From contig JAJRZR010000093.1 of NCBI GenBank assembly GCA_024275145.1, forward strand, positions 7,228-71,227: a DNA stretch of 64,000 bases. The letters run 5' to 3'. The stretch is from Deltaproteobacteria bacterium. Its GTDB lineage: Bacteria > Desulfobacterota > Dissulfuribacteria > Dissulfuribacterales > QOAL01. Under the pieces are notes generated by a model. That model was given only the letters and a program-made list of their open reading frames with translations. It had not been told where the DNA came from and did not search any database. This document shows, piece after piece, positions 1 to 64,000 of the stretch (position 1 is its first letter; each line of letters opens with the position of its first letter). Both the position numbers and the translations under genes were made by a program.

Positions 1-31
1 ACGGGCTTTCATTATAATTGGTAAACTTTTT

Positions 32-119
32 GGAGGGATGGCCGAGTGGTTTAAGGCGGCGGTCTTGAAAACCGCTGTGCCGAAAGGCACCGTGGGTTCG
101 AATCCTACTCCCTCCGCCA
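32..119 (+). tRNA. tRNA-Ser (anticodon UGA), class II tRNA with long variable arm, CCA encoded
   Basis: Acceptor stem GGAGGGA/TCCCTCC. Anticodon stem GCGGT/ACCGC with loop CT-TGA-AA. Long extra arm GTGCC-GAAA-GGCAC. T-arm GTGGGTTCGAATCC. Ends G-CCA at 116-119. Confidence 0.95.
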
Positions 120-156
120 GATTGCATTGCACTTGGTTTTGTGTTCCGTAGATAAC

Positions 157-248
<92 letters not shown>

Positions 249-322
249 TCGATTATGATAGGCAAATTATATTCCTGCGATTGTATCCCAAGGAAGGCAT
301 GCCTGTTTTGTTCTAGTTACTT

Positions 323-346
323 CCGGCAAGAGGCCGGTTTTTTTTT
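323..346 (+). terminator. Rho-independent terminator after the tRNA pair, directly abutting the metK Shine-Dalgarno
   Basis: Stem CCGGC (323-327), loop AAGAG, stem GCCGG (333-337), then T9 (338-346). AGGAGG follows immediately at 347-352. Confidence 0.7.
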
Positions 347-362
347 AGGAGGTCCTTGAACT

Positions 363-2821
<2,459 letters not shown>

Positions 2822-2862
2822 TTTGTTGGCCTACCGCGGGGGCTAGTTGTTAAGGCAACCAA

Positions 2863-2893
2863 GAAAGGCAGTGGGTAACTCCCACTGCCTTTC
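2863..2893. terminator. Bidirectional hairpin terminator between convergent ahcY and ppsA
   Basis: Perfect 13-bp stem GAAAGGCAGTGGG / CCCACTGCCTTTC with loop TAACT, lying between the two stop codons. Confidence 0.75.
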
Positions 2894-2920
2894 TTCAGGA
2901 TCAAGTAACTAGCGTATCCT

Positions 2921-5350
2921 TCAGCCTATCCCAAGTTCCTTTTCCTTCTCTGCAACCAGAAGCCTGGTCTTTACTGCGGTATCCGGTGTAAGGCTCATGG
3001 AATCAATACCACATTCCACCAGGAACGCCGCAAAGTCAGGGAAATCACTCGGGGCCTGGCCACAGATACCGATTTTCCTTCCGGCCTTCTTGGCCACGTC
3101 TATGACCTGCCGAATAAGCCTCTTTACTGCCTCATTACGTTCATCATAGATATGGGCAACAAGCTCGGAGTCCCTGTCGAGGCCTAGGGTAAGCTGGGTC
3201 AAGTCATTTGATCCGATGGAGAAGCCATCGAATACCTCGGCAAACTGGTCAGCCAAGACCACGTTGCTTGGAATCTCACACATGACATAGATCTCGAGAT
3301 CGTTTTCTCCCTGCTTGATGCCATATTTTTCCATTACCCCTATAACCTTTTTGCCCTCGTCCACTGTACGGCAGAAGGGAATCATGGACTTTACGTTGGT
3401 GAGCCCCATATCGTCCCTGACCTTCTTTAATGCCTTACACTCCAGGGCAAAGGCTGGTTCAAAGTCGGGTGAATAATACCTTGAGGCCCCGCGCCAGCCT
3501 ATCATTGGGTTGTGTTCTACCGGTTCATAGATCTGGCCACCTATGAGGTTTGCATATTCGTTGCTCTTGAAATCCGACATCCTTACAATAACGTCCTTTG
3601 GATAGAACCCCGCGGCAATCGTAGCGATTCCCTGTGCCAGGGTATCTACGAAGAATTCGGACTTGTCGTCGTAGGCAGCGGTCTTCTCATCTATCGCTTC
3701 GACCACCTCTTTGATATCCGGATCGGAGGCGGCCTTTTTCTTGAGTTCTTCGTAGTTCAGCAGGGCAAGTGGATGGACCCCGATGTGCGAGTTTATTATG
3801 AACTCGAGTCGGGCAAGGCCTACTCCATCGTTTGGAATTTGTCCCTGGGTGAAGGCCTGCTCCGGTATGCCGACGTTCATCATGATCATGGTCTTGGTCT
3901 TCGGAACATTGGCAAAGTCTATGCGGTTCACCTCGTACTTTAAAAGCCCTTTGTAGATCCTGCCTTCTTCACCTTCTGCACACGAGACCGTGACGTCCAT
4001 GCCGGTCTTTAGAACCTCTGTGCCGTTCTCCGTGCCTACGACACAGGGAATACCGAGTTCCCTCGAGACGATGGCGGCATGGCATGTACGTCCTCCCCTG
4101 TTGGTCACTATGGCAGAGGCGATCTTCATGATGGGCTCCCAGTCAGGGTCTGTCATGTCTGTGACAAGGACTTCACCTTCCCTGAATTCGGCAATCTGGT
4201 CTGCATTTTCAATGACATGGACCTTCCCCTGTCCGATCTTGCTGCCCACGGCCTTGCCGGTCACCAGCACCTCACCGGTCTCCTTGAGGGAGTAGGTTTC
4301 CATGTAATTCTTGCTCTTTTGGGAGTGTACCGTCTCTGGGCGCGCCTGGACGATGAAGAGCTCACCACTACCTGCCTTTTCGCCGTCGCCGTCCTTGGCC
4401 CATTCTATATCCATCCCTTTGTTGTAGTGATCTTCAATGATACAGGCCCATTTGGCAAGTTGCAGAACCTCGTCATCCGAGAGCACATATCTTTTTCTTT
4501 CTTCCGGGGTGGTCTCAATGTTTTTGACCGGCTCCTTGGGGTCGTCGCTATAGATCATTTTTTTCTGCTTGAGACCAAGGCGCTTGCTTACGATGGGCCT
4601 AAATCCCTTTTTGAGGGTAGGCTTGAACACATAGAATTCATCCGGGTTTACTGCTCCCTGGACCACATTTTCCCCAAGTCCCCAGGCCCCTGTGATATAT
4701 ACCACGTCTTCGAAGCCGCTTTCCGTATCCAGGGTAAACATGACACCGGCGCTGGCACAGTCGCTTCGTACCATCTTTTGAACGGCGATGGAAAGATAGA
4801 CATCGAAATGTCCAAAGCCCTTGTCATGGCGGTACGAAATGGCCCTGTCCGTGAACAGGCTCGCAAAGCAGCGGTGGCAGGCATCGATCAGCGCATCGGT
4901 ACCCTTGATGTTGAGATAGGTATCCTGTTGTCCAGCAAAGGAGGCATCAGGAAGGTCTTCAGCAGTGGCAGAGGAGCGAACGGCCACGTCTACATTGGCT
5001 CCGTACATCCCTTCCATCTTGCCATAGGCATCCTTTATGGCCTGTTCCAGGTCCTCTGGGAATTTGGCTTTGAGGATAATTTCCCTCACCCTCTTCCCCC
5101 TGGCTCTCAGGTCCTCTATGTTGTGGGTGTCGAGTCCTTCAAGGGCATCCCTGATGGCCTTTTCTATGCCGGCGTTCTTCAGTAGGTGTTTATAGGCCTC
5201 TGCGGTTATCGCGAAGCCATTCGGCACCTTGACCCCCTGGCTCGTAAGATGTTGATACATCTCACCAAGCGATGCATTTTTCCCTCCAACCAATGGAACA
5301 TCCTTAATTCCAATCTCTTCAAACCACAGTATGAATGGTTTGTCATTCAT
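2921..5350 (-). CDS. ppsA: Phosphoenolpyruvate synthase (pyruvate, water dikinase)
   Basis: About 809 aa with PpsA-like sequence throughout: GGKNASLGEM, the phospho-histidine region TNRGGRTCHAAIVSRELGIP, and a C-terminal PEP-utilising domain. The track starts at GTG 5359, which abuts the SD AAAGGAGG. ATG 5350 has 9-nt spacing and is preferred. Confidence 0.96.
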   Translation of the reverse strand: MNDKPFILWFEEIGIKDVPLVGGKNASLGEMYQHLTSQGVKVPNGFAITAEAYKHLLKNAGIEKAIRDALEGLDTHNIEDLRARGKRVREIILKAKFPEDLEQAIKDAYGKMEGMYGANVDVAVRSSATAEDLPDASFAGQQDTYLNIKGTDALIDACHRCFASLFTDRAISYRHDKGFGHFDVYLSIAVQKMVRSDCASAGVMFTLDTESGFEDVVYITGAWGLGENVVQGAVNPDEFYVFKPTLKKGFRPIVSKRLGLKQKKMIYSDDPKEPVKNIETTPEERKRYVLSDDEVLQLAKWACIIEDHYNKGMDIEWAKDGDGEKAGSGELFIVQARPETVHSQKSKNYMETYSLKETGEVLVTGKAVGSKIGQGKVHVIENADQIAEFREGEVLVTDMTDPDWEPIMKIASAIVTNRGGRTCHAAIVSRELGIPCVVGTENGTEVLKTGMDVTVSCAEGEEGRIYKGLLKYEVNRIDFANVPKTKTMIMMNVGIPEQAFTQGQIPNDGVGLARLEFIINSHIGVHPLALLNYEELKKKAASDPDIKEVVEAIDEKTAAYDDKSEFFVDTLAQGIATIAAGFYPKDVIVRMSDFKSNEYANLIGGQIYEPVEHNPMIGWRGASRYYSPDFEPAFALECKALKKVRDDMGLTNVKSMIPFCRTVDEGKKVIGVMEKYGIKQGENDLEIYVMCEIPSNVVLADQFAEVFDGFSIGSNDLTQLTLGLDRDSELVAHIYDERNEAVKRLIRQVIDVAKKAGRKIGICGQAPSDFPDFAAFLVECGIDSMSLTPDTAVKTRLLVAEKEKELGIG

Positions 5351-5398
5351 GACCGACACCCTCCTTTAATCTCAGGATCTCATTAATATAGATTTTAT

Positions 5399-5417
5399 CG
5401 TGAAAATACATCCTGCC
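5399..5417 (-). repeat. Copy 1 of the recurring intergenic box (minus strand reads GGCAGGATGTATTTTCACG), 48 nt upstream of the ppsA ATG
   Basis: The plus strand reads CGTGAAAATACATCCTGCC. It is identical over 15 nt to the copy at 61507-61521, with about 70% identity over roughly 53 nt of flanks. Confidence 0.6.
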
Positions 5418-5759
5418 CCCGGGCCGTGTTTTTCTCGTGCCTCGGGGTGCGGCACCAAGGTGTACGGGCCGCTTAAACGTTTTTCTATAATTTGGGATAA
5501 TTATCCAGACCAAGGTATTATCCTTTTGTGGCCCTTCCTTCCGGTCAACCCGCTGTCTGCAGGTGGAAAACAGGACTGGATCTTAATTGAACCAGCATAT
5601 AAACTCAACTGCTCTTTTGCCTTTCTTTAGGTGCGCACCTGTCATCTTCATTATCCAGGGATGCCTGCAAAAGCGGTCAACAGACATGGAAATTTATGTT
5701 AAATCTAGCAATGCAAGAAGCCCCTTGTCAACCAGGCCGAAAGAAGCCGGGCTCTACCC

Positions 5760-6137
5760 CTAACCCTCCAGGATTACGATCGCCAGTGCATAATCCCCTT
5801 CGTGGGACAGGCTGACATGCCATATCCTTGCCCCCAGCTTCCCTGCTCTTGTTCTGGCTCCTTGCTTGAGTTCAAGCACAGGCTTGCCGGTTTTTCCATG
5901 GCCAATGGATATGTGCCTCCATGAGATCCCGCCGGATATACCGGTTCCAAGCGCCTTTGAACATGCCTCCTTGGCGGCAAATCTCAGGGCAAGGGATGCT
6001 TCAGGCCTTTTGTGGCCCGTGCAATATGCTATCTCAGAAGGGGTAAAGACCCTTGTAAGGAAGCGTTCCCCCCATCGGTCAACGGCCTTTTTTATCCTGG
6101 GTATATAGACCAGGTCCGTTCCTATGCCGCAGATCAA
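5760..6137 (-). CDS. acpS: Holo-[acyl-carrier-protein] synthase (4'-phosphopantetheinyl transferase)
   Basis: 125 aa, AcpS-like from the N-terminus (ICGIGTDLVYIPRI ... FAAKEACSKALG ... VSLSHEGDYA). TTG start with GGAGA 7 nt upstream. Confidence 0.9.
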   Translation of the reverse strand: MICGIGTDLVYIPRIKKAVDRWGERFLTRVFTPSEIAYCTGHKRPEASLALRFAAKEACSKALGTGISGGISWRHISIGHGKTGKPVLELKQGARTRAGKLGARIWHVSLSHEGDYALAIVILEG

Positions 6138-6189
6138 GCCGTTTTCTCCATGCCCGTAACAGGCCCGCCTGGGCAGGCTGTTTATATCC

Positions 6190-7329
6190 CTAAATGCCCT
6201 TTACGATCTTGAGCATTTCGCGTACCGCCTGGTCCAGGCCCGTAAAGGCGGCCCTTGCGATTATCGCATGCCCTATGCTGAACTCCACGATCTCGCTGAT
6301 CGCCGCAAGGCGCCCGGTATTCCTGTAATTCAAACCATGGCCAGCATGAACCCTCAGTCCCAGATCCGTGGCCAGGCTTGCCATCTTTACTATCTGCTCG
6401 AATTCATCCTCTTCTACCTCGGCATTTTTGGCCTCGGCATACCTGCCTGTGTGTATCTCTATGCATTGGGCCCCTACGCGCCTTGACGCCTTGATCTGAT
6501 CCTCCTCGGGGTCCACAAACAGGCTGACCGGTATACCGGAATCATTCAGCCTGCTTACTGCGTTGCCAATGGATTGTTCAAGGCCTGCTACATCAAGGCC
6601 GCCTTCTGTGGTAAGCTCCTGGCGTTTTTCAGGAACGAGTGTAACGATATCCGGCTTGATTCCAGCCGCTATAGCAATCATCTCATCCGTTGCCGCCATT
6701 TCGAGGGTGAGCCTGGTCTTTGCGGTTTCACGGATCAGACGTACATCCCTGTCCTGGATATGCCTCCTGTCCTCCCTGAGATGCACGACTACGCCGTCTG
6801 CACCGGCAAGCTCCACAATGGCCGCTGCGGCGACTGGATCAGGTTCATCCCCACCGCGTGCCTGCCTTATTGTTGCAATATGATCGACGTTTATACAAAG
6901 ATCTGCCATTGTATTCTCCTTGTTCAGCAAAATTCTAAGTTCCTGTTCCCTTTTTTGCATTCGTTCTGCCCCTTCTGGACCTGTCTCGTGATCTTCGCCA
7001 AGCAGGTGGACCAGGCCGTGGATCAAGAGCTCCGTGAGTCTTTGGCTCAGTCCAGTCAGGGCGTCAGAGGCCTCGCGTTTTGCAGTATCCGCGGAGATTA
7101 CTATGTCACCCAAGAGCGTGGTTTCCTCCTGGGAAAAGGAGATGACGTTTGTCGGTCCCTTTCTTCCAAGCCAGCGTTTGTTTATCCTGGCGATTTCTTC
7201 ATCACCTGTAATCAGGACACCAAGCTCTTTATGTGTAGCTCCGCATGCCCTGAGAAGCCTGCCCGTAGCCCTTTCAAGGGCCTTTTCGGGTATCCGCCCA
7301 GGATATCTGTTGATGACTACTGCCGGCAT
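6190..7329 (-). CDS. ybeY/pdxJ: Single ORF fusing the rRNA-maturation endoribonuclease YbeY (aa 1-140) to pyridoxine 5'-phosphate synthase PdxJ (aa 141-379)
   Basis: The N-terminal part has the YbeY zinc motif [11 protein letters not shown]. From M141 (ATG 6909-6907) it reads [19 protein letters not shown] ... [15 protein letters not shown], which is PdxJ from its native N-terminus. No stop codon lies between the two parts. AAGGAG sits 6 nt upstream of the internal ATG. Confidence 0.85.
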
Positions 7330-8354
7330 ATCCCCTGTTCTCTCCCTTTGGTTTTGCCAGGATCGTCTGCAGGACGGGACGGTTGGGGTTTTTCATGCCC
7401 CCTTTTTTTTGACTCAAGCTCTTCATATGCCTGTATTATGCGTTTTACCAGCTTGTGTCTTACCACGTCCCTCTTCGAGAACATGGCGAAGGCGATCCCG
7501 GGTATGTCCTGTAGTATTTTCTTCGCCTCTACCAGGCCTGAGGCCTGTTTTTCAGGCAGGTCGATCTGGGTAATATCACCCGTGACCACCGCCTTGGAAT
7601 TAAAACCAAGACGTGTGAGGAACATCTTCATCTGTTCAGAGGTGGTGTTCTGGGCCTCATCCAATATAATGAATGCCTCGTTGAGCGTCCTTCCTCTCAT
7701 GAATGCCAGTGGGGCCACCTCAATAACCCCCCGTTCAAGCAGGCGCCCTACACGTTCAAAGGATAGCATATCGTATAGGGCATCATAGAGTGGCCTGAGA
7801 TAGGGATTGACCTTTTCTTCCAGATCACCTGGCAGGAAGCCCAGTCTTTCACCCGCCTCTACGGCTGGCCTGACCAGGACTATCCTCGACACCTCTTCCT
7901 TTATAAGTGCCGATACCGCCATGGCCATTGCGAGGTAGGTCTTGCCGGTGCCTGCAGGCCCTATACCGAAGACGATATCGTTTTTCCTGATGGCCTCTAC
8001 GTATTGTTTTTGGGCAAGGCTCTTGGGCGTGATCAGGCGTTTTCCTGATTTTACGCTGAGCTTGTCCAGGAAGATGTCGGCAAGCCTTGCGCTCGAATTG
8101 GCAGAGATGATGTCGATGGCGAATTCTACGTCGGTAGGGCCCAATGGATAGCCTCTGGCCACGAGGTCGTAGAGCTGGGAAAGGGTGCGGGAGGCTAGGT
8201 CTACGTCTATATCGGCTCCGTCGATGACCAGGTGATTTCCCCTCGCATCAATCCGTATGTTGAATGCCTCCTCGAGTATCTTGAGGTTGGCCCCTCTTTC
8301 ACCATAGAGACTAAGGGCTAAGGCGTTATCTTCGAATATTAGTTCCTTTTGCAT
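7317..8354 (-). CDS. phoH: PhoH-like ATPase (YbeZ family)
   Basis: 345 aa. Walker [14 protein letters not shown], Walker [10 protein letters not shown], and a PhoH-type C-terminal region. Its 3' end overlaps the ybeY start by 13 nt. Confidence 0.95.
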
Positions 8355-8359
8355 TTGAT

Positions 8360-10108
8360 TCAGACGTCTCCTAGTGCCCTGTCATAGAGTTTGCCAACGC
8401 CGTATTCCTTCCTGCGCAGGAATTTTTCCCATGGTGGGCCGATTATCTGCATTTCCGGGTGTTCCCTCTGGACTTCAAGGGCGATTTGCATCTCTTTGGT
8501 GCAGCCGGTGCTGTAAGTGGCATCCTTGCCCACCCACTCCGGCGGGACCTTATGCCCCATTAGTTCAAAGGCCTTTTCTATATCCTCGACAGTCTGGAAA
8601 CGCCATATATCTATCAGGCCGCTTCTCTGTAAGATTTCCCACATATACATTATGTAGTCTGCGTCCATACCCGGCTCGAAGTGCTCCGCAGGGTTTATTA
8701 CTACAACCCCTTCTTGTTTCTGCCTCAGGTAATTAATAAAGACCTTGAGTATCTTTTTGGCAGTTTCGAGCTCCTGGGGAATGCTTCCCACTATGGCGCT
8801 ATAGAACATGATGGTCTTTCCCCGCTGCTTCTCCATCTTAAGGTGATATATCAGGGCCTCTGCCTTTGCCCTTAGATCTGCCTCAGAGAACCTGATGACC
8901 CTGGGGTGCCTGCGTTTGACACGGAGTTCTATTTCACCGGGACGGTCGTTCGTTATTACCAATATATCCCTTGTAAAGGAGAAACGGGTTTTCAAAAGGC
9001 AAGGGCCATCTACATCACTCCTGTTGACGACGGCGTCTGCCTCCTTGAATGCCCTGGCAAAGGTGACCGACATGAGCAGGGGATTGAAACGTTCCTGGGT
9101 GCCATCTGATATGACAAATAACATCTTGTCGCTTTTGAGCCGGTCTATGAGGGCGTTTTTTGTAATTTGGGGGTTCGTTATGATCTCGGCATCATATAGG
9201 AATTCCTGGAGGAAAGGGTCTTCAAGCACGTCGGCCATGGTAACGGATTCGTAGTAGAATGCCTTCTTGACCACCAGTATGACTTTGATACCCATTCTTA
9301 TGAGTATCCTGATCATGGCCAGATCCAGCAGGATGGAACCTGCGCTTACTCCCATCCACAGCAGATAATGTCTGGTCTTCGCCAATGACCAATCCTTCAA
9401 CGTATCCTGGAACCATTGCCATCCCCTGCCGTTGAGGCGGCAGTCCATCATGGCGGTTAGGTCCTTTTCCTTGAGGTTCCTGGTACCTGTCCAGATTTCA
9501 GAATGCGAGGTAAGGCCCAACAGGCGACGAAGCTGGAGCATGTTGATCCTGAAATTTATTTCATCAAGGGAGGTGCCATCCTCTATTTCCAGCCCCTTCC
9601 GGGCATTGAATGCCTTGTTGAAGGCCTCGGATTTTATGATGTCGTAGATACGCCCATTCTGCTTTTCTTTGACGGAGGCAAGGGGCCGATCTATGTCACT
9701 CACCCTGACAAAAATTTGAAGGAGCCGCTTTTCCAGCCTGGATGGCAGCATGACCAGCGATGCCGTCTCGTGCCTGAATTTGATCTTAAGCAGTGTCAGC
9801 AGGAACCGCCGTTTGTAGGTATTGTCTACCACGGAACGAACCAGTGGCTCGAGCCTTTCCCATATCTTCATATAGGAAAGGACAAGGAATTCGCCCCCTT
9901 TTTTATCTATTATAGTGTGGAATGTCCTGTCGGAACAGGGATAGTAATAGGGCTCATCCTCCAGGAATACGATGAATCTCAACTGTTCGGGAGAGGCAAC
10001 CTCCTGTGGAAAGACCTCATACGCCAGGTGATTTTCCGTATAGAAGTTTGCTATCCAGGCATCTTTTTCTGGATTGGTTCCAGGACGTGGGATAACAGGG
10101 TACTCCAT
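8360..10108 (-). CDS. Uncharacterised 582-aa protein. The central region loosely resembles the DUF89/ARMT1-like fold but with the usual metal-binding residues replaced
   Basis: Long ORF packed 5 nt from phoH and 8 nt from corA. The central stretch ...SILLDLAMIRILIRMGIKVILVVKKAFYYESVTMADV...LFVISDGTQERFNPL... recalls the DUF89 layout (DNAGE...kVtlvvK...ND.T..D...sKGqgNyE). The match is from memory and weak. Confidence 0.55.
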   Translation of the reverse strand: MEYPVIPRPGTNPEKDAWIANFYTENHLAYEVFPQEVASPEQLRFIVFLEDEPYYYPCSDRTFHTIIDKKGGEFLVLSYMKIWERLEPLVRSVVDNTYKRRFLLTLLKIKFRHETASLVMLPSRLEKRLLQIFVRVSDIDRPLASVKEKQNGRIYDIIKSEAFNKAFNARKGLEIEDGTSLDEINFRINMLQLRRLLGLTSHSEIWTGTRNLKEKDLTAMMDCRLNGRGWQWFQDTLKDWSLAKTRHYLLWMGVSAGSILLDLAMIRILIRMGIKVILVVKKAFYYESVTMADVLEDPFLQEFLYDAEIITNPQITKNALIDRLKSDKMLFVISDGTQERFNPLLMSVTFARAFKEADAVVNRSDVDGPCLLKTRFSFTRDILVITNDRPGEIELRVKRRHPRVIRFSEADLRAKAEALIYHLKMEKQRGKTIMFYSAIVGSIPQELETAKKILKVFINYLRQKQEGVVVINPAEHFEPGMDADYIMYMWEILQRSGLIDIWRFQTVEDIEKAFELMGHKVPPEWVGKDATYSTGCTKEMQIALEVQREHPEMQIIGPPWEKFLRRKEYGVGKLYDRALGDV

Positions 10109-10116
10109 GGGGCGTT

Positions 10117-11109
10117 TTAGAACATCTTCTTTTTTATAAATATATACACGACAACTACGGACAGGATGAAGGACAGCCCCATGATCAGGGCAAAGGCATG
10201 CGGAAAATCCTGGAATGGTAATGAAATGTTCATGCCATATATGCTTGCTACCAGGTTCGGGAGCATCAAGACGATGGTTACCGAAGTCAGAAACTTCATC
10301 ACGATGTTCAAGTTGTTGGAAATGACAGAGGCATAGGCGTCCATCATACCGCTGAGGATGTCGCTGAAGATCTTCGCCATCTCGATGGCCTGCTGGTTTT
10401 CGATTTGGGCGTCTTCAAGTATGTCCTCATTTTCTTCATCTATTACCAGATATCTGCCGCTTTCCAGGCGGGCCATTACCAGGTCATTGGCCTTGAGGCT
10501 GGTGTTGAAATATACTAGGCTCTTCTCGAGGTTGAGGAGCTTGATAAGTTCCTGGTTCCTTAAGGACCTGTGAAGCTCTTCTTCATATTCGTTGGTCAGA
10601 CGGTCGATGAGCCGCAGGTGCCTCAGATAGGCATTTGCCACCCTCAGAAATATGTTGAATATGAACCTGACCTTGTCCCTCAGGACCTTCTTGATGTCTT
10701 TTATCTCAAGCAACTGGTCCAGAACAGAGGTATGGTGAAGGCAGATGGTGATGACTACGTCATGTAAGACAATGATGCCAAGGGGTACGGTTTCGTATCG
10801 TATCATATCCCCTTTGTGCTGGGGCAGGGGGATTTTCAAGATGATCAACAACTGCCCTTCATCGCTTTCCACCCTGGAGGTTTCTTCCTCGTCCAAGGGA
10901 TATCTCAGAAATTCAGGCAGTACACCAAGCTTCTTTTCAACGGATTCGAGTTCCTGCTCCGTGGGATTGATGAGATTGATCCAGCTTCCATCGCAGAAAC
11001 TAGAGCAGCGTTCTATTCCATTCTCATTTTGTCTGAAGATAGTGAGCACGGTGTTATGGTAAATGTCTTGCGATCTTGGTTGAATGTGTGTGCCGGGAAA
11101 ATAAACCAC
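10117..11109 (-). CDS. corA: CorA-family Mg2+/Co2+ transporter
   Basis: The C-terminus has two TM helices flanking the signature YGMN (ASIYGMNISLPF), preceded by a soluble N-terminal domain. GTG start, exact start uncertain. Confidence 0.9.
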   Translation of the reverse strand: MVYFPGTHIQPRSQDIYHNTVLTIFRQNENGIERCSSFCDGSWINLINPTEQELESVEKKLGVLPEFLRYPLDEEETSRVESDEGQLLIILKIPLPQHKGDMIRYETVPLGIIVLHDVVITICLHHTSVLDQLLEIKDIKKVLRDKVRFIFNIFLRVANAYLRHLRLIDRLTNEYEEELHRSLRNQELIKLLNLEKSLVYFNTSLKANDLVMARLESGRYLVIDEENEDILEDAQIENQQAIEMAKIFSDILSGMMDAYASVISNNLNIVMKFLTSVTIVLMLPNLVASIYGMNISLPFQDFPHAFALIMGLSFILSVVVVYIFIKKKMF

Positions 11110-11311
11110 GCCCCATGGGTTATGTTTTTTTCATGCCCTGGGGTATGGGCGCCAAGCGCATGGGCCGCATAAGGGTTTATAACGATTTGGCCAAATACGA
11201 ATTGGATATGTATACGCCATAGAATCCTTCAAGGCAAGTAAAGACTGCCAACGCCCCCTACTTTGCCTGGATTTTCTATAAACTTGCAAGCAGCATAATT
11301 CAGCCCCATGG

Positions 11312-13681
11312 ATGCTTGATTGGCAACGGTTATTAAGGATGGCTAAAAACGATGTAAGAACACAGGAGGCCGAACGAATCCTGAGAGGTAGGGTGGAAAG
11401 GGTAACCTTTGCCTCCAGGGAGACCGGTTTCGCTGTGTTGAGAGTCAGGCCTCCCAGGGGAGGGCTTTTTACGGCTATCGGGCACGTGCCGGAACTTTTA
11501 AATAATGCTGGTCTCGAGGGGAGTGAATTCCAATTCTTTGGCATGTGGACCATGACCAGGTATGGTCGCCAGTTTGCCTTTTCACGGTGCAAGCTTATGG
11601 GAAGTGAACTCCTTTTCTTTCTCTCAAGGGTGGTCAAGGGCCTTGGGGAGAGGCTTGCCAGCGAGTTGATAGAGCGTTTCGGTGAGGAGGAATTGTGCCG
11701 CATCCTGGACGAAAGGCCAAAGGAGCTTCTCAAGGTCAAGGGGATTAAGGAAAAGCGGTTGAGCCTGATACTACGTTCCTGGCACAAGCATCGGAGCCTG
11801 AGGGCACTGGCCGAATACCTTGGAGGACATGCCAGCATAACACCGAATCTTTTGATACGCATTTACAATCACTTTGGAGATGCATCCCTGGAGATTGTGA
11901 AGAAGAATCCATACAGCCTGACCGAGGTCAGGGGGATAGGATTCAAGACAGCAGATAAGATCGCCCTTGCAATCGGGGTCAAACAGGACTCTCCATTCAG
12001 GGTCAGAGCAGCAGTCACCCATGTGCTCGTCGAGGCAGCGGAATCAGATGGTAATTGTTTCTTGGCGGAAGGGCCCTTTGTAGATGCCGTACAAGAGGTG
12101 CTTTCTTCGGATGACAACGTGCCTGGGCGTGCTTTGATCATGGGGGTGCTCGAGCCCATGAGACTTGATGGCACCCTGGTGATAGGCCCTGCTGGTGAGA
12201 TAGGGCTTTCCGCCTATAAATATATGGAAGATTGGCTCAGGGAATTTTTTTCTTCAAGGGCAGAGCCGGGGAAAAGGCCCTTGATTTCTGCTGGAGATAT
12301 ACAGGATTTCCTGGAAAGGTACGAAGATGCCATTGGGATAGAGCTTGCACATGAGCAGCGGGAAATAGTCCGGTTAGTGGCAGGGGAACCCCGGATGGTA
12401 TTTGGCCTTGCAGGTTATGCTGGTACAGGTAAGACTACGGTTTGCCGGGCGATCCTCGAGCTTTTATCAGACCGCTATGCCGTAAGGGATGAGATAATAT
12501 GCTGCGCCTTTACGGGCATGGCTGCCTCCAGACTCAGAAAGACCACGGGATATGAGGCTATGACCATTCACGCCCTCCTAAAGTATAAGGGTGAAAACCA
12601 GTTTGAATATGGTCCTGACAAACCGCTTCCATACAAGGTGGTGCTTTTGGATGAGGCATCCATGGTGAGCCTTCCCCTCTTCTACAGGCTTGCCAGGGCG
12701 CTCAAGCCTTCAACCCTTTTCATACTGGTAGGTGATCCTGCGCAATTGCCCCCCATCGGTGCCGGGAACGTCTTTGCAGATGCCCTTTCATGCGGTCTTA
12801 TCCCTTCGGTTCACCTTACCCGGATCTATAGGCAGGGAGCAGGAAGCGTACTTACCCTCTTTGCCAATGAAATACGTCAGGGGAAGGTACCCGAGGGCGT
12901 AGAGGATTCTTGCTGGCAGGATTTTGTTTTCGAAAGACTTGAGAAGCACAACATCTATGCCCTTAAAAAGGGAAGCACCCCACGGGAATTGAAGCGCCTT
13001 CGGGAGGAAAACAACCAGGCGATCCTCGATCGCATCCTGGAGCTGGCCAGGGAATACAAGCAGACACTAACCCATCCTATATGGGATTTTCAGGTACTTA
13101 CCCCCATGAGGGTGGGTCAGCTTGGTACAGAGATCTTTAACCGGGAGCTCCAGAAGATCCTGAACGACGACCCCGGCAAGAAGGGCATAACCAGGGCCGG
13201 CATCCATATAATGGAAGGCGACAAGGTGGTTCATCTGCGAAACAGGGATATGCCTGTAATGGGCTGGCAATCCTTTGTAATGCAGGGAAAGGAATTCCTC
13301 TCAGACGGATTCAGGCGTATCTTCAATGGGAATGTAGGATTGGTGGTAAAGATCGATAACGAGGCGCAGCAGTTCCATGTGGTCTACCCTGAAAGGGTGG
13401 TAGTGGCCTATGATTTCGATCATCTCGGCGATATCGTAGAGCTTGCTTATGCACTTACTGTACACAAGGCTCAGGGTAGTCAGTATAAGATAGTGGTGAT
13501 TCCGCTTACCAATTCGCATTTCATTATGCTCAACAACAAATGGTTCTATACCGCCATAACACGGGCTGAAGAAAGGGTCTACTTGATAGGGCAGCGTTAT
13601 GCCTTGAACCGTGCGTGTACAAATGTGCAGGGAGTTACGCGCAATACCTGGTTGTGCAAAGAGGGCTCGAAGGGCAAGTGA
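11312..13681 (+). CDS. recD2: RecD2-type SF1 ATP-dependent DNA helicase (RecD-like / YrrC)
   Basis: 789 aa. Motifs present: Walker A GLAGYAGTGKTT, VVLLDEASMV, LVGDPAQLPPIG and YALTVHKAQGSQY. N-terminal OB/HhH-like region typical of RecD2. Confidence 0.9.
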   Translation: MLDWQRLLRMAKNDVRTQEAERILRGRVERVTFASRETGFAVLRVRPPRGGLFTAIGHVPELLNNAGLEGSEFQFFGMWTMTRYGRQFAFSRCKLMGSELLFFLSRVVKGLGERLASELIERFGEEELCRILDERPKELLKVKGIKEKRLSLILRSWHKHRSLRALAEYLGGHASITPNLLIRIYNHFGDASLEIVKKNPYSLTEVRGIGFKTADKIALAIGVKQDSPFRVRAAVTHVLVEAAESDGNCFLAEGPFVDAVQEVLSSDDNVPGRALIMGVLEPMRLDGTLVIGPAGEIGLSAYKYMEDWLREFFSSRAEPGKRPLISAGDIQDFLERYEDAIGIELAHEQREIVRLVAGEPRMVFGLAGYAGTGKTTVCRAILELLSDRYAVRDEIICCAFTGMAASRLRKTTGYEAMTIHALLKYKGENQFEYGPDKPLPYKVVLLDEASMVSLPLFYRLARALKPSTLFILVGDPAQLPPIGAGNVFADALSCGLIPSVHLTRIYRQGAGSVLTLFANEIRQGKVPEGVEDSCWQDFVFERLEKHNIYALKKGSTPRELKRLREENNQAILDRILELAREYKQTLTHPIWDFQVLTPMRVGQLGTEIFNRELQKILNDDPGKKGITRAGIHIMEGDKVVHLRNRDMPVMGWQSFVMQGKEFLSDGFRRIFNGNVGLVVKIDNEAQQFHVVYPERVVVAYDFDHLGDIVELAYALTVHKAQGSQYKIVVIPLTNSHFIMLNNKWFYTAITRAEERVYLIGQRYALNRACTNVQGVTRNTWLCKEGSKGK

Positions 13682-13955
13682 ACCTGGGCCATAAATTCAT
13701 GTTGACCGGAATGGTTTCGAATGGTAACAATTTAAAGTTAGACTTTATTCACTATAGAGATACGGCTCGGTATGAGCAATGTCTCCATGTTGGCGAGGCG
13801 CCGACATATGTCCAGGCGCATAAAGGCTTGGTGTGAAGATATCCCCTTGGGACGGTACCTTCAGGTAGGGGATAGCTGTATAAACAGGCAGGCTAGAAGG
13901 TCTGCCTGTGGAAAATTCAGCCCGAACAGGGTGTGTAGCAGGGGTATATTACAAC

Positions 13956-15092
13956 ATGATTTTGATTCTAAAGAAGGATGTGCAACCAGACGGGATAGAG
14001 GTTCAGAAAATAAAGGCCTTTTTTGAAAATTTCCCGGATATAAATCTAAAGATGGTGGAGTTCGAAGGGGAGACCCGCTCCGTAAGGGAGCTTCACGTTA
14101 TCGGTCTAACCCACAACGTTCCGGAAGAGGTTCTCAAGAATATGCCTGGTGTGGAGACAGTGGTCAGGGTCTCCACGAAATACAGGCAGATAGGCAGACA
14201 CGATGTCAATTTCGTTCCCATAGGATTCACCTACAACGGTGTAAAATTTGATCAGGAATGTCTTCATATATTTGCTGGCCCCTGTGCCGTGGATACCCCT
14301 GAGAATGTCGAGGCGACTTTCAAAACACTTAAGGAACTGGGCATAGAGACAGCCAGGATGGGGGCATACAAGCCGCGTACCAGTCCTTATGACTTCCAGG
14401 GGCATGGTGCCAAATGCCTGCCATGGGTCTATGAATTGGCCGGCAAGTATGGCATAAAGGTCATTGCCATGGAGGTCTTGCGGGAACAACACATCGACGA
14501 GATACTCAATGCCCTGGAGGAGACCGGACATCCAACCGGGGTTATGCTTCAGATAGGCACAAGAAATGCGCAGAACTTTGAGTTGCTGAAGGCAGTGGGT
14601 TCCCAGAGCCAGCTTCCTGTATTGTACAAGAGGGGTATGGGCCTGACTATAGAGGAGTCCCTCAACGCCTGTGAATACATAGCTAGCGAGGGGAATCGTA
14701 ATATCGTTTTTTGCCTGAGGGGCGTAAAATCCCAGCTTGGGGCTCCACATCGTAATCTTACGGATTTCGCCCACGTGCCAGTGATCAAACGGCTTACAAG
14801 GCTGCCGGTATGTGTCGATCCGAGTCACACTATTGGCTTCAAACAGGCATCGCCCGATGGCTTGATGGATATATTCCATGTGGCAGCCCAAGGGGTGGTC
14901 GCAGGAGCAAACATGATACTTGTGGAATGTCATCCTGATCCGGACTCGGCACTATGTGATGGTCCCCAGTCTCTTACATTCGACGAGCTTGAGCGGTTTC
15001 TTACGGATATGTCTATCGCTAGGGAGGCATACCAAAAAAGGGTGAATGCCTGGTCTCAGAAAATTGTCAGGGAGATGACAGAGGCCGCTTGA
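13956..15092 (+). CDS. 3-deoxy-7-phosphoheptulonate (DAHP) synthase, type I-beta with N-terminal ferredoxin-like regulatory domain
   Basis: The core AGPCAVDTPENV...ARMGAYKPRTSPYDFQGHG resembles Thermotoga-type DAHPS. It is preceded by a roughly 70-aa domain (MILILKKDVQ...). The track starts at GTG 13908; ATG 13956 is preferred. Confidence 0.88.
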   Translation: MILILKKDVQPDGIEVQKIKAFFENFPDINLKMVEFEGETRSVRELHVIGLTHNVPEEVLKNMPGVETVVRVSTKYRQIGRHDVNFVPIGFTYNGVKFDQECLHIFAGPCAVDTPENVEATFKTLKELGIETARMGAYKPRTSPYDFQGHGAKCLPWVYELAGKYGIKVIAMEVLREQHIDEILNALEETGHPTGVMLQIGTRNAQNFELLKAVGSQSQLPVLYKRGMGLTIEESLNACEYIASEGNRNIVFCLRGVKSQLGAPHRNLTDFAHVPVIKRLTRLPVCVDPSHTIGFKQASPDGLMDIFHVAAQGVVAGANMILVECHPDPDSALCDGPQSLTFDELERFLTDMSIAREAYQKRVNAWSQKIVREMTEAA

Positions 15093-15341
15093 ACCACGAA
15101 GGTGCCCTGAGTGTGAAATATGGTTTTGGGACTGCTTGTTTTAATGGGGAGAAAAATTCATGTAGCCATATCTTCGGCACAGTGCATCCAGGATGCAAAT
15201 ATGGTTCAGGGGCAAAATATATAAAAAGCTTTAATAAAGGGCAATGGATCGGGATGAAGGGGGGGTGATAGGTTCAACAGGACAACGGTCGTTTTACAGG
15301 GATTATTTATTCATGAATTCAAGGGTTAGGAGGGGTAATCC

Positions 15342-16937
15342 ATGAAACAGAAATTATTTGCAGTACTGGCGCTAATTGCTGGGCTTTGCATCGCAGGCAT
15401 TGCCCAGGCTGGTCCAGGGTCTGTGGAGGTTCAGACCCTTGGAGATATTACCATAAAGATGGGGGCGCAGATAAGGATCGTTCCTACAGGAGAGGTCAAC
15501 AGGGATTTCGGCGTGAGCGATCGCATGGACAATGTCAAGGAGGCAAGAGCCGCTGCTGCTATGCGGTCCCTGGGGGTTGGGACCGACAGCACCAGGGTGC
15601 ATCTCAACGAGGCAGGCGGTGCGGTGAAGGATAGCTATATCAGGGGGGAAAACCGTTTATTCTTCAATTTCATACATGGCCAGGACTGGGATGTATATAT
15701 GGCCCTGGAATCGGATACGGTACTTGACAGAAGATCTGCGGACCGCACCGATTTTGCCTATGGCCGTCAGAGCCAGCAGTTTGGTATCGAAAGGCTCCTT
15801 GCAAGCTTCAACGTGCCCATGATCCATTCAAGGGTCAAGGCCGGATGGGATGCCAGGGGCATAGATATCGGCTATGGCGGGCTCGTTTACGGGGATGATG
15901 ATCCAGGAATAGGGATCGATGGCGGCATGGATAATTTCAAATGGTCCGTCTGGTATATAAAGAAGGACGAGGACGAGGCCGGTTATTACTACGATCCAAA
16001 TAATCTGGCCATCAACCCCATTGGCTCCCCGGTGCAGGGAAAGGACAACGACCGCACGTACATATATGGCAAGCTTGGGTATTCCATATCCGGTTCCTAT
16101 GTAGAGGGTTTTGTTATGTCCGATCTGAACGATCTTAAAGGCATAAACATAGATCGTTACTTCATGGGCATCAATTACAAGGGAACATACGGTATATTCA
16201 AGCCAGTGGTTGAAATAGCCTATGTAACGGGTGATTACGATGCACCGGGCGTAAAGGATAAGGATATCAGTTCATGGGCTGCCTTTGCAGACTTGGCGTT
16301 CGATCTCCATGAGATGGTCGGGATCAAGAAGTTCGAGGTTCATGTCGGCGGGATATATGCCCAGGGTGATGACGACATGAATGACAACGATCTCGAAGGC
16401 TGGGCACCTGCCGTTGGTATAACCAGGTTTACCCCACGTTTCGGTAGCGAGCAGAGCATTTCGTTCGATGGGAACCCCATACTGGGCCAAACCCTCTACA
16501 GCATCATGCCAGCTTACTACGGTACTATAAGGGGCGCCGGTATCAATGGCGCTGCCGCACTTGACAACCCAGGTCTTCAGATGATCGGAGGCGGTGTAAA
16601 GGCCGCCTATGGTCGTTGGACCTATATTACCAACGTAATGGCCATGTGGTTTGACGAAAGTGATGCAGTAGAGACCTACTATACCAAGGTGGGCAACTTG
16701 GCCAATGTGGATATAGACGAGTTCATGGGGGTTGAGTGGAACAATGAACTCCGCTATCAGGTCTACAAGTCCGTGACCATCAAGGGCGGGGCCGCGTTCC
16801 TGTTCCCTGGTGATGGTGCCAAGGATATCACGAAGGCACTTGACGCAATAGGCCGTGGGCTTACCAATTTCAAGGATGGCCGTGAATCTGACGACGTATC
16901 CATGAGGTTTGCTGCGGAGCTGTTGTGGTTCTTTTAA
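15342..16937 (+). CDS. Outer-membrane beta-barrel porin-like protein
   Basis: Signal peptide MKQKLFAVLALIAGLCIAGIAQA. The sequence is rich in alternating aromatic/Gly/Asp beta-strand patterns. C-terminal ...AAELLWFF ends in Phe, as in OMP sorting signals. AGGAGG upstream. Confidence 0.7.
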   Translation: MKQKLFAVLALIAGLCIAGIAQAGPGSVEVQTLGDITIKMGAQIRIVPTGEVNRDFGVSDRMDNVKEARAAAAMRSLGVGTDSTRVHLNEAGGAVKDSYIRGENRLFFNFIHGQDWDVYMALESDTVLDRRSADRTDFAYGRQSQQFGIERLLASFNVPMIHSRVKAGWDARGIDIGYGGLVYGDDDPGIGIDGGMDNFKWSVWYIKKDEDEAGYYYDPNNLAINPIGSPVQGKDNDRTYIYGKLGYSISGSYVEGFVMSDLNDLKGINIDRYFMGINYKGTYGIFKPVVEIAYVTGDYDAPGVKDKDISSWAAFADLAFDLHEMVGIKKFEVHVGGIYAQGDDDMNDNDLEGWAPAVGITRFTPRFGSEQSISFDGNPILGQTLYSIMPAYYGTIRGAGINGAAALDNPGLQMIGGGVKAAYGRWTYITNVMAMWFDESDAVETYYTKVGNLANVDIDEFMGVEWNNELRYQVYKSVTIKGGAAFLFPGDGAKDITKALDAIGRGLTNFKDGRESDDVSMRFAAELLWFF

Positions 16938-16980
16938 TATATATCCCTTCAACGGGGAGGGCAGGGTAATTCCTTGAATA

Positions 16981-17013
16981 AAAGGGGCCTGGTAGTAATT
17001 GCCAGGCCCCTTT
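16981..17013. terminator. Bidirectional hairpin terminator between the convergent porin gene and folC
   Basis: Perfect 12-bp inverted repeat AAAGGGGCCTGG / CCAGGCCCCTTT with a 9-nt loop. Confidence 0.75.
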
Positions 17014-17115
17014 CCTTATAGTATACGGTTCTGCCGAGGAGGATATGGCTCTATTCGAATCGTTCGTTGTGACCAAGGCCGTGCCTCCTCGGGGCAGAAT
17101 ATATCTTTATGGCAA

Positions 17116-18468
17116 TTATGCCGTCTCAGATTGCCTTGGCAACACGGGGACCAGCCTGCCACGCACAGCGCCGACCAGGTAAAGAGAGCCTGCCACACAC
17201 AACAGGTCCGTACTGCACCTGCACGTGTCGAGGCAGTAGGAAAGAGCCCGCTTCCAATTCTTTTCAAGCCGGACAGTCGCACGGTCGTCCAGGTGTTCTT
17301 TCCATTCTTCTATCGTAACGGGATGTCTGGGGCCAGGTGGTTCGGTTATGATCACTTTGTTGAAAAACGGGACAATTTCCTTCAGCATATGGGTGAAGTC
17401 CTTGTCTTTACCCTCGTTTGAGCAGGCCCATAGTAGAATCCAGGTGCTGCTGTCGTCCTTTGACCTGGCCATATCGGCCAGTAGTTCCCTTAGCGCCCTT
17501 GCTCCATCCAGGTTGTGCGCGCCATCGATGAACAGGTCGCATCCCTCGTAGCGTATCCTTTCACCCCTGCCAGGCCATATAAGTTTCCTACACCCTTCTA
17601 TTATATGGGCACGACGGATCTCGAATCCCTTCTTGTTGAGCAGTTCGCACGTAGCCAGGGCCAGTGATAAATTGTCTGCCTGGTGCCTGCCCTTGAGCGC
17701 TGGATCGAGTCCCTTTATTTCCAGACGAATACCTGAATAGTTGGCCCGGCCCTGGTCATCCATGGTAATGTGGAAATCCCTTCCTCTTTTAAACTCCGCG
17801 GCGCCTAGACCCTTGCATCTGCTTGATATTATCCTGGCTGCCTCAGTCCCTGAGGGGACGCCGCTTACCACCTCCACCCCGGGTTTTATGATGCCTGCCT
17901 TCTCGCTGGCGATTTCCCCGATAGATTGCCCCAGATATTTCTGGTGATCGATGCCGATGGTCGTGATTACCGCCACCAGTGGTGAAATTACGTTGGTAGC
18001 ATCAAGCCTGCCTCCAAGACCTGTTTCGAATACGGCGATGTCCACCCGGTTTTCTGCAAACCATACCATGGATATCGCCGTGGTATATTCGAAATAGCTA
18101 AGTTCATAGCCTGCCTCTACTAGGTCTTTGATCTTGAATATTATACGAGCCAGGTCATCATCTGGTATCATCTTGCCGTTTATTTGGAATCTTTCTGCAA
18201 GGTACAGTAGGTGGGGAGAGGTGTAGAGGCCCGTCCTATAGCCGGATGCCCTGAGTATAGAGGCTATCGTTGCGCAGACGGATCCCTTGCCGTTGGTGCC
18301 AGCAACGTGGATTGAGGGGTAATCCATGTGAGGGGCGCCCAGTGCATCAAGTACGGCATGTATCCGCTCCAGCCCCAGGCGAAAACCATGGAACTGAAAT
18401 CCATTCAGGTAATTGATAGCGTCTTCGAGATAAGATTTGTCTTTTTTCATAATCCGATTAGATTCCAT
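17116..18468 (-). CDS. folC: Bifunctional folylpolyglutamate synthase / dihydrofolate synthase
   Basis: 450 aa. Mur-ligase P-loop HVAGTNGKGS and FolC-like sequence throughout. The start may be the second ATG at 18450. Confidence 0.92.
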   Translation of the reverse strand: MESNRIMKKDKSYLEDAINYLNGFQFHGFRLGLERIHAVLDALGAPHMDYPSIHVAGTNGKGSVCATIASILRASGYRTGLYTSPHLLYLAERFQINGKMIPDDDLARIIFKIKDLVEAGYELSYFEYTTAISMVWFAENRVDIAVFETGLGGRLDATNVISPLVAVITTIGIDHQKYLGQSIGEIASEKAGIIKPGVEVVSGVPSGTEAARIISSRCKGLGAAEFKRGRDFHITMDDQGRANYSGIRLEIKGLDPALKGRHQADNLSLALATCELLNKKGFEIRRAHIIEGCRKLIWPGRGERIRYEGCDLFIDGAHNLDGARALRELLADMARSKDDSSTWILLWACSNEGKDKDFTHMLKEIVPFFNKVIITEPPGPRHPVTIEEWKEHLDDRATVRLEKNWKRALSYCLDTCRCSTDLLCVAGSLYLVGAVRGRLVPVLPRQSETA

Positions 18469-18614
18469 CCCAAACCTTCATGCGGCCCAGCCCCCCTGAT
18501 GCCGCACCCCATGGCGGGGGATACGGCCCAAGGGCAGGTGAGTTTTCATGCTATAAATTCGTAGGGGCCGTAAGCGTCCATATTGGAAAGATTTGGGCAT
18601 GCAGGGTAGGCATC

Positions 18615-20129
18615 ATGAAAATGAACACGATAACGGTTCCCATACTAAAATTGGTATTGTTTTGTCTGATTCTGTCCTTCCTGACCGGTTGCCAGGTGCC
18701 TGTTGGCAATTCTACACTGGGTAAATCCGGTTGCAAACGCTGTCACCCAGTAAATCTGGACAAGGCTCATGATCTCCCTTGCCGCTATTGCCACAGGGGT
18801 AATCCAGGTGGACGTTTCAGGAAGATTGCACATCAGGGGCTCGTTTCCCATCCTGCTGATCCTAGGGATATGAAGCAGTTTTGTGGATTCTGCCATCCCG
18901 GCGAGGTGGCTACGATGGCAAATTCTATACATTTTACCTTGAAAAAGGAGATAACCGCGGTATGGGAGGCCTTTTTCCCCGGTGATAGTCCTCGAGGTTT
19001 CCAGGATCTGCCTGTAAGATATCACCCTGAAACTGCAAGGGGGGTGATTGCAGACATGTTGAGGCGCAGGTGTTTGAAATGCCACGTATATTATCAGGGC
19101 GACAGTTATCAGGGAACAAGGAGGGGCACAGGGTGCGCGGCTTGTCATTTTGAAAAAGGCCTTTCCCATTCGCCTTTGGATCACAGGTTCGATAGAAAGG
19201 TGCCGGATGATCGCTGTCTATCATGCCATTATGCCAACTTCGTGGGATGGGACTTTTATGGCAGGTTTGAGGCAGATTATCCCGAGGATTTCAGGGCCCC
19301 ACTATACAAAGGGGCAAACCTGCCAAGGCCCTACGGCGTGGAATGGCATGCCATGACCCCTGATATCCACCAGAGAACGGGCATGGGATGTTCCGATTGC
19401 CATGATCCCATGAAGGGCAGGGTGGCAGGCGATTACGAGCCAGGAAGTGGTTCAGTTGGCACAAGAGGATGCCTTACCTGTCATCTCACTCCTGGTAAGG
19501 GATCAGCCAGGATTATGGATGAAGAGAGGATTGGACACAGACCCGTAGACAGGAAGATCGTTGACTGCGCCACGTGCCATGCCCTCTGGTCTTTCCAGGA
19601 TTACGGCCGTTCACTCACGCGCCAGGATATACCGGATTATGATGACTGGTTTCAACTTGCAGTACAGGGAAGCAGTGAGGTGGAGGTACAGATAGAATCG
19701 AATCTCAAAAGGCCTATTATGGATTGGGAGATACCATGGATGGCCGACAAGTTTACCGGTGAGGACAGATATGGATTGTGGTTGGAGGGATTTTCGAGGC
19801 GCAGGTGGGCCCCTGTGGTGCTCGGGGAATGTTCTGGAAAATTATATGTGATAAGGCCTCTCCTCGATATCTCCGTATCCTATGTGGACTTCAATGACGA
19901 GGTGCTGTTCGATAACCTCAGGCCTGCCATGCATGCTGGATGTAAACCGCTTTCTATCCCGGAATCGCTTTCTATCCCTGCTGGCCATAAACCGGGTCCA
20001 GAGGTGTGGAGGCCTTATGCCCCTCACACCATTGGGAAGGCCGATACCTTCAGGACATTACAGGTGATTGATTGGGTTAAACGTAAACTTTCATGCCTGT
20101 CCGGCCGTTGTGCAGTCCCCCGGACATGA
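18615..20129 (+). CDS. Lipoprotein multihaem c-type cytochrome (nine CxxCH motifs) with a haem-free C-terminal domain
   Basis: From ATG 18615 it reads MKMNTITVPILKLVLFCLILSFLTGC, a signal peptide with lipobox L-T-G-C. Haem motifs: CKRCH, CRYCH, CGFCH, CLKCH, CAACH, CLSCH, CSDCH, CLTCH, CATCH. The last roughly 170 aa have none. Confidence 0.88.
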   Translation: MKMNTITVPILKLVLFCLILSFLTGCQVPVGNSTLGKSGCKRCHPVNLDKAHDLPCRYCHRGNPGGRFRKIAHQGLVSHPADPRDMKQFCGFCHPGEVATMANSIHFTLKKEITAVWEAFFPGDSPRGFQDLPVRYHPETARGVIADMLRRRCLKCHVYYQGDSYQGTRRGTGCAACHFEKGLSHSPLDHRFDRKVPDDRCLSCHYANFVGWDFYGRFEADYPEDFRAPLYKGANLPRPYGVEWHAMTPDIHQRTGMGCSDCHDPMKGRVAGDYEPGSGSVGTRGCLTCHLTPGKGSARIMDEERIGHRPVDRKIVDCATCHALWSFQDYGRSLTRQDIPDYDDWFQLAVQGSSEVEVQIESNLKRPIMDWEIPWMADKFTGEDRYGLWLEGFSRRRWAPVVLGECSGKLYVIRPLLDISVSYVDFNDEVLFDNLRPAMHAGCKPLSIPESLSIPAGHKPGPEVWRPYAPHTIGKADTFRTLQVIDWVKRKLSCLSGRCAVPRT

Positions 20130-20361
20130 AAATATAGCCCGGAAGGAGGGGCACTATTTTTGCGCTAAGTTATGTACTTCAGGAGATACGTTCTGTGAGG
20201 TAGATAACGGTCGGAACCAACCAGGTAATTGCATAATTCGGGGCAAGTGGTTAAGAATGGAGTTCAGTTTCATATCCTTGATCCCAGACACTGCAGCAAG
20301 GGAAAACATCGGCCTAAAACGGCGGTTAGAATATATCAGCAAGAGAAAGGACCATCCCATC

Positions 20362-21432
20362 ATGGACATCAAAATGCGACTCCTTCCGGAATCAGACAGG
20401 AAGCCATTGCCAGATACCAATAATCTCGGTTTTGGTATCCATTTTTCAGATCACATGTTCGTCATGGACTATCAGGAAGATAAGGGATGGCACGATCCGC
20501 GAATCACCCCTTATGATGATTTTTCCATGGATCCTGCATCCGTGTGTCTGCACTATGGCCAGGCGATATTTGAGGGTCTGAAGGCCTTCCGGGGTGTGGA
20601 CGGCAAAATAAGGCTGTTTCGTCCCCTGGAGAACATGAAACGTTTCAACACCTCGGCCTGGAGGATGTGTATGCCAAGGGTAGAGGAGTGGGGCCTGCTT
20701 GAATCCATCAAGCAACTGGTGAGGGTGGACTCACGCTGGGTGCCCGAGGCAAAAGGGACCTCGCTTTACATACGCCCTTTCATGGTTGCGACCGAGGCCT
20801 TTCTCGGTGTCAGACCTGCCAAGGAGTATCTGTTATGTACGATCTTGAGCCCGGTGGGTGCGTACTACTCCGAGGGCTTCAATCCTGTAAAGATATACGT
20901 AACGGATAAATACGTAAGGGCAGCACCGGGCGGGGTAGGTGAGGCAAAGACCGCCGGAAATTATGCTGCAAGCCTTATGGCATCAGAGGAGGCGAAAGAG
21001 CTGGGTTTCACTCAGGTCCTGTGGCTTGATGCGGTCAAGAGGCGTTTCGTCGAAGAGGTTGGGACCATGAATATCTTTTTCCTGTTTGACGATGCCCTGG
21101 TAACCCCTGCACTCAGTGGGAGTATCCTGGCAGGTATTACCAGGGATTCAGTCCTGCACCTTGCCAGGTCCTGGGGGTTAAACGTAGAAGAGCGAGCTGT
21201 TTCGATAGACGAGGTAACCAAAAGGGCTGAAAACGGGGAATTGAAGGAATGCTTCGGAACCGGTACTGCTGCCGTCATATCGCCTGTCGGGTCACTTTTC
21301 TATAAAGGAAGGAGTTACACTGTAAATGGTGGTGAAACCGGTCCTTTGGCCCAACGTCTGTTTGATGAGTTGACATCTCTCCAATACGGAGAGCAGGAAG
21401 ATACCCATGGATGGATAGAGGTCCTGGATTGA
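20362..21432 (+). CDS. ilvE: Branched-chain amino acid aminotransferase
   Basis: From M at 20362 the product is about 356 aa. It reads FGIHFSDHMF...LHYGQAIFEGLKAFR...EAKTAGNYAASL, typical of class IV BCAT. The long upstream extension in the track has no homology-like content. Confidence 0.94.
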   Translation: MDIKMRLLPESDRKPLPDTNNLGFGIHFSDHMFVMDYQEDKGWHDPRITPYDDFSMDPASVCLHYGQAIFEGLKAFRGVDGKIRLFRPLENMKRFNTSAWRMCMPRVEEWGLLESIKQLVRVDSRWVPEAKGTSLYIRPFMVATEAFLGVRPAKEYLLCTILSPVGAYYSEGFNPVKIYVTDKYVRAAPGGVGEAKTAGNYAASLMASEEAKELGFTQVLWLDAVKRRFVEEVGTMNIFFLFDDALVTPALSGSILAGITRDSVLHLARSWGLNVEERAVSIDEVTKRAENGELKECFGTGTAAVISPVGSLFYKGRSYTVNGGETGPLAQRLFDELTSLQYGEQEDTHGWIEVLD

Positions 21433-21575
21433 TTCCCTGATATGGCGCTTGCCAAGAGGATGCCAGCTGTTGCAGCCTGCCCCGTTTTCTCCCTTCTTAA
21501 GGAATTGAACTCTTATGCCGAAGAATGTTGATGAAGGCCAGGGGAATACTTCACTTCTTATTACGGGAAGATTCC

Positions 21576-22727
21576 ATGATAAAACGAAAAAGAGGACCGA
21601 TATCCTATCGGGATGGTAGGGTGCTCATTGTCGAGGACGATCTGCTCCAAAGAGAGCTTTTGTCACAGGTGGTGAGGACGTACGGGTGTGAAGCGATTGC
21701 TGCTGAGGAAGGGGCAGAGGCCTTGGCAATGGTGCGGCAGGATGAGCCTGACGTGGTCCTGACCGACGTCGTTATGCCCGGCATGAGCGGCCTGGAACTC
21801 TGCCGTGCCATAAAGGACGATATTTCTATAGCCCACATCCCGGTGATAATTGTTACCAGTCTTTCGGAAAAACAGCATATGTTGGAAGGTATAGAGGCAG
21901 GGGCCGATGAATTCCTCACAAAACCTATAGACCCCCAGGAAGTGGGACTCAGGATAGGAAACGCCATATCTGCAAAACGTCTGTTCGAGGATCTTCGCAA
22001 GAATTATTGCCGGTTAAAGGAACTGGAACAGGCAAGGGATAGCCTGACGCATATGATGGTGCACGATATGCGCTCCATCTTGATGGGTATTTCAGGCAAC
22101 GCAGAGCTGCTCAAGATGCGGACACAAGACCGGCTGAGGCCCGACGAGGTCAGGTTCCTGGAGAATATCCTTACCAATATCTCTTCCATGGTGGAGATGG
22201 TTGGAACCGTTCTGGATGTAAGCCGCATGGAAAATGGCAAGATGCCCATTAATATTACCCGGACGGACATCAGGGATGTTGTAAACAAGGCCATTGACCT
22301 CCTTGGGGTAAGACACTGCAATGTCGCGATGAAGGTGGAATTACCTGATACACCGGCTTACGCAGAGTGTGATCCGGACGTGATTTGCAGGGTGCTCACA
22401 AACCTGATCGCCAATGCCTTGAAGTTTACCAGGGGGCTTGAATATCCTGAAATTTCCATATTTGTAGTGCACGATAAAGATACAGTAAGGGTCAGCGTAT
22501 CGGATAACGGCCCGGGTATCCCAGCGGAAGAGCACCGCACGATTTTCCAGAAATACGGCCAGGGGGTCACAGCCATGGATCGTGGGGGGCGGCATTCATC
22601 GGGTATGGGCCTTTATTTTTGTATGCTCGCAATAGAGGCACATGGTGGGACTATAGGTGTGGAGAGCAGCCCTGGTCAAGGGGCCACCTTCCATTTCGAT
22701 TTAAAGGCTAGTGGCGATATGTCCTGA
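21576..22727 (+). CDS. Hybrid response-regulator receiver / histidine kinase
   Basis: N-terminal receiver (VLIVEDD...VVLTDVVMPGMSGLEL...VTSL...KP), then H-box MVHDMRSIL and an HATPase_c domain (DNGPGIP...GMGLYFC...GGTIGVESSPGQGATF). Confidence 0.9.
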   Translation: MIKRKRGPISYRDGRVLIVEDDLLQRELLSQVVRTYGCEAIAAEEGAEALAMVRQDEPDVVLTDVVMPGMSGLELCRAIKDDISIAHIPVIIVTSLSEKQHMLEGIEAGADEFLTKPIDPQEVGLRIGNAISAKRLFEDLRKNYCRLKELEQARDSLTHMMVHDMRSILMGISGNAELLKMRTQDRLRPDEVRFLENILTNISSMVEMVGTVLDVSRMENGKMPINITRTDIRDVVNKAIDLLGVRHCNVAMKVELPDTPAYAECDPDVICRVLTNLIANALKFTRGLEYPEISIFVVHDKDTVRVSVSDNGPGIPAEEHRTIFQKYGQGVTAMDRGGRHSSGMGLYFCMLAIEAHGGTIGVESSPGQGATFHFDLKASGDMS

Positions 22728-22934
22728 TTCGGGCCTTACATGGCCCAAAGGCTTCCTGCCTAGTCCAAAATATACATTATAGTATAAAAAGGCCCTCATA
22801 TCCACATGTGCTGGTGTACATGTGCCTTTATCCAGCATCTTGTTTTTGAACAAAACGGTTCCAGGGGGCTTAAATTGATCATGTAACATGTCCTCTTTGG
22901 GATTTTCTTCAGGGGCCCGGGATGAGACAGAAGA

Positions 22935-25900
22935 ATGTGGATTAGGCGGATCAGTTTCAAAATTTTAGCAGTTGTCCTGATCTTTCTAGCCGGCGGGATA
23001 TTCATGGCGCAGTGGGCACTCGAGGGGGCCCGGGCCAGGAACCAGAAATATTGGGCACAACGTATCCGGCAGGAGGCAAGGGGCACGGACCTTGAGATCA
23101 CTATCCTTAAGACCTACGCGGACATGTTGTCCGATGATCCTTATGTGCATCACATACTGGCAGATCCTGAAACGGCCAGTGGAGAGGATCGGTGGATGGC
23201 CAGGAGACATTTGGGCGCAGTGGCCGTACGCCCTGGGATTCTTGGTGCCTTCCTTCTGGATGCCGAGGGAACCTGTGTGCTTTCGACCCAGAAGGGTCTG
23301 CCAGGGAAGAATTATGCCTTTCGTCCCTATTTCAAAGGGGCCATGTTCAGTGGACAGGGCTTTTATACCTCCGTGGGGGTCAGCTCTGATTCACTGGATT
23401 TCTATTTTGCCTCCAGGGTTTCTACTGGGGGTAAAGCCATTGGGGTAGCGGTGATCAAGATTGCAAGGGATTTCTTTTCCATTGTGCGGCAAGGACAATC
23501 CGCGACCGGCGACCGCACTCTCCACCTATCCAGGCCATTTAATGCCCTTGCAACAGAGCAGGGCATAATAATCGGTTGCGGCCCAGGTCTCTACGTACTT
23601 GGTCCATTGTCCAGATCCATATACCAACCCGGTTACTTGGACAGGCATCCTTCTGGTATGAATCCACGATCCGTGTCGGAATTGTATCCTAGCGATAGAA
23701 GCAATTACGGCATTTCTGCAAAGGGAGGTCAGGGTGTCAAACAGGCAGTAGGGTCCCTTGGTTTTCCGGCAGGTACGTGGAGACGCCTCAAGACACGGGG
23801 GGCGATAAGGATCAATAATCCGAAGTATGGAGACTTCTATCTGGAGATAGTACCGCTTGATGTAAACGGTCTGGTTTTATTCCATTGTATGCCAGCCGAC
23901 ATGGCGGCTTCTTTCATTCCTGCTTCGGAACCCGTTTACGCCATCATCGCCGCATTTATGGTAACCCTGGTAGCCCTTATCGTTCTCTATCAACTGCTCA
24001 TATCGAAACACGCAGCCCTTCGGGTGGCCAACAGCCGTTTGAAGGATGAGCATCAGGAATACAGCAGGCTCTTTTCCCGGTACAAGACACTCATAGATGC
24101 TACCAGTGAAGGATTCTGGATAGTCGATGCGGAACAGCTCCAGATACTAGAGGTAAACGACGCAATTTGCCGGATGCTGGACTATGACAGACAGGCACTG
24201 ATAGGTAAGACCCCTTTTGATCTGGTGGATGACAAGAATCGCAAGATTCTGATGGAACAGGCCTCACAAAAGGGCAAGGATCGTTGTCTGTTCGAACTAG
24301 AGCTGCTGACCAGGGACGGGCAGGTGCGCTACGTTAGAATATCCTCCATCAAGATCACTGGGCAGGTAGGGGAAGGTGATCTTCGTTTTGCCTTCATTAC
24401 CGATCTTACCGATTATGTAAGGTCCCAGCAACAAATAAGGAAGCTTTCGGTGGCCGTGGAGCAGAGCGCAAATACCGTGGTCATTACGAATACCCAGGGA
24501 GAAATAGAATATGTAAACCCGAAGTTCTGCCAGGTTACAGGCTACAGCAAGGATGAGATCATGGGTAAAAATCCCAGGCTGCTCAAGTCAGGTCTCCAGA
24601 GCAGGGGATTTTATCAGGATCTCTGGAACACCATATCCTCTGGTGCGGTATGGAAGGGCGAATTTTGTAACAAGAAGAAGAACGGAGATGTTTTTTGGGA
24701 AAGCGCCACTATTTCGCCAGTCAGGGATGAACAGGGCAATATTTCCCATTACATAGCGATCAAAGAGGATATAACCGACAAGATAAGATTGAGGACCAGG
24801 CTTGAGGAGACGGCGGCAGAGCTTGATCTTATTATTGAAAATGCCGGGATAGGCATAGCGTACATAAAAAACAGGAGGCTTGTTCGATTAAACAGCGCAA
24901 TGGCCAGACTCTATGGAGCAAGGCCCGATGAATTGATAGGTAAAGACACCTCTTTTATCTATGCCTCCATGGATGACTATGAAAACTATGGCAAGGAAAT
25001 ATATTCCAGGTTGGCAAACGGGGAGACCGTAGTCAAAGAACTTCCATTCAACAGGAAGGACGGAAGCACAATATGGGGCCGGCTTACCGGTAAGGCATTG
25101 GATCCGGGTGATCCTGATGGGGGATCCATATGGATGTTGGAGGATATCACCAGAAGGAAGGCCATGGAGGCTGCCATGGCAAGGAAGGATGCCATCCTCG
25201 AGGCAGTGAGCATGACCTCGAGCCTCCTGCTTACAGGTATCGATTGGAGAGCAGCTGCAGGGCAATTTTTATCTGCCCTCGGCGGTGCCTCGGCGGTAAC
25301 CCGTGCATCAATTCTGAAGCTAGAGAAGAACAAGACTGGTGCCACGGATATAAACGGCGTAGCCCACTGGGCCAGTCCCAATGTTGTATCCAGTTTTTCG
25401 GATTTCCTTGATGCCTTGTCGGACAAAACAGTCCTTTTGCAATCTGTGTTGGGCAGGTTAAAGGACGGAGAGATAGAGGTCATGTATCTCCTTCTTGATT
25501 CTCCCGCAGGTATACAAGAGGAAGGACACCCTGGCGGCATCATGTCTTCTGTCTGTTTATGTCCCATAATTCTTGAAGGCAGTCTTTGGGGGATGCTGGC
25601 CTTTGAGAATTTTGGAAACGAAAGAACATGGTCGGAGGCAGAGCTTGAGGCCTTTAAAGTGGCAGCAAATGTAATATCCGCTGCAATACAGAGGGAATAT
25701 TTTGAATTGGAGAAGAGGCTTGAGGAATTCAAGTTTACTACCATCATATCAAATGCAAACAGCATAATTCTCAGGGTGGATGCGTCCGGTCGGGTTTTGT
25801 TTTTGAACAGGTTTGGTCTAGAGTTCTTTGGTTATACGGAAGACGATATCCGTGGGGAAGAGGCCATCGGCACCATTTTTCCAGAGGGGGAAGGTGTTGC

Positions 25901-28112
25901 AAGCGCCCTGAGGCGTCTCATTGAAGATCCCCATCCCCCTTCAGGAGACTACTATTCCAGCGAGGGCGAAAGTATCCGTGGGGATGGTCGCCATGTATGG
26001 ATATCATGGACCAATACCCCGATTACCGATTCGAATGGAAGGCTTAAAGAAGTACTTTCCATCGGGCACGATCTTACCCGTCAAAAAGAGATAGAAAAAA
26101 GGCTGAGAGAGGCCAGCGAGGCCAAGAGCCGGTTTGTTGCAAACATGAGCCATGAAATCCGTACCCCGCTCAATGCAGTCATAGGTATGGCGGACCTGGT
26201 TATGAAGACAAGGCTTGATCCTGTACAAAAGCAGTATGTTTCAGCGATCCAAGCCGGTGCCAATACCTTGTTGTCTCTTATAAACAACATACTTGATTTC
26301 TCAAAGATCGAAGCCGGTCAGATGGTACTGGAGCGTAAGGTTTTCGAACTTGACAAGGTCATGGAGGAATCAGTGCGGATAATTGCCGCCAAAGCACATG
26401 CAAAGGATCTTGAAATCCTGTGTCACTGGGAGCCGGATGTTCCTCTTAAGCTCGTAGGGGACGAACTCAGGTTGTCCCAGATCTTCTTGAATCTTATGGG
26501 GAATTCGGTGAAGTTTACCGAAGTGGGCGATGTTGTACTTGATTGTAGCCTGGAAGGTATAGAAGATGATATTGCAATCCTCCACTTCAGGGTAATAGAT
26601 ACGGGGATAGGTATTCCAGAGGGTGAGCAGAAAAATATCTTCGAACCCTTTACCCAGGCCGATACCTCTGTAACCCGGCGGTTTGGTGGTACAGGGCTTG
26701 GGCTTTCGTTGTGTATGAGGCTTGCAAAACTCATGGATGGAGGCCTATGGGTAGAGAGTACAGAGGGCATGGGTACTACGTTCCACCTGCGGCTGAGATT
26801 GCCGAGGGCACAAGATATATCGGACATGTCGTTGCCCGATGGCATTGCTCCCATGGATTGGCCCGTCCTGGTGGTTTCACCCAATCATTGGCTTAGGCTC
26901 GTTATCAAGGATCTGCTTGTTCCCTATGGTTTTCCTGTGACTGGTATGGGTGATCCTGCTGTCATTGCCAATTTTCTTTCCGGCGATCTGAAAGGATGCA
27001 GGGCTAGGCTGATATTCATAGATGAGGTCGTTACGGAGACCGCTTCAGTGGTATACGCTGACCAGGGAGGGCGATCTCCCCATCTTATCCTCCTTGACAA
27101 GGCATTTGCAGGAGGGCCTGACAGCACTGCAGGAGGTGATTCAGGATTTATCCAATGTCTGCACAAGCCGGTTTTCAAGGCTCAATTGTTGAACATCGTC
27201 AGCCAGATAATACTAGGAAAGCCATTTCTTGAACCTGGCATAGATCTCCGGCTGGATATTGCAGGTAGAGCCTCGGGCAGGTTGTCTGCCAGGGTGTTGT
27301 TGGTAGAGGATAACGAGCTTAACCAGCAGCTTGCTATGGCCATTTTATCTAACGCCGGTCATGAGTTTAGCCTTGCAGCTGATGGCCTGGATGCGCTTGA
27401 ACAGCTTTCGAAAGAGACCTTTGATCTGGTCCTGATGGATGTCCAGATGCCAAGGATGGATGGAATACTTGCGACCAGGGTGATCAGGGCCGTTGAGGCA
27501 GGAAGGGAACCAGCGGGTGCAGGGCAGCTTTCCCGCAAACTTCTCGATGGCTTGAAGAGGAACCTGGCAGGGAAGCACATCCCTATAATAGCCATGACTG
27601 CCCATGCCTTTCTGGAAGACCGGGACAACTGCATGGCCGCCGGGATGGATGATTATCTTACGAAACCCTTCAAACCCAAAGAGATAAACCAGGTCATTGC
27701 CTGGTCTCTGAATCAGGGGGAATCACACACAGGGAAGCACCTGCCGGATCAGTCACCTTATAAAGAGGCCGGGAAGGCCCGGGCTGTACGACAAGAACTT
27801 GATATGGAGGCAGTAAAGAGATATCTCGTAGAGACCTTTGGCCTGACCCCAGAGGAAATGGAAGGGATGCTTGAGACCATTTCCCTCTCCCTGGAGCCGG
27901 TTCTTGAAAAGGGTAAAGACGCTGCGATATCCGGGCGTCATCTGGAGCTTTCCGAGGCGGCACATTCCATTAAGGGGATACTTTTAAACCTTGGCCTTGA
28001 AGAGTTGGCTGAAAAGGCGTTGCAAATCGAGGTAAATAGTAGGAAGCAGGCTGCGTTCCCATACCAACAGGCGTTTTTCGAACTAGAGGACCGTCTCAGG
28101 CCATTGCTTTAG
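22935..28112 (+). CDS. Giant (1725-aa) hybrid sensor histidine kinase: periplasmic sensor, TM, several PAS/GAF modules, HisKA/HATPase, degenerate receiver, true receiver, HPt
   Basis: N-terminal TM, then a roughly 300-aa extracytoplasmic region, then a second TM. PAS-like repeats are present (e.g. GKNPRLLKSG...WKGEFCNKKKNGDVFW). H-box SHEIRTPLN has its His codon at 26151-26153. Receiver Asp in LVLMDVQMP is at 27438-27440. HPt motif AAHSIKG has its His at 27963-27965. Confidence 0.9.
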   Translation: MWIRRISFKILAVVLIFLAGGIFMAQWALEGARARNQKYWAQRIRQEARGTDLEITILKTYADMLSDDPYVHHILADPETASGEDRWMARRHLGAVAVRPGILGAFLLDAEGTCVLSTQKGLPGKNYAFRPYFKGAMFSGQGFYTSVGVSSDSLDFYFASRVSTGGKAIGVAVIKIARDFFSIVRQGQSATGDRTLHLSRPFNALATEQGIIIGCGPGLYVLGPLSRSIYQPGYLDRHPSGMNPRSVSELYPSDRSNYGISAKGGQGVKQAVGSLGFPAGTWRRLKTRGAIRINNPKYGDFYLEIVPLDVNGLVLFHCMPADMAASFIPASEPVYAIIAAFMVTLVALIVLYQLLISKHAALRVANSRLKDEHQEYSRLFSRYKTLIDATSEGFWIVDAEQLQILEVNDAICRMLDYDRQALIGKTPFDLVDDKNRKILMEQASQKGKDRCLFELELLTRDGQVRYVRISSIKITGQVGEGDLRFAFITDLTDYVRSQQQIRKLSVAVEQSANTVVITNTQGEIEYVNPKFCQVTGYSKDEIMGKNPRLLKSGLQSRGFYQDLWNTISSGAVWKGEFCNKKKNGDVFWESATISPVRDEQGNISHYIAIKEDITDKIRLRTRLEETAAELDLIIENAGIGIAYIKNRRLVRLNSAMARLYGARPDELIGKDTSFIYASMDDYENYGKEIYSRLANGETVVKELPFNRKDGSTIWGRLTGKALDPGDPDGGSIWMLEDITRRKAMEAAMARKDAILEAVSMTSSLLLTGIDWRAAAGQFLSALGGASAVTRASILKLEKNKTGATDINGVAHWASPNVVSSFSDFLDALSDKTVLLQSVLGRLKDGEIEVMYLLLDSPAGIQEEGHPGGIMSSVCLCPIILEGSLWGMLAFENFGNERTWSEAELEAFKVAANVISAAIQREYFELEKRLEEFKFTTIISNANSIILRVDASGRVLFLNRFGLEFFGYTEDDIRGEEAIGTIFPEGEGVASALRRLIEDPHPPSGDYYSSEGESIRGDGRHVWISWTNTPITDSNGRLKEVLSIGHDLTRQKEIEKRLREASEAKSRFVANMSHEIRTPLNAVIGMADLVMKTRLDPVQKQYVSAIQAGANTLLSLINNILDFSKIEAGQMVLERKVFELDKVMEESVRIIAAKAHAKDLEILCHWEPDVPLKLVGDELRLSQIFLNLMGNSVKFTEVGDVVLDCSLEGIEDDIAILHFRVIDTGIGIPEGEQKNIFEPFTQADTSVTRRFGGTGLGLSLCMRLAKLMDGGLWVESTEGMGTTFHLRLRLPRAQDISDMSLPDGIAPMDWPVLVVSPNHWLRLVIKDLLVPYGFPVTGMGDPAVIANFLSGDLKGCRARLIFIDEVVTETASVVYADQGGRSPHLILLDKAFAGGPDSTAGGDSGFIQCLHKPVFKAQLLNIVSQIILGKPFLEPGIDLRLDIAGRASGRLSARVLLVEDNELNQQLAMAILSNAGHEFSLAADGLDALEQLSKETFDLVLMDVQMPRMDGILATRVIRAVEAGREPAGAGQLSRKLLDGLKRNLAGKHIPIIAMTAHAFLEDRDNCMAAGMDDYLTKPFKPKEINQVIAWSLNQGESHTGKHLPDQSPYKEAGKARAVRQELDMEAVKRYLVETFGLTPEEMEGMLETISLSLEPVLEKGKDAAISGRHLELSEAAHSIKGILLNLGLEELAEKALQIEVNSRKQAAFPYQQAFFELEDRLRPLL

Positions 28113-28161
28113 GTCCGACCAATCCAGCAGGATAGAGGAAGAAGGCGGGCATTTTGTGTGG

Positions 28162-29322
28162 TTATTGGGATTGGCCGATCGTCTCGACCCTCTCGTTTGA
28201 TTTGAGAATTGCACGACGGTTGTCAGTCCTTGCCGCTTCACGGTAACCTTCTACAAGTTCATCTATGAGTTCCTGAACGGATTGTATCTTGTCGATGCGC
28301 CAGACGTTTTCCCCGCAAAAGACAAAGCCTGCGTCCAGATTGCCCCTTTGGGCATTTACAAGCGCCATGCTTATACAATATGGGGTATTCGGATAATGGC
28401 AGGGTTTAAGACACTTATAGCCACACTTCTTGGGTATCTTCTGCCCGGATTTGGCCTTTTCTGTAAATTTACCCTTTAATGCACGCCCGGGCATTCCGAC
28501 AGGGCTTTGGATTATATCTACATCCTCTTTTTTGGCGTCCAGATATGCCTGCTTGAATTTATCAGAGGCATCGCATTCATGAGTGGCAACAAACCTGGTA
28601 CCCATCTGGACCCCTGCGGCCCCCAGCTTCATTATGTTATAGATATCCTCACCCGTGTATATACCTCCTGCGGCTATTACGGGTATCTTCTGTTGATACT
28701 TTGCTTCGAAAGGCCGAACCGATTTCAATACCTCGATTATAAGGTTGGAGATCTGCTTTTCGGGAAGGTCAAGCTCTTCAGCCTTGAACCCCAGATGCCC
28801 CCCGGCCTTGGGGCCTTCTACCACAATGGCATCGGGAAGGCGATTGAAGTGCTCTTTCCATCTCTTACACAGTATTTGTGCGGCCCTGCCGGACGAGACT
28901 ATAGGTACCAGTTTCGTATCGGCACCCTTTGGTAACATACCAGGCAGCTTTAGTGGAAGGCCAGCACCGCTTATGATAAGATCGGCCCCTGCTTCAGCGG
29001 CAATTTTGACCAGGACCTCGTAGTCTTGCAGGGCAACCATAATGTTGACCCCAATAATGCCGTTAGGTGCAGCCTCTTTCGCCTCCTTTATTTGCTTCGC
29101 CAATGCCCTGTAGGTAGCGCCTTGAGGATCTTTGTAAAAATCTTTTTCGTTGATGCCTATCAGTACAGATGCCAATACACCTATCCCGCCAGCCTTTGCC
29201 ACTGCTGAGGCCAGACCTGACATGGAGATACCAACTCCCATTCCGCCTTGGATGATTGGAAGTCTGGACTCGATGTCACCGATAGTAAGGGATGGAGGAT
29301 CATAAATATTTTTCTGAATCAT
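28162..29322 (-). CDS. Nitronate monooxygenase / FabK-like FMN oxidoreductase family protein with Cys-rich C-terminal extension
   Basis: IQGGMGVGIS near the N-terminus, TIM-barrel FMN-binding pattern (AAGGIYTGEDI...VQMGTRF), and a C-terminal CGYKCLKPCHYPNTPYC segment. Only 56 nt downstream of the flxA-like gene with no hairpin between them. Confidence 0.78.
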   Translation of the reverse strand: MIQKNIYDPPSLTIGDIESRLPIIQGGMGVGISMSGLASAVAKAGGIGVLASVLIGINEKDFYKDPQGATYRALAKQIKEAKEAAPNGIIGVNIMVALQDYEVLVKIAAEAGADLIISGAGLPLKLPGMLPKGADTKLVPIVSSGRAAQILCKRWKEHFNRLPDAIVVEGPKAGGHLGFKAEELDLPEKQISNLIIEVLKSVRPFEAKYQQKIPVIAAGGIYTGEDIYNIMKLGAAGVQMGTRFVATHECDASDKFKQAYLDAKKEDVDIIQSPVGMPGRALKGKFTEKAKSGQKIPKKCGYKCLKPCHYPNTPYCISMALVNAQRGNLDAGFVFCGENVWRIDKIQSVQELIDELVEGYREAARTDNRRAILKSNERVETIGQSQ

Positions 29323-29378
29323 GGACGCCTTTTAGTCTTCTTGGGAATCCACGTCAAGTGATGTAGTGGTAAATTTTT

Positions 29379-30230
29379 TTAAAATTCTACTGGTAGCTTT
29401 TGTACCTCAGCCCTGGTAAATACCGGGCCGTCCTTGCAGACGTATACCGGTCCCACGTTGCAGTGACCACATACGCCAAGGCCACACTTCATCCGGTTTT
29501 CAAGGGAGAGATATACCTGGTCGTCTGTCCAGCCGATCTTTTCCAGTGGCGGCATGGTAAACTTTATCATGATGGGGGGACCACATATGAGGGCGGCGGA
29601 GTTCTCCGGTGATGGGGCAACCTGCCCGGCAATGGTGGGCACGAAGCCCACCAAGCCGTCCCATCCAGGGGCATCCTGGTCGATAGTGACAAACATTTCC
29701 ATGTCATCCCGTTGGGACCATGCCTTAAGCTCTTCTTTGTACAATAGCATCCCCGGCGTTCTGGCACCATATATCACGGTGATCTTACCGTAATCCTGTC
29801 TATGGGCCAGCATATATATCAGGGTAGCCCTGAGAGTGGTGAAGGCGAATCCACCCGCGATTATGACGATATTCTTTCCTTTAAGCCCCTCGTCTACCGG
29901 GAAACCGTTACCAAGGGGACCCCTTATACCGATTCTTGCCCCGACATCCATCTTGTGCAGAGCCGTTGTAACCACCCCCGCCCTGTTGACCGTAAAGAGA
30001 AGGTGGCCCTTTTCCGTTGGAGAAGATGCAATACCTATGGGTATCTCACCTTTGCCTGCCAGTGACAGCATGGCAAACTGTCCTGGTATGTGGTTCCAAC
30101 TGGCCATATCTTCCGGCTTTTCAAGGATGATCCTGTAGGTCTTGAGGTTCTGGTCCTCTGTTTCTATGGTAATAGCATCTATCCTTCCAGGGTACGGGAG
30201 ATAGGGGTTTTTTTGATCTGTATTTTTCAT
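29379..30230 (-). CDS. FlxA-like FAD/NAD(P)-binding oxidoreductase with C-terminal [2Fe-2S] motif (AsrB / sulfhydrogenase-gamma family)
   Basis: From ATG 30230 the product is about 283 aa. Ferredoxin-reductase-type fold (RPISIAS-like PIGIASSP, GPLGNGF, IIAGGFAF) and C-terminal CGLGVCGHCNVG. The track extends it to 30326, inside the upstream gene. Confidence 0.75.
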   Translation of the reverse strand: MKNTDQKNPYLPYPGRIDAITIETEDQNLKTYRIILEKPEDMASWNHIPGQFAMLSLAGKGEIPIGIASSPTEKGHLLFTVNRAGVVTTALHKMDVGARIGIRGPLGNGFPVDEGLKGKNIVIIAGGFAFTTLRATLIYMLAHRQDYGKITVIYGARTPGMLLYKEELKAWSQRDDMEMFVTIDQDAPGWDGLVGFVPTIAGQVAPSPENSAALICGPPIMIKFTMPPLEKIGWTDDQVYLSLENRMKCGLGVCGHCNVGPVYVCKDGPVFTRAEVQKLPVEF

Positions 30231-30238
30231 GGCATGTT

Positions 30239-31267
30239 TTATTGAATCGAAAGGAGGTCCCTCATTACCTCCCTGATGTCTATATTTACCGGGCATTCCC
30301 TGATACAGCGTCCACAGCCTACACATGAAAGCGGTCCGAAACGTTCGGGAAAGTATTTCAGCTTGTGCATGAAGCGGTTTCTCACCCGTTGGATCTTTTG
30401 CCCCCGGGGGTTGTGGCCGGATGCATGTTGTGTAAATAGCGGGAACATGCAGGAATCCCAGTATCTTATCCTCCTGCCCTTGCCCTTTACGGTTTCATCC
30501 TGGATGTCAAAGCAGTAACAGGTTGGGCACAGGAATGTACAGGCACCGCAATTGATACAGGAATCGGCAAGTTTTTGCCAGAAGGTGGCATTGTAGAGGT
30601 CCATCAGTGCCTTTTTTCTAAGGATTTCCGCCGGGCTTCCTGCAGGCCCTGTCCCTTTTTGTGCCTGTTTCCGTAAGGCCTCAAGTTGTTTCCTTTCTTC
30701 TGGTGATGCCTCCTTGGTATCATGTAGATGTCCCAGCAGTTCTTTTCCCTTCTCGCTCAGGACTGCGGCCAGGTAACCTCCTTCGATCTTGGTCATGGCA
30801 ATATCCATTCCCTCGGTACCCATAGGGGAACCTCCGGTCCATGAACAGAAACAGGTGCTGCATGGCCGTTCGCATGTAAAGCCTACTATCAGGGTGGTAT
30901 CCTTCCTGACCTTGAAATAGGGATCGTTGGCAAAGGGAAGTGAATTCAGCATGACACTCCTGGCATCGCACGGTCTGACCCCCAGTATGATCCTTTCCCG
31001 GCCTTTCCCCATGGCGGGTCTGGGTACATAGGCATCTCGGTCTCCTGACCTGGTTGAATACTCCAGCAAGGTCTCTGGTTGCGGGAAGAAGAAGACCTTT
31101 ATGGATGCCCTAGGTACTCCCTCGGCAGGTTCATTGAATGCCAAAGGTTCGATGCGTTGCCAGCCAACCTTGCCGTTTCCTTCCACAGGAGAAAACAGGT
31201 CCCTGGTTTCGTTCCACCTGGTCAGCAAGGTTTTCAGGTCGGAATTGTCAAGTTTTAGTATCTTCAC
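30239..31267 (-). CDS. FlxB-like iron-sulfur protein (AsrA / sulfhydrogenase-beta family)
   Basis: 342 aa. Cys clusters CSTCFC, CINCGACTFLCPTCYC and CVGCGRCIRECP. The start overlaps the upstream stop in ATGA. Confidence 0.72.
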   Translation of the reverse strand: MKILKLDNSDLKTLLTRWNETRDLFSPVEGNGKVGWQRIEPLAFNEPAEGVPRASIKVFFFPQPETLLEYSTRSGDRDAYVPRPAMGKGRERIILGVRPCDARSVMLNSLPFANDPYFKVRKDTTLIVGFTCERPCSTCFCSWTGGSPMGTEGMDIAMTKIEGGYLAAVLSEKGKELLGHLHDTKEASPEERKQLEALRKQAQKGTGPAGSPAEILRKKALMDLYNATFWQKLADSCINCGACTFLCPTCYCFDIQDETVKGKGRRIRYWDSCMFPLFTQHASGHNPRGQKIQRVRNRFMHKLKYFPERFGPLSCVGCGRCIRECPVNIDIREVMRDLLSIQ

Positions 31268-32322
31268 TTTTCGCTTCCCCCTTGTGTACCCTGTTTTTTC
31301 GATCCGGCGATGATGAATGTATCTGGATCTTCCGGCTGGTAGGTGGTAAGGGGAAGGGGAGAATTGAGATCAAGCCCTGGTTCCGATGCAAAAAGCTCCA
31401 GGCAGTCCTTCTGGAGTTTGCGGGTAAAGAGCCTCATCTTTATCCCCATGGGGCAGGCACTTTCGCACGCGCCGCAGTCGGTACAGCGGCCAGCACAATG
31501 GTATGCCCTGAGTATGTGAAAGGTTGCCGTATCGGTTTTATCTATGCTTTTCCCTACCCACTGGGGATGGGAATCGTCAACAAAGCAGGTGGGACAGTAG
31601 CAAAGCGGGCAGGCGTTTCTGCATGCGTAGCAGCGGATGCAGGTAGCAATCTCTTCCTGGAACCATGCCCACCGGGAACCTGCGTCCATACGTTCGATCT
31701 CCTCTATCCGGGCAAACGGCTCATGGACACGCCTTTCCGGAACGGTGGGGCCGATCTTTTTGTCAAGGATTACAGGCGATGGATGGACGCATGTAAGGCA
31801 GTTGTCACGAAGTACCTCTTGCCTTGCCGTTTCCATCTTGAAGTCCCTTCCAGAGATGATCACTCTTTCATCCGTCTCTTCAAGGGACTGGATCTCCCTA
31901 CCCCCTGCCAGGACCTCCAGCTTCCTTCTGTCGATCATGCCATGACTGTCCACTCCCAGGATGACCAGCCTCTCCCTGTCCATCTGATTTTCCTGGATCT
32001 GGATTACCATGTTCCTGGACCAGCATCCGGTGGCGATTACCCCTACCCTGGGTAATGGTCCCTCAGGAGGCGGTTCCCCAGGGCGCCTGGGTGGCTCAAG
32101 GGATTTCAGCAGGCCTGGCAGGTAATTGGCCAGGTTCATCACGCATAGGCCGTTCCATACCAGTTTGTCCGTTTCCTCTGGGGTTCTCGCGACGAAGGGC
32201 CTGGTAACAGTAGGAAGGCTTCCCTTGACAAAGCCAAGGAAGGCAGCGACCTTGCCGGACTCCAGGAGATCCTTTGCCTCCCTTCTGATTGCTTCAGTAG
32301 TTTGTGAAAAGAGAGTTTCCAT
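31264..32322 (-). CDS. FlxC-like iron-sulfur protein
   Basis: 352 aa. Cys clusters CIRCYACRNACPLCYCPTC and CTDCGACESACP. Size and position match the second Fe-S subunit of Flx-type modules. Confidence 0.65.
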   Translation of the reverse strand: METLFSQTTEAIRREAKDLLESGKVAAFLGFVKGSLPTVTRPFVARTPEETDKLVWNGLCVMNLANYLPGLLKSLEPPRRPGEPPPEGPLPRVGVIATGCWSRNMVIQIQENQMDRERLVILGVDSHGMIDRRKLEVLAGGREIQSLEETDERVIISGRDFKMETARQEVLRDNCLTCVHPSPVILDKKIGPTVPERRVHEPFARIEEIERMDAGSRWAWFQEEIATCIRCYACRNACPLCYCPTCFVDDSHPQWVGKSIDKTDTATFHILRAYHCAGRCTDCGACESACPMGIKMRLFTRKLQKDCLELFASEPGLDLNSPLPLTTYQPEDPDTFIIAGSKKQGTQGGSEK

Positions 32323-32328
32323 GGGCAG

Positions 32329-32772
32329 TTATCCGATTTCTTTGACCAGGTGCCTTGCCGGGCCCACTGTCTTGATGCGGGTGGTTACCTCCCTGACCAG
32401 TTCAGCAAATTGTTCACCTTCCGAGGCGGATATCCAGGAAAAATTGATCCTTTCAGGTTCTATGCCTATGAATTCCAACAGGTTCTTGAGCAGGGCAAAC
32501 CGGCGCCTGGCATATAGGTTGCCACTTATGTAGTGGCAGTCACCAGGATGGCACCCAGAGACCAGTATCCCATCTGCCCCTGCCTTAAGCGCATCAAGGA
32601 TCATGTTGGCGCTTACTCTCCCCGAGCACGGAACCCTTATGATGCGGATATTCGGGGGATATTGAAAACGGCTTACTCCAGCCAGATCCGCCCCGGCATA
32701 GCTGCACCAGTTACAGAGGAAGGCGATTATCTTGGGCTCCCATTTTTGATCTTTATCAGATGCCGAATCCAT
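32329..32772 (-). CDS. flxD: MvhD-like (FlxD) [2Fe-2S] electron-transfer subunit
   Basis: 147 aa. IIAFLCNWCSYAGADLAG...IRVPCSGRV...VSGCHPGDCHY is the methyl-viologen-reducing hydrogenase delta-subunit signature. SD AAGGGGG lies 6 nt upstream. Confidence 0.87.
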   Translation of the reverse strand: MDSASDKDQKWEPKIIAFLCNWCSYAGADLAGVSRFQYPPNIRIIRVPCSGRVSANMILDALKAGADGILVSGCHPGDCHYISGNLYARRRFALLKNLLEFIGIEPERINFSWISASEGEQFAELVREVTTRIKTVGPARHLVKEIG

Positions 32773-32787
32773 GTATGGCCCCCTTGG

Positions 32788-35700
32788 CTAGCAGATTTCC
32801 ATGGCTGCCTCGATAGCCGCCATTATCTGTTCGTTCCCGATATTTTTCAGTGTCACCGCATCAGAGCGGCATCCGGCTACACATGCACCGCATCCCTTGC
32901 ACATGGCGGTGTCTACCGTGGCGAGCCTGGAGTCCTCATCAAGGTGTATGGCATTATAGGCGCAGACCATGGTACATACACCGCAGCCTACACATTTTCC
33001 ATGGTCTACCACAGCGGTGATGCTCTCGGCGGGTATGGCGTCCTGCGCCAGTATTGTGGATGCCCTGGCGGCAGCGGCCTTGGCCTGGGCGATGGTTTCG
33101 TCCATTGGCTTCGGATAGTGACAAAGACCTGCCATGAATATCCCGTCTGTGGCAAAATCCACAGGCCTTAGCTTCATGTGGGCCTCGAGGAAGAAGCGAT
33201 CTGATGTCATGGAGCATTTAAAGGCCCTAGATACAACGTCTGCATCAACCTTAGGCCTTACTGCTGTTGCAAGGACGAGCATGTCAGGATGCAGCCTGAC
33301 CGGCCGATCCAGGATGGGGTCTTTTGCCTCTACCTGGATCTTGCCCTGTTCATCCCAGACCTTGGGGATGTTGTCAAGGTCATATCTTATGAAGACTATG
33401 CCCTTTTCCCTTGCCCTTTGGTACAACCGCTCCTTTTCCCCATAGGTTCTTATGTCCCTGTAGAGCATGAATATTTCCATGTCAGGGTTCAGCTCCTTGA
33501 GGTGTAGCGCCTGGTCGATGGCATGGGTACAGCAGACCCTTGAGCAATAGGGTTTCTCAGATACCCTGGAACCCGCGCATAGTATGAATACGGTCTGTCC
33601 CTTTTCTTTGAGTGCCGGGTCTTCCTTGATGAATCTCTTGTCCAGTTCCAGGAGTACGTGTACCTCTGGATGCTTGCCGTAGAGGTAGTTCCATCTGCCT
33701 TCCCTTGGTTTGTGGGAGCCTGCCCCTATGGCAATGATTGCTGCGCCATGGGAGACCTTGCTACCGTCCGATAGCAGGGTCTTGAATTGTCCCACGGAAC
33801 CCTCGACACGCTCTACGCTGGTCCCTAGGCGTAGGTCAATATGGGAGTGGCCTTCCACTTGACGGCATAGTCCCTTGAGATATTCCTGTACCAGGTCGCC
33901 CTGCCATGTACGGTAGAATTTACGCGCGTGGCCACCAAGCCGATCCTTCCTTTCTACTAGGACTACCGGAATCCCCTGATCTGCAATGGAAAGTGCCGCT
34001 GTCATGCCGGCAACGCCTGCCCCAAGCACCAGTGCCCTTTTTACTACTGACACGGTGTTGTAGGCCAGTGCCTCGTCCTGTCGCACCTTTGCCACCGCCA
34101 TCCTGACGAGGTCCTTAGCCTTTTGTGTTGCCTCGTCTGGGAATTTTTGATGTACCCAGGAATCCTGGTCCCTGATATTTGCCATCTCGAACAAGAACTT
34201 GTTGAGGCCGGCATCCCTCAGGGTCTCCTGGAACAGAGGCTCGTGCGTTCTTGGGGTACACGAGGCTACTACCACCCGGTTGAGCCCTTCCCTTTTTATG
34301 ATCTCTGCCATCTGGTTAATGGTGTCTTGGGAACAGGTAAACAGGTTGTTCTGGGCGAATACCACGCCGGGGAGCGTTCGTGCATAATCGGTGACCGCTG
34401 CTACGTCGACCACACTTGCAATATTTATCCCGCATGAGCATACAAATACCCCTATCCTTGGTGGTTCGGCCCACACGTTTCTTTCATCAGGGTATTCCTT
34501 TTTCCTAGTCTCGCTCCATCTTGACGGTGCAAGGACCCTGCTGGCTTCCAGTGCAGAGGCACTCGCCTCCATGACGGACTGGGGGATATCCTTTGGCTCG
34601 GATACTGCTCCACAGACGCAGACCCCCGGCCTGTTGGTTGATACCGGCCTGAAGGCACTGGTTGCCACGAAATTATTGGGGTCAAGTTCTACACCAAGAC
34701 GCCGTGCAAGTTCAGCGGCCTGCCTGTCCATCTCAAGGCCCACTGAGAGCACGACCAGATCGAATTCTTCCTGGTTGATGAGTCCGTCATCACCTACGTA
34801 TCTGAGTATCAGGTTGTCATCGTGGCCTGCTGGCAGGACACTGTGTATCCGGCAGCGATGGAAGTTTACGCCCTCGGCCCTGGCCCTGTCGTAGTAGGCC
34901 TCGAATTCTTTGCCGTGTGTCCTCATGTCCATGAAGAAGATGCTGGTGGCCAGGTCTGGCCCTTGGGCGTGCTCCCTGGCAATTACGGCCTGTTTTATCG
35001 CATACATGCAGCATACCGAGGAACAGTAACCATGGCAGGCACGGTTGATGTCCCTTGAGCCAACACATTGTAGCCAGGCTATTCGCCTAGGTTCCTTGTG
35101 ATCAGAGGGACGCTCCATATGTCCAAGGCATGGTCCCGAAGGACTAAGCAGACGTTCGAACTCCATGGCTGTGACGACGTTGGGAAGCCTGCCATAGCCG
35201 GTGAAATCCAGGATGGAAGGGTCGAATGGTGAAAAGCCCAATGCCAGTATTACAGAACCCACCTCGATTTGTATCTCCCGGGGTTGGTCATCGAAATTTA
35301 TGGCTCCGGAGGGGCAGACCTTCTGGCACATGCCACACCTTCCTGGCTTCTTGAGCCAGATGCATTGATCAGGATCTATGGCATATTTCAGGGGTACGGC
35401 CTGGGGATATTTGAGATAAATGGCCTTTCTCTTCCCAAGCCCCAGATCGAATTCGTTCGGGACTTTCTTGGGGCACTTTTCTGCACAGGTGCCGCAGGCG
35501 ATACATTTTGCAGGATCAACGTATCTGGGATTCTGCCGTACGGTGGCGGTAAACGCACCTTCTTCACCTTCAAGGGCCAGGACCTCTGAAAGGGTCATGA
35601 GGTTGATATTGAGGTGCCGACCGCATTCCACCAATTTGGGGGAGAGTATGCAGGCGGAGCAGTCATTTGTTGGGAATGTCTTGTCTAACTGGGACATCCG

Positions 35701-35838
35701 GCCGCCTATGGCCGAACTTTTTTCGATCAGGTGGACATAAAATCCACTGTCTGCCATATCAAGGGCGGCTTGAACACCTGCAATACCGCCTCCCACCACC
35801 ATTACGGAGCCCTTGGGCCTATCGGAAGGATTGCTCAT
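32788..35838 (-). CDS. hdrA: Large (about 1016-aa) HdrA-like flavoprotein with two FAD-binding modules and multiple Fe-S clusters
   Basis: Two dinucleotide-binding motifs (VMVVGGGIAGVQAALDMADSG and ALVLGAGVAGMTAALSIADQG). Two C-x-G-S-R regions (LQCVGSRD, ILCAGSRV). Ferredoxin motifs CIACGTCAEKCP, CGMCQKVCP, CVGCGVCTMVCA and CKGCGACVAGC. ATG 35838 overlaps the upstream TGA as ATGA. Confidence 0.9.
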   Translation of the reverse strand: MSNPSDRPKGSVMVVGGGIAGVQAALDMADSGFYVHLIEKSSAIGGRMSQLDKTFPTNDCSACILSPKLVECGRHLNINLMTLSEVLALEGEEGAFTATVRQNPRYVDPAKCIACGTCAEKCPKKVPNEFDLGLGKRKAIYLKYPQAVPLKYAIDPDQCIWLKKPGRCGMCQKVCPSGAINFDDQPREIQIEVGSVILALGFSPFDPSILDFTGYGRLPNVVTAMEFERLLSPSGPCLGHMERPSDHKEPRRIAWLQCVGSRDINRACHGYCSSVCCMYAIKQAVIAREHAQGPDLATSIFFMDMRTHGKEFEAYYDRARAEGVNFHRCRIHSVLPAGHDDNLILRYVGDDGLINQEEFDLVVLSVGLEMDRQAAELARRLGVELDPNNFVATSAFRPVSTNRPGVCVCGAVSEPKDIPQSVMEASASALEASRVLAPSRWSETRKKEYPDERNVWAEPPRIGVFVCSCGINIASVVDVAAVTDYARTLPGVVFAQNNLFTCSQDTINQMAEIIKREGLNRVVVASCTPRTHEPLFQETLRDAGLNKFLFEMANIRDQDSWVHQKFPDEATQKAKDLVRMAVAKVRQDEALAYNTVSVVKRALVLGAGVAGMTAALSIADQGIPVVLVERKDRLGGHARKFYRTWQGDLVQEYLKGLCRQVEGHSHIDLRLGTSVERVEGSVGQFKTLLSDGSKVSHGAAIIAIGAGSHKPREGRWNYLYGKHPEVHVLLELDKRFIKEDPALKEKGQTVFILCAGSRVSEKPYCSRVCCTHAIDQALHLKELNPDMEIFMLYRDIRTYGEKERLYQRAREKGIVFIRYDLDNIPKVWDEQGKIQVEAKDPILDRPVRLHPDMLVLATAVRPKVDADVVSRAFKCSMTSDRFFLEAHMKLRPVDFATDGIFMAGLCHYPKPMDETIAQAKAAAARASTILAQDAIPAESITAVVDHGKCVGCGVCTMVCAYNAIHLDEDSRLATVDTAMCKGCGACVAGCRSDAVTLKNIGNEQIMAAIEAAMEIC

Positions 35839-37067
35839 GGCTTTACCATTGCCTTTTCTATCCAGTTCCACAGGTGGGTAGTCTTCCACTTGCCACCATA
35901 GTGGTCACATATATCGAGTACCTGGGTATGGCAGTTGTGGCAGGGGGTTATCACTACGTCAGCGCCAGTGGAGGCCAATTGGTCGAATTTTATCTTGCCG
36001 AATTTCCTCCTGTTTTTTACGAAGCCGGCCTGAAGTGCCCCGCCTCCTCCACCGCAGCAATAGTTATTCGATTTGTTGGGCCAGACATCGATGAAGTTTT
36101 CTGCACCTACAACCTTCTTTATTACGAATCTCAGATCCTCGGCTACCTGGTCCCCTAGCCCCTGGCGTACCAGTTTGCATGGATCCTGTACGGTAAATTT
36201 CACTCCCTCGGTATTCCAGGATGGATCGACCACCAGTTTCCCCTCACGTATCCACTGGGCATAGAGAGTGATGATGCTTATGAATTCGAAGTTGTGGGGT
36301 ATCTTGAACCTTCGCAACCCCTCCAGGGTCGCGTAGAACATGTGGCCTCACTCGGTATTTATGTAGTATTTACAACCCAGTGCATCCACGGTCTCTGCCT
36401 GCATCCGTACCGTATATTCCCAGTCGTCCGGGTCCCCGGTAAACAGGCAGTAATTGGCTCCGTCCCACCACTTGGACGAGTAAGTCCAGTCTATGCCGAC
36501 CCTGTGCAGGATCTTCCATAGGGGAACCATCTCTTCTGGTTCCACAGTGGGCTCCTTGGCGTTTTGGTTCAGGTAGAACATTGCCCCCTTCTTATCGATT
36601 GGCGCTTCGAGATCCGACCATTCTGGTTCGTTCTTCCTGACCTCGGCAAGGACATCGCCAACCACCCATACGAAATCCTCGTTTGGGATCCCCGTGCTGT
36701 TCGATTTTTTCTGAAGATCACATGATCGTTGCAGGTTGGGGGGCCTTTGTTCCTTGGGGCGCATTCCCCTTATCTCATAGACTATTCTTCCAACGTCTAT
36801 GCCCATTGGACAGGCGTGCTTGCATCTTTGGCACATGGTGCAGGAATAGATCCAGTTGGTGCTCAATACTTCTTCATCCTGCCCAAGGACGAGGAGCCTC
36901 AGGAATTTTCTGGGATCAAGGCCTTCCAGGCCGGTGGCAGGGCATCCGCTGGCACAAAGTCCGCAGGTGAGGCAGTAATCGATGTGGGCATCGGGAAAGG
37001 CGGCCTGAATCTGTTCCTTTACCCTGGTTTTAAGGGACGATAGATCTATTGGCTCATAGGGTGCCAT
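35835..37067 (-). CDS. HdrD-like (fused HdrC+HdrB type) Fe-S/CCG-domain protein, read through one in-frame UGA (probable selenocysteine)
   Basis: The track ORFs 36348..37079 and 35835..36341 are in the same frame and separated only by TGA (36350-36348): ...YYINTE-[UGA]-GHMFYATLEG.... The N-terminal part has CLTCGLCASGCP and CTMCQRCKHACP. The C-terminal part has NYCCGGGGG and PCHNCH. ATG 37067 is preceded by GAGG. Confidence 0.7.
36313..36333 (-). promoter_or_regulatory. SECIS-like hairpin 14 nt downstream of the UGA
   Basis: On the minus strand, CGCGACCC (36333-36326), loop UGGAG (36325-36321), GGGUUGCG (36320-36313). This gives 8 bp including one G-U. Three more pairs are possible beyond a 1x1 mismatch. 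The apical loop starts 25 nt after the U of UGA. Confidence 0.5.
36348..36350 (-). other. In-frame UGA, candidate selenocysteine codon
   Basis: Minus-strand reading: TAC TAC ATA AAT ACC GAG TGA GGC CAC ATG TTC TAC. Coding-like sequence in the same frame lies on both sides. Confidence 0.6.
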
Positions 37068-37246
37068 GGCGTACCTCAACGAGAGTAGGACAGGGTTAAG
37101 ATCAAATTACCATAATTTCTCTACTGCTTTTGCCATAGTGTGTCAAGTATAGAAGGGGGCATTCCCCATCTACTGACCTCGGGTAACAGGTTGGTATATA
37201 GGGTACGTCCTTGACCTGCTACCAGCTGCTCCGTATAGTCTCGCAT

Positions 37247-39421
37247 ATGAGCAGAAGAAAGAGCAAGAAAATCAAGGGAAAAAGGCCTGGAAGTGCTGCA
37301 GTCACCCGGGAAAGGGTTCTCGCTGTCATGGCTCAGGCAGGGCATCCCCTCTTTTTGAGGGAAATTATCCATTATTGTCACGTCAGGCCTGAGCAAAAAA
37401 ACGAGGTTAGAAAGGTGGTATCGGACCTGGTCCGGCAAGGAAAGATCATCCTGCTGAAAGGTAACAGATACGGCCTTGCCGAACAGATGAGGTTGGTTAC
37501 CGGCAGGTTGATTGTGCATCCTGATGGATTCGGCTTTGTACGTCCAGATGAGCCTGGCGTAGAAGACGTGTTCATCCCGCCAAAGAGGCTCAAGGGCGCA
37601 ATTCACGGCGACAAGGTGGTCGCGCGGGTTGAAAGGATAAGGGCCAAGGGGCCGGAAGGCTCCATTGTAAGGATACTCGAAAGAGGATTGGACAGGGTCA
37701 TAGGGGTCTTCAGGTCGGGACGGAAGGTGGCAACTGTGATCCCGGAGGACGAAAGACTGCACTTTGAGGTGATAATACCACTGGATGCAGCGATGGATGC
37801 CCAGGATGACCAGGTCGTAATGGCTGAGATCGAGGATTTTTCAGACAGGGTCAAGAATCCTATAGGCCGCGTTGTCGAGGTGCTAGGAGACCCGGATGAC
37901 CTTGGTGTTCAGACAAAGATCGTTATGCACAAGTTCGATCTTCCCATGGATTTTGCCCATGAGACCCTGGCCCACGCAAAGGCCCTACCTGATTCCGTTC
38001 GCCCCGAGGACTTCAGGGGGCGCAAGGACATAAGGGATCTCCCCCTTGTAACCATAGACGGCGAACATGCACGGGATTTCGACGATGCGGTGCACGTCAG
38101 CGAGACCAGGTCGGGTTTTGTCCTTACGGTTGCCATTGCAGACGTAAGCCATTACGTACAGCCTGGTGATCCCATAGACCATGAGGCAGTAGGCCGTGGC
38201 ACCAGTGTCTATTTTCCAAGTATGGTCATCCCAATGCTACCAGAGGCGCTTTCCAACAACCTATGCAGCCTCGTCCCAGGGGAGGACCGTCTTGCAATGG
38301 TAGCCAGGATCAGGTTCGACCATAGGGGCAGGGCCAGGAAGGCGAACTTTTTCAAGGCGGTCATGAGGAGCCACAGGAGGTTTACCTATGTTGAGGCCCG
38401 TCGTATTCTTAGGCAGAAGGATGTCGGTCTTTCGCCAAAGGATAGGAAATTCATCCAGTTGCTGGGATCCATGGAGAAACTGGCAATGGCACTTATGGAG
38501 CAGAGGAGGCGGCGGGGGAGCATAGATTTCGACCTGCCTGAACCAGAGGTCATCCTGGGACTCCGGGGCAATCTGGAAGATATCGTCCTGAGGGAACGTA
38601 ACATCGCCCACAGGATCATTGAGGAGTTCATGATCGCGGCGAACGAGGCCGTTGCCAATTTTTTGGTGGAACGTCTGGTTCCTACCCTTTACAGGGTGCA
38701 TGACAAGCCGGCTTCAGACAAGATTTCAGAATTCGTAAATTTTGCCAGGACCCTGGGCCTGGACATCGATGTGCCAGATGAGGTGACCCCAAGGTGGTGC
38801 CAGAAGGTGCTGGATATGGTGTCAGGAAGGCCCCAGGAATATATCATAAATACAGTGCTCCTGAGGACCATGCAACAGGCAGTCTATTCCCCTCACAATA
38901 TTGGTCACTTCGGACTCGCCTCATCCAACTATCTCCATTTCACGTCCCCTATACGGCGTTATCCGGACCTTATAGTCCACCGGATTTTGAAGGGTAATCT
39001 TAAAAGGGCCAGGAAGAGACCGGTATATACCATTGAGGCCCTTGAAGACCTTGGTACTGCACTTTCGGCCAGGGAAAGGGTGGCCATGGAGGCCGAAAGG
39101 GAAATGCTGGATCGGCTCAAGGTGAGGTACATGGGTGATAAGATAGGGGAGGTCTACGAAGGGGTCATTTCGGGTGTCACTTCCTTTGGCTTTTTCGTGG
39201 AGCTAAGGCAGATACTGGTGCACGGGATCGTTCGTCTGGTGGATCTTGCAGACGACTATTACATACTGGATCAGGCAAGGCACCGTTTGATAGGGCAGCG
39301 TACGAAGAAGGTCTTTCAGCTTGGCCAGCCGGTCACGGTAAGGGTGAAATCGGTAAATATAGCCAGGAGACATGTAAACTTTGAACTGGTCGATCAGGGC
39401 AGGGAGACTTCAAAAATCTAG
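37247..39421 (+). CDS. rnr: Ribonuclease R (3'-5' exoribonuclease, RNB family)
   Basis: About 724 aa from ATG 37247. Basic N-terminus, cold-shock/OB region, RNB catalytic core (DFDDAV...; HFGLAS..YLHFTSPIRRYPDL) and a C-terminal S1 domain. Confidence 0.95.
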   Translation: MSRRKSKKIKGKRPGSAAVTRERVLAVMAQAGHPLFLREIIHYCHVRPEQKNEVRKVVSDLVRQGKIILLKGNRYGLAEQMRLVTGRLIVHPDGFGFVRPDEPGVEDVFIPPKRLKGAIHGDKVVARVERIRAKGPEGSIVRILERGLDRVIGVFRSGRKVATVIPEDERLHFEVIIPLDAAMDAQDDQVVMAEIEDFSDRVKNPIGRVVEVLGDPDDLGVQTKIVMHKFDLPMDFAHETLAHAKALPDSVRPEDFRGRKDIRDLPLVTIDGEHARDFDDAVHVSETRSGFVLTVAIADVSHYVQPGDPIDHEAVGRGTSVYFPSMVIPMLPEALSNNLCSLVPGEDRLAMVARIRFDHRGRARKANFFKAVMRSHRRFTYVEARRILRQKDVGLSPKDRKFIQLLGSMEKLAMALMEQRRRRGSIDFDLPEPEVILGLRGNLEDIVLRERNIAHRIIEEFMIAANEAVANFLVERLVPTLYRVHDKPASDKISEFVNFARTLGLDIDVPDEVTPRWCQKVLDMVSGRPQEYIINTVLLRTMQQAVYSPHNIGHFGLASSNYLHFTSPIRRYPDLIVHRILKGNLKRARKRPVYTIEALEDLGTALSARERVAMEAEREMLDRLKVRYMGDKIGEVYEGVISGVTSFGFFVELRQILVHGIVRLVDLADDYYILDQARHRLIGQRTKKVFQLGQPVTVRVKSVNIARRHVNFELVDQGRETSKI

Positions 39422-39463
39422 GGATGCCAGGGCCTGTATTTATTGGTGGGCAGTAGATATTAA

Positions 39464-41494
<2,031 letters not shown>

Positions 41495-41495
41495 A

Positions 41496-41768
41496 ATGAG
41501 GCGCATACATGTCTTTGTTAAAGGAAAGGTACAAGGTGTCTTCTACAGGGCGTCTACCCAGGACAAGGCAAAGGCCCTGGGGCTTAAGGGTTGGGTAAGG
41601 AATCTGCCAGATGGCAGGGTAGAATATGTAGCAGAGGGGCCGGATGAGGCCGTAGAAGGGCTTTTGAAATGGAGTGAGGAGGGCCCTGCGTATGCCAGGG
41701 TCACCGGGCTTGAGGTCATGGAAGAGGAGCCTGTTGGTGAGTTCAGTGATTTTTCAATCAGATACTAA
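41496..41768 (+). CDS. acyP: Acylphosphatase
   Basis: 90 aa. VKGKVQGVFYRASTQDKA...GWVRNLPDGRVE is the acylphosphatase signature. It starts 1 nt after the ligA stop. Confidence 0.9.
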   Translation: MRRIHVFVKGKVQGVFYRASTQDKAKALGLKGWVRNLPDGRVEYVAEGPDEAVEGLLKWSEEGPAYARVTGLEVMEEEPVGEFSDFSIRY

Positions 41769-41769
41769 G

Positions 41770-42186
41770 ATGCGAGCATTCTTGTTGCAATCGGGCCGTC
41801 TTTTTCTATCGATTTTGATATTATCCATGACAGCCATCCTTTTTTCTAGTTGTGCCTCGTTCAATATCGATCTTCAGGGATTGGGACCTCCTGTATGCCT
41901 GAACGACCCTGTTCCATTGGAGGTTCTTGAAATCAAACACTTCAATTACAGCGTGAGGGCCCATTATGGGCTTTTTGGCCTGGTTACATGGAAAGAACCG
42001 GACATCAGGGGTTATTTGGAGGACGAACTTGAAAAATATCAAGGAGAAGGAATAATAAATTTGAAGATCAAGGCTAGATTTAGTCCCTTTGATATGTTAC
42101 TCGGTCTACCTCTTTCACCGCTGTGGCTTCCAAGAACATACCAGGTGGAAGGAGATATAGTAAGGATCGGTGTTACGATGCAATAA
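41770..42186 (+). CDS. Small lipoprotein (Bor-like size and topology), function unknown
   Basis: From ATG 41770: MRAFLLQSGRLFLSILILSMTAILFSSC, a signal peptide with lipobox F-S-S-C. 138 aa. It starts 1 nt after the acyP stop. Confidence 0.6.
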   Translation: MRAFLLQSGRLFLSILILSMTAILFSSCASFNIDLQGLGPPVCLNDPVPLEVLEIKHFNYSVRAHYGLFGLVTWKEPDIRGYLEDELEKYQGEGIINLKIKARFSPFDMLLGLPLSPLWLPRTYQVEGDIVRIGVTMQ

Positions 42187-42375
42187 GGGCTTTAGCGGCC
42201 TTAGCAGGGTCAAACAGGCATTGATTCATGTCTGGATCTTCAAGAACGGAGAGGTTCTTCAACAGGCCTTCGGGTTGAATTTTTAATCGTTATGGTCTAT
42301 GGATATGCCTTTTTAAGGCCATGTGTCTATACCCGATGGACAGGCACTAGAATTTAATAAAGGAGATATGATAAC

Positions 42376-42939
42376 GTGTACGATTCGTCAGACCTGAGGA
42401 AGGGCCTAAAGATCATAATAGACGGCGCTCCTTATATCATAACAGACTTTCAATTTTCAAAGCCTGGAAAGGGGCAGGCGCTTTACAGGTGTAAACTCAA
42501 GAACATGGTCACCGGTTATACCATGGACAGGACCTACAGGTCCGGTGAAAAGTTCGAGCCGGCGAACCTGGATCAGGCCCACATGCAATACCTCTATAAT
42601 GATGCCGAGGGATACCACTTTATGGATACCAGGACCTATGAGCAGGTCACCCTTACCAATGAACAGGTGGGGGAGGCGAAAAATTTTCTGAAGGACAATA
42701 TGGAGGTAGACGTATTGTTCTTTCAAGGCACCCCGATAGATATCTCACTCCCAATTTTTGTGGAACTCAAAGTAGTAAAGGCCGATCCAGGCGTAAAAGG
42801 GGATACGGCCACCGGTGCTACTAAACCAGCAGTCCTGGAGACTGGCCACAAGATCCAGGTACCCCTTTTCATAGAAGAAGGTGAAACCCTGAAAATCGAT
42901 ACGAGAACAGGGGAATACGTGGAAAGGGTCAAAAAATAG
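42376..42939 (+). CDS. efp: Elongation factor P
   Basis: 187 aa, GTG start after AAGGAG. The loop SKPGKGQA carries the modifiable Lys. EF-P-like throughout. Confidence 0.97.
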   Translation: MYDSSDLRKGLKIIIDGAPYIITDFQFSKPGKGQALYRCKLKNMVTGYTMDRTYRSGEKFEPANLDQAHMQYLYNDAEGYHFMDTRTYEQVTLTNEQVGEAKNFLKDNMEVDVLFFQGTPIDISLPIFVELKVVKADPGVKGDTATGATKPAVLETGHKIQVPLFIEEGETLKIDTRTGEYVERVKK

Positions 42940-42964
42940 GTAAGGGCTTGCGTGCGGATATCCT

Positions 42965-43897
42965 GTGGACAGCTCTACCTGGATAAAGAATCTTAGGATC
43001 AGGGACAGGATCATCCAGGCTGTCAGGGATTTCCTTCACGGGGAGGGGTTTGTGGAGGTTGCCACGCCCTTGATCGTCCAGGCCCCTCTTCCCGAGCCAT
43101 CTATAGACGCATTCCAGGTCTGTACAGACGCGGGAAGGCCGTCTCTCTATTTAATCCCGTCTCCAGAACTCCACCTCAAGCGCCTACTGGCCAGGGGGCT
43201 CAGCAAGGTATTTCAACTTGGACCGGCTTTCAGAAAGGGTGAGAGGGGCACGCGCCATTTACCTGAATTTACCATGCTGGAATGGTATCGGGTCGGCGCA
43301 GACTACAACCACCTGATGGATGACTGTGAAAGGCTCATTGCCTGTACTGCAAGGGCCGCAGGGGCCGGGGAGCAATCGATCCCCTATGATGGAAATTCCA
43401 TCGACATCTCAAGGCCATTTCCCAGAATCACGGTGGATGAGGCCTTTAGGAGATGGGCTGGCTGGTCGCCACTGGCTGAAACCGATCTTGACAGGTTTGA
43501 CGAGGACATGGCATTCAAGGTGGAGCCTGCACTGTCTGCTTCACGGCCGTGTTTCCTGCTCGATTACCCTGCTGCTCTCGCATCACTTGCCAGGTTGAAA
43601 CGCGGGATGCCCAGGGTGGCTGAAAGGGTGGAACTCTATGCAGGCGGCCTCGAGCTGGCCAATGGTTTCTCTGAGCTGACAGATGCTAATGAGCAGGAGG
43701 CGCGGTTTCGAAGGGACCGGGCTCTGCGGAGAAAAAGGGGACTTAAGTGTTATCCCTGGCCCCGGGCCTTTTTGTCGGACCTGAAGAGATTGCCCAGGTG
43801 TGCAGGTATGGCACTTGGTATCGACAGGCTGGTGATGCTTCTTACTGATTCGAAGGATATCGATGAAGTGATCCCGTTGCCTCCTGAGTACGACTGA
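42965..43897 (+). CDS. epmA: EF-P lysine beta-lysyltransferase (EpmA/PoxA/GenX, truncated class II LysRS paralogue)
   Basis: 310 aa. Reads RIRDRIIQAVRDFLHGEGFVEVATP (motif 1-like), FRKGERGTRHLPEFTMLEWY (motif 2) and GMALGIDRLVML (motif 3). Adjacent to efp. Confidence 0.9.
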   Translation: MDSSTWIKNLRIRDRIIQAVRDFLHGEGFVEVATPLIVQAPLPEPSIDAFQVCTDAGRPSLYLIPSPELHLKRLLARGLSKVFQLGPAFRKGERGTRHLPEFTMLEWYRVGADYNHLMDDCERLIACTARAAGAGEQSIPYDGNSIDISRPFPRITVDEAFRRWAGWSPLAETDLDRFDEDMAFKVEPALSASRPCFLLDYPAALASLARLKRGMPRVAERVELYAGGLELANGFSELTDANEQEARFRRDRALRRKRGLKCYPWPRAFLSDLKRLPRCAGMALGIDRLVMLLTDSKDIDEVIPLPPEYD

Positions 43898-43915
43898 TTT
43901 CCTGGCAGGCCCTTA

Positions 43916-43943
43916 CCCTCTCGAACATTCACGAGGGTTTTTT
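43916..43943 (+). terminator. Weak rho-independent terminator after epmA
   Basis: CCCTC (43916-43920) pairs with GAGGG (43933-43937) and is followed by T6. The stem is only 5 bp. Confidence 0.4.
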
Positions 43944-44225
43944 CATAAAGATCCTCATGTCGGCCGCCCCTTTCACCTGGCTCTGCCTCTATGTCCCTTA
44001 AGGCATTCTGCCTACTTTCCGAAGAGAGTACATGAAAATAGATGCGATTAATCGACCTGGGCCTATGGACCTTTAATATTTCAGGGTGCCGTTGCACAGG
44101 CCTAAGGCACGGTTTTTTCTATTCGTTGGGTGTTCGATACTCTAGATCCCGTACATTGCATCTGGCCAGGGGTGATTCTCGCTAATGCAGGCGGATATCC
44201 ACAAGGGTTAACTATCAGATTCATC

Positions 44226-46151
44226 ATGGCGGGCAATAAGCACATGGAGAATTCGTCCGAGGGGCCGCACGGCGGCTTTCTTGCCAGAATATGGCACAGG
44301 GCACTTGCCGTATCCATTTTTTGGAAGATAACCTTGATGCTTGCCATCTGTCTTGCAGGCTATGTCGGTTCGGGTCTGATGAGCTTTTCCGCGCTTGAAC
44401 GTATAAGTGACCGGTTGGACCGGCTGGAATATGCCGAGGCTGCATCACTCAAGGTAGTACAGGATATCTCAAAAGAGCTTCAACTCATTGATATAGCAAT
44501 TAAAAGTATAGATCTCTCAAGGTCGCAAGAATCAAATATCCAGCTGATAAAACAATCCGAAAAAAGACTTGGTACCGTAAGGCGCTTGTTGGAGCTTCTC
44601 AAGAAGGGCGGCACCGCCGATTCCCCTGGGGAGATTGCCCCCCTTTGCATCAGCCCGTTAAAGGATGGGGGCGTCGGGGTGGCCTTCGATTTTTCCGTGT
44701 GGAATGAGCTTGCAGAACTCAAGCAGGACATAAACAAATTTGGAATCCTGATGTCATCGCATAGTGATCCGGGTTCACACGGAATCGACGTGTTAAAGCT
44801 AAGAACCAGCGGCCATCTTCTGGCAATGGAAAGGATCATGTCGGCCGTGGCAGCAGGTATAAGTCAGGAAGAGCGAGGGATTATAGCCAATATCCTGGAA
44901 GACATTGGAAATTATAAGATAAGGGCAACGCTACTGGTAGGTAGCATCATGTTTTTTCTCATATTGACCAGTTACGTCTGGGGTTGGCTTCTGGTATCGC
45001 CGTTACGAAGGCTGGCCACCATACTTCAGGAGATCATGAAGGCATCGGGCGAGGACTCATCATGTTCATCGATCAAGCTTGTGCCTGTCTTCGGGGAGGA
45101 TGAGATAGGCAAGGTGGCAATTGCCACCAATAACTTGATCCAGAGGATCAGGAAACTCTGTGCATTCAGGAGGGTCATAGAGGGGGATGAGACCGCTGAT
45201 GACATCTACATGCGGCTCGCCAAGGTTTTCCAGGAGGAACTTGGACTGAACAGCTTCGTTATCTTTGAGGTAAGGCCAGAAGGGGAGCGGCTTGACCTGT
45301 TATATTCATATCCAAAGGAAATAGGGCCGGAACTCCCTGATATCTGTCCGGCGGAAAAGTGCAGGGCCGTGCGCACCGGCTCCATCGTTTCGTCCCAGGG
45401 CCAGCCAGGAATATGCCAGGTCTTCCCGTGGCCGGATGCACTAACACATACCTGTATACCCATGCAGGTGGGTGGAGAAATCCTGGGAGTAATACAGTTC
45501 ATCTATCCATTCGTTGACAATCCAAAGCGAGAGGCAGGCCTTGTCAATACGCTGAGCGAGGCCAATCAATACCTGGTAGAGGCACTGCCGGTGCTGAAGG
45601 CAAAACGCCTTGCCCAGACGTTGCAAGAGATGGCCATGAAGGATCCCCTTACCTGCCTTCATAACCGCCGGTACCTGGAAAACTATCTGGACAATCTGGT
45701 TGCCGGTATCAGGCGTCGTGGCAGCTCCATGGGCATCCTCATGTGTGACATTGATTACTTCAAACAGGTAAACGACGAATTCGGTCATGACACGGGGGAT
45801 CTCATACTGGCAAATCTCGTTAAAATCTTGAGATCCCACGTAAGGGATTCAGATCTCGTGATTCGGTTTGGAGGGGAAGAGTTTCTCGTATTGCTGATCG
45901 ATTGCGAGCTTGATGAGGCAATGACCACGGCCGAGAGGATAAGGGAATCGGTAGAAGAGGCGGTCTTTCGTGTAGGTGTTACAGAACTCAAAAAAACCAT
46001 AAGTATAGGTATAAGTGAATTTCCGGGGGATAGCGAGGCCATATGGCAGGTCATCAAGTTCGCCGATGTAGCCTTGTATAAGGCAAAGGAAAAGGGCCGC
46101 AATCTGGTATTGAGATTTACCAGGGATATGTGGCAAGGAATTGATTACTAA
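44226..46151 (+). CDS. Membrane-anchored diguanylate cyclase (sensor region, TM, GAF-like domain, GGDEF domain)
   Basis: Active-site GGEEF at 45870-45884 (RFGGEEFLVLL), with an RxxD-like I-site context upstream. Two hydrophobic segments flank a roughly 230-aa N-terminal region. The start (44226 or 44244) is uncertain. Confidence 0.88.
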   Translation: MAGNKHMENSSEGPHGGFLARIWHRALAVSIFWKITLMLAICLAGYVGSGLMSFSALERISDRLDRLEYAEAASLKVVQDISKELQLIDIAIKSIDLSRSQESNIQLIKQSEKRLGTVRRLLELLKKGGTADSPGEIAPLCISPLKDGGVGVAFDFSVWNELAELKQDINKFGILMSSHSDPGSHGIDVLKLRTSGHLLAMERIMSAVAAGISQEERGIIANILEDIGNYKIRATLLVGSIMFFLILTSYVWGWLLVSPLRRLATILQEIMKASGEDSSCSSIKLVPVFGEDEIGKVAIATNNLIQRIRKLCAFRRVIEGDETADDIYMRLAKVFQEELGLNSFVIFEVRPEGERLDLLYSYPKEIGPELPDICPAEKCRAVRTGSIVSSQGQPGICQVFPWPDALTHTCIPMQVGGEILGVIQFIYPFVDNPKREAGLVNTLSEANQYLVEALPVLKAKRLAQTLQEMAMKDPLTCLHNRRYLENYLDNLVAGIRRRGSSMGILMCDIDYFKQVNDEFGHDTGDLILANLVKILRSHVRDSDLVIRFGGEEFLVLLIDCELDEAMTTAERIRESVEEAVFRVGVTELKKTISIGISEFPGDSEAIWQVIKFADVALYKAKEKGRNLVLRFTRDMWQGIDY

Positions 46152-46209
46152 TCTTCACGCAATCCATACCTTGATGCCGTACCCCCATGGCATGGAAACA
46201 CAATCCAAC

Positions 46210-46228
46210 GGCAGGATGTGTCTTCACG
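46210..46228 (+). repeat. Copy of the recurring intergenic box (GGCAGGATGTGTCTTCACG) in the leader of the 46.6-kb operon
   Basis: 17 of 19 nt match the ppsA-proximal copy read in gene orientation. It lies 365 nt upstream of ATG 46594 and overlaps the second copy of the 11-nt direct repeat TCTTCACGCAA. Confidence 0.5.
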
Positions 46229-46593
46229 CAAGCTATCGTGTAACCCATATCCCTTGGCCTGGCAAACAGGCATGCATTTTGTATTAGATGATATACGGTA
46301 AGGTCCTTAGGACAAAAAAATTTGTTATTTCAGTATACTATTTTTATGACTTTGCCCAAACAGGTTCGTCGGGAGTAAAAAACTATAAAGAAATATTTTT
46401 GATCTTCCGATTAATGAAAGTAAGGAACGGGGTTGCCCAGAATTTTCCAGTGCCTTGAAGCAGGAATCCTGCATCTGCCAGCGAGATCATCGCTTATGGG
46501 GGAAAACAGGCCGGATGCCTGGCAGAACGGGCGTGAGGACGTCAGCCTTCGGTAAGAAACCAAAGATCACCACCCTATTTTTGGAGGAAAATT

Positions 46594-47799
46594 ATGTCTT
46601 TTCTTAGACAGATCGTACCGGTCTTTTGTGTAGTCCTTGTAATAGGCCTGTCCGGCTGTGGGCAGAAAATCAAGGACTCCATCGTGCCTGTAAACACGCC
46701 TACCCATAGTAGAACAAATGAGCAGATCGTTATCCTGCCCTTTGCCGATTATTCCGTAGGAAGGCATACGGATGATGCACTTCGCCGACAGATAAAGATA
46801 CAGGAGGCCCTGGCCTATAGGCTGGCACAAAGGGGATTTCTAGTTCCGGTTGAAGAGGACGTCGTTCAGTACCTGTCGGATATAGGGGTTATCCTGATCG
46901 TAAAGGCATCCACGGAGGCAAACCGGCCCTATGCGGACCTGAAAAGGGAGATAGGGACGGGATGGTCTCCGGAGATGGAATCGGAGATACGAACGCTACT
47001 GATGCAAAACAGGGGATTAAACGATTCAGAAACCAGGATGGAAATCACCAAGGTGGGATTGGACCGTGGAACCTTACAACAGATAGGTCGCTATTTCGGA
47101 GCAAATTACGTACTCAGGGGGCGTATCGTTGAATATGAGATACGTAACAACCAGGCCCTCAGCCCGATTCAGCAAGGTATCCTTCCGTTCTTTTTTGACA
47201 GTGCTTCCGGGTTTCTGTTTGGATTTGCCGATTCGGGCCGTTATGACCTGTGGCAGGACATGGCTGTAGGCGGAGGCCTGGGTGCCCTTTTCGGTTCCTC
47301 TGCCAATACGCCCTTCAATGCGCCTGCTAAGAGACAGGTGGTTTCCGGCCATCCCATGTTCGGCGTATCGCGCACGGTTGAAAGAGGAGGCTACAGCAAC
47401 AGTAACGGACTCAATGCTGCGGTATGGGGCGGGACAGGTGCCGCTGTCGCCTATCTGGCATCAAAGGGTGGGAATGTACCCCAGGCGGTTATCCAGTTGA
47501 GTCTTGCCCTGCAGGATGTCCACACCGGAAAGGTAGTATGGGAGAACCGGGTGGAAAAACGGGTGGAGCCGGAGTCTGCATGGGCAGATCCGTCCGAAAG
47601 GCTTCACATGGATACGGCGGTGGAGGAGGCTGCTCGGATTTTGGCAGACAACTTGATGGCCTCTTTCCGGCTCAATGCCTCACGTGGGGCGTCACCAGTC
47701 GCATCTTCCGGCAGTATCGGGCCCAGACCGTCGGGCAAGGTCCCTGACAAGGTACCCCCTCCTGCCAATCCGCCTGAGCCCGCACCAGAATCCCCATAG
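46594..47799 (+). CDS. Lipoprotein with a CsgG/LpoB-like core, Gly-zipper segments and a Pro-rich tail
   Basis: MSFLRQIVPVFCVVLVIGLSGC has lipobox L-S-G-C, and GGAGG lies upstream. VILPFADYS..., GANYVLRGRIVEYE and IQLSLALQDVHTGKVVWE recall CsgG-family strands. Gly-rich AVGGGLGALFG and VWGGTGAAVAYL. The tail is PPPANPPEPAPESP. Confidence 0.65.
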   Translation: MSFLRQIVPVFCVVLVIGLSGCGQKIKDSIVPVNTPTHSRTNEQIVILPFADYSVGRHTDDALRRQIKIQEALAYRLAQRGFLVPVEEDVVQYLSDIGVILIVKASTEANRPYADLKREIGTGWSPEMESEIRTLLMQNRGLNDSETRMEITKVGLDRGTLQQIGRYFGANYVLRGRIVEYEIRNNQALSPIQQGILPFFFDSASGFLFGFADSGRYDLWQDMAVGGGLGALFGSSANTPFNAPAKRQVVSGHPMFGVSRTVERGGYSNSNGLNAAVWGGTGAAVAYLASKGGNVPQAVIQLSLALQDVHTGKVVWENRVEKRVEPESAWADPSERLHMDTAVEEAARILADNLMASFRLNASRGASPVASSGSIGPRPSGKVPDKVPPPANPPEPAPESP

Positions 47800-47872
47800 A
47801 CATGGGGCTCCTGATCCCAGGATTATATTTTGTAATCATCATGGGCCTGGACATGTCAAGGAGAAGAACAAG

Positions 47873-50800
47873 ATGATCCGTTTAGAATGGTTGGCACGGT
47901 CTTTCCACCGGTTTTTATTAATACAGATTCTTGTCAGTTTGTCTGTTTCGTCAATTGCCGTAGTCGTTTACGCCTCCAATGAAGGTCCGCCAATTGAGAT
48001 TACGGTGGCCGAATACGATCAACAAAATCCCCATGTGGTGGCCCTCCCGGACAAAAATCTATGGTTCGTTGTGTGGGAGGACTGGAGAACCGTTGCCAAT
48101 CCCGTCGATACCAATACCGGGGCGGATATATGGGGCCAGTTTATTGATGGAGATGGAAATTTTTGTGGTGAGCCTGTCCTGATATCCGATGAGGATAACG
48201 ATGGGAAAGGTGATCCTGGTAACCAGACCTTTCCCCGTGTGGCCTATGATCAGGGCGACAGCCGGCTGGGTGTGGTATGGCAGGACACCCGTGGCCGGGG
48301 TGTCTTCTTCAGGGCTATAGATGTATCTGATTGTTCTTCCCTGCAATTTTCTTCGGAGCTCGAGTTCAGTTACAATCCAGTTTTCGGGGATTCACTTCTT
48401 CTGGGCAGGGCCAAGCCAAAGATAGTCTATGACCCAGTCAGAGACCAGTTCTGGGTGGCCTGGACAGAAAACAGATCGGCCAGGAAGCGTGTAACCGGCA
48501 ATCCGTTTGGCTGTAGTGCCAATGCCTTTTCCTGGACAGTCGGGGATACCAGCATGGTTTCCTTTGCTGCGCTCAGCAGCCCTGCCTCCGGCAATATAAG
48601 CGAGGTGGTTCCACCCGATGTAATCAGGACAGATGATAATATCAATGTAAGGGAAATAAGCCATAGCGTTGCCTGTACAACAGAGATTATCACCTATGAG
48701 TTTTTTGATTCGGTCAACAACGTGGATATAGCAGTGGATCAATCATCAGGTGACATCCTTTTGGCCTGGGAAGGGGTGAGGCGTAAGCTTGTCGTCACGA
48801 ATAACAGCGATGAGATCGAAAACAGCCCTACCGATTGTTTCGACTGCGGCGCAGACGGGGTTAGCAGTGAGGCTGAAATCTCATCGTTCGATGGGGATCC
48901 CAATGTGGCCAACATATACGGTATCCACATGAACGAGGTCCCATTGTCCGAGATCATGGCCATGCGTCTGAGCGATGCGGACAATCTTGCCTACAATCCA
49001 TCGGTAATGGCAGATCCTGTCTCGGGCAAGTACCTGGTCGCCTGGGAAGATCTGCGTGGAGGGGCCAATTATACCAAGATTTATGGACAACTCGTCTACA
49101 CTACAGGTAACAAGTACAACACCAATTTCATAATAGGTTACCAGGATACCAATAGCGACGGTGAACTCGACGAGATTGTGAAGAATTCCAGGCAGACCAA
49201 TCCCTATGTCGGCTATGATTATACGAATCAACGCTTTTTCGTGGCCTGGCAGGATGGTCGCAATGGTTCGGTTTCGGTAGAAAACCTGGATATCTTCGGT
49301 CAATATGTGGACGGTGAAGGTTCACTCAGGGGTAGCAATTATCTACTTAGTGTCTCTTCAAACGGTATCCCCGCCGCGGGGAATCAGTATTCACCTGCCA
49401 TCGCCTTCAATCAATCGAATCACATGTTCCTGGGCGTGTGGAAGGATGCACGCAACTATGCAACCACGCGATCGGACATATATGGACAGCGTTTTACCAT
49501 AGGCCAGCCGCAACTGACTGTCCTTCATATGGACAATAGCCTGTTGTCACCCAGCCTCATAGATTTTGGGAGCCGTCTGTCAGGCGAAACCACGTCTTCC
49601 TCCTTCAAGATAAAGAATACGGGCGACATCATGCTGTCCGTACAGAATCTTTCCTCTCTGACAAGTCCCTTTGCCTATGTAGGCCTTCCAGACGAGATGC
49701 AGGATGGCGATACCACAGGTATCGACTTGATGCCAGGTGGAGAGTTTACCGTCACCGTATCCTTTACACCGACCGCGGCGGGTTCCTTTCATGATGACAT
49801 TTTGATCACATCGAACGCCGGTGAGGTTACTATCAATCTCCAAGGGCTTGGATTGCAACAGAATCCCAGTACCTCCTCGGTATCGGTCAATCCATCGGCG
49901 GTATCCTTTGGATCTGTCGCTGTGGGTGATGCGGTGTACCAGAGTGTGGTGCTGCAAAATGACGGCAATACCGCTGTCAATCTGGTGGAGGTGGAAGAAC
50001 CTTCGGAGCCATTTACAGTACTTGGTGGGCCATCCTCAGGTCAGAAGATAGATGCTGGCACCTCGGTGAATTTCGTTGTCAAGTTTGCGCCTACAAAGGG
50101 AGGCAGCAATAATAGCCGTCTTGCCTTCATATTCAAGGAGACAAATCCGGTTATAATCCAGCTTTCTGGTACCGGGTCGGAATCCACTGACCCTCCATCC
50201 ATCAGCCTGAGCACCAGTTCAGTGGGATTCGGCGAGGTCACTACCGGTAGCTCCAAGTCCGTAAATATCAAGATCTCCAATAACGGAGGCCAGACCGCAA
50301 AAATCCTTCACATAGATGCGCCGTCGGATGGCTTCACATACTCAAATGTCAGCAGCGGCACGGAGATAGAGCCTGGCAACTCGGTGCGGATGGTCATAAC
50401 CTTCAGCCCGCAGACGGCCAGTGAATACAGTGGCACTTTTGACATACTGTTCTCACATCTGACTAACCCTCTACATATAGCTGTAAAGGGTACAGGCCAG
50501 GATCCTTCCACTGCATCGGGTCCACCGGACATAGTCTTGTCTGACAGTAGTATCAGCTTTGCAGATACTGCAGTTGGGAATACGCGGTCCGAGCACTTTA
50601 CGATCACCAACGATGGTAAAGGTGCCGCCACCTTGCTTCAGGTGGATCTATGGGGGGATAGTTTCACTGTTGACGGTCTGGATCAGGGCATGACCATAGA
50701 ACCAGGTCAGACCATTCATGCGGTCATCGGCTTTAAACCTGCCAGCGAAGGAAGTGCCAGTGGGGAGCTGAGGTTGCTATTTAACCACCTGATGGATCCA

Positions 50801-51265
50801 ATGGTGGTATATCTTGAAGGTACGGGTGTGAATGAAGAGGACTATACCCCGGCTGGTGATGAAACAACAGCCAGCGGGCAGACCCCGCCATGGCTGAACC
50901 CATCTCTTCAACCACCTGAGGTATTGGTCTGGCAGGATTCCGCCGGTGGGGCAAAATGGAAGATCACATCCAATGATTTCACCTCCTATACTGCCAACAG
51001 GTATCTGATCGTTGTTACACCCTTTATCGATCCATGGACAGGTGGATGGCTTTTCTTCTCAAGAAGGGCCGATGGGTCCTTTGTGAAAGGGTTGTATCCT
51101 GAGGCAGCAAACTGGTCTATAACCACCTGGTCTGACTCGGTAGGTTCCTTGGATGACGTGATACCGGACGGCTACAAGGGAGCGGGGAAGTACTATCTTA
51201 TCTTTGGAATAATCATGCCGGATAATATCCATGCATACTACGATTGGATTTCCTGGACCAGGTAA
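47873..51265 (+). CDS. 1130-aa secreted or cell-surface protein: signal anchor, seven W-x-[DE]-x-R repeats (propeller-like), four tandem Ig-like (ASH / choice-of-anchor-D-like) modules, and a unique C-terminal domain
   Basis: AAGGAG lies 9 nt before ATG 47873. The N-terminal hydrophobic segment is FLLIQILVSLSVSSIAVVVYA. Repeats and modules are listed in the findings. The track ORF extends upstream to 47675 without support. Confidence 0.8.
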   Translation: MIRLEWLARSFHRFLLIQILVSLSVSSIAVVVYASNEGPPIEITVAEYDQQNPHVVALPDKNLWFVVWEDWRTVANPVDTNTGADIWGQFIDGDGNFCGEPVLISDEDNDGKGDPGNQTFPRVAYDQGDSRLGVVWQDTRGRGVFFRAIDVSDCSSLQFSSELEFSYNPVFGDSLLLGRAKPKIVYDPVRDQFWVAWTENRSARKRVTGNPFGCSANAFSWTVGDTSMVSFAALSSPASGNISEVVPPDVIRTDDNINVREISHSVACTTEIITYEFFDSVNNVDIAVDQSSGDILLAWEGVRRKLVVTNNSDEIENSPTDCFDCGADGVSSEAEISSFDGDPNVANIYGIHMNEVPLSEIMAMRLSDADNLAYNPSVMADPVSGKYLVAWEDLRGGANYTKIYGQLVYTTGNKYNTNFIIGYQDTNSDGELDEIVKNSRQTNPYVGYDYTNQRFFVAWQDGRNGSVSVENLDIFGQYVDGEGSLRGSNYLLSVSSNGIPAAGNQYSPAIAFNQSNHMFLGVWKDARNYATTRSDIYGQRFTIGQPQLTVLHMDNSLLSPSLIDFGSRLSGETTSSSFKIKNTGDIMLSVQNLSSLTSPFAYVGLPDEMQDGDTTGIDLMPGGEFTVTVSFTPTAAGSFHDDILITSNAGEVTINLQGLGLQQNPSTSSVSVNPSAVSFGSVAVGDAVYQSVVLQNDGNTAVNLVEVEEPSEPFTVLGGPSSGQKIDAGTSVNFVVKFAPTKGGSNNSRLAFIFKETNPVIIQLSGTGSESTDPPSISLSTSSVGFGEVTTGSSKSVNIKISNNGGQTAKILHIDAPSDGFTYSNVSSGTEIEPGNSVRMVITFSPQTASEYSGTFDILFSHLTNPLHIAVKGTGQDPSTASGPPDIVLSDSSISFADTAVGNTRSEHFTITNDGKGAATLLQVDLWGDSFTVDGLDQGMTIEPGQTIHAVIGFKPASEGSASGELRLLFNHLMDPMVVYLEGTGVNEEDYTPAGDETTASGQTPPWLNPSLQPPEVLVWQDSAGGAKWKITSNDFTSYTANRYLIVVTPFIDPWTGGWLFFSRRADGSFVKGLYPEAANWSITTWSDSVGSLDDVIPDGYKGAGKYYLIFGIIMPDNIHAYYDWISWTR

Positions 51266-51272
51266 GGAGAAT

Positions 51273-52658
51273 ATGATGTTTAGTTTAGTGACGAAGAAAT
51301 CGGTTTTCCCTCTGGCCGTATTGTTCCTGCTGGGTTTTTCATTGCCTTCCAATCAGGCCATGGCTGCATCCATTATTGGTTCCAGCGCCAGGATTACACT
51401 GACCAATATGGTGTCCTCTCAATGGCTACCCCTGCCGACAAGCAACAAGGGCTGGAAGGTTATGTATTCGCCAGATTGGCTGACATTGAATCCTTCACCT
51501 TCGACCGTGGACGGAGAGGACAATTCCATCCAACCGGTCTCAAGGCTTTTAATCGCCCTTGCTTCCGACACCGATCCCGGTCACTATTTTGGCAGGCTGG
51601 TCCTTAAGGATCTGGAGACAGGCCAAGACTGGGAGGCGGATGTCACTGCCTTGGTAGAGGATACTACGGAAAGCCAAGAGGTAGCACGGGCGATCTTTTT
51701 TACTAATACTGCCCAGGACTTGGATCTCAATATGGACATCCGTACAGGCAGGACCGGCAGGTACTTTCTCCTGATGGAACATCCGCAACTGGCGCCAGGC
51801 CTCAAGTTTGCTTATGTACCCCAGGGCAAGCTCGTGCTTTTTTCCAATTATGGTTTTCCCGTTGCCAATGCAGACGACCTGTATCTAGCAGATGGGGTCT
51901 CAATACTGTGGCTGAATCTTGGGGAGATCCCGCTAGTGGGGCTCGAGGGTACCCTCAAGATCGAGGTAGATCAGTCCACTTCCACCGGGCTTGTCCCCAG
52001 GCAGGAAACCTATTTCAATATATTGAGCCTTTCTGGTGACTGGATGGTATCTGATACCTATAAGGGAACCGTCTATCCTGAATATCGTGCCCTCGTACAC
52101 GAGGGTTTTGGACTTTTTTCAGGGGAATGGAACGGGTACCCGGTCTCTGTGTCATATTCTCCCCAGGGATGGTACGTGGTGGAGTTTTCCGATGGCCGCT
52201 ACTCCTACAGGTACGAGGTAAGGTCGATATCCTCTGGAAAGATGAAGGGATTGTGGTCCTATTCCGGAAGCCATGGAGAACAATACCCCTTCGAAGGAAG
52301 AAAGATAGGATCTTTTTTCCCCCTCTCTCCAGGAATAAATGGTCCCTGGTCCTTTGTATCCGTGGAAACCAGTGATACGTGCCCCGTATCCCCCGAGTTT
52401 TTTGACGGCATGGTCGATGTCTCCGTGAGCGGGGACAAAATAGTTCTTTCCAGAGGCGGTAAGACACTACAGGGATCCGTGAACGGGAACGAGGCATTGC
52501 TTTCAGGCTCCTGGATAGAGGGGGAGGATTCCTTTGGAATCCGTTCCTCTGCCACGTTCAGCAAGGAGGGTAACGTGGTATACGGTACCGCCAGATGGAC
52601 ACTGATTTCAGGGGGGCTGAGCTGTGAGGGAAGCACCGTGTTCGAGGGGCGGCGCTAG
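51273..52658 (+). CDS. 461-aa secreted protein of unknown function, translationally linked to the preceding gene
   Basis: AAGGAG at 51264-51269, ATG 7 nt after the upstream TAA. Signal peptide MMFSLVTKKSVFPLAVLFLLGFSLPSNQAMA. I recognise no motif. Confidence 0.7.
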   Translation: MMFSLVTKKSVFPLAVLFLLGFSLPSNQAMAASIIGSSARITLTNMVSSQWLPLPTSNKGWKVMYSPDWLTLNPSPSTVDGEDNSIQPVSRLLIALASDTDPGHYFGRLVLKDLETGQDWEADVTALVEDTTESQEVARAIFFTNTAQDLDLNMDIRTGRTGRYFLLMEHPQLAPGLKFAYVPQGKLVLFSNYGFPVANADDLYLADGVSILWLNLGEIPLVGLEGTLKIEVDQSTSTGLVPRQETYFNILSLSGDWMVSDTYKGTVYPEYRALVHEGFGLFSGEWNGYPVSVSYSPQGWYVVEFSDGRYSYRYEVRSISSGKMKGLWSYSGSHGEQYPFEGRKIGSFFPLSPGINGPWSFVSVETSDTCPVSPEFFDGMVDVSVSGDKIVLSRGGKTLQGSVNGNEALLSGSWIEGEDSFGIRSSATFSKEGNVVYGTARWTLISGGLSCEGSTVFEGRR

Positions 52659-52690
52659 TGCAGGGACCTTGAGGGCTTGTATTGTTCCTT

Positions 52691-54889
52691 TCAGATTATA
52701 CTTAGTTCTGCGAAATCAAGGCGTAAGGTCTTTTCTCCCGAGACGTCAAACATTACCTTTATTTTTTGGGCATCCATGACACAGGTGATCTTCCCGGGGC
52801 CAAAGATCGGATGCCTTACCCTCATGCCGACCTTGAATCCGCTATGTTGATTTGTCATCCTATATTCCGCATTTCCTTTTATATCTGCCCTGGTGTCACG
52901 ACGGTATGGCTGTGAATGCTGTTCTTTTCTGGATGGCATGGCTTCATGAGACCTGCATGGCTCTAATAGATTGCCTGGTATCTCTTCCAGGAATCTGCAA
53001 GGTCGTGCTGGGAGAAGGCCTGCCCCGGATTGATTGATGAAGGCAGGGTAGCAGAAGAAGAGCAGGTCCCTGGCCCTGGTGGCTGCCACATAAAAAAGTC
53101 TTCTTTCCTCTTCAATTGCATCGGCTTGTTGATTAGAGGCAGGGGCAGGGAATCGTCCCTCGGCCAGTGAGATGATGAAGACCACCTTCCACTCGAGTCC
53201 TTTGGCCGAATGCATGGTGGACAGGCAGATACTGTCTCTTCGGGTGGCCTCGTTCCTTTCAGGTGGATCTATGGCCAGATCTGACAACAGGCTCACTGCA
53301 TCGGGGTAACGGCTGGAAAGTGCCCTTAATTGTATCAATTCCTGCCTGCGTCTTGGCCAGTCATCCGGATACAGGTTTTCAAGGTAAGGCCTGTACCATT
53401 TTTCGATTCTCTCCAGGGTATGATCCACACTTGATACGGATTCGGCAAGCGTCTTGAGCATCGCTCCAAGCTCTTTGAGATGAACTGCCCACTTTGCCTT
53501 GGAAGGGTAGTGGGCTAGAAGTTCCAGTGGATCCTGGCTGGAAAGTAGGTTGGTGAAGATCTTTTCTGCGGTCTTGGGGCCAATCTTTTCAAGGAGCAAA
53601 AAGACCCTGTCACAGCTTAGACGGTCCAGGGGATTTATCAGGATCCGTAAGATGCAAAGCATGTCCTTTATGTGTGCTGCATCCACTAGGCGTTTGCCCC
53701 CGCGTTTGATAAAGGGGATACCAGCGGTATTGAGTTCGGTCTCAAGGGCATAGGAGTGGAAGCCAGCCCTGAAAAGTACTGCTACTTCAGATGGCTTGAT
53801 GCCTTGGGCCAAAAGCTCCTCTAGCTTTCGACACACAAAGCGTGCTTGATCCATTTCGTCCCTGGCCACGTACAGGCCGGGCAGCCTTCCTCCCCTTCTG
53901 CATGCTACCAGGCGCTTTGTGAATTTTTGCCTGGCGCTGGCAATAATTGCGTTGGTACAATCAAGGTTGGGTTGAGTGCTTCGGTAATTGCGTTCAAGCT
54001 TGATGATTCTTGTCCCTTGAAACAGTTTGGGAAACTCCAGGATATTCTTGAAATGTGCCCCCCTGAATGAATAGATGGATTGGGAATCGTCCCCTACGAC
54101 CATCACATTGTTGTGGCCAAAGGCCATCAACCTGACGATTTCCGCCTGTAGCTTGTTGGTGTCCTGATATTCATCGACCATTATGTAACGTATTTGCTCC
54201 CCGATCCGTCTTCGTACGTCTTCATTTTCGACCAGGACATCCCTCCAATTGCTCAAAAGATCATCATAGTCCATCAGGGCATGGGATTTTTTGTATTGAT
54301 CATAGACACTGAACAGTCGCTCAAGGGCCGGCGCATACTCCAGCAGGTGGGGATAGTCGTTTTCAAGGATAGAACCAAGGCCCCCGGTGGAATTAGCCAC
54401 CTTGCTGAATATGGCAGCCAAGGCACCTTTTTGGGGAAAACTGCGGGATGAACCGGCAAAGCCGAGCTGTCTTGCAAGAAGACGCAGCAGATCCTGTACA
54501 TCACCCCTGTCCATTATTGTGAAGCTGTTTGGATAACCTATGCGGGGCGCATACCTCCTGAGCATACGGTTGCAAAAGGCGTGAAATGTTCCACCCTGAA
54601 CCTCCTGGCATCTCTGTCCTACCAGTCGTGAGGCCCTTTGGAGCATCGTAGAGGCGGCCTTCCGGGTAAAGGTGAGGAGAAGGATCTGCCCCGGATCAAT
54701 GCCCTTGTGGATGAGCATTGCCACCCTGTAGACAAGGGTCCTGGTCTTTCCGCTGCCCGCACCGGCAATCACCAGGACAGGACCATCTACGGTCTCAACT
54801 GCTTCAAGTTGTTCGGGATTCAGATCCCTGGCGAAATCCACCGATTGCCTGGGCAGGTCCGAATCAGGAAGGTGTACGTCACCAGGCAT
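52691..54889 (-). CDS. uvrD: UvrD/PcrA/Rep-family SF1 DNA helicase with a C-terminal Tudor-like tail
   Basis: Walker A VIAGAGSGKT, MVDEYQDTN, VGDDSQSIYSFRGA and YRS motifs. The tail reads FKVGMRVRHPIFGPGKI. The track start at 54967 would overlap the upstream gene by 89 nt. ATG 54889 (GGAGGG 10 nt upstream) is preferred but uncertain. Confidence 0.92.
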   Translation of the reverse strand: MPGDVHLPDSDLPRQSVDFARDLNPEQLEAVETVDGPVLVIAGAGSGKTRTLVYRVAMLIHKGIDPGQILLLTFTRKAASTMLQRASRLVGQRCQEVQGGTFHAFCNRMLRRYAPRIGYPNSFTIMDRGDVQDLLRLLARQLGFAGSSRSFPQKGALAAIFSKVANSTGGLGSILENDYPHLLEYAPALERLFSVYDQYKKSHALMDYDDLLSNWRDVLVENEDVRRRIGEQIRYIMVDEYQDTNKLQAEIVRLMAFGHNNVMVVGDDSQSIYSFRGAHFKNILEFPKLFQGTRIIKLERNYRSTQPNLDCTNAIIASARQKFTKRLVACRRGGRLPGLYVARDEMDQARFVCRKLEELLAQGIKPSEVAVLFRAGFHSYALETELNTAGIPFIKRGGKRLVDAAHIKDMLCILRILINPLDRLSCDRVFLLLEKIGPKTAEKIFTNLLSSQDPLELLAHYPSKAKWAVHLKELGAMLKTLAESVSSVDHTLERIEKWYRPYLENLYPDDWPRRRQELIQLRALSSRYPDAVSLLSDLAIDPPERNEATRRDSICLSTMHSAKGLEWKVVFIISLAEGRFPAPASNQQADAIEEERRLFYVAATRARDLLFFCYPAFINQSGAGLLPARPCRFLEEIPGNLLEPCRSHEAMPSRKEQHSQPYRRDTRADIKGNAEYRMTNQHSGFKVGMRVRHPIFGPGKITCVMDAQKIKVMFDVSGEKTLRLDFAELSII

Positions 54890-56297
54890 GGTAGGTTCGC
54901 CCTCCATTCTCAGGTTCTTGTAAGGGGAGGATAAAAAAGAAGTTGTTACCAAGATGCGTTGCCTCATAGCCAGCCACTCCCCCGTGTACCTCTACAACCT
55001 TTTTTACAAAATGCAGCCCGTGACCTGAGCCTGGACTTTTTTGTGTGCTGGTACAGCGGTAACCCTCTTCAAAGATATGGGCTACCTCTTCCTGGGGAAT
55101 ATGGGGACCGGTAGTGAAGACATTGAATTTTATTCCTGGCTTTCCTTTTCCGAAAAAATCTGTAAGGATTTCACGCCCATAGGCCATAAATTTGACCGGC
55201 TGGCCAAATTCATTAGGTACCTCATGGCAGTATTTTTCTGCATTTGAAAACAGATTGGCGTACACCTGGGAAATCAACCCGACATCAACTGCAAGTGGTA
55301 TGTCTTCATCCGGGATGCCGCCCATGAGGTTATCTATCCTGATGCCCTGTCGCTCCAATCTTTGCCTGTACCGCTCTAGTTGAGGTTCGATAACCTCCTT
55401 TTTGAATCTACAATTCTTCTTTCTTAGTACCAGATGACCCTTTTCGAAATGGTCCCTGCGAAGGAGGCTTTCGAGAAAGAGGCTCGTGTTACGGAAATGT
55501 TTGTCTATGTCCTCGTATGATAACGCAATCTCCCCAACAAGATCGTCGAGGCTTTTTTGTATCTCCGTGAGCCCGTTTGAGTCTGTGTCTTTTCCCGGTG
55601 CCCGCCCGGTTGTGTATTCATCCAATGCGCTTGTCAGCCTCTTCAGGCCCTTGATTTTTTTCTTGAGGTCATTAAGAAAGACCTTGTATTTCATGTTGGG
55701 AACGATCACGTTGTGATCTATGTCGGCCACCAGGGTATTTATGAACTTGATATGTTCCTCGTTCTGAATTGAAATCAACTTGTAGTGCAGGTTGTAACCG
55801 ATTCGGTTGGCATACTTTTCAAAGAACAGTTTGTCCTTTTCCTCAAACCTTGAGAGTGGAAAAACCTCAAAGAGGCCGATAACATCTTTTGCCCTGGAAA
55901 GGGGATTTGCCGAGAATAACCTGCGATTTCCCTTTATGGGAGTGATGAAAGAATCGTTCAACTCATAGGCCTCGTTGCTGATCCTCACGCCCCGTGGCGG
56001 TTTCATGCCACAGACAGACAGGCCGTTCAGGGAATCACAGGCCATGAAGAGACCGTCATCAGAACCATCTATAAGATAGAGGCAGGAATCGAAGCCCATG
56101 AATTCCTTGGGTACGAAGACTGCCACCCGGTAGAAATTTTCCAGGGTCTCATACTCTTGTGCCAGGTCAAAAAAGGCCCTTAATGTCCTGCCTTGTGTGT
56201 GGGAAAATCCATATTTTTCGTAATCCTTCCGCTTTTTACGGATCCTTGTAAGTACAGAGACAAGTTCAGGTGGGGTTTGGGGGCAATAAATGCTCAT
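54879..56297 (-). CDS. Cytoplasmic sensor histidine kinase-like protein (GAF-like N-terminal region, atypical H-box, GHKL ATPase)
   Basis: The C-terminal ATPase has N-box YANLFSNAEKY and G-boxes (GSGHGLHFV...VHGG). The candidate H-box ADIDHNVIVPN is non-canonical. No TM segments. Confidence 0.72.
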   Translation of the reverse strand: MSIYCPQTPPELVSVLTRIRKKRKDYEKYGFSHTQGRTLRAFFDLAQEYETLENFYRVAVFVPKEFMGFDSCLYLIDGSDDGLFMACDSLNGLSVCGMKPPRGVRISNEAYELNDSFITPIKGNRRLFSANPLSRAKDVIGLFEVFPLSRFEEKDKLFFEKYANRIGYNLHYKLISIQNEEHIKFINTLVADIDHNVIVPNMKYKVFLNDLKKKIKGLKRLTSALDEYTTGRAPGKDTDSNGLTEIQKSLDDLVGEIALSYEDIDKHFRNTSLFLESLLRRDHFEKGHLVLRKKNCRFKKEVIEPQLERYRQRLERQGIRIDNLMGGIPDEDIPLAVDVGLISQVYANLFSNAEKYCHEVPNEFGQPVKFMAYGREILTDFFGKGKPGIKFNVFTTGPHIPQEEVAHIFEEGYRCTSTQKSPGSGHGLHFVKKVVEVHGGVAGYEATHLGNNFFFILPLQEPENGGRTYHAW

Positions 56298-56441
56298 GGT
56301 TTGTCCCGGCGCATAGGAGTGCCTTTATATCAGGTATCATTTGAAATAGAGCCGATTATGTAAAAATGTTCAAGCTGGTTTCATAGGAGACCTTCATGAT
56401 TTTCTTCTTGTTTTAAGACTCAATTCCGACCGGGTCGTCTG

Positions 56442-57977
56442 TTACCCGCGGGAGAGATAGACCTCTATTGCATCTACCAAGTCAGGTATCGTGGATCTCT
56501 GGGGAAGCACGTGGACCTTTATACCCATTTCTCTGGCGGTCTTTGCGGTTACCGGGCCTATGCATGCAATCTTTGCCCTTGCCAGCAGGTTGTCCCGTAG
56601 CCCCGGGGGCATAATGTCAAAAAAATTTTTTACGGTTGAAGAACTGGTAAAGGTTATCAGATCAACAGGTTCCTTCTCCAGCCTTTCGCATATTTCCATT
56701 GAAGGCACAGGGGCTGTGGTCTCGTATACAGGGGCCACCGTAACCTCGGCCCCCAATTCCTGCAGGCCCTGGGGTAGCAGTTCCCTGGCCTTGCGGGCAC
56801 GTGGTATCAATATCCTCTTCCCTCGGATATCCTGCCGTGAAAAGGCATCTAACAGGCCCTCTGCCCGGAAGTCCTCAGGGACTATGTCTGGAACGATGTG
56901 GAAGCGATGTAATGCGTCCGAGGTGGCCTGCCCCACCGTGGCGATTCCGATTCCACCCAAGGCGCGTATGTCCTTGCCAGAGCTGAACAGTTTTTCAAAA
57001 AAGAAGCTTACTCCGTTTACGCTGCTGAAGATGATCCAGTCATAGGCTGCCAACTCCTTTAAAGCCTTCTCCAGTACGGCCTGATCACTGGCTGCCCTGA
57101 CCTCTATCGTAGGACATTCCAGGCAATCCGCACCCCGCTCTTCCAGGCATCTTACCAGTTCGCTGGCCTGTGCCCTTGTCCTGGTAACCAATATGCGTCT
57201 GTTGAGCAAAGGCAGCTTCTCGTACCAGCCTATCCGGTCCTTCAGTGCGGTTACCTCCCCCACTACGATTATGGCAGGGGGCTTGAAGCCCGCTTCCTTG
57301 ACCTTGGTTGCAATATTGGAAAGTTTCCCCACCAACGACTGGTGGTTTGGTGTCGTTCCCCAGCGTATCACCGCTACAGGTGTGTCAGGGCTCCGTCCAA
57401 ACCTTATGAGCCTTTGGGCAATATTGGGAAGATTTGTCATGCCCATAAGGAAGACCAGGGTGCCAACCCCCTTGGCCAGTCCCTCCCAGTCAACAGGGGC
57501 CTCCTTGGTATCAAGCCTCCTGTGTCCGGTGATGAACGCCACGGAGGCCGTATAGGCCCTGTGGGTCAGCGGTATCCCTGCATAGGCCGGTACCGCAATA
57601 GCCGACGTAACACCTGGAACTATCTCGAACGGGATGCCTGCCTCGGCCAGCACCTCGGCCTCCTCCCCGCCCCGGCCAAATATAAAGGGATCTCCACCCT
57701 TTAAGCGTACTACGGTTCTCCCTTCTTTCGCCTTCCTCACGATTAATGCATTGATTTCTTCCTGTTTGAACGCATGTTTGCCTATTCTTTTACCCACGTA
57801 AATCTTTTCGGCATCACGGGGGACAAAGGCAAGGAGTCTTGGGCTTGCCAGGCGGTCATATATCAGGCATTCTGTCCTGGCAAGGAGTTCTTTGCCCTTG
57901 ATGGTAAGGAGGCCAGGATCTCCCGGGCCAGCCCCAACCAGATACACCTTGCCCAATCTGTTATTTTCAGTTGTCAC
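56442..57977 (-). CDS. cobA/hemD: Bifunctional uroporphyrinogen-III C-methyltransferase / uroporphyrinogen-III synthase
   Basis: The N-terminal half is SUMT-like (VYLVGAGPGDPGLLTIKG...GGDPFIFGRGGEE). The C-terminal roughly 250 aa is HemD-like. It overlaps the hemC stop by 11 nt. Confidence 0.92.
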   Translation of the reverse strand: MTTENNRLGKVYLVGAGPGDPGLLTIKGKELLARTECLIYDRLASPRLLAFVPRDAEKIYVGKRIGKHAFKQEEINALIVRKAKEGRTVVRLKGGDPFIFGRGGEEAEVLAEAGIPFEIVPGVTSAIAVPAYAGIPLTHRAYTASVAFITGHRRLDTKEAPVDWEGLAKGVGTLVFLMGMTNLPNIAQRLIRFGRSPDTPVAVIRWGTTPNHQSLVGKLSNIATKVKEAGFKPPAIIVVGEVTALKDRIGWYEKLPLLNRRILVTRTRAQASELVRCLEERGADCLECPTIEVRAASDQAVLEKALKELAAYDWIIFSSVNGVSFFFEKLFSSGKDIRALGGIGIATVGQATSDALHRFHIVPDIVPEDFRAEGLLDAFSRQDIRGKRILIPRARKARELLPQGLQELGAEVTVAPVYETTAPVPSMEICERLEKEPVDLITFTSSSTVKNFFDIMPPGLRDNLLARAKIACIGPVTAKTAREMGIKVHVLPQRSTIPDLVDAIEVYLSRG

Positions 57978-58896
57978 TGTAAACTTCCTCTAGGATTTCC
58001 TTCCCCCCAGCGTCGAGAATGGTCTGCCCGAGCTCGTTGCCAAGGGCTGTCGGATCGTGCCTTGATCCTTCGAGCGCCTTCCTTATCACAATGGAGCCAG
58101 TTTCATTGGCCACCATGCCCTCCAGTGAGAGTTTATCTCCCCGGAGCCTGGCCAGAGCACCTATCGGTACCTGGCATCCTCCTTCAAGCCTGGCAAGGAA
58201 GGCCCTTTCTGCCCTCACGCATGTGGCAGTTTCCTCATGGTGGATGGCACCTAGTATCCTTCGCATCTCCCCATCATCCGACCTGAATTCAATTCCCAGT
58301 GCACCTTGGCCTATGGCAGGAAGCACGATGGATGGATCCAAGAGGGATGAGATGCGATTGCCAAGGCCCAGCCTGTTTAATCCAGCAGCGGCAAGTATTA
58401 TGGCATCGAACATGCCTTCTTCCAGTTTTTTTATACGTGTATCAAGATTGCCCCTAAGTGATTCGATTCTTATGTCTGGCCGCAAGGCCTTTATTTGTGC
58501 CATGCGGCGCAGGCTGCTGGTACCTATAACCGCCTCTTTTGGCAATTCATCGATCGAGTCAGCCACATTGGAGATAAAGGCGTCACGGTAGTCCTCACGC
58601 CGGGGGAAGACGGATACTTCCAGTCCATCTGGCAGCTCTGTTGGTACGTCCTTGAGGCTGTGGACAGCAAGGTCAACATCTCCCCTTATGATCGAATCCT
58701 CTATCTCCTTTACAAAAAGTCCCTTGCCACCCACTTTGGCCAGCGGTACGTCAAGGATCTTGTCACCCTTAGTAGTGATCTCCACCAGTGACACGGTAAT
58801 ATCCGGCCAGCAGCTTTCTATTTGTTTTTTGACCCACCTGCTTTGGGTCAATGCAAGCAGGCTCTTTCTTGTGCCCAGTCTGAGGCTTTTGCCCAT
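57967..58896 (-). CDS. hemC: Hydroxymethylbilane synthase (porphobilinogen deaminase)
   Basis: 309 aa. LRLGTRKSLLALTQ, HSLKDVP, the LRGNLDTR-type motif (SLRGNLDTRIKKL), and the cofactor Cys region GGCQVPIG. Confidence 0.95.
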   Translation of the reverse strand: MGKSLRLGTRKSLLALTQSRWVKKQIESCWPDITVSLVEITTKGDKILDVPLAKVGGKGLFVKEIEDSIIRGDVDLAVHSLKDVPTELPDGLEVSVFPRREDYRDAFISNVADSIDELPKEAVIGTSSLRRMAQIKALRPDIRIESLRGNLDTRIKKLEEGMFDAIILAAAGLNRLGLGNRISSLLDPSIVLPAIGQGALGIEFRSDDGEMRRILGAIHHEETATCVRAERAFLARLEGGCQVPIGALARLRGDKLSLEGMVANETGSIVIRKALEGSRHDPTALGNELGQTILDAGGKEILEEVYSDN

Positions 58897-59064
58897 GTCG
58901 CTTATCTATCCCTTCTGTTGAATTTATTCCATATCGCCTGAATGGGCCTTTTTATATCCAGGCGCGTAGCAACAACGAATGACAGGTTGCTGAGATCCGT
59001 GGCATCTTGTAACGGTTCTTGGATTTGCCCCTCTCCAGTTTTAAGGTGATCATACTGTTGCTAC

Positions 59065-59083
59065 CATGAAAATCCATCCTGCC
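59065..59083 (-). repeat. Copy of the recurring intergenic box (minus strand GGCAGGATGGATTTTCATG), 168 nt upstream of hemC
   Basis: The plus strand reads CATGAAAATCCATCCTGCC. Downstream similarity to copy 1 continues (CCC-TGGTCCGCGTTCTCACGCC versus CCCCCGGGCCGTGTTTTTCTCGTGCC). Confidence 0.55.
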
Positions 59084-59311
59084 CTGGTCCGCGTTCTCAC
59101 GCCCTTGGGGGATACGCGGCGTCAAAAGGTAAGGGCTACATGAGGGCACAAGGTGGATTCCCGGTCTGGATCTGCCATTGCCTTGCCTCTATTGGCTGGC
59201 CATGGCTGGCATTTGTATGAAATTGGACACAAAGATCATCCTGCTGGAAAGATATGTACCCAACCGCTGCGGGGCAGTTAGCCAATGTCAGGGATCGAGG
59301 CCTGTCAACGT

Positions 59312-59539
59312 TCAGCCACCACAGGTACTGCAACTTGTGCTGGTACAGCCGGCACACCCACTGCTGGCCTTTTTGCCGGTTCCCACGAATTTCGTACCTG
59401 ATTTCATGGCAAATGCTGACATTCTCTTCCGTGTATGGGAAGAATTGCACTTGGGGCATTTTATTTCCTTATAGCCACCAAGCACCAGTTCCTCAAATTC
59501 CTCTCCGCAAGATGAGCATATGTATTCATAGATTGGCAT
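59312..59539 (-). CDS. FmdB-family zinc-ribbon protein
   Basis: From ATG 59539 (GGAGGAG 5 nt upstream) it reads MPIYEYICSSCGEEFE...IKCPKCNS, the CxxC...CxxC zinc ribbon typical of the FmdB family, with a Cys/Ser/Thr-rich tail. 75 aa. Confidence 0.85.
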   Translation of the reverse strand: MPIYEYICSSCGEEFEELVLGGYKEIKCPKCNSSHTRKRMSAFAMKSGTKFVGTGKKASSGCAGCTSTSCSTCGG

Positions 59540-59614
59540 TTTGTCTCCTCCAGCTTTAGGCACACCAGGAGATTTTCCTGGATGGGCCTTCGTCTCCTAC
59601 CATCCTTTCCCAAT

Positions 59615-59657
59615 CCATGAAAAAAAACCAGCCCGGCCTTGGAGCGTATTTTCATGG
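59615..59657. repeat. 9-bp inverted repeat CCATGAAAA / TTTTCATGG separated by 25 nt. The right arm is a partial copy of the recurring box
   Basis: Arms lie at 59615-59623 and 59649-59657. An A8 run (T8 on the minus strand) follows the left arm, so it may also act as the minus-strand terminator of the gene ending at 59811. Confidence 0.45.
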
Positions 59658-59711
59658 CAAGTCAAGATGGTTCTTTGCCGAGCAAGCCCTGTTTATTTAT
59701 CTTTATCTCAC

Positions 59712-59731
59712 TATGAAGTATACATCCTGCC
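59712..59731 (-). repeat. Copy of the recurring intergenic box (minus strand GGCAGGATGTATACTTCATA, one inserted nt), 172 nt upstream of the FmdB-family gene
   Basis: The plus strand reads TATGAAGTATACATCCTGCC. The stretch ATACATCCTGCC is identical to copy 1. Confidence 0.5.
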
Positions 59732-59810
59732 TTATGGGCGCAAGTTCGGATGCATGGGTCATATGAAGGCTTGGCGCCCTTGTCCTGCTGTTGTCTTGAC
59801 CCATAACCGG

Positions 59811-60770
59811 CTACGCACCATCTTGACTGGCAAGTTCTTCCAATATGGCTGCAGCAAGCAGCGGAAACATTATTTCATGGTGGCCGGTTATGTTGTATCC
59901 ATGGCCGCCTTCTAAAGTAGGACGATGAACTACATTGGTCAAGGGGCGGTAATGTCTGATAAAATCAAAATTGGCCGTGGTAAAATTTTTTACTGGATAT
60001 CCCAGATTCCTTACCAGGGTCAATGCCTTCAGAAAAATCTCGGGAAGAATAACCGCTGATCCAACATGTAGCAGTACGCCTTTCTCCATCTGTGAGATAA
60101 TGCTGCAAAATATCTTGAAGTCCGTATAAGATGCCTTGCCAATGGCCTGACCACTTGTCCCGGGATGTATATGGATTATATCTGTGCCAATGGCTACGTG
60201 AACGGTCACCGGAATATCGAGTTCAGCAGCATTGGCAAGCAGGCTGACCTTGTTAAAGGGGAAGCATTCCTCGATCAGGCGTCTCCCTACTGTCTGCCCT
60301 AGCCCCTTGTCTTGTGCAGCAGCCTCTTTTATTGCGTCGTTTAGAAATTGCCCGGTCTCTCTGGCCGCGCCGAACATACCGTCTCCCAATACTGCTGCTA
60401 CGTCTTCAGAGGTTTTCCCTGCCATGGCGGTTTCCGTATCATGAATAATGCCAGCACCATTTAGCGCCACCGCCGAGATGATTCCCCGTTTCATGAGGTC
60501 GATAATGATAGGGCTTAGCCCAACCTTTATGACATGGGCACCCATCGCAAGTATCACCTTGCGACCGCCTTTGACCGCTGTTGCCACCGCCTTGGCTATA
60601 TGGATCAGATCCCTTGCAGCCAATTGATCAGGCAGGCAGGCCAGAAAATCTGATACTGACAGGCCGGCATCCACAGGTTTTGCAAAGTCATTCACGCTGA
60701 CCTTGCTAGGTCTTTCAAGGAGTGAATAGGTTTTTAGACCAGAAAAATCCAGCGGCTTTGGATAACTCAT
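59811..60770 (-). CDS. Deoxyhypusine-synthase-like (DHS-like NAD-binding fold) family protein, function unknown
   Basis: 319 aa. ILAMGAHVIKVGLSPIIIDLMKRGIISAVALNGAGIIHDTE and the C-terminal HHEIMFPLLAAAI resemble the layout of deoxyhypusine/homospermidine synthase relatives. The match is from memory. Confidence 0.5.
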   Translation of the reverse strand: MSYPKPLDFSGLKTYSLLERPSKVSVNDFAKPVDAGLSVSDFLACLPDQLAARDLIHIAKAVATAVKGGRKVILAMGAHVIKVGLSPIIIDLMKRGIISAVALNGAGIIHDTETAMAGKTSEDVAAVLGDGMFGAARETGQFLNDAIKEAAAQDKGLGQTVGRRLIEECFPFNKVSLLANAAELDIPVTVHVAIGTDIIHIHPGTSGQAIGKASYTDFKIFCSIISQMEKGVLLHVGSAVILPEIFLKALTLVRNLGYPVKNFTTANFDFIRHYRPLTNVVHRPTLEGGHGYNITGHHEIMFPLLAAAILEELASQDGA

Positions 60771-61351
60771 GAGAAAAGCCCTTCTTCGACCAGATCACAG
60801 ATGAGGTGGGCCAGAAATATCTGCACTTCCTGTATCCTGGGGGTATCTTCTGAATCCACTTCCAGGACCTTGTTGCAGTGTGACGCCATCATACGCGAGT
60901 TCCTTCCCGAAAAGCCTATGGTCATTACCCCCTTCCCCCGGGCCATATCGAAGGCCTTTATGACATTTGGGGAGCTGCCACTGGTACTTATTCCCCAAAG
61001 CACATCCCCTGTCTCTGCCAAGGCCTCCACCTGCTTGGAAAAGACAAGATCGAATGCATAGTCATTACCTATGGCTGTAAGTACCGATGTGTCAGTGGTC
61101 AGGGCAATGGCAGGCAGGGGACGTCTTTCCAGCCTGAACCGGTTGATGAATTCAGCGGCAATATGTTGTGCATCGGCAGCACTGCCGCCGTTTCCACATA
61201 TGAGCAATTTCCCACCGTCTTTAAAGCAATTACCTATGAGACTGGATATTGCCAATATTGTTTCCAGTTGGGTGGCAATGGTATTTCGATATGCCATCAG
61301 GGCATCTTCAAGTGACTTTTCTATAATGTGCATGCTATCATTACTTTTCAT
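60767..61351 (-). CDS. gmhA: SIS-domain protein, phosphoheptose isomerase (GmhA) / DiaA family
   Basis: 194 aa. LLICGNGGSAADAQHIAAEF...SVLTAIGNDY...GISTSGSSPNV. Its stop overlaps the downstream ATG as ATGA. Confidence 0.8.
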   Translation of the reverse strand: MKSNDSMHIIEKSLEDALMAYRNTIATQLETILAISSLIGNCFKDGGKLLICGNGGSAADAQHIAAEFINRFRLERRPLPAIALTTDTSVLTAIGNDYAFDLVFSKQVEALAETGDVLWGISTSGSSPNVIKAFDMARGKGVMTIGFSGRNSRMMASHCNKVLEVDSEDTPRIQEVQIFLAHLICDLVEEGLFS

Positions 61352-61504
61352 GGATACAAATGATTCTTCAATGTCTGATTAAAATTAATTGGCGCGTACG
61401 GCCGCATCCCTGCAATTAAGATGCGGTCCTGATGGAGAAGGAATATATTCTTCGATAAAATAACATATCAGGCTTCAAGCTCCTTTGAACATAATCTATT
61501 TTGT

Positions 61505-61523
61505 CATGAAAATACATCCTGAT
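61505..61523 (-). repeat. Copy of the recurring intergenic box (minus strand ATCAGGATGTATTTTCATG), 153 nt upstream of gmhA
   Basis: The plus strand reads CATGAAAATACATCCTGAT. The 15-nt core is identical to copy 1 and the flanks are about 58% identical. Confidence 0.6.
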
Positions 61524-61551
61524 CTTGGGTCGTATTTACCTGATAAGGTGG

Positions 61552-62160
61552 CTATTTGTTTTTTAATGGTTTGTAGGATTCAAGAGTTGCCCCAGTGGCA
61601 AGCAGCTTGCCAAGCGTTTCCGCCTCATTTATAGCGTCAGGATGTTGCCTTATGGCACCTTTTGCCTCGATCCCTCTATACAGGAGGGCTCCTTTGAAAT
61701 CGGTATCTATAGCGTCAAAAAAATAACGAATTGTTCTTAAAATTCCGTCAAAAAGTAGACGACCCTTTGTGGCGCCCTGGCAGAGCAAGACCCCTTTTCT
61801 TGTTTTGCCCCCAAACTTTCCCCTTTTTAATACATACTTTCCTATCCAACAGGCCTGGGATCTTTCTATTACCGCCTGGGTGCTGGCCGTAATGTTATAA
61901 AAAAATACAGGAGAGGCCACGACGATTACATCGGACGCCTCTATTTTTCTGTAGACCGTCCTCATTTCATCATCGATGATACATTCCCCGGTCTTGTCAC
62001 ATCCTCCGCATTCCAGGCAGGGGCTGATATGCATATGGGCAATTGGCAGCCGTTCCGTTTTTGCACCAGCATTCCGGGCGCCTGTGATCAGCGCTTGTGA
62101 CAAGATGTCCGAATTTCCACCTATCCTTGGAGACCCCATAAATAACAATATTTTTACCAC
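61552..62160 (-). CDS. Flavodoxin-fold NAD(P)H-dependent FMN reductase / iron-sulfur flavoprotein-like protein
   Basis: (M)VKILLFMGSPRIGGNS is the flavodoxin-like N-terminus. The compact Cys motif CLECGGCDKTGEC resembles Isf-type proteins. GTG 62160 lies after GAGAGG. The track start at 62223 is less likely. Confidence 0.7.
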   Translation of the reverse strand: MVKILLFMGSPRIGGNSDILSQALITGARNAGAKTERLPIAHMHISPCLECGGCDKTGECIIDDEMRTVYRKIEASDVIVVASPVFFYNITASTQAVIERSQACWIGKYVLKRGKFGGKTRKGVLLCQGATKGRLLFDGILRTIRYFFDAIDTDFKGALLYRGIEAKGAIRQHPDAINEAETLGKLLATGATLESYKPLKNK

Positions 62161-62561
62161 TTGCACCTCTCGGTTGTTTTTTACCAGGTATGATACCAGA
62201 GTTTCGCACGGTATGTACACCAAGCGCCGTGCTTCAAGGACGCAACTACAATCCTAATGGAGACAGATTCTCCATTTGAGTACCTTGGGGATTTCGGTCC
62301 ATGTCTTGCAGATATTAAAGGGATGTTGCCAGTTGTCGATAAGAATTACAAGTGCTGTTTAGAGGGGGGCATCATGTCTTGGGGCTTAACGTTGTATGAT
62401 TCATGCCGTCCGGGCCAGGAAAGCCATATCCCCTATCGATCTAAAAACCAATGACCGATCAAGGCAAGTATTTATAAACTTGCGAATTGCAGGCATCCAC
62501 AGGGGTACTATGTGGGGTGCTCCGTAATTGTCTGAGGAGATGCCTCAAAAGGAGCAGGAGA

Positions 62562-63638
62562 ATGAAGCACAATCTTGCGGGCCGACAGGTTCTCATGGAT
62601 GGTTCATCGTCAGCGGGTTCCGGTAGTGAAGGTATATTGAAGACAAAAGTGGGTGATTCCCCCAGGCACGACGGGCATCACGGCAACAGGCTCAATATGT
62701 TCCAAGATCTTATCTGGGCAAGCCACTCTCCCCTTGTGAATTTCATCCATTCTCCAGCCGCATATGCAGGCGGGGCAGGCATTATGTTGAGACACGTGTG
62801 GAACCGGCCCAGGAAGGCGATCAATTTGTCCATAAACTGTCTGAGGAAGATGGTAATGGAGGTTGCCTCTCTCCTGATAAGGCAAAAGAAGAAAGGGGCT
62901 GTTGGAGAAGGCGGCAATAATAATGGGATGGTCATTAGAAGACAGGTTGCAGAGCGCTTTCTGCAGGAGGGTTTCCCACCTGGAACAATGCCTGTTCAAC
63001 GTTCCTGTGCAAGTATCTGCAGATTCGTAGAGACAGACTCAGCCTCTTTTGAAATCCAGATAGATGTTGATAGCGTGCCGATGTGGAAGGGTTGGGCCGG
63101 TCGCAAGGGAGATTATCTTGACCTTGGTCTTGAACACCTGAGATTGGGTGAAGGTAGGGATAATAACCGTAATCGCCCCGGGCTTGTCCTTTTGGATGAT
63201 CACAGCCTGGACACAGGACGTTATTTAATTGCATTCCAGGACGTTACCACTATTTCCATTTTCGATAAGATATTCTCTGTCTCTACAACGCTTCTAGGCA
63301 GGCCGGATATGCCAGAGGCCGGAGAATCCGATCCATTCAATCTACCTGGCATCAGATTGACCCTGGCGCTACTCGATGGTAGCCATTTGGTCATAGACGC
63401 CCCTGAAGGTGGTATCATAGAAGGTGTGGATGTCTTCAAAGACGGCATCCATTTCCACGGGACAGGCAGGGGATGCCATGGCAGGCTGGATGATGGAAAA
63501 GTTAACCATGCACACGGGTCAATTGCCAGGACCTTGCGGAATCATCTGGATCGGATTGGAGGTGTTTTTACAGAAATAGTGCCAAGTGACAGGGGAGATC
63601 AACCGTTGGACAGGGATTCATGCCTGGCCGCCGTATGA
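62562..63638 (+). CDS. Orphan hypothetical protein (about 358 aa) with no motif I can recognise. Coding status uncertain
   Basis: It is the longest ORF in the region, with AAGGAG 7 nt before ATG 62562. The sequence is His/Gly/Arg/Asp-rich. The opposite strand carries only short ORFs in three different frames. Confidence 0.35.
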   Translation: MKHNLAGRQVLMDGSSSAGSGSEGILKTKVGDSPRHDGHHGNRLNMFQDLIWASHSPLVNFIHSPAAYAGGAGIMLRHVWNRPRKAINLSINCLRKMVMEVASLLIRQKKKGAVGEGGNNNGMVIRRQVAERFLQEGFPPGTMPVQRSCASICRFVETDSASFEIQIDVDSVPMWKGWAGRKGDYLDLGLEHLRLGEGRDNNRNRPGLVLLDDHSLDTGRYLIAFQDVTTISIFDKIFSVSTTLLGRPDMPEAGESDPFNLPGIRLTLALLDGSHLVIDAPEGGIIEGVDVFKDGIHFHGTGRGCHGRLDDGKVNHAHGSIARTLRNHLDRIGGVFTEIVPSDRGDQPLDRDSCLAAV

Positions 63639-64000
63639 TATGAAACCTTTCCGCCTATCCACTTGTCCCAAATTATGCAGCTCGCAAGTTTGCTAAGGAT
63701 ACAATGTGGAAGGGACACAGACGCACTTTGGCTCTTCGACTACCCGGTAACACAACATTTTGGATCTTCATGCGGCACGCGATTACAATGCCGCGTTCCC
63801 GATTAGACGTTTTCTTGCCCCTTTTTCATCTCATGTCTTAAAGTCGATCTTTACTTATATCCGATTGCTATTCGGGCCATATGTCCATTTTGGTCACATT
63901 GACGGCGTGGTTTTTTTGGTTTAGCGTGCCACACCGTGTGTATCAAGTTCCGGCAATAGGTCTTATACACATGACCTGTGATTATATCTAGCGTGAAAAA

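Follow-up and report, generated by a model that had tools for sequence, protein, structure and literature searches.

The recurrence of a box of about 19 nt in front of ppsA, gmhA, hemC, an FmdB-family gene and a lipoprotein operon raises the question of whether these unrelated transcription units share a regulatory signal or owe the similarity to some other cause. An earlier note on the 64-kb stretch of DNA analyzed here (hereinafter the window) described five copies of the box and proposed that it is the operator of a global regulator, a conserved promoter or a small-RNA element. The analysis of the window and of related genomes suggests a different answer, namely, that the 19-nt box is probably the best-conserved end of a non-coding, dispersed, lineage-specific intergenic repeat of about 90 nt.

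The box and its flanking sequences

On re-reading of the window, the sequences and coordinates of the five boxes all proved correct, including those of the fifth, more diverged copy (59712-59731), which reads exactly as given previously, and the distances to the start codons (48, 153, 168, 172 and 365 nt) agree with the ORFs. The box is non-random: with up to three mismatches, the pattern GGCAGGATGTATTTTCAYG yields 4 matches compared to 0.02 expected, and none of 100 shuffles reached 4. The similarity of the flanking sequences, previously noticed for some pairs of copies, is real and stronger than claimed. Alignment of 190 nt around each box showed that the similarity runs, in every copy, for about 70 nt 5' of the box and for a few nucleotides 3' of it, and the copies align over about 90 nt. 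A repeat finder tied the region 5' of the ppsA box to positions 18472-18515, which led to a sixth, full copy, and a profile HMM (nhmmer) built from the copies and scanned over the window detected nine copies altogether, of which four are full or near-full, two are degenerate and three are partial; the original five are real but incomplete as a set.

The unit is 85-95 nt long and consists, in the 5' to 3' direction, of AAACCTTCATGC, hairpin 1, CATGAARATACAG, a loop, TGTATTTTCAYGG and TAAAWT. It starts with (C/T)(C/T)AAAC(C/T)TTCATGC and ends with TGTATTTTCAYGG, which usually is followed by TAAAWT; the consensus derived from the alignment of the copies is (C/T)(C/T)AAAC(C/T)TTCATGC(A/G)GCCCGTA.CCTTGGTGCCGCACCCCAGGGCATGAARATACAGCCC....CAGGATGTATTTTCAYGG, then TAAAWT. 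The box occupies the 3' half of the loop and the 3' arm of the second hairpin. Within the alignment, a core of 13-19 nt is strongly conserved relative to the remaining unit, and the 3' arm is conserved far better than the 5' arm, which hints at a possible constraint either on the box or on the fold of the forward strand. No reading frame in the unit is consistently open across the copies, and indels shift the frame; on these grounds, a small peptide, a type I toxin ORF and an in-frame insertion of the RPE type were rejected.

Copies in the window

By a crude ORF map, the window is about 90% coding, and all nine copies lie within the non-coding part of roughly 10%, outside genes except for a few bases at gene ends, in agreement with the intergenic location reported earlier. 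The full-length copy in front of ppsA (c1, 5385-5485, minus strand; nhmmer E 2e-22; box 5399-5417) is located between acpS (5760-6137, minus) and ppsA itself (2921-5350, minus), as identified by Pfam. Two further full-length copies are c5 (46146-46243, plus; box 46210-46228), which follows a GGDEF gene (44130-46151, plus) and lies 365 nt 5' of an LpoB-like lipoprotein gene, and c3 (59046-59151, minus; box 59065-59083), between the FmdB-family gene (59312-59539, minus) and hemC (57967-58896, minus). The remaining two of the boxes described earlier belong to incomplete copies. In c4 (59697-59775, minus; nhmmer E 1.9e-9 with c4 itself in the model), which begins 36 nt past the stop of a deoxyhypusine-synthase-like gene (59811-60770, minus), an internal deletion joins the 5' end CAAGCCTTCATATGACCC to the box at 59712-59731. 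The 5'-truncated c2 (61490-61551, minus; model positions 38-98, nhmmer E 2e-10; box 61505-61523) comprises only the hairpin 2 half of the unit and lies between an FMN-reductase gene (61552-62223, minus) and gmhA (60767-61351, minus), which is 153 nt away.

Four copies were missed in the earlier note. The full copy c6 (18469-18565, plus), with the box variant GGCAGGTGAGTTTTCATG at 18533-18550, occupies the divergent spacer between a Mur-ligase-like gene (17116-18468, minus) and a multihaem cytochrome gene (18615-20129, plus). A degenerate full-length copy (11091-11179, minus; nhmmer E 6e-7 to 1.5e-12) lies in another divergent spacer, between corA (10117-11109, minus) and a recD2-like gene (11312-13681, plus), both assigned by Pfam. 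The second degenerate copy (20085-20174, plus; nhmmer E 2e-4 to 2.6e-10) spans the end of the cytochrome gene, 5' of a class IV aminotransferase gene. Finally, a partial copy with hairpin 2 only (59615-59661, minus; CCATGAAAATAC...GTTTTTTTTCATGG; nhmmer E 7e-4 to 2.5e-3) is found directly downstream of c4, in the same spacer.

Several other features of the window were recorded along the way. One ORF of 379 aa (6190-7329, minus) combines a YbeY endoribonuclease domain (aa 31-131) with a PdxJ domain (aa 144-375); apparently, either the two genes are fused or a pair of genes was taken for one. Another ORF is very long (22935-28112, plus; 1725 aa), and three ORFs of 383-582 aa (8360-10108, minus; 15342-16937, plus; 62487-63638, plus) have no Pfam match. 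Two adjacent tRNA-Ser genes, with anticodons TGA and GCT, are located at 32-119 and 157-248.

Distribution and variation of the family

We scanned genome collections, with one genome per species, using a 17-mer core as the query. Most of the hits were single chance matches, and the whole unit was found only on contigs of the metagenome-assembled genome (MAG) 'Deltaproteobacteria bacterium S143_34' (WFZW01); in the collections scanned, full-length relatives are confined to S143_34 and near-identical assemblies, with 99.9% identity among the three S143_34-like assemblies. Two metagenome scans and one viral scan yielded no further members, with nothing beyond the pattern itself matched, and a search of the literature on such repeats in Desulfobacterota found nothing relevant. 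The best named matches ('Thermodesulfobacteria bacterium', Dissulfurirhabdus, Dissulfuribacter and Dissulfurimicrobium) place both carrier genomes in the same broad lineage.

In S143_34-like genomes, the repeat is dense: a 21.6-kb locus around groEL (L212, 99.9% identical to S143_34) contains 11-12 copies, that is, about one per 2 kb. Three of these (L212 3708-3957) are arranged head-to-tail and abut the stop of a polysaccharide-export gene, and the tandem junctions, in which ...CACGGC is directly followed by AAATCTTCATG..., define the boundaries of the unit. The copies share, on average, 66% identity in the window and 71% in S143_34 (with a maximum of 93%), and the mean between the two genomes is 64%. 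Full and degenerate copies coexist with 5'-truncated and internally deleted ones, head-to-tail tandem arrays and copies with alternative 3' extension modules. Some S143_34 subfamilies lack the GGCAGGA half of the box and retain CTGTATTTTCACGG. The 3' module TAARTTATGYACTTCA is present in two S143_34 copies and in the window copy at 20085-20174, whose 3' extension TAAGTTATGTACTTCA is likewise common to two S143_34 copies, and another 3' extension of about 73 nt is common to two S143_34 copies (L076 6940-7016 and L026 40-112), with about 75% identity. The presence of such extra 3' modules in some copies indicates that the family is modular. The 73-nt extension contains a GC-rich inverted repeat of its own and has no Rfam match.

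Orthologous spacers in related genomes

None of the seven ppsA loci of relatives (L117-L123, 22 kb each, with PpsA 86-88% identical) contains a copy of the repeat. In the window, unlike in these loci, ppsA has acpS upstream, so its neighborhood has been rearranged. At about 8000-9900 in L117-L123, ppsA is preceded by a gene for a sigma-54-dependent response regulator and a divergent histidine-kinase gene.

The second comparison involves conserved gene order. Three loci (L124-L126) keep the order FMN-reductase, gmhA, deoxyhypusine-synthase-like gene, FmdB-family gene and hemC, and none of the three carries a copy. The spacer between the FMN-reductase gene and gmhA is 8 nt long in L124 versus 200 nt in the window, where it contains c2 from the stop codon onwards. 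The only trace of the unit in the ppsA and gmhA/hemC loci is in L126, where 16 nt of the same spacer (5256-5413), TATTTTCACGCTAAAC, exactly match the 3' end of a copy from S143_34 (E 0.03), which may be a decayed remnant or a chance match. This spacer also holds several short repeats of the TTGAGC type, and a 307-aa Y1_Tnp-like gene, of RAYT size, lies beside the FMN-reductase/gmhA cluster in L124 (304-1227) and L125 (704-1627). The absence of the repeat from syntenic loci indicates that the element is an addition in particular lineages rather than a conserved control region.

These observations bear directly on the possibility that GGCAGGATGTATTTTCAYG is the binding site of a global transcription factor, with ppsA, gmhA, hemC and the other genes under its joint control. 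The strong conservation of the core relative to the rest of the unit and the intergenic location count in favor of an operator, and two copies contain a short dyad, ATTTT-N6-AAAAT. The palindrome ATTTTCA(C/T)GA(T/C)AAAAT had been attributed to copies 1 and 3; the dyad ATTTTCAYGAYAAAAT is actually found in the ppsA and gmhA copies (1 and 2), and the hemC copy reads ATTTTCATGGTAGCAAC. However, the box is always accompanied by the 70 nt upstream and never stands free, the GGCAGGA half is absent from the S143_34 subfamily that keeps CTGTATTTTCACGG alone, and the distance to the start codons varies from 48 to 365 nt. The box is not conserved at orthologous spacers (seven ppsA and three gmhA/hemC loci), and copies of it are found in tandem arrays and within ORF ends and, in L212, reach a density of about one per 2 kb. 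We consider such an operator very improbable.

Orientation and gene ends

Six spacers of the window are informative with regard to orientation, and in all six the unit has the same sense as both flanking genes; the copies at 11 kb and 18 kb are uninformative because, with divergent genes on the two sides, a copy is co-oriented with one of them whichever way it points. The co-orientation with the downstream gene, one of the original observations, thus holds in the window, but it is reversed in S143_34. Among the seven informative spacers of S143_34/L212, counted from the recorded gene calls with Pfam checks, a single one, between the HDOD and KptA genes, contains the unit in the sense orientation. 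The other six are antisense: the tandem array behind the polysaccharide-export gene, the spacers between an M48 peptidase gene and lspA and between lspA and groES, two spacers in the Fer4-WbqC block, and the spacer between amidase and OmpA genes. The difference between the two genomes in the fraction of co-oriented units (6/6 versus 1/7) is significant (Fisher p = 0.005). Given that the unit flips strand with the genes in both genomes, its orientation is linked to the direction of transcription, not to the replication arm, and the opposite sign in S143_34 removes the main argument that had been advanced for a promoter or an operator. A purely neutral repeat does not explain the orientation bias.

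The ends of copies coincide with stop codons in the window and in S143_34 alike. Copy c5 opens with TAA, the stop codon of the GGDEF gene, c2 begins where the FMN-reductase gene stops, and the TGA of the cytochrome gene (20127-20129) lies inside the CATGAA of the copy at 20085-20174. In S143_34, the stop of WbqC lies inside the CAYG of the unit, and the ORF of an M48/TPR peptidase (L212 7224-8690, with the repeat at 8600-8688; the same as L077 5300-6766, with the repeat at 5300-5395) reads through the entire reverse-complemented unit, for about 30 codons, and ends at the terminal TAG of the unit, suggesting that the repeat may have replaced the original C-terminus.

The 3' end of the unit could also be read as a portable promoter, with an outward -10 element (TAAAWT, two bases after CAYG, with TGn in some copies) driving the downstream gene. 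Most copies have TAAAAT, TATAAA, CAAAAT, TAAATT, TAAATA or TAAGTT after CAYGN, the hexamer is preceded by TG in c6, c2 and c3, and all informative copies of the window point to the downstream gene. These features are offset by the lack of a -35 element at 16-18 nt, by the absence of a credible -10 in c3, c5 and c4, and by the S143_34 sites, 6 of 7 of which are directed not at the downstream gene but at the 3' end of the neighbor. Consensus scans for sigma-70 promoters (-35/-10, 16-18 nt apart) reported none at c1, c2, c3, c4, c5, c6 and 59615-59661, and scans for intrinsic terminators found nothing consistent at the copies covered. Furthermore, with gmhA only 8 nt behind the FMN-reductase gene in L124, no dedicated promoter is expected there. 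A portable promoter therefore seems quite improbable, and the conserved promoter or operator proposed originally does not agree with a box that is a segment of a 90-nt repeat, is absent from orthologous spacers and is reversed in S143_34.

Promoters of other classes were considered as well. The sigma-54 consensus is TGGCAC-N5-TTGC, with GG and GC at a fixed spacing; in GGCAGGATGTATTTTCA, the gap between GG and TTTCA is 2 nt too long, and GC has T in place of its G. Heat-shock (sigma-32) promoters have -35/-10 spacers of 13-15 nt, and CCTTGAT...CCCCAT inside the unit resembles such an element, but its spacer is 7-8 nt. In a GGAAC...CGT motif of the ECF type, the spacing is far too short. All three were rejected.

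Predicted hairpins

On the strand on which the box was originally written, the consensus forms two hairpins: a GC-rich hairpin 1, GC(A/G)GCCC-loop-GGG(T)C(T/C)GC, and a longer, AU-rich hairpin 2, CATGAARATACA(G)-loop-(C)TGTATTTTCAYG. In c1, RNA folding and column pairs place hairpin 1 at 5449-5472 (minus; GCGGCCC-loop-GGTGCCGC) and hairpin 2 at 5399-5439 (minus), with the 5' arm CACGAGAAAAACAC, the loop GGCCCGGGGGCAGGA and the 3' arm TGTATTTTCACG. In alignments of 14 and 19 copies, 80-82% of the hairpin cells are in standard pairs, compared to 31-54% when the partners are slid. The same alignments show no covariation above shuffles: 380-471 of 500 column shuffles pair equally well, the covariation score of the hairpins is below the shuffle mean, and the covariation term of RNAalifold is near zero. 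Because shuffled columns pair equally well, the hairpins appear to be a property of the ancestral sequence. In hairpin 2, the purine 5' arm drifts from A to G and the U-rich 3' arm is nearly invariant, with 35 G·U cells versus 18 A·C cells, 10 of the latter in one column. This excess of G·U would fit folding of the written strand or simply a stronger constraint on the box.

The two hairpins are compatible with the small-RNA element proposed originally and, more generally, with a cis-acting or stand-alone structured RNA, in which the unit would be transcribed and the hairpins would act in the transcript, for example, as a stabilizer of mRNA ends, a processing site or a multicopy sRNA. The G·U excess is what folding of the written strand would be expected to produce, and in both genomes the orientation follows local transcription and not one chromosome strand. 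Against this interpretation are the lack of covariation in both alignments, the fold z-scores of the window copies (-2.0 to +0.9, mostly unremarkable) and the scans, which show no promoter before the unit and no terminator after it; moreover, transcripts in S143_34 would carry the other strand of the unit. Rfam searches of the whole window at the gathering threshold matched only two tRNAs, and permissive searches gave no credible match for c1 or an S143_34 copy (L077a) at E up to 10, nor for L076 at E up to 1. Taken together, these results make a structured RNA rather unlikely.

Comparison with known repeats and origin of the family

The family fits, as judged from its sequence features, a small dispersed repeat of the REP/MITE/MIRU kind: it is non-coding, hairpin-forming, restricted to spacers, modular, decaying and lineage-specific. 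The REP/BIME (PU) elements and the REPINs known from Enterobacteria and Pseudomonas are likewise short, non-coding, hairpin-forming, high-copy-number, extragenic elements, often located just past stop codons or inside operons, with a mosaic, modular structure and a lineage-specific distribution. However, REPs are single palindromes of 20-40 nt with a 5' GTAG or GTGG, often arranged as inverted pairs and associated with a RAYT (Y1 transposase), whereas the present unit, of 85-95 nt, has two different hairpins in direct order, no conserved GTAG and no sequence similarity to REPs, and there is no RAYT homolog in the window or the S143_34 loci. Membership in the REP/REPIN class was accordingly rejected on size, architecture and GTAG.

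MITEs, such as the Correia elements (NEMIS) of Neisseria, share with the repeat the size class (about 100-160 nt), the intergenic spread, the truncated and deleted variants, the hairpins in transcripts and the possibility that some copies supply promoter hexamers. They are defined by terminal inverted repeats and target-site duplications, whereas the best match between the ends of the present unit is only 5-8 nt, and without terminal inverted repeats the unit does not qualify as a MITE. ERIC/IRU elements, imperfect palindromes of about 127 nt in transcribed intergenic regions, also occur as internally deleted and extended variants, but they come from other phyla, have no sequence similarity to the unit and form one long palindrome rather than two separate hairpins.

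The MIRUs of Mycobacterium are units of 40-100 nt that are located in operon spacers, sometimes in tandem, with a preferred orientation relative to the flanking genes and with ends that overlap stop and start codons, and the BOX elements of Streptococcus pneumoniae (BOX/RUP) are modular, with an A-B-C structure. Neither MIRU nor BOX/RUP is related in sequence to the unit, which lacks a small ORF for translational coupling, and, unlike in MIRUs, the orientation preference differs between the two carrier genomes. In the attC sites of integrons, the ends R'' (RYYYAAC) and R' (GTTRRRY) pair with each other, and the sites lie behind cassette genes. The ends of the present unit are not complementary and its neighbors are housekeeping genes, and an attC site was rejected.

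The family would have multiplied at the DNA level, either by transposition catalyzed in trans or by recombination and duplication; the copies would have settled in spacers, in many cases next to or across a stop codon, and decayed afterwards. The box common to ppsA, gmhA, hemC and other genes would then reflect the common descent of the inserted copies, not co-regulation, and any effects on the host, via an mRNA hairpin or the outward -10-like TAAAWT, would be secondary and copy-specific. Mobility is deduced indirectly, as the analysis revealed neither a transposase nor terminal inverted repeats, and no target-site duplication was unambiguous. When the 5' 45 nt were compared with the reverse-complemented 3' 45 nt in five copies, the best matches were 5-8 nt with scores of 5-6, the chance level. 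Most copies have (C/T)(C/T)AAA as the 5' flank and TAAA(A/T) as the 3' flank, which could represent a TAAA-type target or the unit's own ends. No transposase-like ORF was seen adjoining any copy in the 64-kb window and about 50 kb of S143_34, and tblastn with the Y1_Tnp-like protein of L124 found no match in the window or the S143_34 loci.

A more specific possibility, which we regard as unlikely, is that the unit moves or recombines without terminal inverted repeats, that its insertion or retention is tied to transcription, and that its conserved 3' arm, TGTATTTTCAYGG, serves as a recognition site for a protein. Such an element would settle at gene 3' ends and stop codons, in the sense orientation in the window genome and antisense in S143_34, and the candidate binder of TGTATTTTCAYGG could be a nuclease or transposase, or else a factor that binds or processes RNA. 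If true, this would be a new class of orientation-controlled intergenic elements, with a host-level role in shaping mRNA ends.

Implications

The interpretation of the box as the conserved end of a dispersed repeat guards against an erroneous regulon assignment: what ppsA, gmhA, hemC, the FmdB-family gene and the lipoprotein operon would have in common is copies of a repeat, not co-regulation. The repeat would represent a previously undescribed family of small repeats in an uncultured, hydrothermal, Dissulfuribacterales-like branch of Desulfobacterota, where it can interfere with the search for motifs, the assembly of MAGs and the prediction of sRNAs. The orientation of the unit is tied to transcription, with opposite signs in the two genomes, and, if this pattern proves to be genome-wide, it would provide a handle on the insertion or selection of such repeats.

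Follow-up and report, generated by a model that had tools for sequence, protein, structure and literature searches.

Do the hdr and flx genes on the minus strand of the window (the whole 64-kb stretch of DNA analysed here) specify a single electron-bifurcating complex, and does the flavoenzyme gene that trails them belong to it? In the direction of transcription, the locus encodes HdrD (with selenocysteine, Sec), a double-length HdrA, MvhD, FlxC, FlxB and FlxA, followed by a protein of the NMO family. The count is six hdr/flx genes and one NMO gene, seven in total, which corrects the "seven- or eight-gene" order of the first-pass annotation. The genes themselves, their order, strand, coordinates and tight junctions were confirmed by open reading frames and strong domain matches.

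Gene junctions and flanking regions

The hdrD and hdrA genes share an ATGA overlap at 35838-35835. The second overlap, at 31267-31264, had also been described as ATGA and is in fact GTGA, the GTG start of flxB overlapping the stop codon of flxC. At the remaining core junctions the gaps are 15, 6 and 8 nt, in keeping with the 6-15 nt given earlier. The start of flxA is ambiguous (30230 or an upstream ATG at 30326); we favour 30230, because homologues are 280-288 aa long. The promoter of the operon presumably lies in the intergenic region upstream of hdrD (37068-37210, minus strand), from which the RNase R gene diverges. This region contains a TTGACA at about 37146-37141, and its sequence conservation extends only to the close relative L090. 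A consensus scan of its minus strand detected no full sigma-70 site, and no Rex-type operator was found in it.

The HdrD-like subunit is a selenoprotein

The first gene (35835-37067, minus strand) encodes a 410-aa HdrD-like subunit, a fusion of HdrC and HdrB. It matches two Fer4-type Pfam families (Fer4_8 and Fer4_17) and the CCG domain, which supports the earlier proposal that one fused protein replaces HdrB and HdrC. The top NCBIfam scores are those of HmcF (185 bits), TmcB (170 bits) and DsrK (129 bits); PDB HdrC is also matched, and homologues are full-length at 410-430 aa. The cysteine map comprises two cubane [4Fe-4S] motifs and a complete C-terminal CCG motif (C297, C337, C338, C376 and C379). 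The N-terminal CCG site is degenerate (C207...E-U240-G) and retains only C207 and U240.

Residue 240 is encoded by an in-frame UGA (36348-36350, minus strand; motif NTE-U-GH) that aligns with a near-invariant Cys in homologues. TGA occupies the same codon in 13 loci with 38-96% identity, including those of distant Syntrophobacteraceae and Desulfacinum HdrD proteins, and is TGC or TGT in others. A SECIS-like hairpin with a 9-bp stem (36313-36333, minus strand) begins 17 nt after the UGA. Among eight Sec-containing orthologues, RNAalifold identified compensatory double changes at two of its pairs, and in lineages that encode Cys the stem-loop has decayed; for the single sequence its z-score was not significant. 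Because the same TGA recurs in 13 related loci, is replaced by Cys codons elsewhere and is followed by a hairpin with compensatory changes, we read it as a genuine Sec codon, as the first-pass annotation had done. Were it a true stop, hdrD would be split or a pseudogene, with ORFs of 243 aa and 168 aa that are separate or non-functional. Gene callers do make two ORFs here, in L090 and in L094, and the window, with only two tRNA-Ser genes, lacks tRNA-Sec and sel genes. However, the reading frame continues past the TGA with conserved sequence, which, together with the recurrent codon and the hairpin, makes a true stop extremely improbable. Three redox-active positions, namely HdrD 240, HdrA 63 (DCxx[C/U]) and MvhD 74, carry Sec in some relatives and Cys in others, which points to thiol/selenol chemistry.

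HdrA is a fused and permuted double protein

The second gene (32788-35838, minus strand) encodes a 1016-aa HdrA-like flavoprotein (HdrA2 model, 966 bits), and its layout had been missed so far. The first half consists of a thioredoxin reductase-like domain, TrxR1, with the motif DCSAC (C60 and C63) and Lys310, together with an inserted 2x[4Fe-4S] ferredoxin domain. The second half contains the HdrA N-domain, a TrxR2 domain without CxxC and with Glu replacing the Lys, and a C-terminal 2x[4Fe-4S] ferredoxin domain. Relative to HdrA in the PDB, query residues 12-382 correspond to 154-516, residues 451-609 to 3-161 and residues 762-1013 to 404-653. The protein is a fused, permuted double HdrA.

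Each half aligns with HdrA of the methanogen complexes MvhADG-HdrABC and HdrA2B2C2 (5ODC and 8RVU; PMC5296606), with E of about 1e-199 overall. The methanogen protein and the one described here have in common the DCxxC motif, the FAD-proximal Lys, the ferredoxin domains and an MvhD adaptor. In contrast to methanogen Hdr, HdrA is duplicated and fused here, HdrB and HdrC are fused, and a bacterium would not be expected to use CoM-S-S-CoB. The methanogen donors are H2 or F420H2, whereas the donor here would be NAD(P)H via Flx.

MvhD and the Flx subunits

The MvhD/FlxD-like [2Fe-2S] adaptor (32329-32772, minus strand; 147 aa) matches Pfam FlpD over its full length (E = 5e-57), as well as the VhuD and HdrA2 C-terminal models. 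The FlxC-like iron-sulfur protein (31264-32322, minus strand; 352 aa) has two [4Fe-4S] motifs, CxxCxxCxxxCPLCYCPTC and a second four-Cys motif; its Cys columns are conserved, and its Pfam matches are weak ones to Fer4 families. The FlxB-like iron-sulfur protein (30239-31267, minus strand; 342 aa; Fer4_22, E = 1e-35) resembles AsrA and the sulfhydrogenase beta subunit, the ShyB, HydB and AsrA models matching at 1e-37 to 1e-40. The 283-aa FlxA-like subunit (29379-30230, minus strand) binds NAD(P)H, FAD and a [2Fe-2S] cluster as judged from its domains (NAD_binding_1, FAD_binding_6 and DHODB_Fe-S_bind, a PyrK-type 2Fe-2S site), and is matched by the hydrogenase gamma, HydG and AsrB models at 1e-50 to 1e-67. 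All four small subunits carry the cofactor domains expected of Flx proteins, and the assignment of the locus to an Hdr/Flx-type module holds.

The six-gene core is widely conserved

GTDB species genomes contain at least 591 relatives of FlxC. The order HdrA>MvhD>FlxC>FlxB>FlxA is present in 80/80 of the best Desulfobacterota loci (the best 80 of those at least 591 relatives), and adjacency of flxA to the following FabX-like gene in five genomes only. The complete six-gene core is intact in L001, L003/L004, L007-L009, L011-L016, L018, L020, L090 and L094; its flanks vary across loci, with no other recurring neighbour. The operon is conserved as a unit.

For FlxABCD-HdrABC of Desulfovibrio vulgaris (DVU2399-2404; Ramos et al. 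2015), NADH-dependent bifurcation to ferredoxin and DsrC has been proposed. Compared by domains, our locus shares with the Desulfovibrio system FlxA with its NAD(P)H, FAD and [2Fe-2S] sites, the iron-sulfur proteins FlxB and FlxC, an MvhD-like FlxD, the flavoprotein HdrA and a thiol/disulfide subunit with a CCG domain. The differences are several. Desulfovibrio has the order flxA-B-C-D-hdrA-B-C, whereas here hdr comes first and flx runs D-C-B-A; separate HdrB and HdrC are represented by one 410-aa HdrD-like selenoprotein, the single-length HdrA by the fused double form of 1016 aa, and the alcohol dehydrogenase adjacent to the Desulfovibrio locus is missing here. The order is thus inverted relative to Desulfovibrio, as noted earlier, but this is not peculiar to the present locus, since the 80 best loci share it. 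Nor is HdrD in place of HdrBC as distinctive as it had seemed, because it was already described in the Hdr/Flox cluster Sfum_1969-1977 of Syntrophobacter fumaroxidans (PMC5947623). There too an HdrD-like CCG protein, rather than HdrBC, stands beside the flx genes, and Syntrophobacteraceae loci of this layout share both the HdrA>MvhD>FlxC>FlxB>FlxA order and the HdrD Sec codon. In the S. fumaroxidans type, however, HdrD (38-40% identical) is encoded downstream of flxA, whereas here it is the first gene.

A further system for comparison is the class II benzoyl-CoA reductase of Geobacter metallireducens (bioRxiv 10.64898/2026.04.10.717634). Its BamE subunit, two HdrA units fused into one chain, contains seven [4Fe-4S] clusters and two FADs, of which one bifurcates and the other does not. 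BamD is HdrD-like, with HdrB and HdrC fused, and its distal cluster is degenerate; the input module is connected through an adaptor of the MvhD type. The domain map and seven-cluster Cys pattern of our HdrA agree with the published description of BamE/BamD, and the pair of HdrD and fused HdrA fits the BamD/BamE core, the comparison in both cases being with the description. This agreement raises the alternative that HdrD, HdrA and MvhD serve as electron module for a low-potential reductase, of the BamB type or another (e.g. one acting on aromatic rings), with its catalytic genes elsewhere and Flx replacing BamGHI. In line with this idea, related clusters join the same core to other partners, among them the NiFeSe hydrogenase of L007 and HdrL-like proteins. 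Yet the tungsten catalytic subunits BamBC are missing here, and the 64-kb window contains no AOR or NuoEFG-like genes or other catalytic Bam genes; AOR/BamB, BamC and BamGHI genes are likewise absent from beside the cores of relatives. Instead of BamGHI, the input module is Flx, with its sulfhydrogenase beta/gamma-like subunits. In addition, BamF is more than 100 aa longer than the 147-aa MvhD and has Sec19 and a wHTH extension, whereas MvhD has the short canonical form with Cys at the site equivalent to Sec19, and Sec is located in HdrD instead. We consider a role in such a reductase very unlikely.

The trailing gene encodes a FabX-like protein

The last gene (28162-29322, minus strand) encodes a 386-aa FMN/[4Fe-4S] protein. 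It had been called FabK/NMO-like, and membership in the NMO family stands (Pfam NMO, E = 7e-57), but the closer relationship is to FabX: Helicobacter pylori FabX structures 7E1Q and 9LT5 match over the full length with E = 4e-75 and 43% identity. FabK itself was rejected, TIGR03151 scoring 134.9 bits against a curated cut-off of 453.1; moreover, a [4Fe-4S] domain occupies the position of the NAD(P)H motif, as in FabX. In common with H. pylori FabX (7E1Q; PMC8626469), the protein combines the TIM barrel of the NMO family with the catalytic His and four [4Fe-4S] cysteines at nearly the same residue numbers (His176, C300, C304, C308 and C316, corresponding to His182, C300, C304, C308 and C320). 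By contrast, the FabX residues that contact ACP, R164 and T130, align to His and Leu, and the gene follows an hdr/flx operon rather than lying in a fatty-acid context. O2 cannot be the acceptor as in H. pylori, because the host is presumed to be a strict anaerobe.

The spacer between flxA and this gene (29323-29378, minus strand; 56 nt) contains neither a terminator-like nor a promoter-like site, and its folding did not differ significantly from that of shuffled sequences, in agreement with its earlier description as hairpin-free. The gene directly follows flxA in five genomes, all of one clade. In one of them (L094) the gap is only 3 nt and the flanking genes differ on both sides, so co-transcription with the hdr/flx operon is plausible. 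The adjacency in all five sampled clade members, including the one with the 3-nt gap and rearranged flanks, argues for something beyond a passive neighbour.

Could the FabX-like protein be a dedicated redox partner of the complex? In one version, electrons would pass from Flx/Hdr via the FabX [4Fe-4S] cluster and FMN to enoyl-ACP, making a bifurcating enoyl-ACP reductase in which the high-potential enoyl-ACP couple could drive ferredoxin reduction; in the other, a strict anaerobe would use the complex as an O2-independent sink for the electrons of acyl-ACP dehydrogenation of the FabX type. Such a role would fit the shared strand, the short terminator-free spacer, the clade-wide adjacency and the [4Fe-4S] domain in place of the FabK NAD(P)H site, as well as the fact that the only known FabX acceptor is O2 while most homologues are found in anaerobes (PMC8626469). 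It would also fit the orthologue of T. indicus, which overlaps etfA in the cluster ACAD-EtfBA-FabX-FabG-ACP-FabF, given that ETF docks on the HdrD-like BamD (bioRxiv 10.64898/2026.04.10.717634), and the metagenomic locus L136, where a divergent HdrD gene (57% identity) adjoins the FabX-like gene. On the other hand, the five linked genomes belong to one clade and so count as one evolutionary event. The gene is absent from every other six-gene core operon examined, including the sister lineages L001 and L010, and 0/80 more distant FabX-like metagenome loci have a flx gene within 7 kb. Orthologues elsewhere lie in fab/ETF or housekeeping contexts; in L091-L093 they occur with no hdr/flx genes. 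Their identities of 60-79% between phyla are what one would expect of a housekeeping enzyme. The FabX-Amt4 pairing, too, exists without preceding hdr/flx genes in Dissulfurimicrobium, where PNPase and peptidase genes precede FabX; it is also present in Dissulfuribacter, where a contig end cuts off the upstream side. A dedicated partner is quite unlikely on balance, and a functional link of the enzyme to the complex is speculative. Most likely, a fatty-acid-metabolism gene became the last cistron in one clade without encoding a subunit. The "dedicated terminal substrate" suggested earlier must be treated as a hypothesis, because the adjacency is clade-limited, orthologues occur in other contexts and none of the 80 distant loci has flx.

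Proposed electron path

Taken together, the six genes probably encode one soluble, self-contained flavin-based bifurcating or confurcating Hdr/Flx oxidoreductase with a disulfide as its high-potential acceptor, of which the FabX-like protein is not a subunit. Beyond what is observed (gene content, cofactor motifs, fused-dimer HdrA, Sec codon and an operon conserved as a unit), we infer the electron path, the NAD(P)H donor, the ferredoxin and disulfide acceptors and the direction from sequence comparisons with related systems. FlxABCD-HdrABC has been proposed to be an NADH dehydrogenase/heterodisulfide reductase (PMC5947623 and PMC6470260), and the BamE/BamD structure illustrates how a fused HdrA bifurcates toward an HdrD-like subunit (bioRxiv 10.64898/2026.04.10.717634). 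In the path proposed here, NAD(P)H would donate a hydride to the FAD of FlxA, from which single electrons would proceed via the FlxA [2Fe-2S] cluster. The [4Fe-4S] chains of FlxB/FlxC and the [2Fe-2S] cluster of MvhD would then deliver them to HdrA, whose first TrxR-like half would hold the bifurcating FAD. The low-potential electron would pass from this FAD through the inserted HdrA ferredoxin domain to ferredoxin, and the high-potential one through the two HdrD cubanes to the non-cubane cluster and the Cys207/Sec240 site.

What HdrD reduces is a matter of weighing two acceptors. The proximity of HdrD to HmcF, TmcB and DsrK, proposed DsrC-reducing subunits (PMC6470260), supports a DsrC-type acceptor. 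Alternatively, a soluble carrier, e.g. ETF, may accept the high-potential electron from HdrD and convey it to the quinone pool, with no disulfide reduction. A precedent is BamD, whose distal cluster is disrupted and heterodisulfide pocket blocked, and which binds no heterodisulfide and reduces ETF instead (bioRxiv 10.64898/2026.04.10.717634). The degenerate distal CCG site of HdrD, as in BamD, counts against a disulfide role, and the fused-dimer layout of HdrA is that of BamE by published description. Even so, a carrier as acceptor appears unlikely: Sec at the CCG position is kept in distant HdrD lineages, which would be puzzling if the site served electron transfer alone, etf genes adjoin none of the six-gene cores examined, and the highest HdrD scores are against HmcF, TmcB and DsrK. 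The 64-kb window contains no linked dsrC, ferredoxin or etf genes.

With a disulfide as the preferred acceptor, the Cys207/Sec240 site would most likely reduce a DsrC-type protein disulfide or trisulfide by thiol/selenol exchange, and the overall reaction is expected to be reversible. The core operon that would encode this activity is not unusual: it is common in sulfur-cycling anaerobes and widespread in Desulfobacterota.

Organization of the hdr/flx operon

Seven closely packed open reading frames occupy positions 28162-37067 of the minus strand, and their translations yield strong family matches. The first (37067..35835) encodes an HdrD-like protein of 410 aa, with an in-frame TGA read through, which carries two CX2CX2CX3C ferredoxin motifs and a CCG domain and has HmcF, TmcB and DsrK as its top NCBIfam models. 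It is followed, all on the same minus strand, by genes for a 1016-aa HdrA-like protein (35838..32788), MvhD/FlpD (32772..32329), an FlxC-like Fe-S protein (32322..31264), an FlxB-like, Fer4_22 protein similar to AsrA and sulfhydrogenase beta (31267..30239), an FlxA-like protein, similar to AsrB and HydG, that has a PyrK-type [2Fe-2S] cluster besides its FAD and NAD(P) sites (30230..29379), and a protein of the NMO family (29322..28162). The first-pass annotation gave the gene count as seven plus one, whereas its own list holds six hdr/flx genes, hereafter the core, and one more. Of the two ATGA overlaps it described, that between hdrD and hdrA is evident in the junction sequence, whereas the flxC/flxB junction reads GTGA. 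The remaining gaps within the core are 15, 6 and 8 nt. The fold of the 56-nt spacer ahead of the NMO-family gene is no better than shuffled controls, in line with the lack of a hairpin noted at first pass, and a search of this spacer for terminator-like or promoter-like matches returned none.

Neither flank is related to the operon: divergent genes for RNase R, LigA and EF-P lie upstream, and a convergent PAS hybrid histidine kinase gene (1725 aa) lies downstream, the rest of the 64-kb window consisting of housekeeping genes. Rex-type NADH-sensing operators searched for throughout the window gave chance-level matches only, none of them upstream of hdrD. Alignment of the upstream regions of five relatives revealed no common motif, conservation being confined to the near-identical relative L090.

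Elsewhere in the window, a 379-aa ORF (6190-7329, minus strand) has a YbeY endoribonuclease domain at residues 31-131 followed by a complete PdxJ domain at 144-375; it represents either a fused gene or two genes merged by the ORF call. A 1196-aa protein with repeated Ig-like/DUF1573/ASH domains is encoded at 47675-51265 (plus strand). No Pfam match was obtained for four ORFs of 401-582 aa at 8360-10108 (minus) and 15342-16937, 46594-47799 and 51231-52658 (all plus).

Distribution and gene order of the core

The six-gene unit is present in every multi-gene HdrD-homologue neighbourhood examined (L001, L003/L004 and L007-L009). In L001 the HdrD is 73% identical and the RNase R/LigA/EF-P flank is the same as in the window; the genes downstream of the unit are different in each of L001, L003/L004, L007 (Desulfotignum phosphitoxidans), L008 and L009. 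An alignment-based scan with FlxC, using one genome per GTDB species, collected at least 591 relatives, the best 80 of which all belong to Desulfobacterota (80/80). For these best 80 of at least 591, tblastn synteny gave the order HdrA>MvhD>FlxC>FlxB>FlxA wherever locus length allowed a call. The position of HdrD varies: it is upstream in the lineages nearest to the window, whereas in the Syntrophobacteraceae/Desulfacinum type it lies 3' of flxA. S. fumaroxidans has the latter layout in its Hdr/Flox cluster, for which the presence of HdrD in place of HdrBC has already been pointed out (PMC5947623). Given this precedent and the order found in all judged loci, the inverted order and the HdrD substitution, both noted at first pass as differences from Desulfovibrio, are family traits and not peculiar to the window. 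The locus is assigned to a known and widespread Hdr/Flx variant.

Clustering of the ORFs flanking 13 six-gene cores gave no partner, be it dsrC, etf, ferredoxin or another, that recurs beyond close relatives. Since no neighbour recurs across lineages, the external partners of the core are presumably encoded elsewhere.

Several loci have local peculiarities. In L009, a two-gene insertion including an AbiEii-family toxin gene (13626-14649) separates flxB from flxA in an otherwise intact operon. In L007, divergent genes for NiFeSe hydrogenase small and large subunits (6830-9487) are found upstream of the core and a gene for a 1484-aa HdrL-like protein (18715-21284) downstream of it. In L003, a sulfur-relay/sHdr-like cluster, TusA-MvhD-HdrA-like-HTH-HdrC-HdrB-DsrE (3219-9569), lies directly upstream of the core, a possible sign that the substrate in that organism is a sulfur carrier. 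Finally, L028 (5100-9554) and similar Desulfobacteraceae loci have a still larger HdrA before MvhD-FlxCBA, made up of an ORF of at least 1316 aa and an upstream HdrA-like segment, with no adjacent HdrD, and look like a further subtype of the Hdr/Flx family.

Selenocysteine codons in HdrD and, among relatives, in other subunits

The in-frame TGA of hdrD (36350..36348) aligns with a near-invariant Cys (motif NTE-C-GH) of full-length homologues. At this codon position, 13 of the loci compared have TGA, namely L090 (HdrD 96% identical), seven relatives at 76-83% and five distant Syntrophobacteraceae/Desulfacinum-type HdrD genes at 38-40%; the rest have TGC or TGT. A 9-bp hairpin (36333..36313) begins 17 nt 3' of the UGA. 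It is kept in the eight aligned Sec-encoding sequences (the window and the seven relatives at 76-83%), with compensatory double changes at two base pairs, and is degraded in lineages encoding Cys; folded singly, the window's hairpin region was no better than shuffles. The alternative that the TGA is a pseudogene stop is rejected by its recurrence at the same codon across loci, by Cys elsewhere and by the conserved hairpin. Judging from this conservation, the UGA is a selenocysteine codon, which bears out the Sec reading proposed earlier. A Sec-containing HdrD has already been reported, hdrD4 of Desulfobacterium autotrophicum (PMC2702500).

HdrD is not the only such subunit. Among loci L010-L089, TGA alternates in frame with Cys codons at two further sites (window numbering): HdrA residue 63, where DCxxC has its second Cys (40 loci), and MvhD residue 74, a conserved Cys (60 loci). 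In the window both residues are Cys. These patterns identify the family as a predicted multi-site selenoprotein complex with lineage-dependent Sec usage.

Double-length HdrA and its likeness to BamE

A search of PDB sequences gave matches to methanogen HdrA and HdrC only. The HdrA matches show that the 1016-aa HdrA is a double HdrA, fused and permuted. Residues 12-382 correspond to the TrxR-like domain with an inserted ferredoxin domain, residues 451-609 to the HdrA N-terminal domain, residues 600-929 to a second flavin domain and residues 762-1013 to the C-terminal part with its terminal ferredoxin domain. The first half retains DCSAC (C60, C63) and K310, the Lys close to the FAD; in the second, CxxC is missing and Glu takes the place of the Lys. 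The distribution of Cys residues is compatible with seven [4Fe-4S] clusters.

In the class II benzoyl-CoA reductase of Geobacter metallireducens, cryo-EM revealed that BamE consists of two fused HdrA units that hold a bifurcating FAD, a non-bifurcating FAD and clusters E1-E7; its partner BamD is an HdrBC-fusion subunit with a degenerate distal non-cubane cluster, from which ETF receives the high-potential electron (bioRxiv 10.64898/2026.04.10.717634). The HdrA described here fits this published description of BamE. MvhD is the short canonical form, unlike the long, Sec-containing BamF, and no BamBC or BamGHI genes were found near the locus, which is therefore not a benzoyl-CoA reductase.

The trailing FabX-like gene

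The protein encoded at 29322..28162 had been called FabK/NMO-like. The NMO family assignment stands, but FabK identity is rejected (135 bits vs an equivalog cut-off of 453). Instead, the protein matches H. pylori FabX structures over its full length (43% identity, E = 4e-75). It retains the catalytic His and the four [4Fe-4S] cysteines (C300, C304, C308 and C316, corresponding to C300, C304, C308 and C320 in FabX), but not R164 and T130, which contact ACP. The cluster domain of FabX stands where FabK has its NAD(P)H motif; the only acceptor known for FabX is O2, and homologues are mostly found in anaerobes (PMC8626469).

FabX-like orthologues (60-79% identical) occur across Thermodesulfobacteriota and Nitrospirota. 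In Thermodesulfatator indicus DSM 15286 (CP002683.1; L092:4047-10946) the start of the gene shares 8 nt with the end of etfA within an ACAD-EtfB-EtfA-FabX-FabG-(2 small ORFs)-ACP-FabF cluster, which suggests ETF as a redox partner of FabX-type enzymes of anaerobes. Dissulfurimicrobium and Dissulfuribacter have it next to aminotransferase IV-cytochrome-FolC, genes also located beyond it in the window. Upstream of it, Dissulfurimicrobium has PNPase and peptidase genes, not hdr/flx; in Dissulfuribacter a contig end cuts off this side. The FabX-like and aminotransferase IV genes directly adjoin in L011, L018, L091 and L093. In the window they are separated by a response-regulator/histidine-kinase gene and that for the 1725-aa multi-PAS hybrid histidine kinase (21525-28112, plus strand); absent from that position in the four loci, the pair looks like an insertion common only to the window and L090.

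As to the exact gene order, the six-gene core is widespread, and the FabX-like gene directly follows flxA in five genomes only: the window, L090 (92% identical), L094, L011 and L018. These are monophyletic in the HdrA+FlxC tree, and the gene is absent after flxA in the sister lineage (L001, L010) and all others in the tree. This distribution might reflect a chance junction of the RNase R/LigA/EF-P-hdr/flx and FabX-Amt4-cytochrome-FolC blocks. That explanation is weakened by L094, in which flxA and the FabX-like gene remain adjacent (3-nt gap) with both flanks different; operon membership in this clade is therefore likely. In none of 80 more distant FabX-like metagenome loci does a flx gene occur within 7 kb; FabF is a near neighbour in three of them, and EtfBA-ACAD in one. 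The proposed extension of the module by a flavoenzyme is thus retained as a clade-specific cistron, probably co-transcribed with the core, and a functional link outside the clade is unsupported. In one of the 80 loci, metagenome contig L136 (245-4015), a divergent HdrD gene (57% identical to that of the window) lies ~1.4 kb away from the FabX-like gene; this is a second instance, independent of the first, of the two gene types lying close together.

Proposed function

In the best-supported reading, by homology, the core would be a soluble, reversible NAD(P)H:ferredoxin/thiol-disulfide bifurcating oxidoreductase. Electrons would enter from NAD(P)H at FlxA (FAD, 2Fe-2S), move along the clusters of FlxB and FlxC, and reach the bifurcating FAD in the first half of HdrA by way of the 2Fe-2S adaptor MvhD. 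The low-potential branch would lead through the inserted ferredoxin domain to ferredoxin, and the high-potential branch through the HdrD cubane clusters to the complete CCG cluster and, next to it, Cys207 and Sec240. Because HdrD is closest to HmcF/TmcB/DsrK and has Sec at the CCG position, the favoured candidate acceptor is a DsrC-type disulfide or trisulfide. The main rival, by analogy with BamD, would be an ETF-type carrier.

In the FabX-linked clade, the complex and the FabX-like protein could conceivably form one system, although we regard this as improbable. It may be a bifurcating enoyl-ACP reductase, with NAD(P)H reducing ferredoxin and the high-potential enoyl/acyl-thioester couple pulling the reaction; or the complex may serve as the long-sought O2-independent acceptor of FabX, taking up electrons when strict anaerobes make unsaturated fatty acids by the FabX route. 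Only if this speculative link is true does the FabX-like tail matter; it would then bear on how anaerobes perform FabX chemistry without oxygen.

In sulfate reducers, sulfur disproportionators and syntrophs, Hdr/Flx complexes are considered a major means of balancing the pools of NAD(P)H, ferredoxin and thiol/disulfide. To our knowledge, experimental support among them is limited to the HdrABC version of Desulfovibrio. The locus described here provides a clean, compact case of the more widespread Desulfobacterota version, which is HdrD-type, has a fused double HdrA and appears selenium-dependent. It also presents the BamDE-type core, as far as likeness to its published description goes, as a general-purpose module.

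Follow-up and report, generated by a model that had tools for sequence, protein, structure and literature searches.

Selenoproteins described as 'Fe-S oxidoreductase (GlpC)' are encoded in glpC-hdrA-frhD operons of Deltaproteobacteria (PMC1794560), and a 2026 review grades this Fe-S oxidoreductase (GlpC)-like family, whose Sec motif is UGH, as 'predicted with high confidence' (PMC13188914). [quoted passage not shown] The complexes DsrMKJOP, Hmc and Tmc have DsrK, HmcF and TmcB, respectively, as catalytic subunits, and the cysteine of the T/GECGH motif in these subunits has been proposed to be catalytic (PMC10861901). This proposal is recent and still without direct proof.

Here we describe a locus in a 64-kb stretch of DNA (64,000 nt, hereafter the window) from a Deltaproteobacteria bacterium, in which an earlier note, made from the letters alone, had taken two adjacent open reading frames (ORFs) for one probable selenoprotein gene. 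The alignment of the interrupting UGA with cysteine, the conservation of the TGA and a covarying hairpin downstream of it support that proposal, and the apparent gene pair almost certainly encodes one 410-residue iron-sulfur disulfide reductase in which the UGA is read as selenocysteine. The best explanation is a single soluble HdrD-like selenoprotein gene with a SECIS-decoded UGA in an Hdr/Flox-type operon, to which we assign a probability of roughly 0.92. Judged by its sequence features, the gene is a member of the GlpC-like selenoprotein family; because that family has already been described, the result amounts to an annotation fix and not to a discovery.

Results

One reading frame with a single in-frame UGA

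Re-reading of the minus strand gave one frame that runs from ATG 37067 to a terminal TGA at 35837-35835, without any stop other than the TGA at 36350-36348 (Table 1). The junction on that strand is ...TAC TAC ATA AAT ACC GAG TGA GGC CAC ATG TTC TAC GCG..., translated as ...YYINTE-UGA-GHMFYA..., and the two listed ORFs (36348..37079 and 35835..36341) lie in the same frame, so that the reported splitting of a single frame by an in-frame UGA is borne out. The listed ORF for the upstream piece begins at TTG 37079. The true start is most likely ATG 37067, given the GAGG 6 nt upstream of it and a database copy, P0009, that begins with MAPYEP; counted from this ATG, the product has the 410 residues claimed before, including Sec240. 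Gene stops in the window (TGA 15, TAA 10 and TAG 7) indicate the normal genetic code. No promoter-like or terminator-like sites were found on the coding strand between the two halves, and a scan of the window for other pairs of long ORFs that share a frame across a TGA returned no second selenoprotein candidate.

Table 1 Features of the predicted selenoprotein locus and its operon (positions in the window)
Feature	Position	Strand	Basis
Complete predicted selenoprotein gene, HdrD-like (HdrC+HdrB fusion type) Fe-S disulfide reductase	35835..37067	-	frame, profile match, fold
Shine-Dalgarno-like GAGG, 6 nt 5' of ATG 37067	37074..37077	-	sequence
In-frame UGA, predicted selenocysteine codon, residue 240, motif N-T-E-U-G-H	36348..36350	-	homologue Cys, TGA conservation, published UGH motif
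First ferredoxin-type motif, C32-x2-C35-x2-C38-x3-C42-P43	36939..36974	-	translation; Pfam Fer4_8/Fer4_17; aligns to HdrC
Second ferredoxin-type motif, C76-x2-C79-x2-C82-x3-C86-P87	36807..36842	-	translation; Pfam Fer4_8/Fer4_17; aligns to HdrC
Degenerate N-terminal CCG-like domain, ~residues 160-243	36339..36590	-	homologue alignment, HdrB motif, model geometry, superposition
Complete C-terminal CCG domain, C297, C337, C338, C376, C379	35919..36194	-	Pfam CCG, HdrB alignment
bSECIS-type hairpin CGCGACCCU-GGA-GGGGUUGCG, 9 bp in the window	36313..36333	-	fold, covariation
8-bp consensus stem of the bSECIS-type hairpin	36314..36332	-	alignment of relatives
Apical loop GGA of the hairpin	36322-36324	-	window fold
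Hairpin plus extra 3-bp lower stem	36309..36337	-	window fold
Double HdrA-like flavoprotein, 1016 aa, downstream partner	32788..35838	-	ATGA overlap; profiles; synteny
MvhD/FlpD-like (FlxD-type) iron-sulfur subunit, 147 aa	32329..32772	-	profiles, synteny
Flx/Flox-like module	29379..32322	-	profiles, synteny, S. fumaroxidans Hdr/Flox layout

The UGA aligns with a conserved cysteine

Of the 120 best database homologues, 119 have a cysteine, in the context ECGH, in the UGA column; all 119 are full-length, and the sole exception is the window's own truncated N-terminal piece. Alignment of the joined product thus places Cys opposite the UGA, where the earlier note had expected it, and the interruption lies far beyond chance. 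TGA was found at codon 240 in all 13 species-level genome relatives (83-96% amino acid identity), none of which contains another internal stop or a frameshift, and in 14/14 of the close set. Among 80 metagenome relatives (52-80% identity) the codon is TGA in 71 and TGC/TGT in nine, a proportion that should not be read as the family-wide frequency, since these relatives are the best tblastn matches to a Sec-type query. TAA or TAG was seen at this position in none of the 13 genome and 80 metagenome relatives. In total, 84 related loci have TGA at the same codon. A cluster representative named 'oxidoreductase, selenocysteine-containing' (P0065) has Cys at the codon-240 site and was therefore of no use as a reference with annotated Sec. 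Both halves are functional and under strong purifying selection, with a median dN/dS of 0.020 in the N-terminal half and 0.039 in the C-terminal half and with saturated synonymous sites.

Domain architecture and fold of the joined product

Both CX2CX2CX3CP motifs that had been noted in the upstream piece (C32-P43 and C76-P87) are present, as is the complete CCG motif of the downstream piece (C297, C337-C338-G and C376-x2-C379), with a Pfam CCG match over residues 292-383; together they give the HdrD-type layout of two CX2CX2CX3CP motifs followed by a CXnCCGXnCX2C domain. The C-terminal CCG domain is the predicted site of a noncubane [4Fe-4S] cluster. The pair of intact five-Cys CCG motifs known from methanogen HdrD and HdrB was not found, the first CCG-like domain being degenerate: of its five-Cys motif only C207 (NYC) and Sec240 (TEUGH) are retained, at positions that are invariant in the homologue alignment. 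A CCG-like domain had indeed been expected in the upstream piece, although it is a nearly whole degenerate domain and not the first half of one.

NCBIfam profiles of HmcF (residues 7-396), TmcB (residues 27-407) and DsrK each match the joined 410-residue protein in one stretch across the UGA. These whole-length matches have E values of 1e-36 to 4e-53, with scores far below the equivalog cut-offs (180.7 vs 750 for HmcF, 164.8 vs 735 for TmcB and 123.7 vs 400 for DsrK). The AlphaFold2 model of the joined sequence (pLDDT 90.8, pTM 0.89) is a single HdrC+HdrB-like fold, in which the break lies in a loop between strand 234-237 and helix 242-253, immediately before the helix. The single profile match across the UGA and the single confident fold argue for one polypeptide and not two. 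Foldseek returned mycobacterial EtfD (9ojn, TMq 0.70) and whole HdrB chains as the top solved-structure matches to the model; EtfD was not among the hits of a PDB sequence search made with the C-terminal 227 residues. When the two CCG halves were compared profile against profile, the alignment was limited to NYC207 and NYC337. The N-terminal motif of HdrB, MTEC78NGC81, resembles T-E-U240, and this resemblance, together with the model geometry, suggests that Sec240 may be equivalent to the first cysteine of the CxxC pair (HdrB C78).

A covarying hairpin downstream of the UGA

A hairpin begins 15 nt 3' of the UGA. [quoted passage not shown] In an alignment of 75 distinct sequences, pairing holds for 90.7% of cells, compared with 21-44% when the partner strand is slid, and four of the eight pairs show compensatory changes, such as A-U/C-G in the window's clade vs G-C/U-A elsewhere. 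RNAalifold recovered the same helix unaided. At least seven of the eight pairs can form in 78/79 Sec-type genes; all 12 Cys-type genes form six or fewer, and the syntenic Cys-type orthologue in L094 forms one. Synonymous variation points to the same element, as four of the ten codons that never vary synonymously among 14 close relatives lie inside the 7-codon hairpin (Fisher p = 3e-5).

The signal is confined to the hairpin in its fixed register. Taken as a whole, the 68-nt segment folds with an unremarkable energy (z = -1.34), and mean MFE does not separate Sec-type (-17.1) from Cys-type (-16.2 kcal/mol) genes, which are separated only by the fixed-register pair count. The hairpin has no Rfam match at the gathering threshold, nor at E values up to 10.

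Operon context and comparison with related systems

The ATG of the double HdrA-like gene overlaps the stop of the selenoprotein gene (ATGA), and its product matches HdrA2/HdrA profiles in three stretches, below the equivalog cut-offs. Profile matches of the 147-residue subunit are to VhuD (1e-38) and to the C-terminal domain of HdrA2. The Flx/Flox-like module consists of a 352-residue Fe-S protein, a 342-residue AsrA/HydB-like Fe-S protein and an AsrB/HydG-like FAD/NAD(P)-binding subunit. Synteny comparison showed that this arrangement is conserved in relatives. The FAD/NAD(P)H subunit, Fe-S subunits, MvhD-like FlxD and HdrA of an Hdr/Flox operon are thus all found, with the fused HdrD-like selenoprotein in place of separate HdrB and HdrC subunits, a layout that agrees with the S. 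fumaroxidans Hdr/Flox cluster (PMC5947623). A FabK-like protein is also among the neighbours, and RNase R is encoded upstream on the opposite strand.

The earlier note had pointed to Sec-containing Hdr-related Fe-S oxidoreductases from Deltaproteobacteria, and the literature bears it out (PMC1794560, PMC13188914). With the GlpC-like family the locus shares a single Sec in U-G-H, Cys in homologues, TGA-containing orthologues elsewhere, a bSECIS directly after the UGA, linkage to adjoining hdrA and frhD/mvhD genes and a deltaproteobacterial host lineage. The operons described for that family have the order glpC-hdrA-frhD-frhG-frhA, with hydrogenase-subunit partners (PMC1794560), whereas the window operon has a double HdrA, MvhD and a Flx/Flox-type NAD(P)H module; furthermore, hdrA and frhD of GlpC-like operons often encode selenoproteins too, while the neighbours in the window are without an in-frame UGA. 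Compared by description, Sfum_1969 of S. fumaroxidans is also a soluble HdrC+HdrB fusion beside HdrA, MvhD and Flox, and HdrD4 of D. autotrophicum, likened to the window protein by description only, is likewise a reported selenoprotein (PMC2702500).

DsrK, HmcF and TmcB share with the window protein two ferredoxin-type clusters, one complete CCG motif and the T/GECGH position, which carries Cys in those enzymes and Sec here. The window gene also differs in being without an adjacent gene for a membrane cytochrome b or another membrane-complex partner, its neighbours being soluble HdrA and Flox proteins. Methanogen HdrBC (5ODC) and mycobacterial EtfD (9OJN) have the same fold as the model, and HdrB C153, C193, C194, C231 and C234 align one-to-one with the C-terminal CCG cysteines of the window protein. 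Both noncubane clusters of HdrB are complete, and EtfD combines a linear [3Fe-4S] cluster with a noncubane one; in the window protein C207 and Sec240 are all that remains of the first site, making a second cluster unlikely.

A tRNA-Sec search with ARAGORN was negative for the window, for the 13 genome loci and for 60 metagenome loci; selA, selB and selD were absent from the window and the fetched flanks, and Pfam annotation of 30 further window ORFs revealed no SelA, SelB or SelD. The machinery to decode UGA as Sec is assumed to be encoded in the source genome.

Alternative readings of the UGA

The UGA could be a genuine stop, the locus then encoding a 239-residue HdrC-like piece with the first CCG-like domain and a 168-residue CCG piece, re-initiated at ATG 36341, that assemble non-covalently. 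Split Hdr-type subunits (HdrB plus HdrC) exist in nature, gene callers split the locus in this way (P0009; P0136, with 27 cluster members), and the GAGG reported 4 nt before the ATG, which itself lies two codons past the UGA, is present. This GAGG is, though, dictated by the coding sequence GAG-UGA-GGN (Glu-Sec-Gly). The downstream ATG is found in 18/18 sequences of the window's clade but in only 18 of the 79 Sec-type genes, indicating that re-initiation, which the earlier note had offered as the alternative, is not a conserved feature; in the other 61 the codon is GAA, GTN or ATH (GAA 27, GTC 12, GTG 9, GTA 4 and others). Nor are the close homologues two separate genes with an ordinary stop between them, as the interrupting codon is TGA in 85/85 interrupted genes and never TAA or TAG, whereas the terminal stop of the same gene varies in the close set (TGA 8, TAG 4, TAA 2). 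Neither piece of such a split would retain the invariant ECGH cysteine position, none of the full-length homologues shows a break at the UGA position, and the covarying hairpin, which disappears exactly when the codon is Cys, would be left without a role. Termination at the UGA as the general fate of this gene is therefore very improbable, although some termination and re-initiation may occur in the window's own clade (18 sequences).

Just as improbable is read-through of the UGA not, or not only, as Sec, either with cysteine inserted via the Sec pathway or with Trp/Cys inserted by a near-cognate tRNA. Such read-through, in the first case when selenium is scarce, would give a full-length, sulfur-only enzyme, and this product is compatible with the clear maintenance of the full-length protein by selection and with the functioning of Cys at site 240 in many orthologues. 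Were Cys meant to stand at this site, TGC or TGT, as found in the orthologues that lack the hairpin, would suffice and no recoding would be needed; moreover, the hairpin fits the SelB-dependent bSECIS model and covaries, and the protein falls in an established predicted selenoprotein family of Sec-decoding Deltaproteobacteria. A pseudogene, or a sequencing or assembly error for TGC or TGT, is effectively refuted, although sequence derived from a metagenome-assembled genome may contain errors and TGA is one substitution from either codon. The same TGA is shared by 84 independent assemblies drawn from many studies, dN/dS on either side of it is 0.02-0.04 and synonymous divergence is saturated, the frame has neither a further internal stop nor a frameshift, and the downstream hdrA-like gene is coupled by the ATGA overlap.

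Discussion

Under the selenoprotein reading, the gene would encode a soluble HdrD-like thiol/disulfide reductase, in which an HdrC-like domain with two [4Fe-4S] clusters is joined to an HdrB-like CCG-domain pair. The hairpin would serve as the bacterial SECIS element, bringing in SelB with its Sec-tRNA(Sec), so that the UGA is translated as Sec240 in place of the T/GECGH cysteine. In DsrK, HmcF and TmcB this cysteine is the lone survivor of a lost first noncubane-cluster site, and by analogy with these enzymes Sec240 likely occupies the site of the catalytic cysteine. It could thus serve as the catalytic residue beside the single remaining noncubane [4Fe-4S] cluster (C297, C337, C338, C376 and C379). 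The selenoprotein would form the disulfide-reducing end of a soluble Hdr/Flox-type complex, comprising HdrD(Sec), the double HdrA, MvhD, two Fe-S subunits and the FAD/NAD(P)H subunit, that may link NAD(P)H, and probably also ferredoxin, to disulfide reduction. We infer this direction of electron flow from the operon content; candidate substrates include DsrC-type or low-molecular-weight disulfides.

It is conceivable, though unlikely, that in the window's clade the UGA-ATG pair also serves as a selenium-sensing switch for the whole operon. With selenium present, SelB would read the UGA to give the fused Sec enzyme; with selenium absent, ribosomes would terminate at the UGA and begin again at the clade-specific ATG by means of the GAGG within GAG-UGA-GG. 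Such a switch, if true, would keep the C-terminal half and the ATGA-coupled hdrA-like gene translated. The methionine encoded by that ATG could simply be a lineage-specific residue, and the switch is without support from the data.

The main value of the selenoprotein assignment lies in correcting annotation. Public protein sets hold the gene as two unnamed ORFs (P0009 and the 27-member P0136 cluster), and the DNA-level survey revealed the same mis-call in dozens of related genes, so that protein databases falsely suggest that the HdrD subfamily associated with Hdr/Flox uses only cysteine. Natural exchange between Cys and Sec usually marks redox-active cysteines. Here the exchange marks exactly the T/GECGH cysteine, which provides independent comparative support for the catalytic role proposed for it in DsrK-, HmcF- and TmcB-type enzymes. 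It also suggests that soluble Hdr/Flox complexes of this kind need selenium in uncultured Desulfobacterales-like bacteria.

A single in-frame UGA separates two annotated ORFs

At the junction of the two annotated ORFs, the N-piece and C-piece lying before and after the UGA, respectively, the minus strand reads ...TAC TAC ATA AAT ACC GAG TGA GGC CAC ATG TTC TAC GCG.... As the earlier note had claimed, both ORFs share one frame and this TGA is the sole internal stop of the continuous translation. Judged from sequence, the true start is most likely ATG 37067, because it is preceded by a GAGG at a distance of 6 nt and because MAPYEP is also the beginning of P0009, the N-piece as stored in the database. 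Counted from this ATG, the product is 410 residues long and the UGA is codon 240 (Sec240). The two CX2CX2CX3CP motifs expected in the upstream piece (C32-P43 and C76-P87) were found, as was the complete CCG motif of the downstream piece (C297, C337-C338-G and C376-x2-C379). TGA, TAA and TAG all serve as ordinary stops in the window (15, 10 and 7 genes, respectively), and the genetic code is therefore the standard one. No tRNA-Sec or sel genes were present in the 64-kb window or in any fetched flank. Given the ATGA overlap with the downstream gene, translation of hdrA is probably coupled to ribosomes that have passed the Sec codon.

Coordinates of the HdrD-like gene, its elements and other features of the window
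Feature	Position	Strand	Remark
Predicted HdrD-like selenoprotein gene	35835..37067	-	
N-piece	36348..37079	-	
C-piece	35835..36341	-	
In-frame TGA	36350-36348	-	
Hairpin	36333..36313	-	
Overlap of terminal TGA and hdrA ATG	35835-35838	-	ATGA
Double HdrA-like flavoprotein	32788-35838	-	1016 aa; start overlaps selenoprotein stop
AsrA-like ORF	30239-31267	-	
AsrB-like ORF	29379-30326	-	overlaps end of AsrA-like ORF by 88 nt
Candidate multi-domain hybrid sensor kinase, judged by eye	22935-28112	+	unusually large, 1725 aa
Repeated Ig-like (HYDIN/ASH/DUF1573-type) domains	47675-51265	+	unusually large, 1196 aa
tRNA-Ser pair (anticodons UGA and GCU)	32-119 and 157-248	+	very start of window

Cysteine aligns with the UGA in full-length homologues

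Among 5.8 billion proteins searched, 2320 matched at E <= 1e-10, and the best 120 of these were read. E-C-G-H stands at the UGA site in 119 of these 120, all 119 full-length (391-532 aa), as anticipated for a Cys/Sec pair; the sole exception is the window's own N-piece, ending ...YYINTE. This protein-level picture is biased toward Cys-type genes (TGC or TGT at codon 240), because gene callers halve Sec-type genes (TGA at codon 240), each half scoring below an intact Cys-type gene. Public protein sets store the gene as two separate unnamed ORFs (P0009, P0135 and P0136-P0150), which looks like a systematic gene-calling error. The C-piece cluster at 90% identity has 27 members, and all nine read start with M[FY][YF]ATLEG.

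Three other entries touch on this position. P0065 (EMS81429.1, Desulfotignum phosphitoxidans) carries the source name 'oxidoreductase, selenocysteine-containing', yet contains no U at all, and its residue at the Sec position is Cys (NTECGH). In P0010 (JGI, 532 aa), a Cys-type copy without the CCGGGGG segment is joined to part of a second copy ending ...LNTE, where a UGA would stand, and may represent tandem Cys/Sec paralogues or an assembly chimera. The locus of the Cys-type orthologue P0005 contains an FdhA-like gene cut by an in-frame TGA (L096:2306-2308) in the classic context CARV*HAPSVAGL; therefore, an organism evidently decoding Sec keeps Cys in its HdrD-like gene.

Profile and modelling evidence points to one protein rather than two. 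On the joined sequence, NCBIfam profiles cross the UGA as single stretches (HmcF, residues 7-396; TmcB, 27-407; DsrK, 66-390). The AlphaFold2 model is one compact unit (mean pLDDT 90.8, pTM 0.89), with the UGA position in a short loop from strand 234-237 to helix 242-253. The top solved structures in Foldseek were mycobacterial EtfD (9ojn, TMq 0.70) and entire HdrB chains (~290 aligned columns), while HdrC matched the N-terminal part of the model. In alignment, the C-terminal CCG cysteines pair one to one with HdrB C153, C193/C194 and C231/C234.

The UGA and a downstream hairpin are conserved

TGA occupies exactly codon 240, with no further internal stop, in 13 of 13 species-representative genomes encoding a close relative (83-96% aa identity; MAGs labelled Deltaproteobacteria, Desulfobacterales or Thermodesulfobacteriota). 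Among the 80 best metagenomic loci (52-80% identity), this codon is TGA in 71, TGC in 7, TGT in 2, and TAA or TAG in none; 71/80 is no family-wide frequency, because the loci are best matches to a Sec-type query. Across 14 close sequences the terminal stop varies (TGA 8, TAG 4, TAA 2) and the internal codon is always TGA (14/14). With synonymous sites saturated in this set, median dN/dS is 0.020 for the part before the UGA and 0.039 for the part after it; both halves are therefore maintained by selection.

The UGA is followed by a hairpin, CGCGACCCU-GGA-GGGGUUGCG (-13.5 kcal/mol on its own), which satisfies the published bSECIS model in loop (3 nt), stem (8-9 bp), UGA-to-loop distance (23 nt) and energy (PMC13188914). 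When 75 distinct Sec-type sequences were aligned without gaps, unguided RNAalifold returned the same 8-bp helix (columns 19-26 with 30-37), in which 90.7% of cells are paired in register versus 21-44% with the 3' strand slid 1-3 columns. Changes on both sides occur in 4/8 pairs; for example, where the window's clade has A-U and C-G, other sequences have G-C and U-A, with the encoded ATLEGL replaced by SVLAGL or AVRAGL. The first loop G is invariant and the second position is G in >90% of sequences. At least 7/8 pairs form in 78 of 79 Sec-type genes, compared to 1-6/8 in 12 Cys-type genes. The most telling of the latter is L094, which encodes Cys-type P0001, a protein sharing 73% identity with that of the window. 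Only 1/8 pairs forms there, yet the surrounding genes match those of the window's HdrD-like gene, with EF-P, LigA and RNase R flanking on one side and, on the other, HdrA (1019 aa), FlpD, two Fe-S proteins and an NAD-binding subunit. The 14 close relatives share 269 degenerate codon positions at which the residue is invariant; synonymous variation is absent from only 10 of these, and four of the 10 belong to the seven codons of the hairpin (Fisher p = 3e-5).

Alternatively, the UGA could be a stop followed by re-initiation at the ATG two codons later. The GAGG previously pointed out 4 nt ahead of this ATG is indeed in the sequence, but it is an unavoidable by-product of GAG-UGA-GGN. The ATG itself is confined to 18 of the 79 Sec-type genes, which constitute the window's own clade, the others having GAA (27), GTC (12), GTG (9), GTA (4), ATA (3) or other codons. 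On the coding strand, no promoter-like or terminator-like site separates the two halves. Therefore, re-initiation is not the family's conserved feature, although some may take place in the window's clade when selenium is lacking.

The predicted selenoprotein gene heads an Hdr/Flox-type operon

Gene order in the operon headed by the selenoprotein gene is conserved gene for gene in close relatives. The HdrA-like gene is followed by those for an MvhD/FlpD-like protein, a 352-aa Fe-S protein, an AsrA/HydB-like Fe-S protein, an AsrB/HydG-like FAD/NAD(P)-binding subunit and a FabK-like protein, which is the Hdr/Flox layout. In the equivalent cluster of Syntrophobacter fumaroxidans, a cysteine-rich HdrD replaces HdrBC (PMC5947623), and the window operon too has an HdrD-type protein instead of HdrBC.

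Three stretches of the HdrA-like protein match HdrA/HdrA2 profiles, below all equivalog cut-offs, and it contains two FAD/NAD-type modules (~residues 11-440 and 590-680) and a ferredoxin domain at the end. Profile matches of the AsrB-like ORF begin only at residue 36-38, and the true start of this gene is probably further downstream than listed. The genes for S-adenosylmethionine synthetase and S-adenosylhomocysteine hydrolase follow directly downstream of the two adjacent tRNA-Ser genes.

Family assignment and proposed role of Sec240

A 2006 table of 25 bacterial selenoprotein families includes 'Fe-S oxidoreductase (GlpC)', which in Deltaproteobacteria was found to share operons with hdrA and frhD (PMC1794560). 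In a 2026 review the same family, whose Sec motif is given as UGH, has the status 'predicted with high confidence' (PMC13188914), and HdrD4 of Desulfobacterium autotrophicum was reported as a selenoprotein (PMC2702500). The window gene displays every family feature tested. Assignment as an HmcF, TmcB or DsrK equivalog was ruled out by scores far below cut-offs and the lack of a membrane partner, and as a canonical two-cluster HdrD by the presence of only one complete CCG motif.

The first CCG-like domain retains just C207 and residue 240; one complete CCG with a remnant first domain is the DsrK/HmcF/TmcB pattern. In those proteins, a strictly conserved T/GECGH cysteine was described as the remnant of a lost noncubane-cluster site and proposed to be catalytic, next to the one noncubane [4Fe-4S] cluster that is left (PMC10861901). 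N-T-E-U-G-H of the window protein puts selenocysteine exactly at this cysteine. Methanogen HdrB has M-T-E-C78-N-G-C81 as its N-terminal CCG motif; by motif resemblance, rather than by a significant alignment, this suggests that Sec240 corresponds to Cys78. Sec240 may act as the nucleophile attacking a substrate disulfide to give a selenenylsulfide, which the adjacent cluster would then resolve, with electrons possibly supplied from NAD(P)H via the Flox-HdrA module.

The probable selenoprotein proposed in the earlier note proved right, given the Cys aligned with the UGA, the conserved TGA, the covarying hairpin and the single fold. It is well supported that the gene is an ordinary member of a known predicted selenoprotein family, split in two by automated annotation, and the value of the finding is an annotation correction. 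Sec at the T/GECGH position, as predicted here, would also support, on comparative grounds, the proposal that this cysteine is catalytic.

What the first reader, a model, noticed from the sequence alone, without database searches (positions are those of the whole stretch)
36308..36350. SECIS-like stem-loop at the right distance downstream of the UGA
On the mRNA strand, 14 nt after the UGA, CGCGACCC-UGGAG-GGGUUGCG can form an 8-bp stem (one G-U) with a 5-nt G-rich apical loop. Three more pairs (UCU/GGA) are possible beyond a 1x1 mismatch. The apical loop begins 25 nt after the U of UGA. That is inside the window generally described for bacterial SECIS elements, where the loop lies a few tens of nt downstream and contains G. 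The hairpin is inside coding sequence, where a strong structure is otherwise unexpected.
Basis: seen in the sequence. Interest (0 to 1): 0.6.

Follow-up and report, generated by a model that had tools for sequence, protein, structure and literature searches.

The report
Selenocysteine insertion hairpin, known family
The hairpin is a genuine bacterial selenocysteine-insertion (SECIS) element that makes the ribosome read one in-frame UGA as selenocysteine in an iron-sulfur oxidoreductase gene, a selenoprotein family already catalogued in sulfate-reducing bacteria, so it is real but ordinary.

Summary
On the minus strand, UGA 36350-36348 interrupts one reading frame (35835-37079). It encodes an HdrD/GlpC-like Fe-S oxidoreductase with a 4Fe-4S dicluster domain and a CCG domain. 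The UGA aligns with an invariant Cys (NTE-C-GH) in 119/119 full-length homologues.

Fourteen nt downstream, CGCGACCCU-GGA-GGGGUUGCG (36333-36313) folds as a 9-bp stem with a GGA triloop. Synonymous recoding of the same peptide matches its stability in only 0.2% of samples.

A pattern scan of GTDB genomes gave 117 orthologues with the same in-frame TGA, almost all Desulfobacterota. All carry a hairpin at the same position. The seven core pairs are 97-100% paired with many compensatory changes (A-U/G-C; U-A/G-C/U-G/A-U). The first loop base is G in 116/116 and the second is G or U.

Only 4% of 102 Cys-codon homologues keep at least 7 of the 9 pairs.

All four published bSECIS criteria are met. 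The family (Fe-S oxidoreductase-like "GlpC", motif UGH, next to hdrA-frhD) has been listed as a selenoprotein family since the mid-2000s.

Not shown: SelB binding, Sec incorporation, and sel genes in the source genome.

Practical value: the two ORFs should be merged into one selenoprotein gene.

The parts
36348..36350 (-). In-frame UGA read as selenocysteine. It is residue 244 counted from the TTG at 37079, or residue 240 from the ATG at 37067.
   Evidence: It joins ORF 36348..37079 and ORF 35835..36341 in one frame. It aligns with an invariant Cys in 119/119 full-length homologues, motif NTE[C/U]GH. The same in-frame TGA with read-through homology occurs in 117 orthologues.
36334..36347 (-). 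14-nt spacer between the UGA and the base of the upper stem (GGCCACAUGUUCUA)
   Evidence: Read directly from the sequence. The spacing has no indels in any of the 115 aligned orthologues.
36325..36333 (-). 5' arm of the SECIS upper stem, CGCGACCCU (mRNA positions 18-26 from the U of UGA)
   Evidence: MFE and centroid structure, RNAalifold consensus, pair counts.
36322..36324 (-). Apical triloop GGA (positions 27-29). If U26-G30 is open, the loop is UGGAG, 36321-36325.
   Evidence: G27 is invariant in 116/116 even though it is a third codon position. Position 28 is G in 103 and U in 13. This fits the published N1-G-[G|U]-N-N2 loop pattern (PMC13188914).
36313..36321 (-). 3' arm of the SECIS upper stem, GGGGUUGCG (positions 30-38)
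   Evidence: Synonymous sites are constrained: the Gly codon is only GGA or GGG, and the Leu codon is UUG or CUG in 111/116, matching its pairing partner.
36309..36337 (-). Full extent of the hairpin including the optional 3-bp lower stem (U14C15U16 at 36337-36335 with A40G41G42 at 36311-36309, across an A17 x A39 mismatch)
   Evidence: Present in the window's MFE structure but only partly conserved: these pairs form in 50-91% of orthologues. It is probably not essential.
35835..37079 (-). Complete selenoprotein gene for an HdrD/GlpC-like Fe-S oxidoreductase: an N-terminal 4Fe-4S dicluster domain, a degenerate CCG-like region carrying Sec, and a C-terminal CCG domain. The true start may be the ATG at 37067.
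   Evidence: Pfam Fer4_8/Fer4_17 at residues 33-95 and CCG PF02754 at 296-387. Weak NCBIfam similarity to HmcF, TmcB and DsrK, all far below their cut-offs. Full-length Cys homologues of 405-430 aa at up to 73% identity. The public protein P0009 stops at the UGA.
32788..35838 (-). Downstream hdrA (double-length HdrA). Its likely ATG at 35838-35836 overlaps the selenoprotein gene's stop TGA at 35837-35835 (ATGA). The listed ORF begins at the GTG at 35889.
32329..32772 (-). mvhD/frhD-like gene (FlpD domain), Cys form, in the same operon
   Evidence: PF02662, E = 5e-57.

Best explanation
The hairpin at 36309-36337 (core 36313-36333, minus strand) is a bacterial SECIS element inside the coding sequence of one HdrD/GlpC-like Fe-S oxidoreductase gene (35835-37079).

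Inferred mechanism, from the established bacterial pathway. When the ribosome reaches UGA 36350-36348, the hairpin 14 nt downstream is still folded at the mRNA entrance. Its apical G-[G/U]-N loop, on a 7-9-bp helix, is bound by the C-terminal domain of SelB in complex with GTP and Sec-tRNA(Sec). This tethers the ternary complex next to the A site, where it outcompetes release factor 2. Selenocysteine is inserted in place of the conserved Cys of the NTE-C-GH motif. Translation then melts the hairpin, reads it as ...YATLEGLR..., and completes a ~414-residue protein.

Shown here:
- the in-frame UGA and its Sec/Cys alignment;
- the hairpin and its excess stability given the peptide;
- its positional conservation, covariation and loop conservation in 116 orthologues;
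- its absence from most Cys-codon homologues;
- its fit to the published bSECIS model.

Inferred only: SelB binding, actual Sec insertion, and the presence of selABCD in this organism.
For: - One frame across the UGA, with a 4Fe-4S dicluster domain upstream and a CCG domain downstream.
- The UGA column is Cys in 119/119 full-length homologues.
Of these, 117 are orthologues with read-through homology, nearly all Desulfobacterota.
- Every one folds a hairpin at the same place.
- Covariation: the core pairs are 97-100% paired with AU<->GC and UA<->GC<->AU switches. Overall 88% of cells are paired, against 25-50% in the slid controls, and 0/500 shuffles reach the observed covariation score. RNAalifold gives the same helix.
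- Third-codon positions inside the stem and loop are frozen only in the Sec forms: C24 116/116, G27 116/116, G36 112/116.
- Cys-codon homologues average 3.7 of 9 pairs, and 4% have at least 7.
- Synonymous-recoding null: p about 0.002.
- This is the only TGA of 2136 in the window that has both a qualifying hairpin and flanking ORFs.
- About half of the window's long ORFs end in TGA, so UGA is normally a stop here and the recoding is site-specific.
- The family is listed as the selenoprotein 'Fe-S oxidoreductase-like (GlpC)', motif UGH, clustered with hdrA-frhD in Deltaproteobacteria (PMC1794560; PMC13188914).
- The bSECIS criteria and the SelB mechanism are taken from PMC13188914 and PMC10778597.
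Against: - No tRNA-Sec, selA, selB or selD lies in the 64-kb window. The rest of the genome could not be searched.
- No Rfam family matches the region.
- The dinucleotide-shuffle z-score of the 64-nt segment is only -2.1.
- The orthologue set was retrieved with a pattern that required TGA. The absence of TAA or TAG at this site was therefore not tested.
- There is no experimental evidence for Sec incorporation in this protein family within what I read.
Confidence: 0.93

Rival explanations
1. The TGA is a real stop. Two separate genes (HdrC-like and HdrB-like) abut here, and the hairpin is an intercistronic element that modulates re-initiation at the ATG two codons downstream (36341).
For: An ATG lies 6 nt after the TGA and opens a 168-aa ORF. 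Public annotation ends a protein at the TGA (P0009). HdrC and HdrB are separate subunits in methanogen enzymes (PDB hits cover only the HdrC-like part).
Against: The ATG codon is specific to the window's own clade. In the other orthologues that codon is Ser, Glu, Val, Ala or His, with no start codon there. All 117 orthologues keep exactly the same frame and zero spacing across the TGA. The TGA replaces an invariant Cys of single-polypeptide homologues. The hairpin loop has the SelB-type G-[G/U] signature.
Confidence: 0.03
2. The hairpin is a by-product of the encoded peptide and codon usage, or is simply inherited by descent, and has no RNA-level function.
For: The segment is coding and G+C-rich. 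The dinucleotide-shuffle z-score is modest at -2.1. The orthologues are related, so some shared pairing is expected.
Against: Synonymous recoding of the same peptide is as stable in only 0.2% of samples. The peptide itself varies (A[ITV][LRQ]xGL, with x being E, V, A, S, F or Y) while pairing is kept through double changes. Synonymous sites are frozen in the Sec forms but free in the Cys forms. Cys forms lack the helix.
Confidence: 0.02
3. This is a pseudogene or an assembly/sequencing error that created a premature stop.
For: A single-base change, TGC or TGT to TGA, would produce it.
Against: The same TGA occurs in 117 independent genomes, together with a co-conserved hairpin. The downstream frame is intact to a normal stop that overlaps the hdrA start. 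The closest relative, L057 (86% nucleotide identity), has the same TGA and hairpin.
Confidence: 0.01

Closest known systems
Fe-S oxidoreductase-like (GlpC) selenoprotein family of Deltaproteobacteria and its bSECIS (Syntrophobacter fumaroxidans, Desulfovibrio vulgaris, Desulfotalea psychrophila; PMC1794560, PMC13188914)
   Same: The Sec motif is the same, U-G-H (here NTE-U-GH). It is the same kind of protein (Fe-S binding, GlpC/HdrD-like). It has the same operon partners immediately downstream, hdrA and frhD/mvhD. The taxon is the same (Desulfobacterota). The SECIS lies in the coding sequence just after the UGA.
   Different: The published operons continue with the hydrogenase genes frhG-frhA. 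Here the genes after mvhD are two Fe-S proteins and an FAD/NAD(P)-binding protein resembling sulfhydrogenase beta/gamma or AsrA/AsrB. HdrA and MvhD here are Cys forms. I could not align the window directly to the published reference accession (WP_174406253.1).
Consensus bacterial SECIS model (bSECISearch; Zhang and Gladyshev 2005, as summarised in PMC13188914)
   Same: The apical loop is 3 nt, or 5 nt if the closing pair is open (allowed 3-9). The upper stem is 9 bp (allowed 4-16). G is the first loop base, followed by G or U, with the flanking N1-N2 positions paired. The UGA-to-loop distance is 22-23 nt (allowed 16-37). The hairpin energy is -13.5 kcal/mol or lower (threshold -7.5).
   Different: Nothing differs. 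It is a textbook fit.
Escherichia coli fdhF SECIS
   Same: It is a hairpin directly 3' of the Sec UGA within the ORF. It has G followed by U or G in the apical loop as the presumed SelB contact. The mechanism is the same (SelB tethering).
   Different: From memory, not tested here: the fdhF element has a bulged U in the upper helix and a minimal stem-loop about 11 nt after the UGA. The window's upper helix is a perfect 9-bp duplex with no bulge and starts 14 nt after the UGA. There is no sequence similarity.
Archaeal and eukaryotic SECIS elements
   Same: They serve the same purpose, recoding UGA to Sec.
   Different: Those lie in untranslated regions, have kink-turn/GA-quartet or GAA_A motifs, and act at a distance (PMC13188914). 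None of this applies here.

Membership tests
Bacterial SECIS (bSECIS consensus model) | Apical loop of 3-9 nt on an upper stem of 4-16 bp | tested here: met
   A 9-bp stem plus a 3-nt loop, or 8 bp plus 5 nt. The same holds in 116 orthologues and in the RNAalifold consensus.
Bacterial SECIS (bSECIS consensus model) | At least one G in the first two loop positions; pattern N1 G [G|U] N N2 with N1-N2 pairing | tested here: met
   The window has U-GGA-G. G27 is present in 116/116. Position 28 is G in 103 and U in 13. The 26-30 positions are paired in 114/115, with six standard pair types.
Bacterial SECIS (bSECIS consensus model) | [quoted passage not shown] | tested here: met
   22 nt to U26, or 23 nt to G27, read. 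There are no indels in the orthologues.
Bacterial SECIS (bSECIS consensus model) | Minimum free energy of -7.5 kcal/mol or lower | tested here: met
   -13.5 for the bare hairpin, -16.0 for nt 12-44, -21.4 for the 64-nt segment.
Bacterial SECIS (bSECIS consensus model) | Lies directly after an in-frame UGA that aligns with Cys in homologues | tested here: met
   (119/119 Cys).
Bacterial SECIS (bSECIS consensus model) | Structure maintained by compensatory substitutions and absent from Cys-codon homologues | tested here: met
Bacterial SECIS (bSECIS consensus model) | Binds SelB and supports Sec insertion | not testable with these tools
   Needs a gel shift, a reporter assay, 75Se labelling or mass spectrometry.
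Bacterial SECIS (bSECIS consensus model) | Host genome encodes selA, selB, selC (tRNA-Sec) and selD | tested here: inconclusive
   None was found in the 64-kb window (tRNA scan; Pfam scans).
Fe-S oxidoreductase-like (GlpC) selenoprotein family | Sec in a U-G-H motif | tested here: met
   NTE-U-GH in the window. The motif is as listed in PMC13188914.
Fe-S oxidoreductase-like (GlpC) selenoprotein family | Fe-S binding GlpC/HdrD-type architecture (4Fe-4S dicluster plus CCG domain) | tested here: met
   Pfam Fer4_8/Fer4_17 and PF02754. There is only weak similarity to the GlpC, HdrC, HmcF, TmcB and DsrK models.
Fe-S oxidoreductase-like (GlpC) selenoprotein family | Clustered with hdrA and frhD/mvhD | tested here: met
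   hdrA and the FlpD-domain gene lie immediately downstream on the same strand. frhG and frhA are absent.
Fe-S oxidoreductase-like (GlpC) selenoprotein family | Membership of PANTHER PTHR43551, or direct similarity to reference WP_174406253.1 | not testable with these tools
   No PANTHER library is available and the reference sequence is not held.
Rfam SECIS families | Score at or above the gathering threshold of any Rfam SECIS model | tested here: not met
   There was no SECIS hit at gathering score in the window, nor at E <= 10 in 36200-36450. Bacterial SECIS elements are family-specific and poorly covered by Rfam.
E. coli fdhF-type SECIS | Bulged U in the upper helix (recalled from the literature) | tested here: not met
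   The upper helix is an uninterrupted 9-bp duplex. It works like fdhF but is not of that sequence type.

The most novel reading that the evidence does not exclude
The UGA plus SECIS may act as more than a decoding signal: it could be a selenium-dependent gate for the whole operon. The selenoprotein gene's stop overlaps the hdrA start (ATGA, 35838-35835). Termination at UGA 36350 when Sec-tRNA is scarce would strand ribosomes about 510 nt upstream of that junction. That would reduce coupled translation of hdrA-mvhD and of the NAD(P)H-oxidoreductase genes, tying synthesis of the whole electron-transfer complex to selenium supply.

A related reading concerns protein evolution. The in-ORF SECIS may have forced the Sec subfamily to give up a Trp that is near-invariant in the sampled Cys forms (codon 25-27 is UGG there, against CUG, CGG or CAG in the Sec forms). 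In that case RNA structure has shaped protein evolution at this site.
Probability: 0.1. Interest if true: 0.4.

Novelty: already known. Interest (0 to 1): 0.18.

Why it matters
The main value is for annotation. The two adjacent ORFs (36348-37079 and 35835-36341) are one selenoprotein gene, and the public record truncates it at the UGA (P0009).

It also marks the organism as a selenocysteine user. The selenoprotein sits at the head of an hdrA-mvhD electron-transfer operon, which is relevant for reconstructing the energy metabolism of Desulfobacterota.

The 116-sequence alignment is a clean, strongly covarying example of a family-specific bacterial SECIS. It could seed a covariance model, since Rfam has none that detects it. 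It does not change current understanding.

Tried and rejected
- Rfam at gathering threshold on the whole window, and at E <= 10 on 36200-36450, gave no SECIS family, only a spurious 13-bit snoRNA match on the opposite strand.
- The look-up of encoding contigs for the truncated public protein P0009 found nothing on record, so the source contig and its sel genes could not be retrieved.
- The PDB sequence search found only HdrC-type matches to the N-terminal ferredoxin domain, plus one weak match (9ojn) over the C-terminal region. Neither shows what the Sec residue does.
- Cluster P0065 is named 'oxidoreductase, selenocysteine-containing', but its representative has Cys at the site. It shows only that annotators link the family to Sec.
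- RNAalifold also drew a 3-bp mini-hairpin across the UGA (alignment columns 9-11 with 16-18). Two of its three pairs lie in invariant columns, and all of its columns were specified by my search pattern. It therefore carries no independent evidence, and I do not count it as part of the element.
- Pfam scans of 27 further window proteins found no SelA, SelB or SelD.
- I considered alternative genetic codes in which UGA encodes Trp or Gly. I rejected this because about half of the window's long ORFs end in TGA and the aligned residue is Cys.
- I did not build a covariance model. Coding homology would make hits to this family uninformative beyond the pair counts.

Full report
**1. What is in the sequence**

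On the minus strand, ORF 36348..37079 (243 aa) ends in TGA at 36350-36348. ORF 35835..36341 (168 aa) continues in the same frame six bases later.

Read through, the 414-residue product has a 4Fe-4S dicluster domain (Pfam Fer4_8/Fer4_17, residues 33-95). It also has a C-terminal cysteine-rich CCG domain (PF02754, residues 296-387). NCBIfam gives only sub-threshold similarity to the HdrD-type proteins HmcF, TmcB and DsrK, and to HdrC and GlpC. The PDB sequence search matches HdrC subunits over the N-terminal part.

The mRNA after the stop reads UGA GGC CAC AUG UUC UAC GCG ACC CUG GAG GGG UUG CGA AGG.
- a 14-nt spacer;
- CGCGACCC (36333-36326) pairing with GGGUUGCG (36320-36313), with one G-U;
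- the loop UGGAG starting 25 nt after the U of UGA;
- three further pairs, UCU/AGG, beyond an A x A mismatch.

**2. Is the hairpin more than chance?**

RNAfold returns this hairpin as both the MFE and the centroid structure. It also closes U26-G30, giving 9 bp and a GGA triloop. The energy is -21.4 kcal/mol for 64 nt, but the z-score is only -2.1 against dinucleotide shuffles.

Because the segment is coding, I used a stricter null: 5000 synonymous recodings of the same peptide drawn from the window's own codon usage. Their mean energy for nt 12-44 is -5.7 +/- 2.4 kcal/mol, against -16.0 observed. Only 0.22% are as stable, and 0.32% have all nine pairs.

I also scanned all 2136 TGA triplets of the window (both strands) with the published bSECIS constraints:
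- 2.5% have some hairpin at -7.5 kcal/mol or lower.
- Only five reach -13.5. The two strongest are 14-15-bp stems with short reading frames on both sides of the TGA.
- Only the TGA at 36350 has a qualifying hairpin together with long in-frame ORFs on both sides.

**3. Is the UGA a Sec codon?**

A protein search returned thousands of homologues. In the best 120, every one of the 119 that span the site has Cys in the UGA column, within an almost invariant NTE-C-GH motif. The remaining sequence, P0009, is the window's own product truncated at the UGA in the public record.

Of those hits, 117 are true orthologues in which the frame runs straight through the TGA into homologous sequence. Almost all are Desulfobacterota: Desulfobacterales, Desulfovibrionales, Syntrophobacter and Thermodesulfobacteria-like MAGs, plus isolates such as Desulfonema magnum.

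The ATG two codons after the TGA, which might suggest a separate downstream gene, is peculiar to the window's clade. Elsewhere that codon is Ser, Glu, Val, Ala or His.

About half of the window's long ORFs end in TGA. UGA is therefore an ordinary stop in this genome, and the recoding must be site-specific.

**4. Comparative test of the structure**

All 116 orthologous segments fold a hairpin at exactly the same distance from the UGA. I aligned 115 distinct sequences without gaps (A1) and counted pairs.

| Alignment columns | mRNA positions | Result |
|---|---|---|
| 29-45 | 20-36 | 113/115 paired |
| 30-44 | 21-35 | 115/115 (A-U 76, G-U 39) |
| 31-43 | 22-34 | 112/115 (A-U 67, G-C 45) |
| 32-42 | 23-33 | 115/115 (U-A 89, U-G 16, C-G 10) |
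| 33-41 | 24-32 | 115/115 |
| 34-40 | 25-31 | 115/115 |
| 35-39 | 26-30 | 114/115 (U-A 54, G-C 45, U-G 9, A-U 4, C-G 1, G-U 1) |

The two pairs below the core form in 74-81% of sequences, and the 3-bp lower stem in 50-91%. Overall 88% of cells are paired, against 25-50% when the 3' partners are slid by 1-3 columns. None of 500 shuffles reaches the observed covariation score. RNAalifold, which knows nothing of the window's fold, predicts the same 8-bp helix and triloop.

The compensatory changes cut across the genetic code:
- Thr/Ile ACC/AUC goes with Leu UUG, and Val GUC goes with Leu CUG.
- Leu CUG goes with Glu GAR. Arg CGG goes with Val, Ala, Ser, Phe or Tyr codons that end in C in 45 of the 46 cases. 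Gln CAG goes with a codon ending in U in five of six cases.
- Third-codon positions are frozen: C24 in 116/116, G27 in 116/116, G36 in 112/116. The Gly codon is only GGA or GGG.

Compensation also occurs inside the window's own clade. L075 and L093 have G22-C34 where the window has A22-U34.

**5. Negative control**

The same pattern with TGY, run on metagenome contigs, gave 108 true Cys-codon homologues, 102 of them distinct.

| Measure | Sec forms | Cys forms |
|---|---|---|
| Mean pairs formed at the nine stem positions | 8.5 | 3.7 |
| Share with at least 7 pairs | 100% | 4% |
| Local MFE, nt 12-44 (kcal/mol) | -11.8 | -6.1 |

The closest Cys relative of the window's clade in this set (L234) has 3 of 9 pairs. 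The few Cys forms that keep the helix (for example L191) look like recent Sec-to-Cys conversions with fossil SECIS elements. That phenomenon is already described in PMC1794560, Fig. 4.

**6. Fit to the known model**

The published bacterial SECIS consensus is given in PMC13188914, with the 16-37-nt rule also in PMC10778597.

| Published requirement | Value here |
|---|---|
| Apical loop 3-9 nt | 3 nt (or 5 nt) |
| Upper stem 4-16 bp | 9 bp (or 8 bp) |
| G in the first two loop positions, usually N1-G-[G/U]-N-N2 with N1-N2 paired | U-GGA-G; G27 invariant; position 28 is G or U; positions 26-30 covary |
| 16-37 nt from UGA to the loop | 22-23 nt |
| MFE of -7.5 kcal/mol or lower | -13.5 or lower |

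No Rfam model detects the element. That is unsurprising, because bacterial SECIS elements are gene-family-specific.

**7. What it is and how it works**

The element is the SECIS of a selenoprotein gene. By the established bacterial mechanism (PMC10778597), SelB carrying Sec-tRNA(Sec) binds the apical part of the hairpin while the UGA is in or near the A site. It delivers Sec in competition with release factor 2. The ribosome then unwinds the hairpin and translates it.

The SelB binding and Sec insertion steps are inferred, not shown. No sel gene or tRNA-Sec lies in the window, and I could not search the rest of the genome.

The Sec replaces the conserved Cys of NTE-C-GH. This motif lies in a region upstream of the intact CCG domain. 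By eye, that region resembles a degenerate first CCG repeat: YCLF in place of CCG, and TEUGH where the intact repeat has TPCHNC. This is my reading of the sequence and was not tested, so the chemical role of the residue remains open.

**8. Context**

The gene's stop (35837-35835) overlaps the likely ATG of a 1016-1033-aa HdrA (ATGA). After it come an MvhD/FrhD-type gene, two Fe-S proteins and an FAD/NAD(P)-binding protein resembling sulfhydrogenase beta/gamma or AsrA/B. From memory, this resembles flx-hdr clusters of sulfate reducers; I did not test that.

The closest genome representative is a Deltaproteobacteria MAG (WFZW01000239.1, locus L057). It shares 86% nucleotide identity over 7.9 kb and has the same TGA and hairpin.

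**9. Comparison with what is known, and verdict**

[quoted passage not shown] The 2026 review gives its Sec motif as UGH (PMC13188914). The window's gene has that motif, that architecture and those two neighbours.

It is an ordinary member of an already catalogued selenoprotein family with a textbook bSECIS.

Its value is in annotation (merge the two ORFs; the organism decodes Sec) and as a clean covariation data set. I score interest at 0.18.

The least ordinary reading still open is that the UGA/SECIS also makes translation of the ATGA-coupled hdrA operon selenium-dependent. I found no evidence for or against it.

Noticed in passing
window 36348-37067 (-): The public protein record P0009 (239 aa, 100% identical) ends at the UGA. 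The selenoprotein is therefore mis-annotated as a truncated (Fe-S)-binding protein, with a separate downstream ORF.
   Followed up: partly
window 35835-35838 (-): The stop TGA of the selenoprotein gene overlaps the probable ATG of hdrA (ccATGAgc). This suggests translational coupling. The ORF finder's GTG start for hdrA at 35889 is probably too far upstream.
   Followed up: partly
window 29379-35889 (-): HdrA (double length, 1033 aa) and MvhD/FrhD (147 aa) are uninterrupted Cys forms here, although both are often selenoproteins in related operons. [quoted passage not shown]
   Followed up: partly
L191 (also L186, L207, L224), codons after NTECGH: A small group of Cys-codon homologues (peptide AVWSGLQ) retains 7-8 of the 9 SECIS pairs (GCGGUCUGGUCAGGGCUGC). 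These are likely fossil SECIS elements from recent Sec-to-Cys conversion.
   Followed up: partly
alignment positions 25-27 after the UGA/UGY (window 36324-36326): In the sampled Cys forms this codon is almost always Trp (UGG, about 97%). In the Sec forms it is CUG, CGG or CAG (Leu, Arg, Gln). Either the Sec and Cys forms are distinct subfamilies, or the SECIS constrains the peptide here. The Cys relatives closest to the window (P0001-P0008) also lack the Trp.
   Followed up: no
window 2903 (-) and 16975 (+): Each of these TGA triplets is followed about 20 nt downstream by a very stable perfect hairpin (14-15 bp, about -26 kcal/mol). They look like intrinsic terminators or repeat elements.
   Followed up: no
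window 32-119 and 157-248 (+): Two adjacent tRNA-Ser genes (anticodons UGA and GCU) lie at the start of the window. There is no tRNA-Sec in the window.
   Followed up: no
window 47675-51265 (+): A 1196-aa protein has several HYDIN/ASH/Cep192-type Ig-like domains (PapD-like folds). This is an unusual large surface or secreted protein.
   Followed up: no
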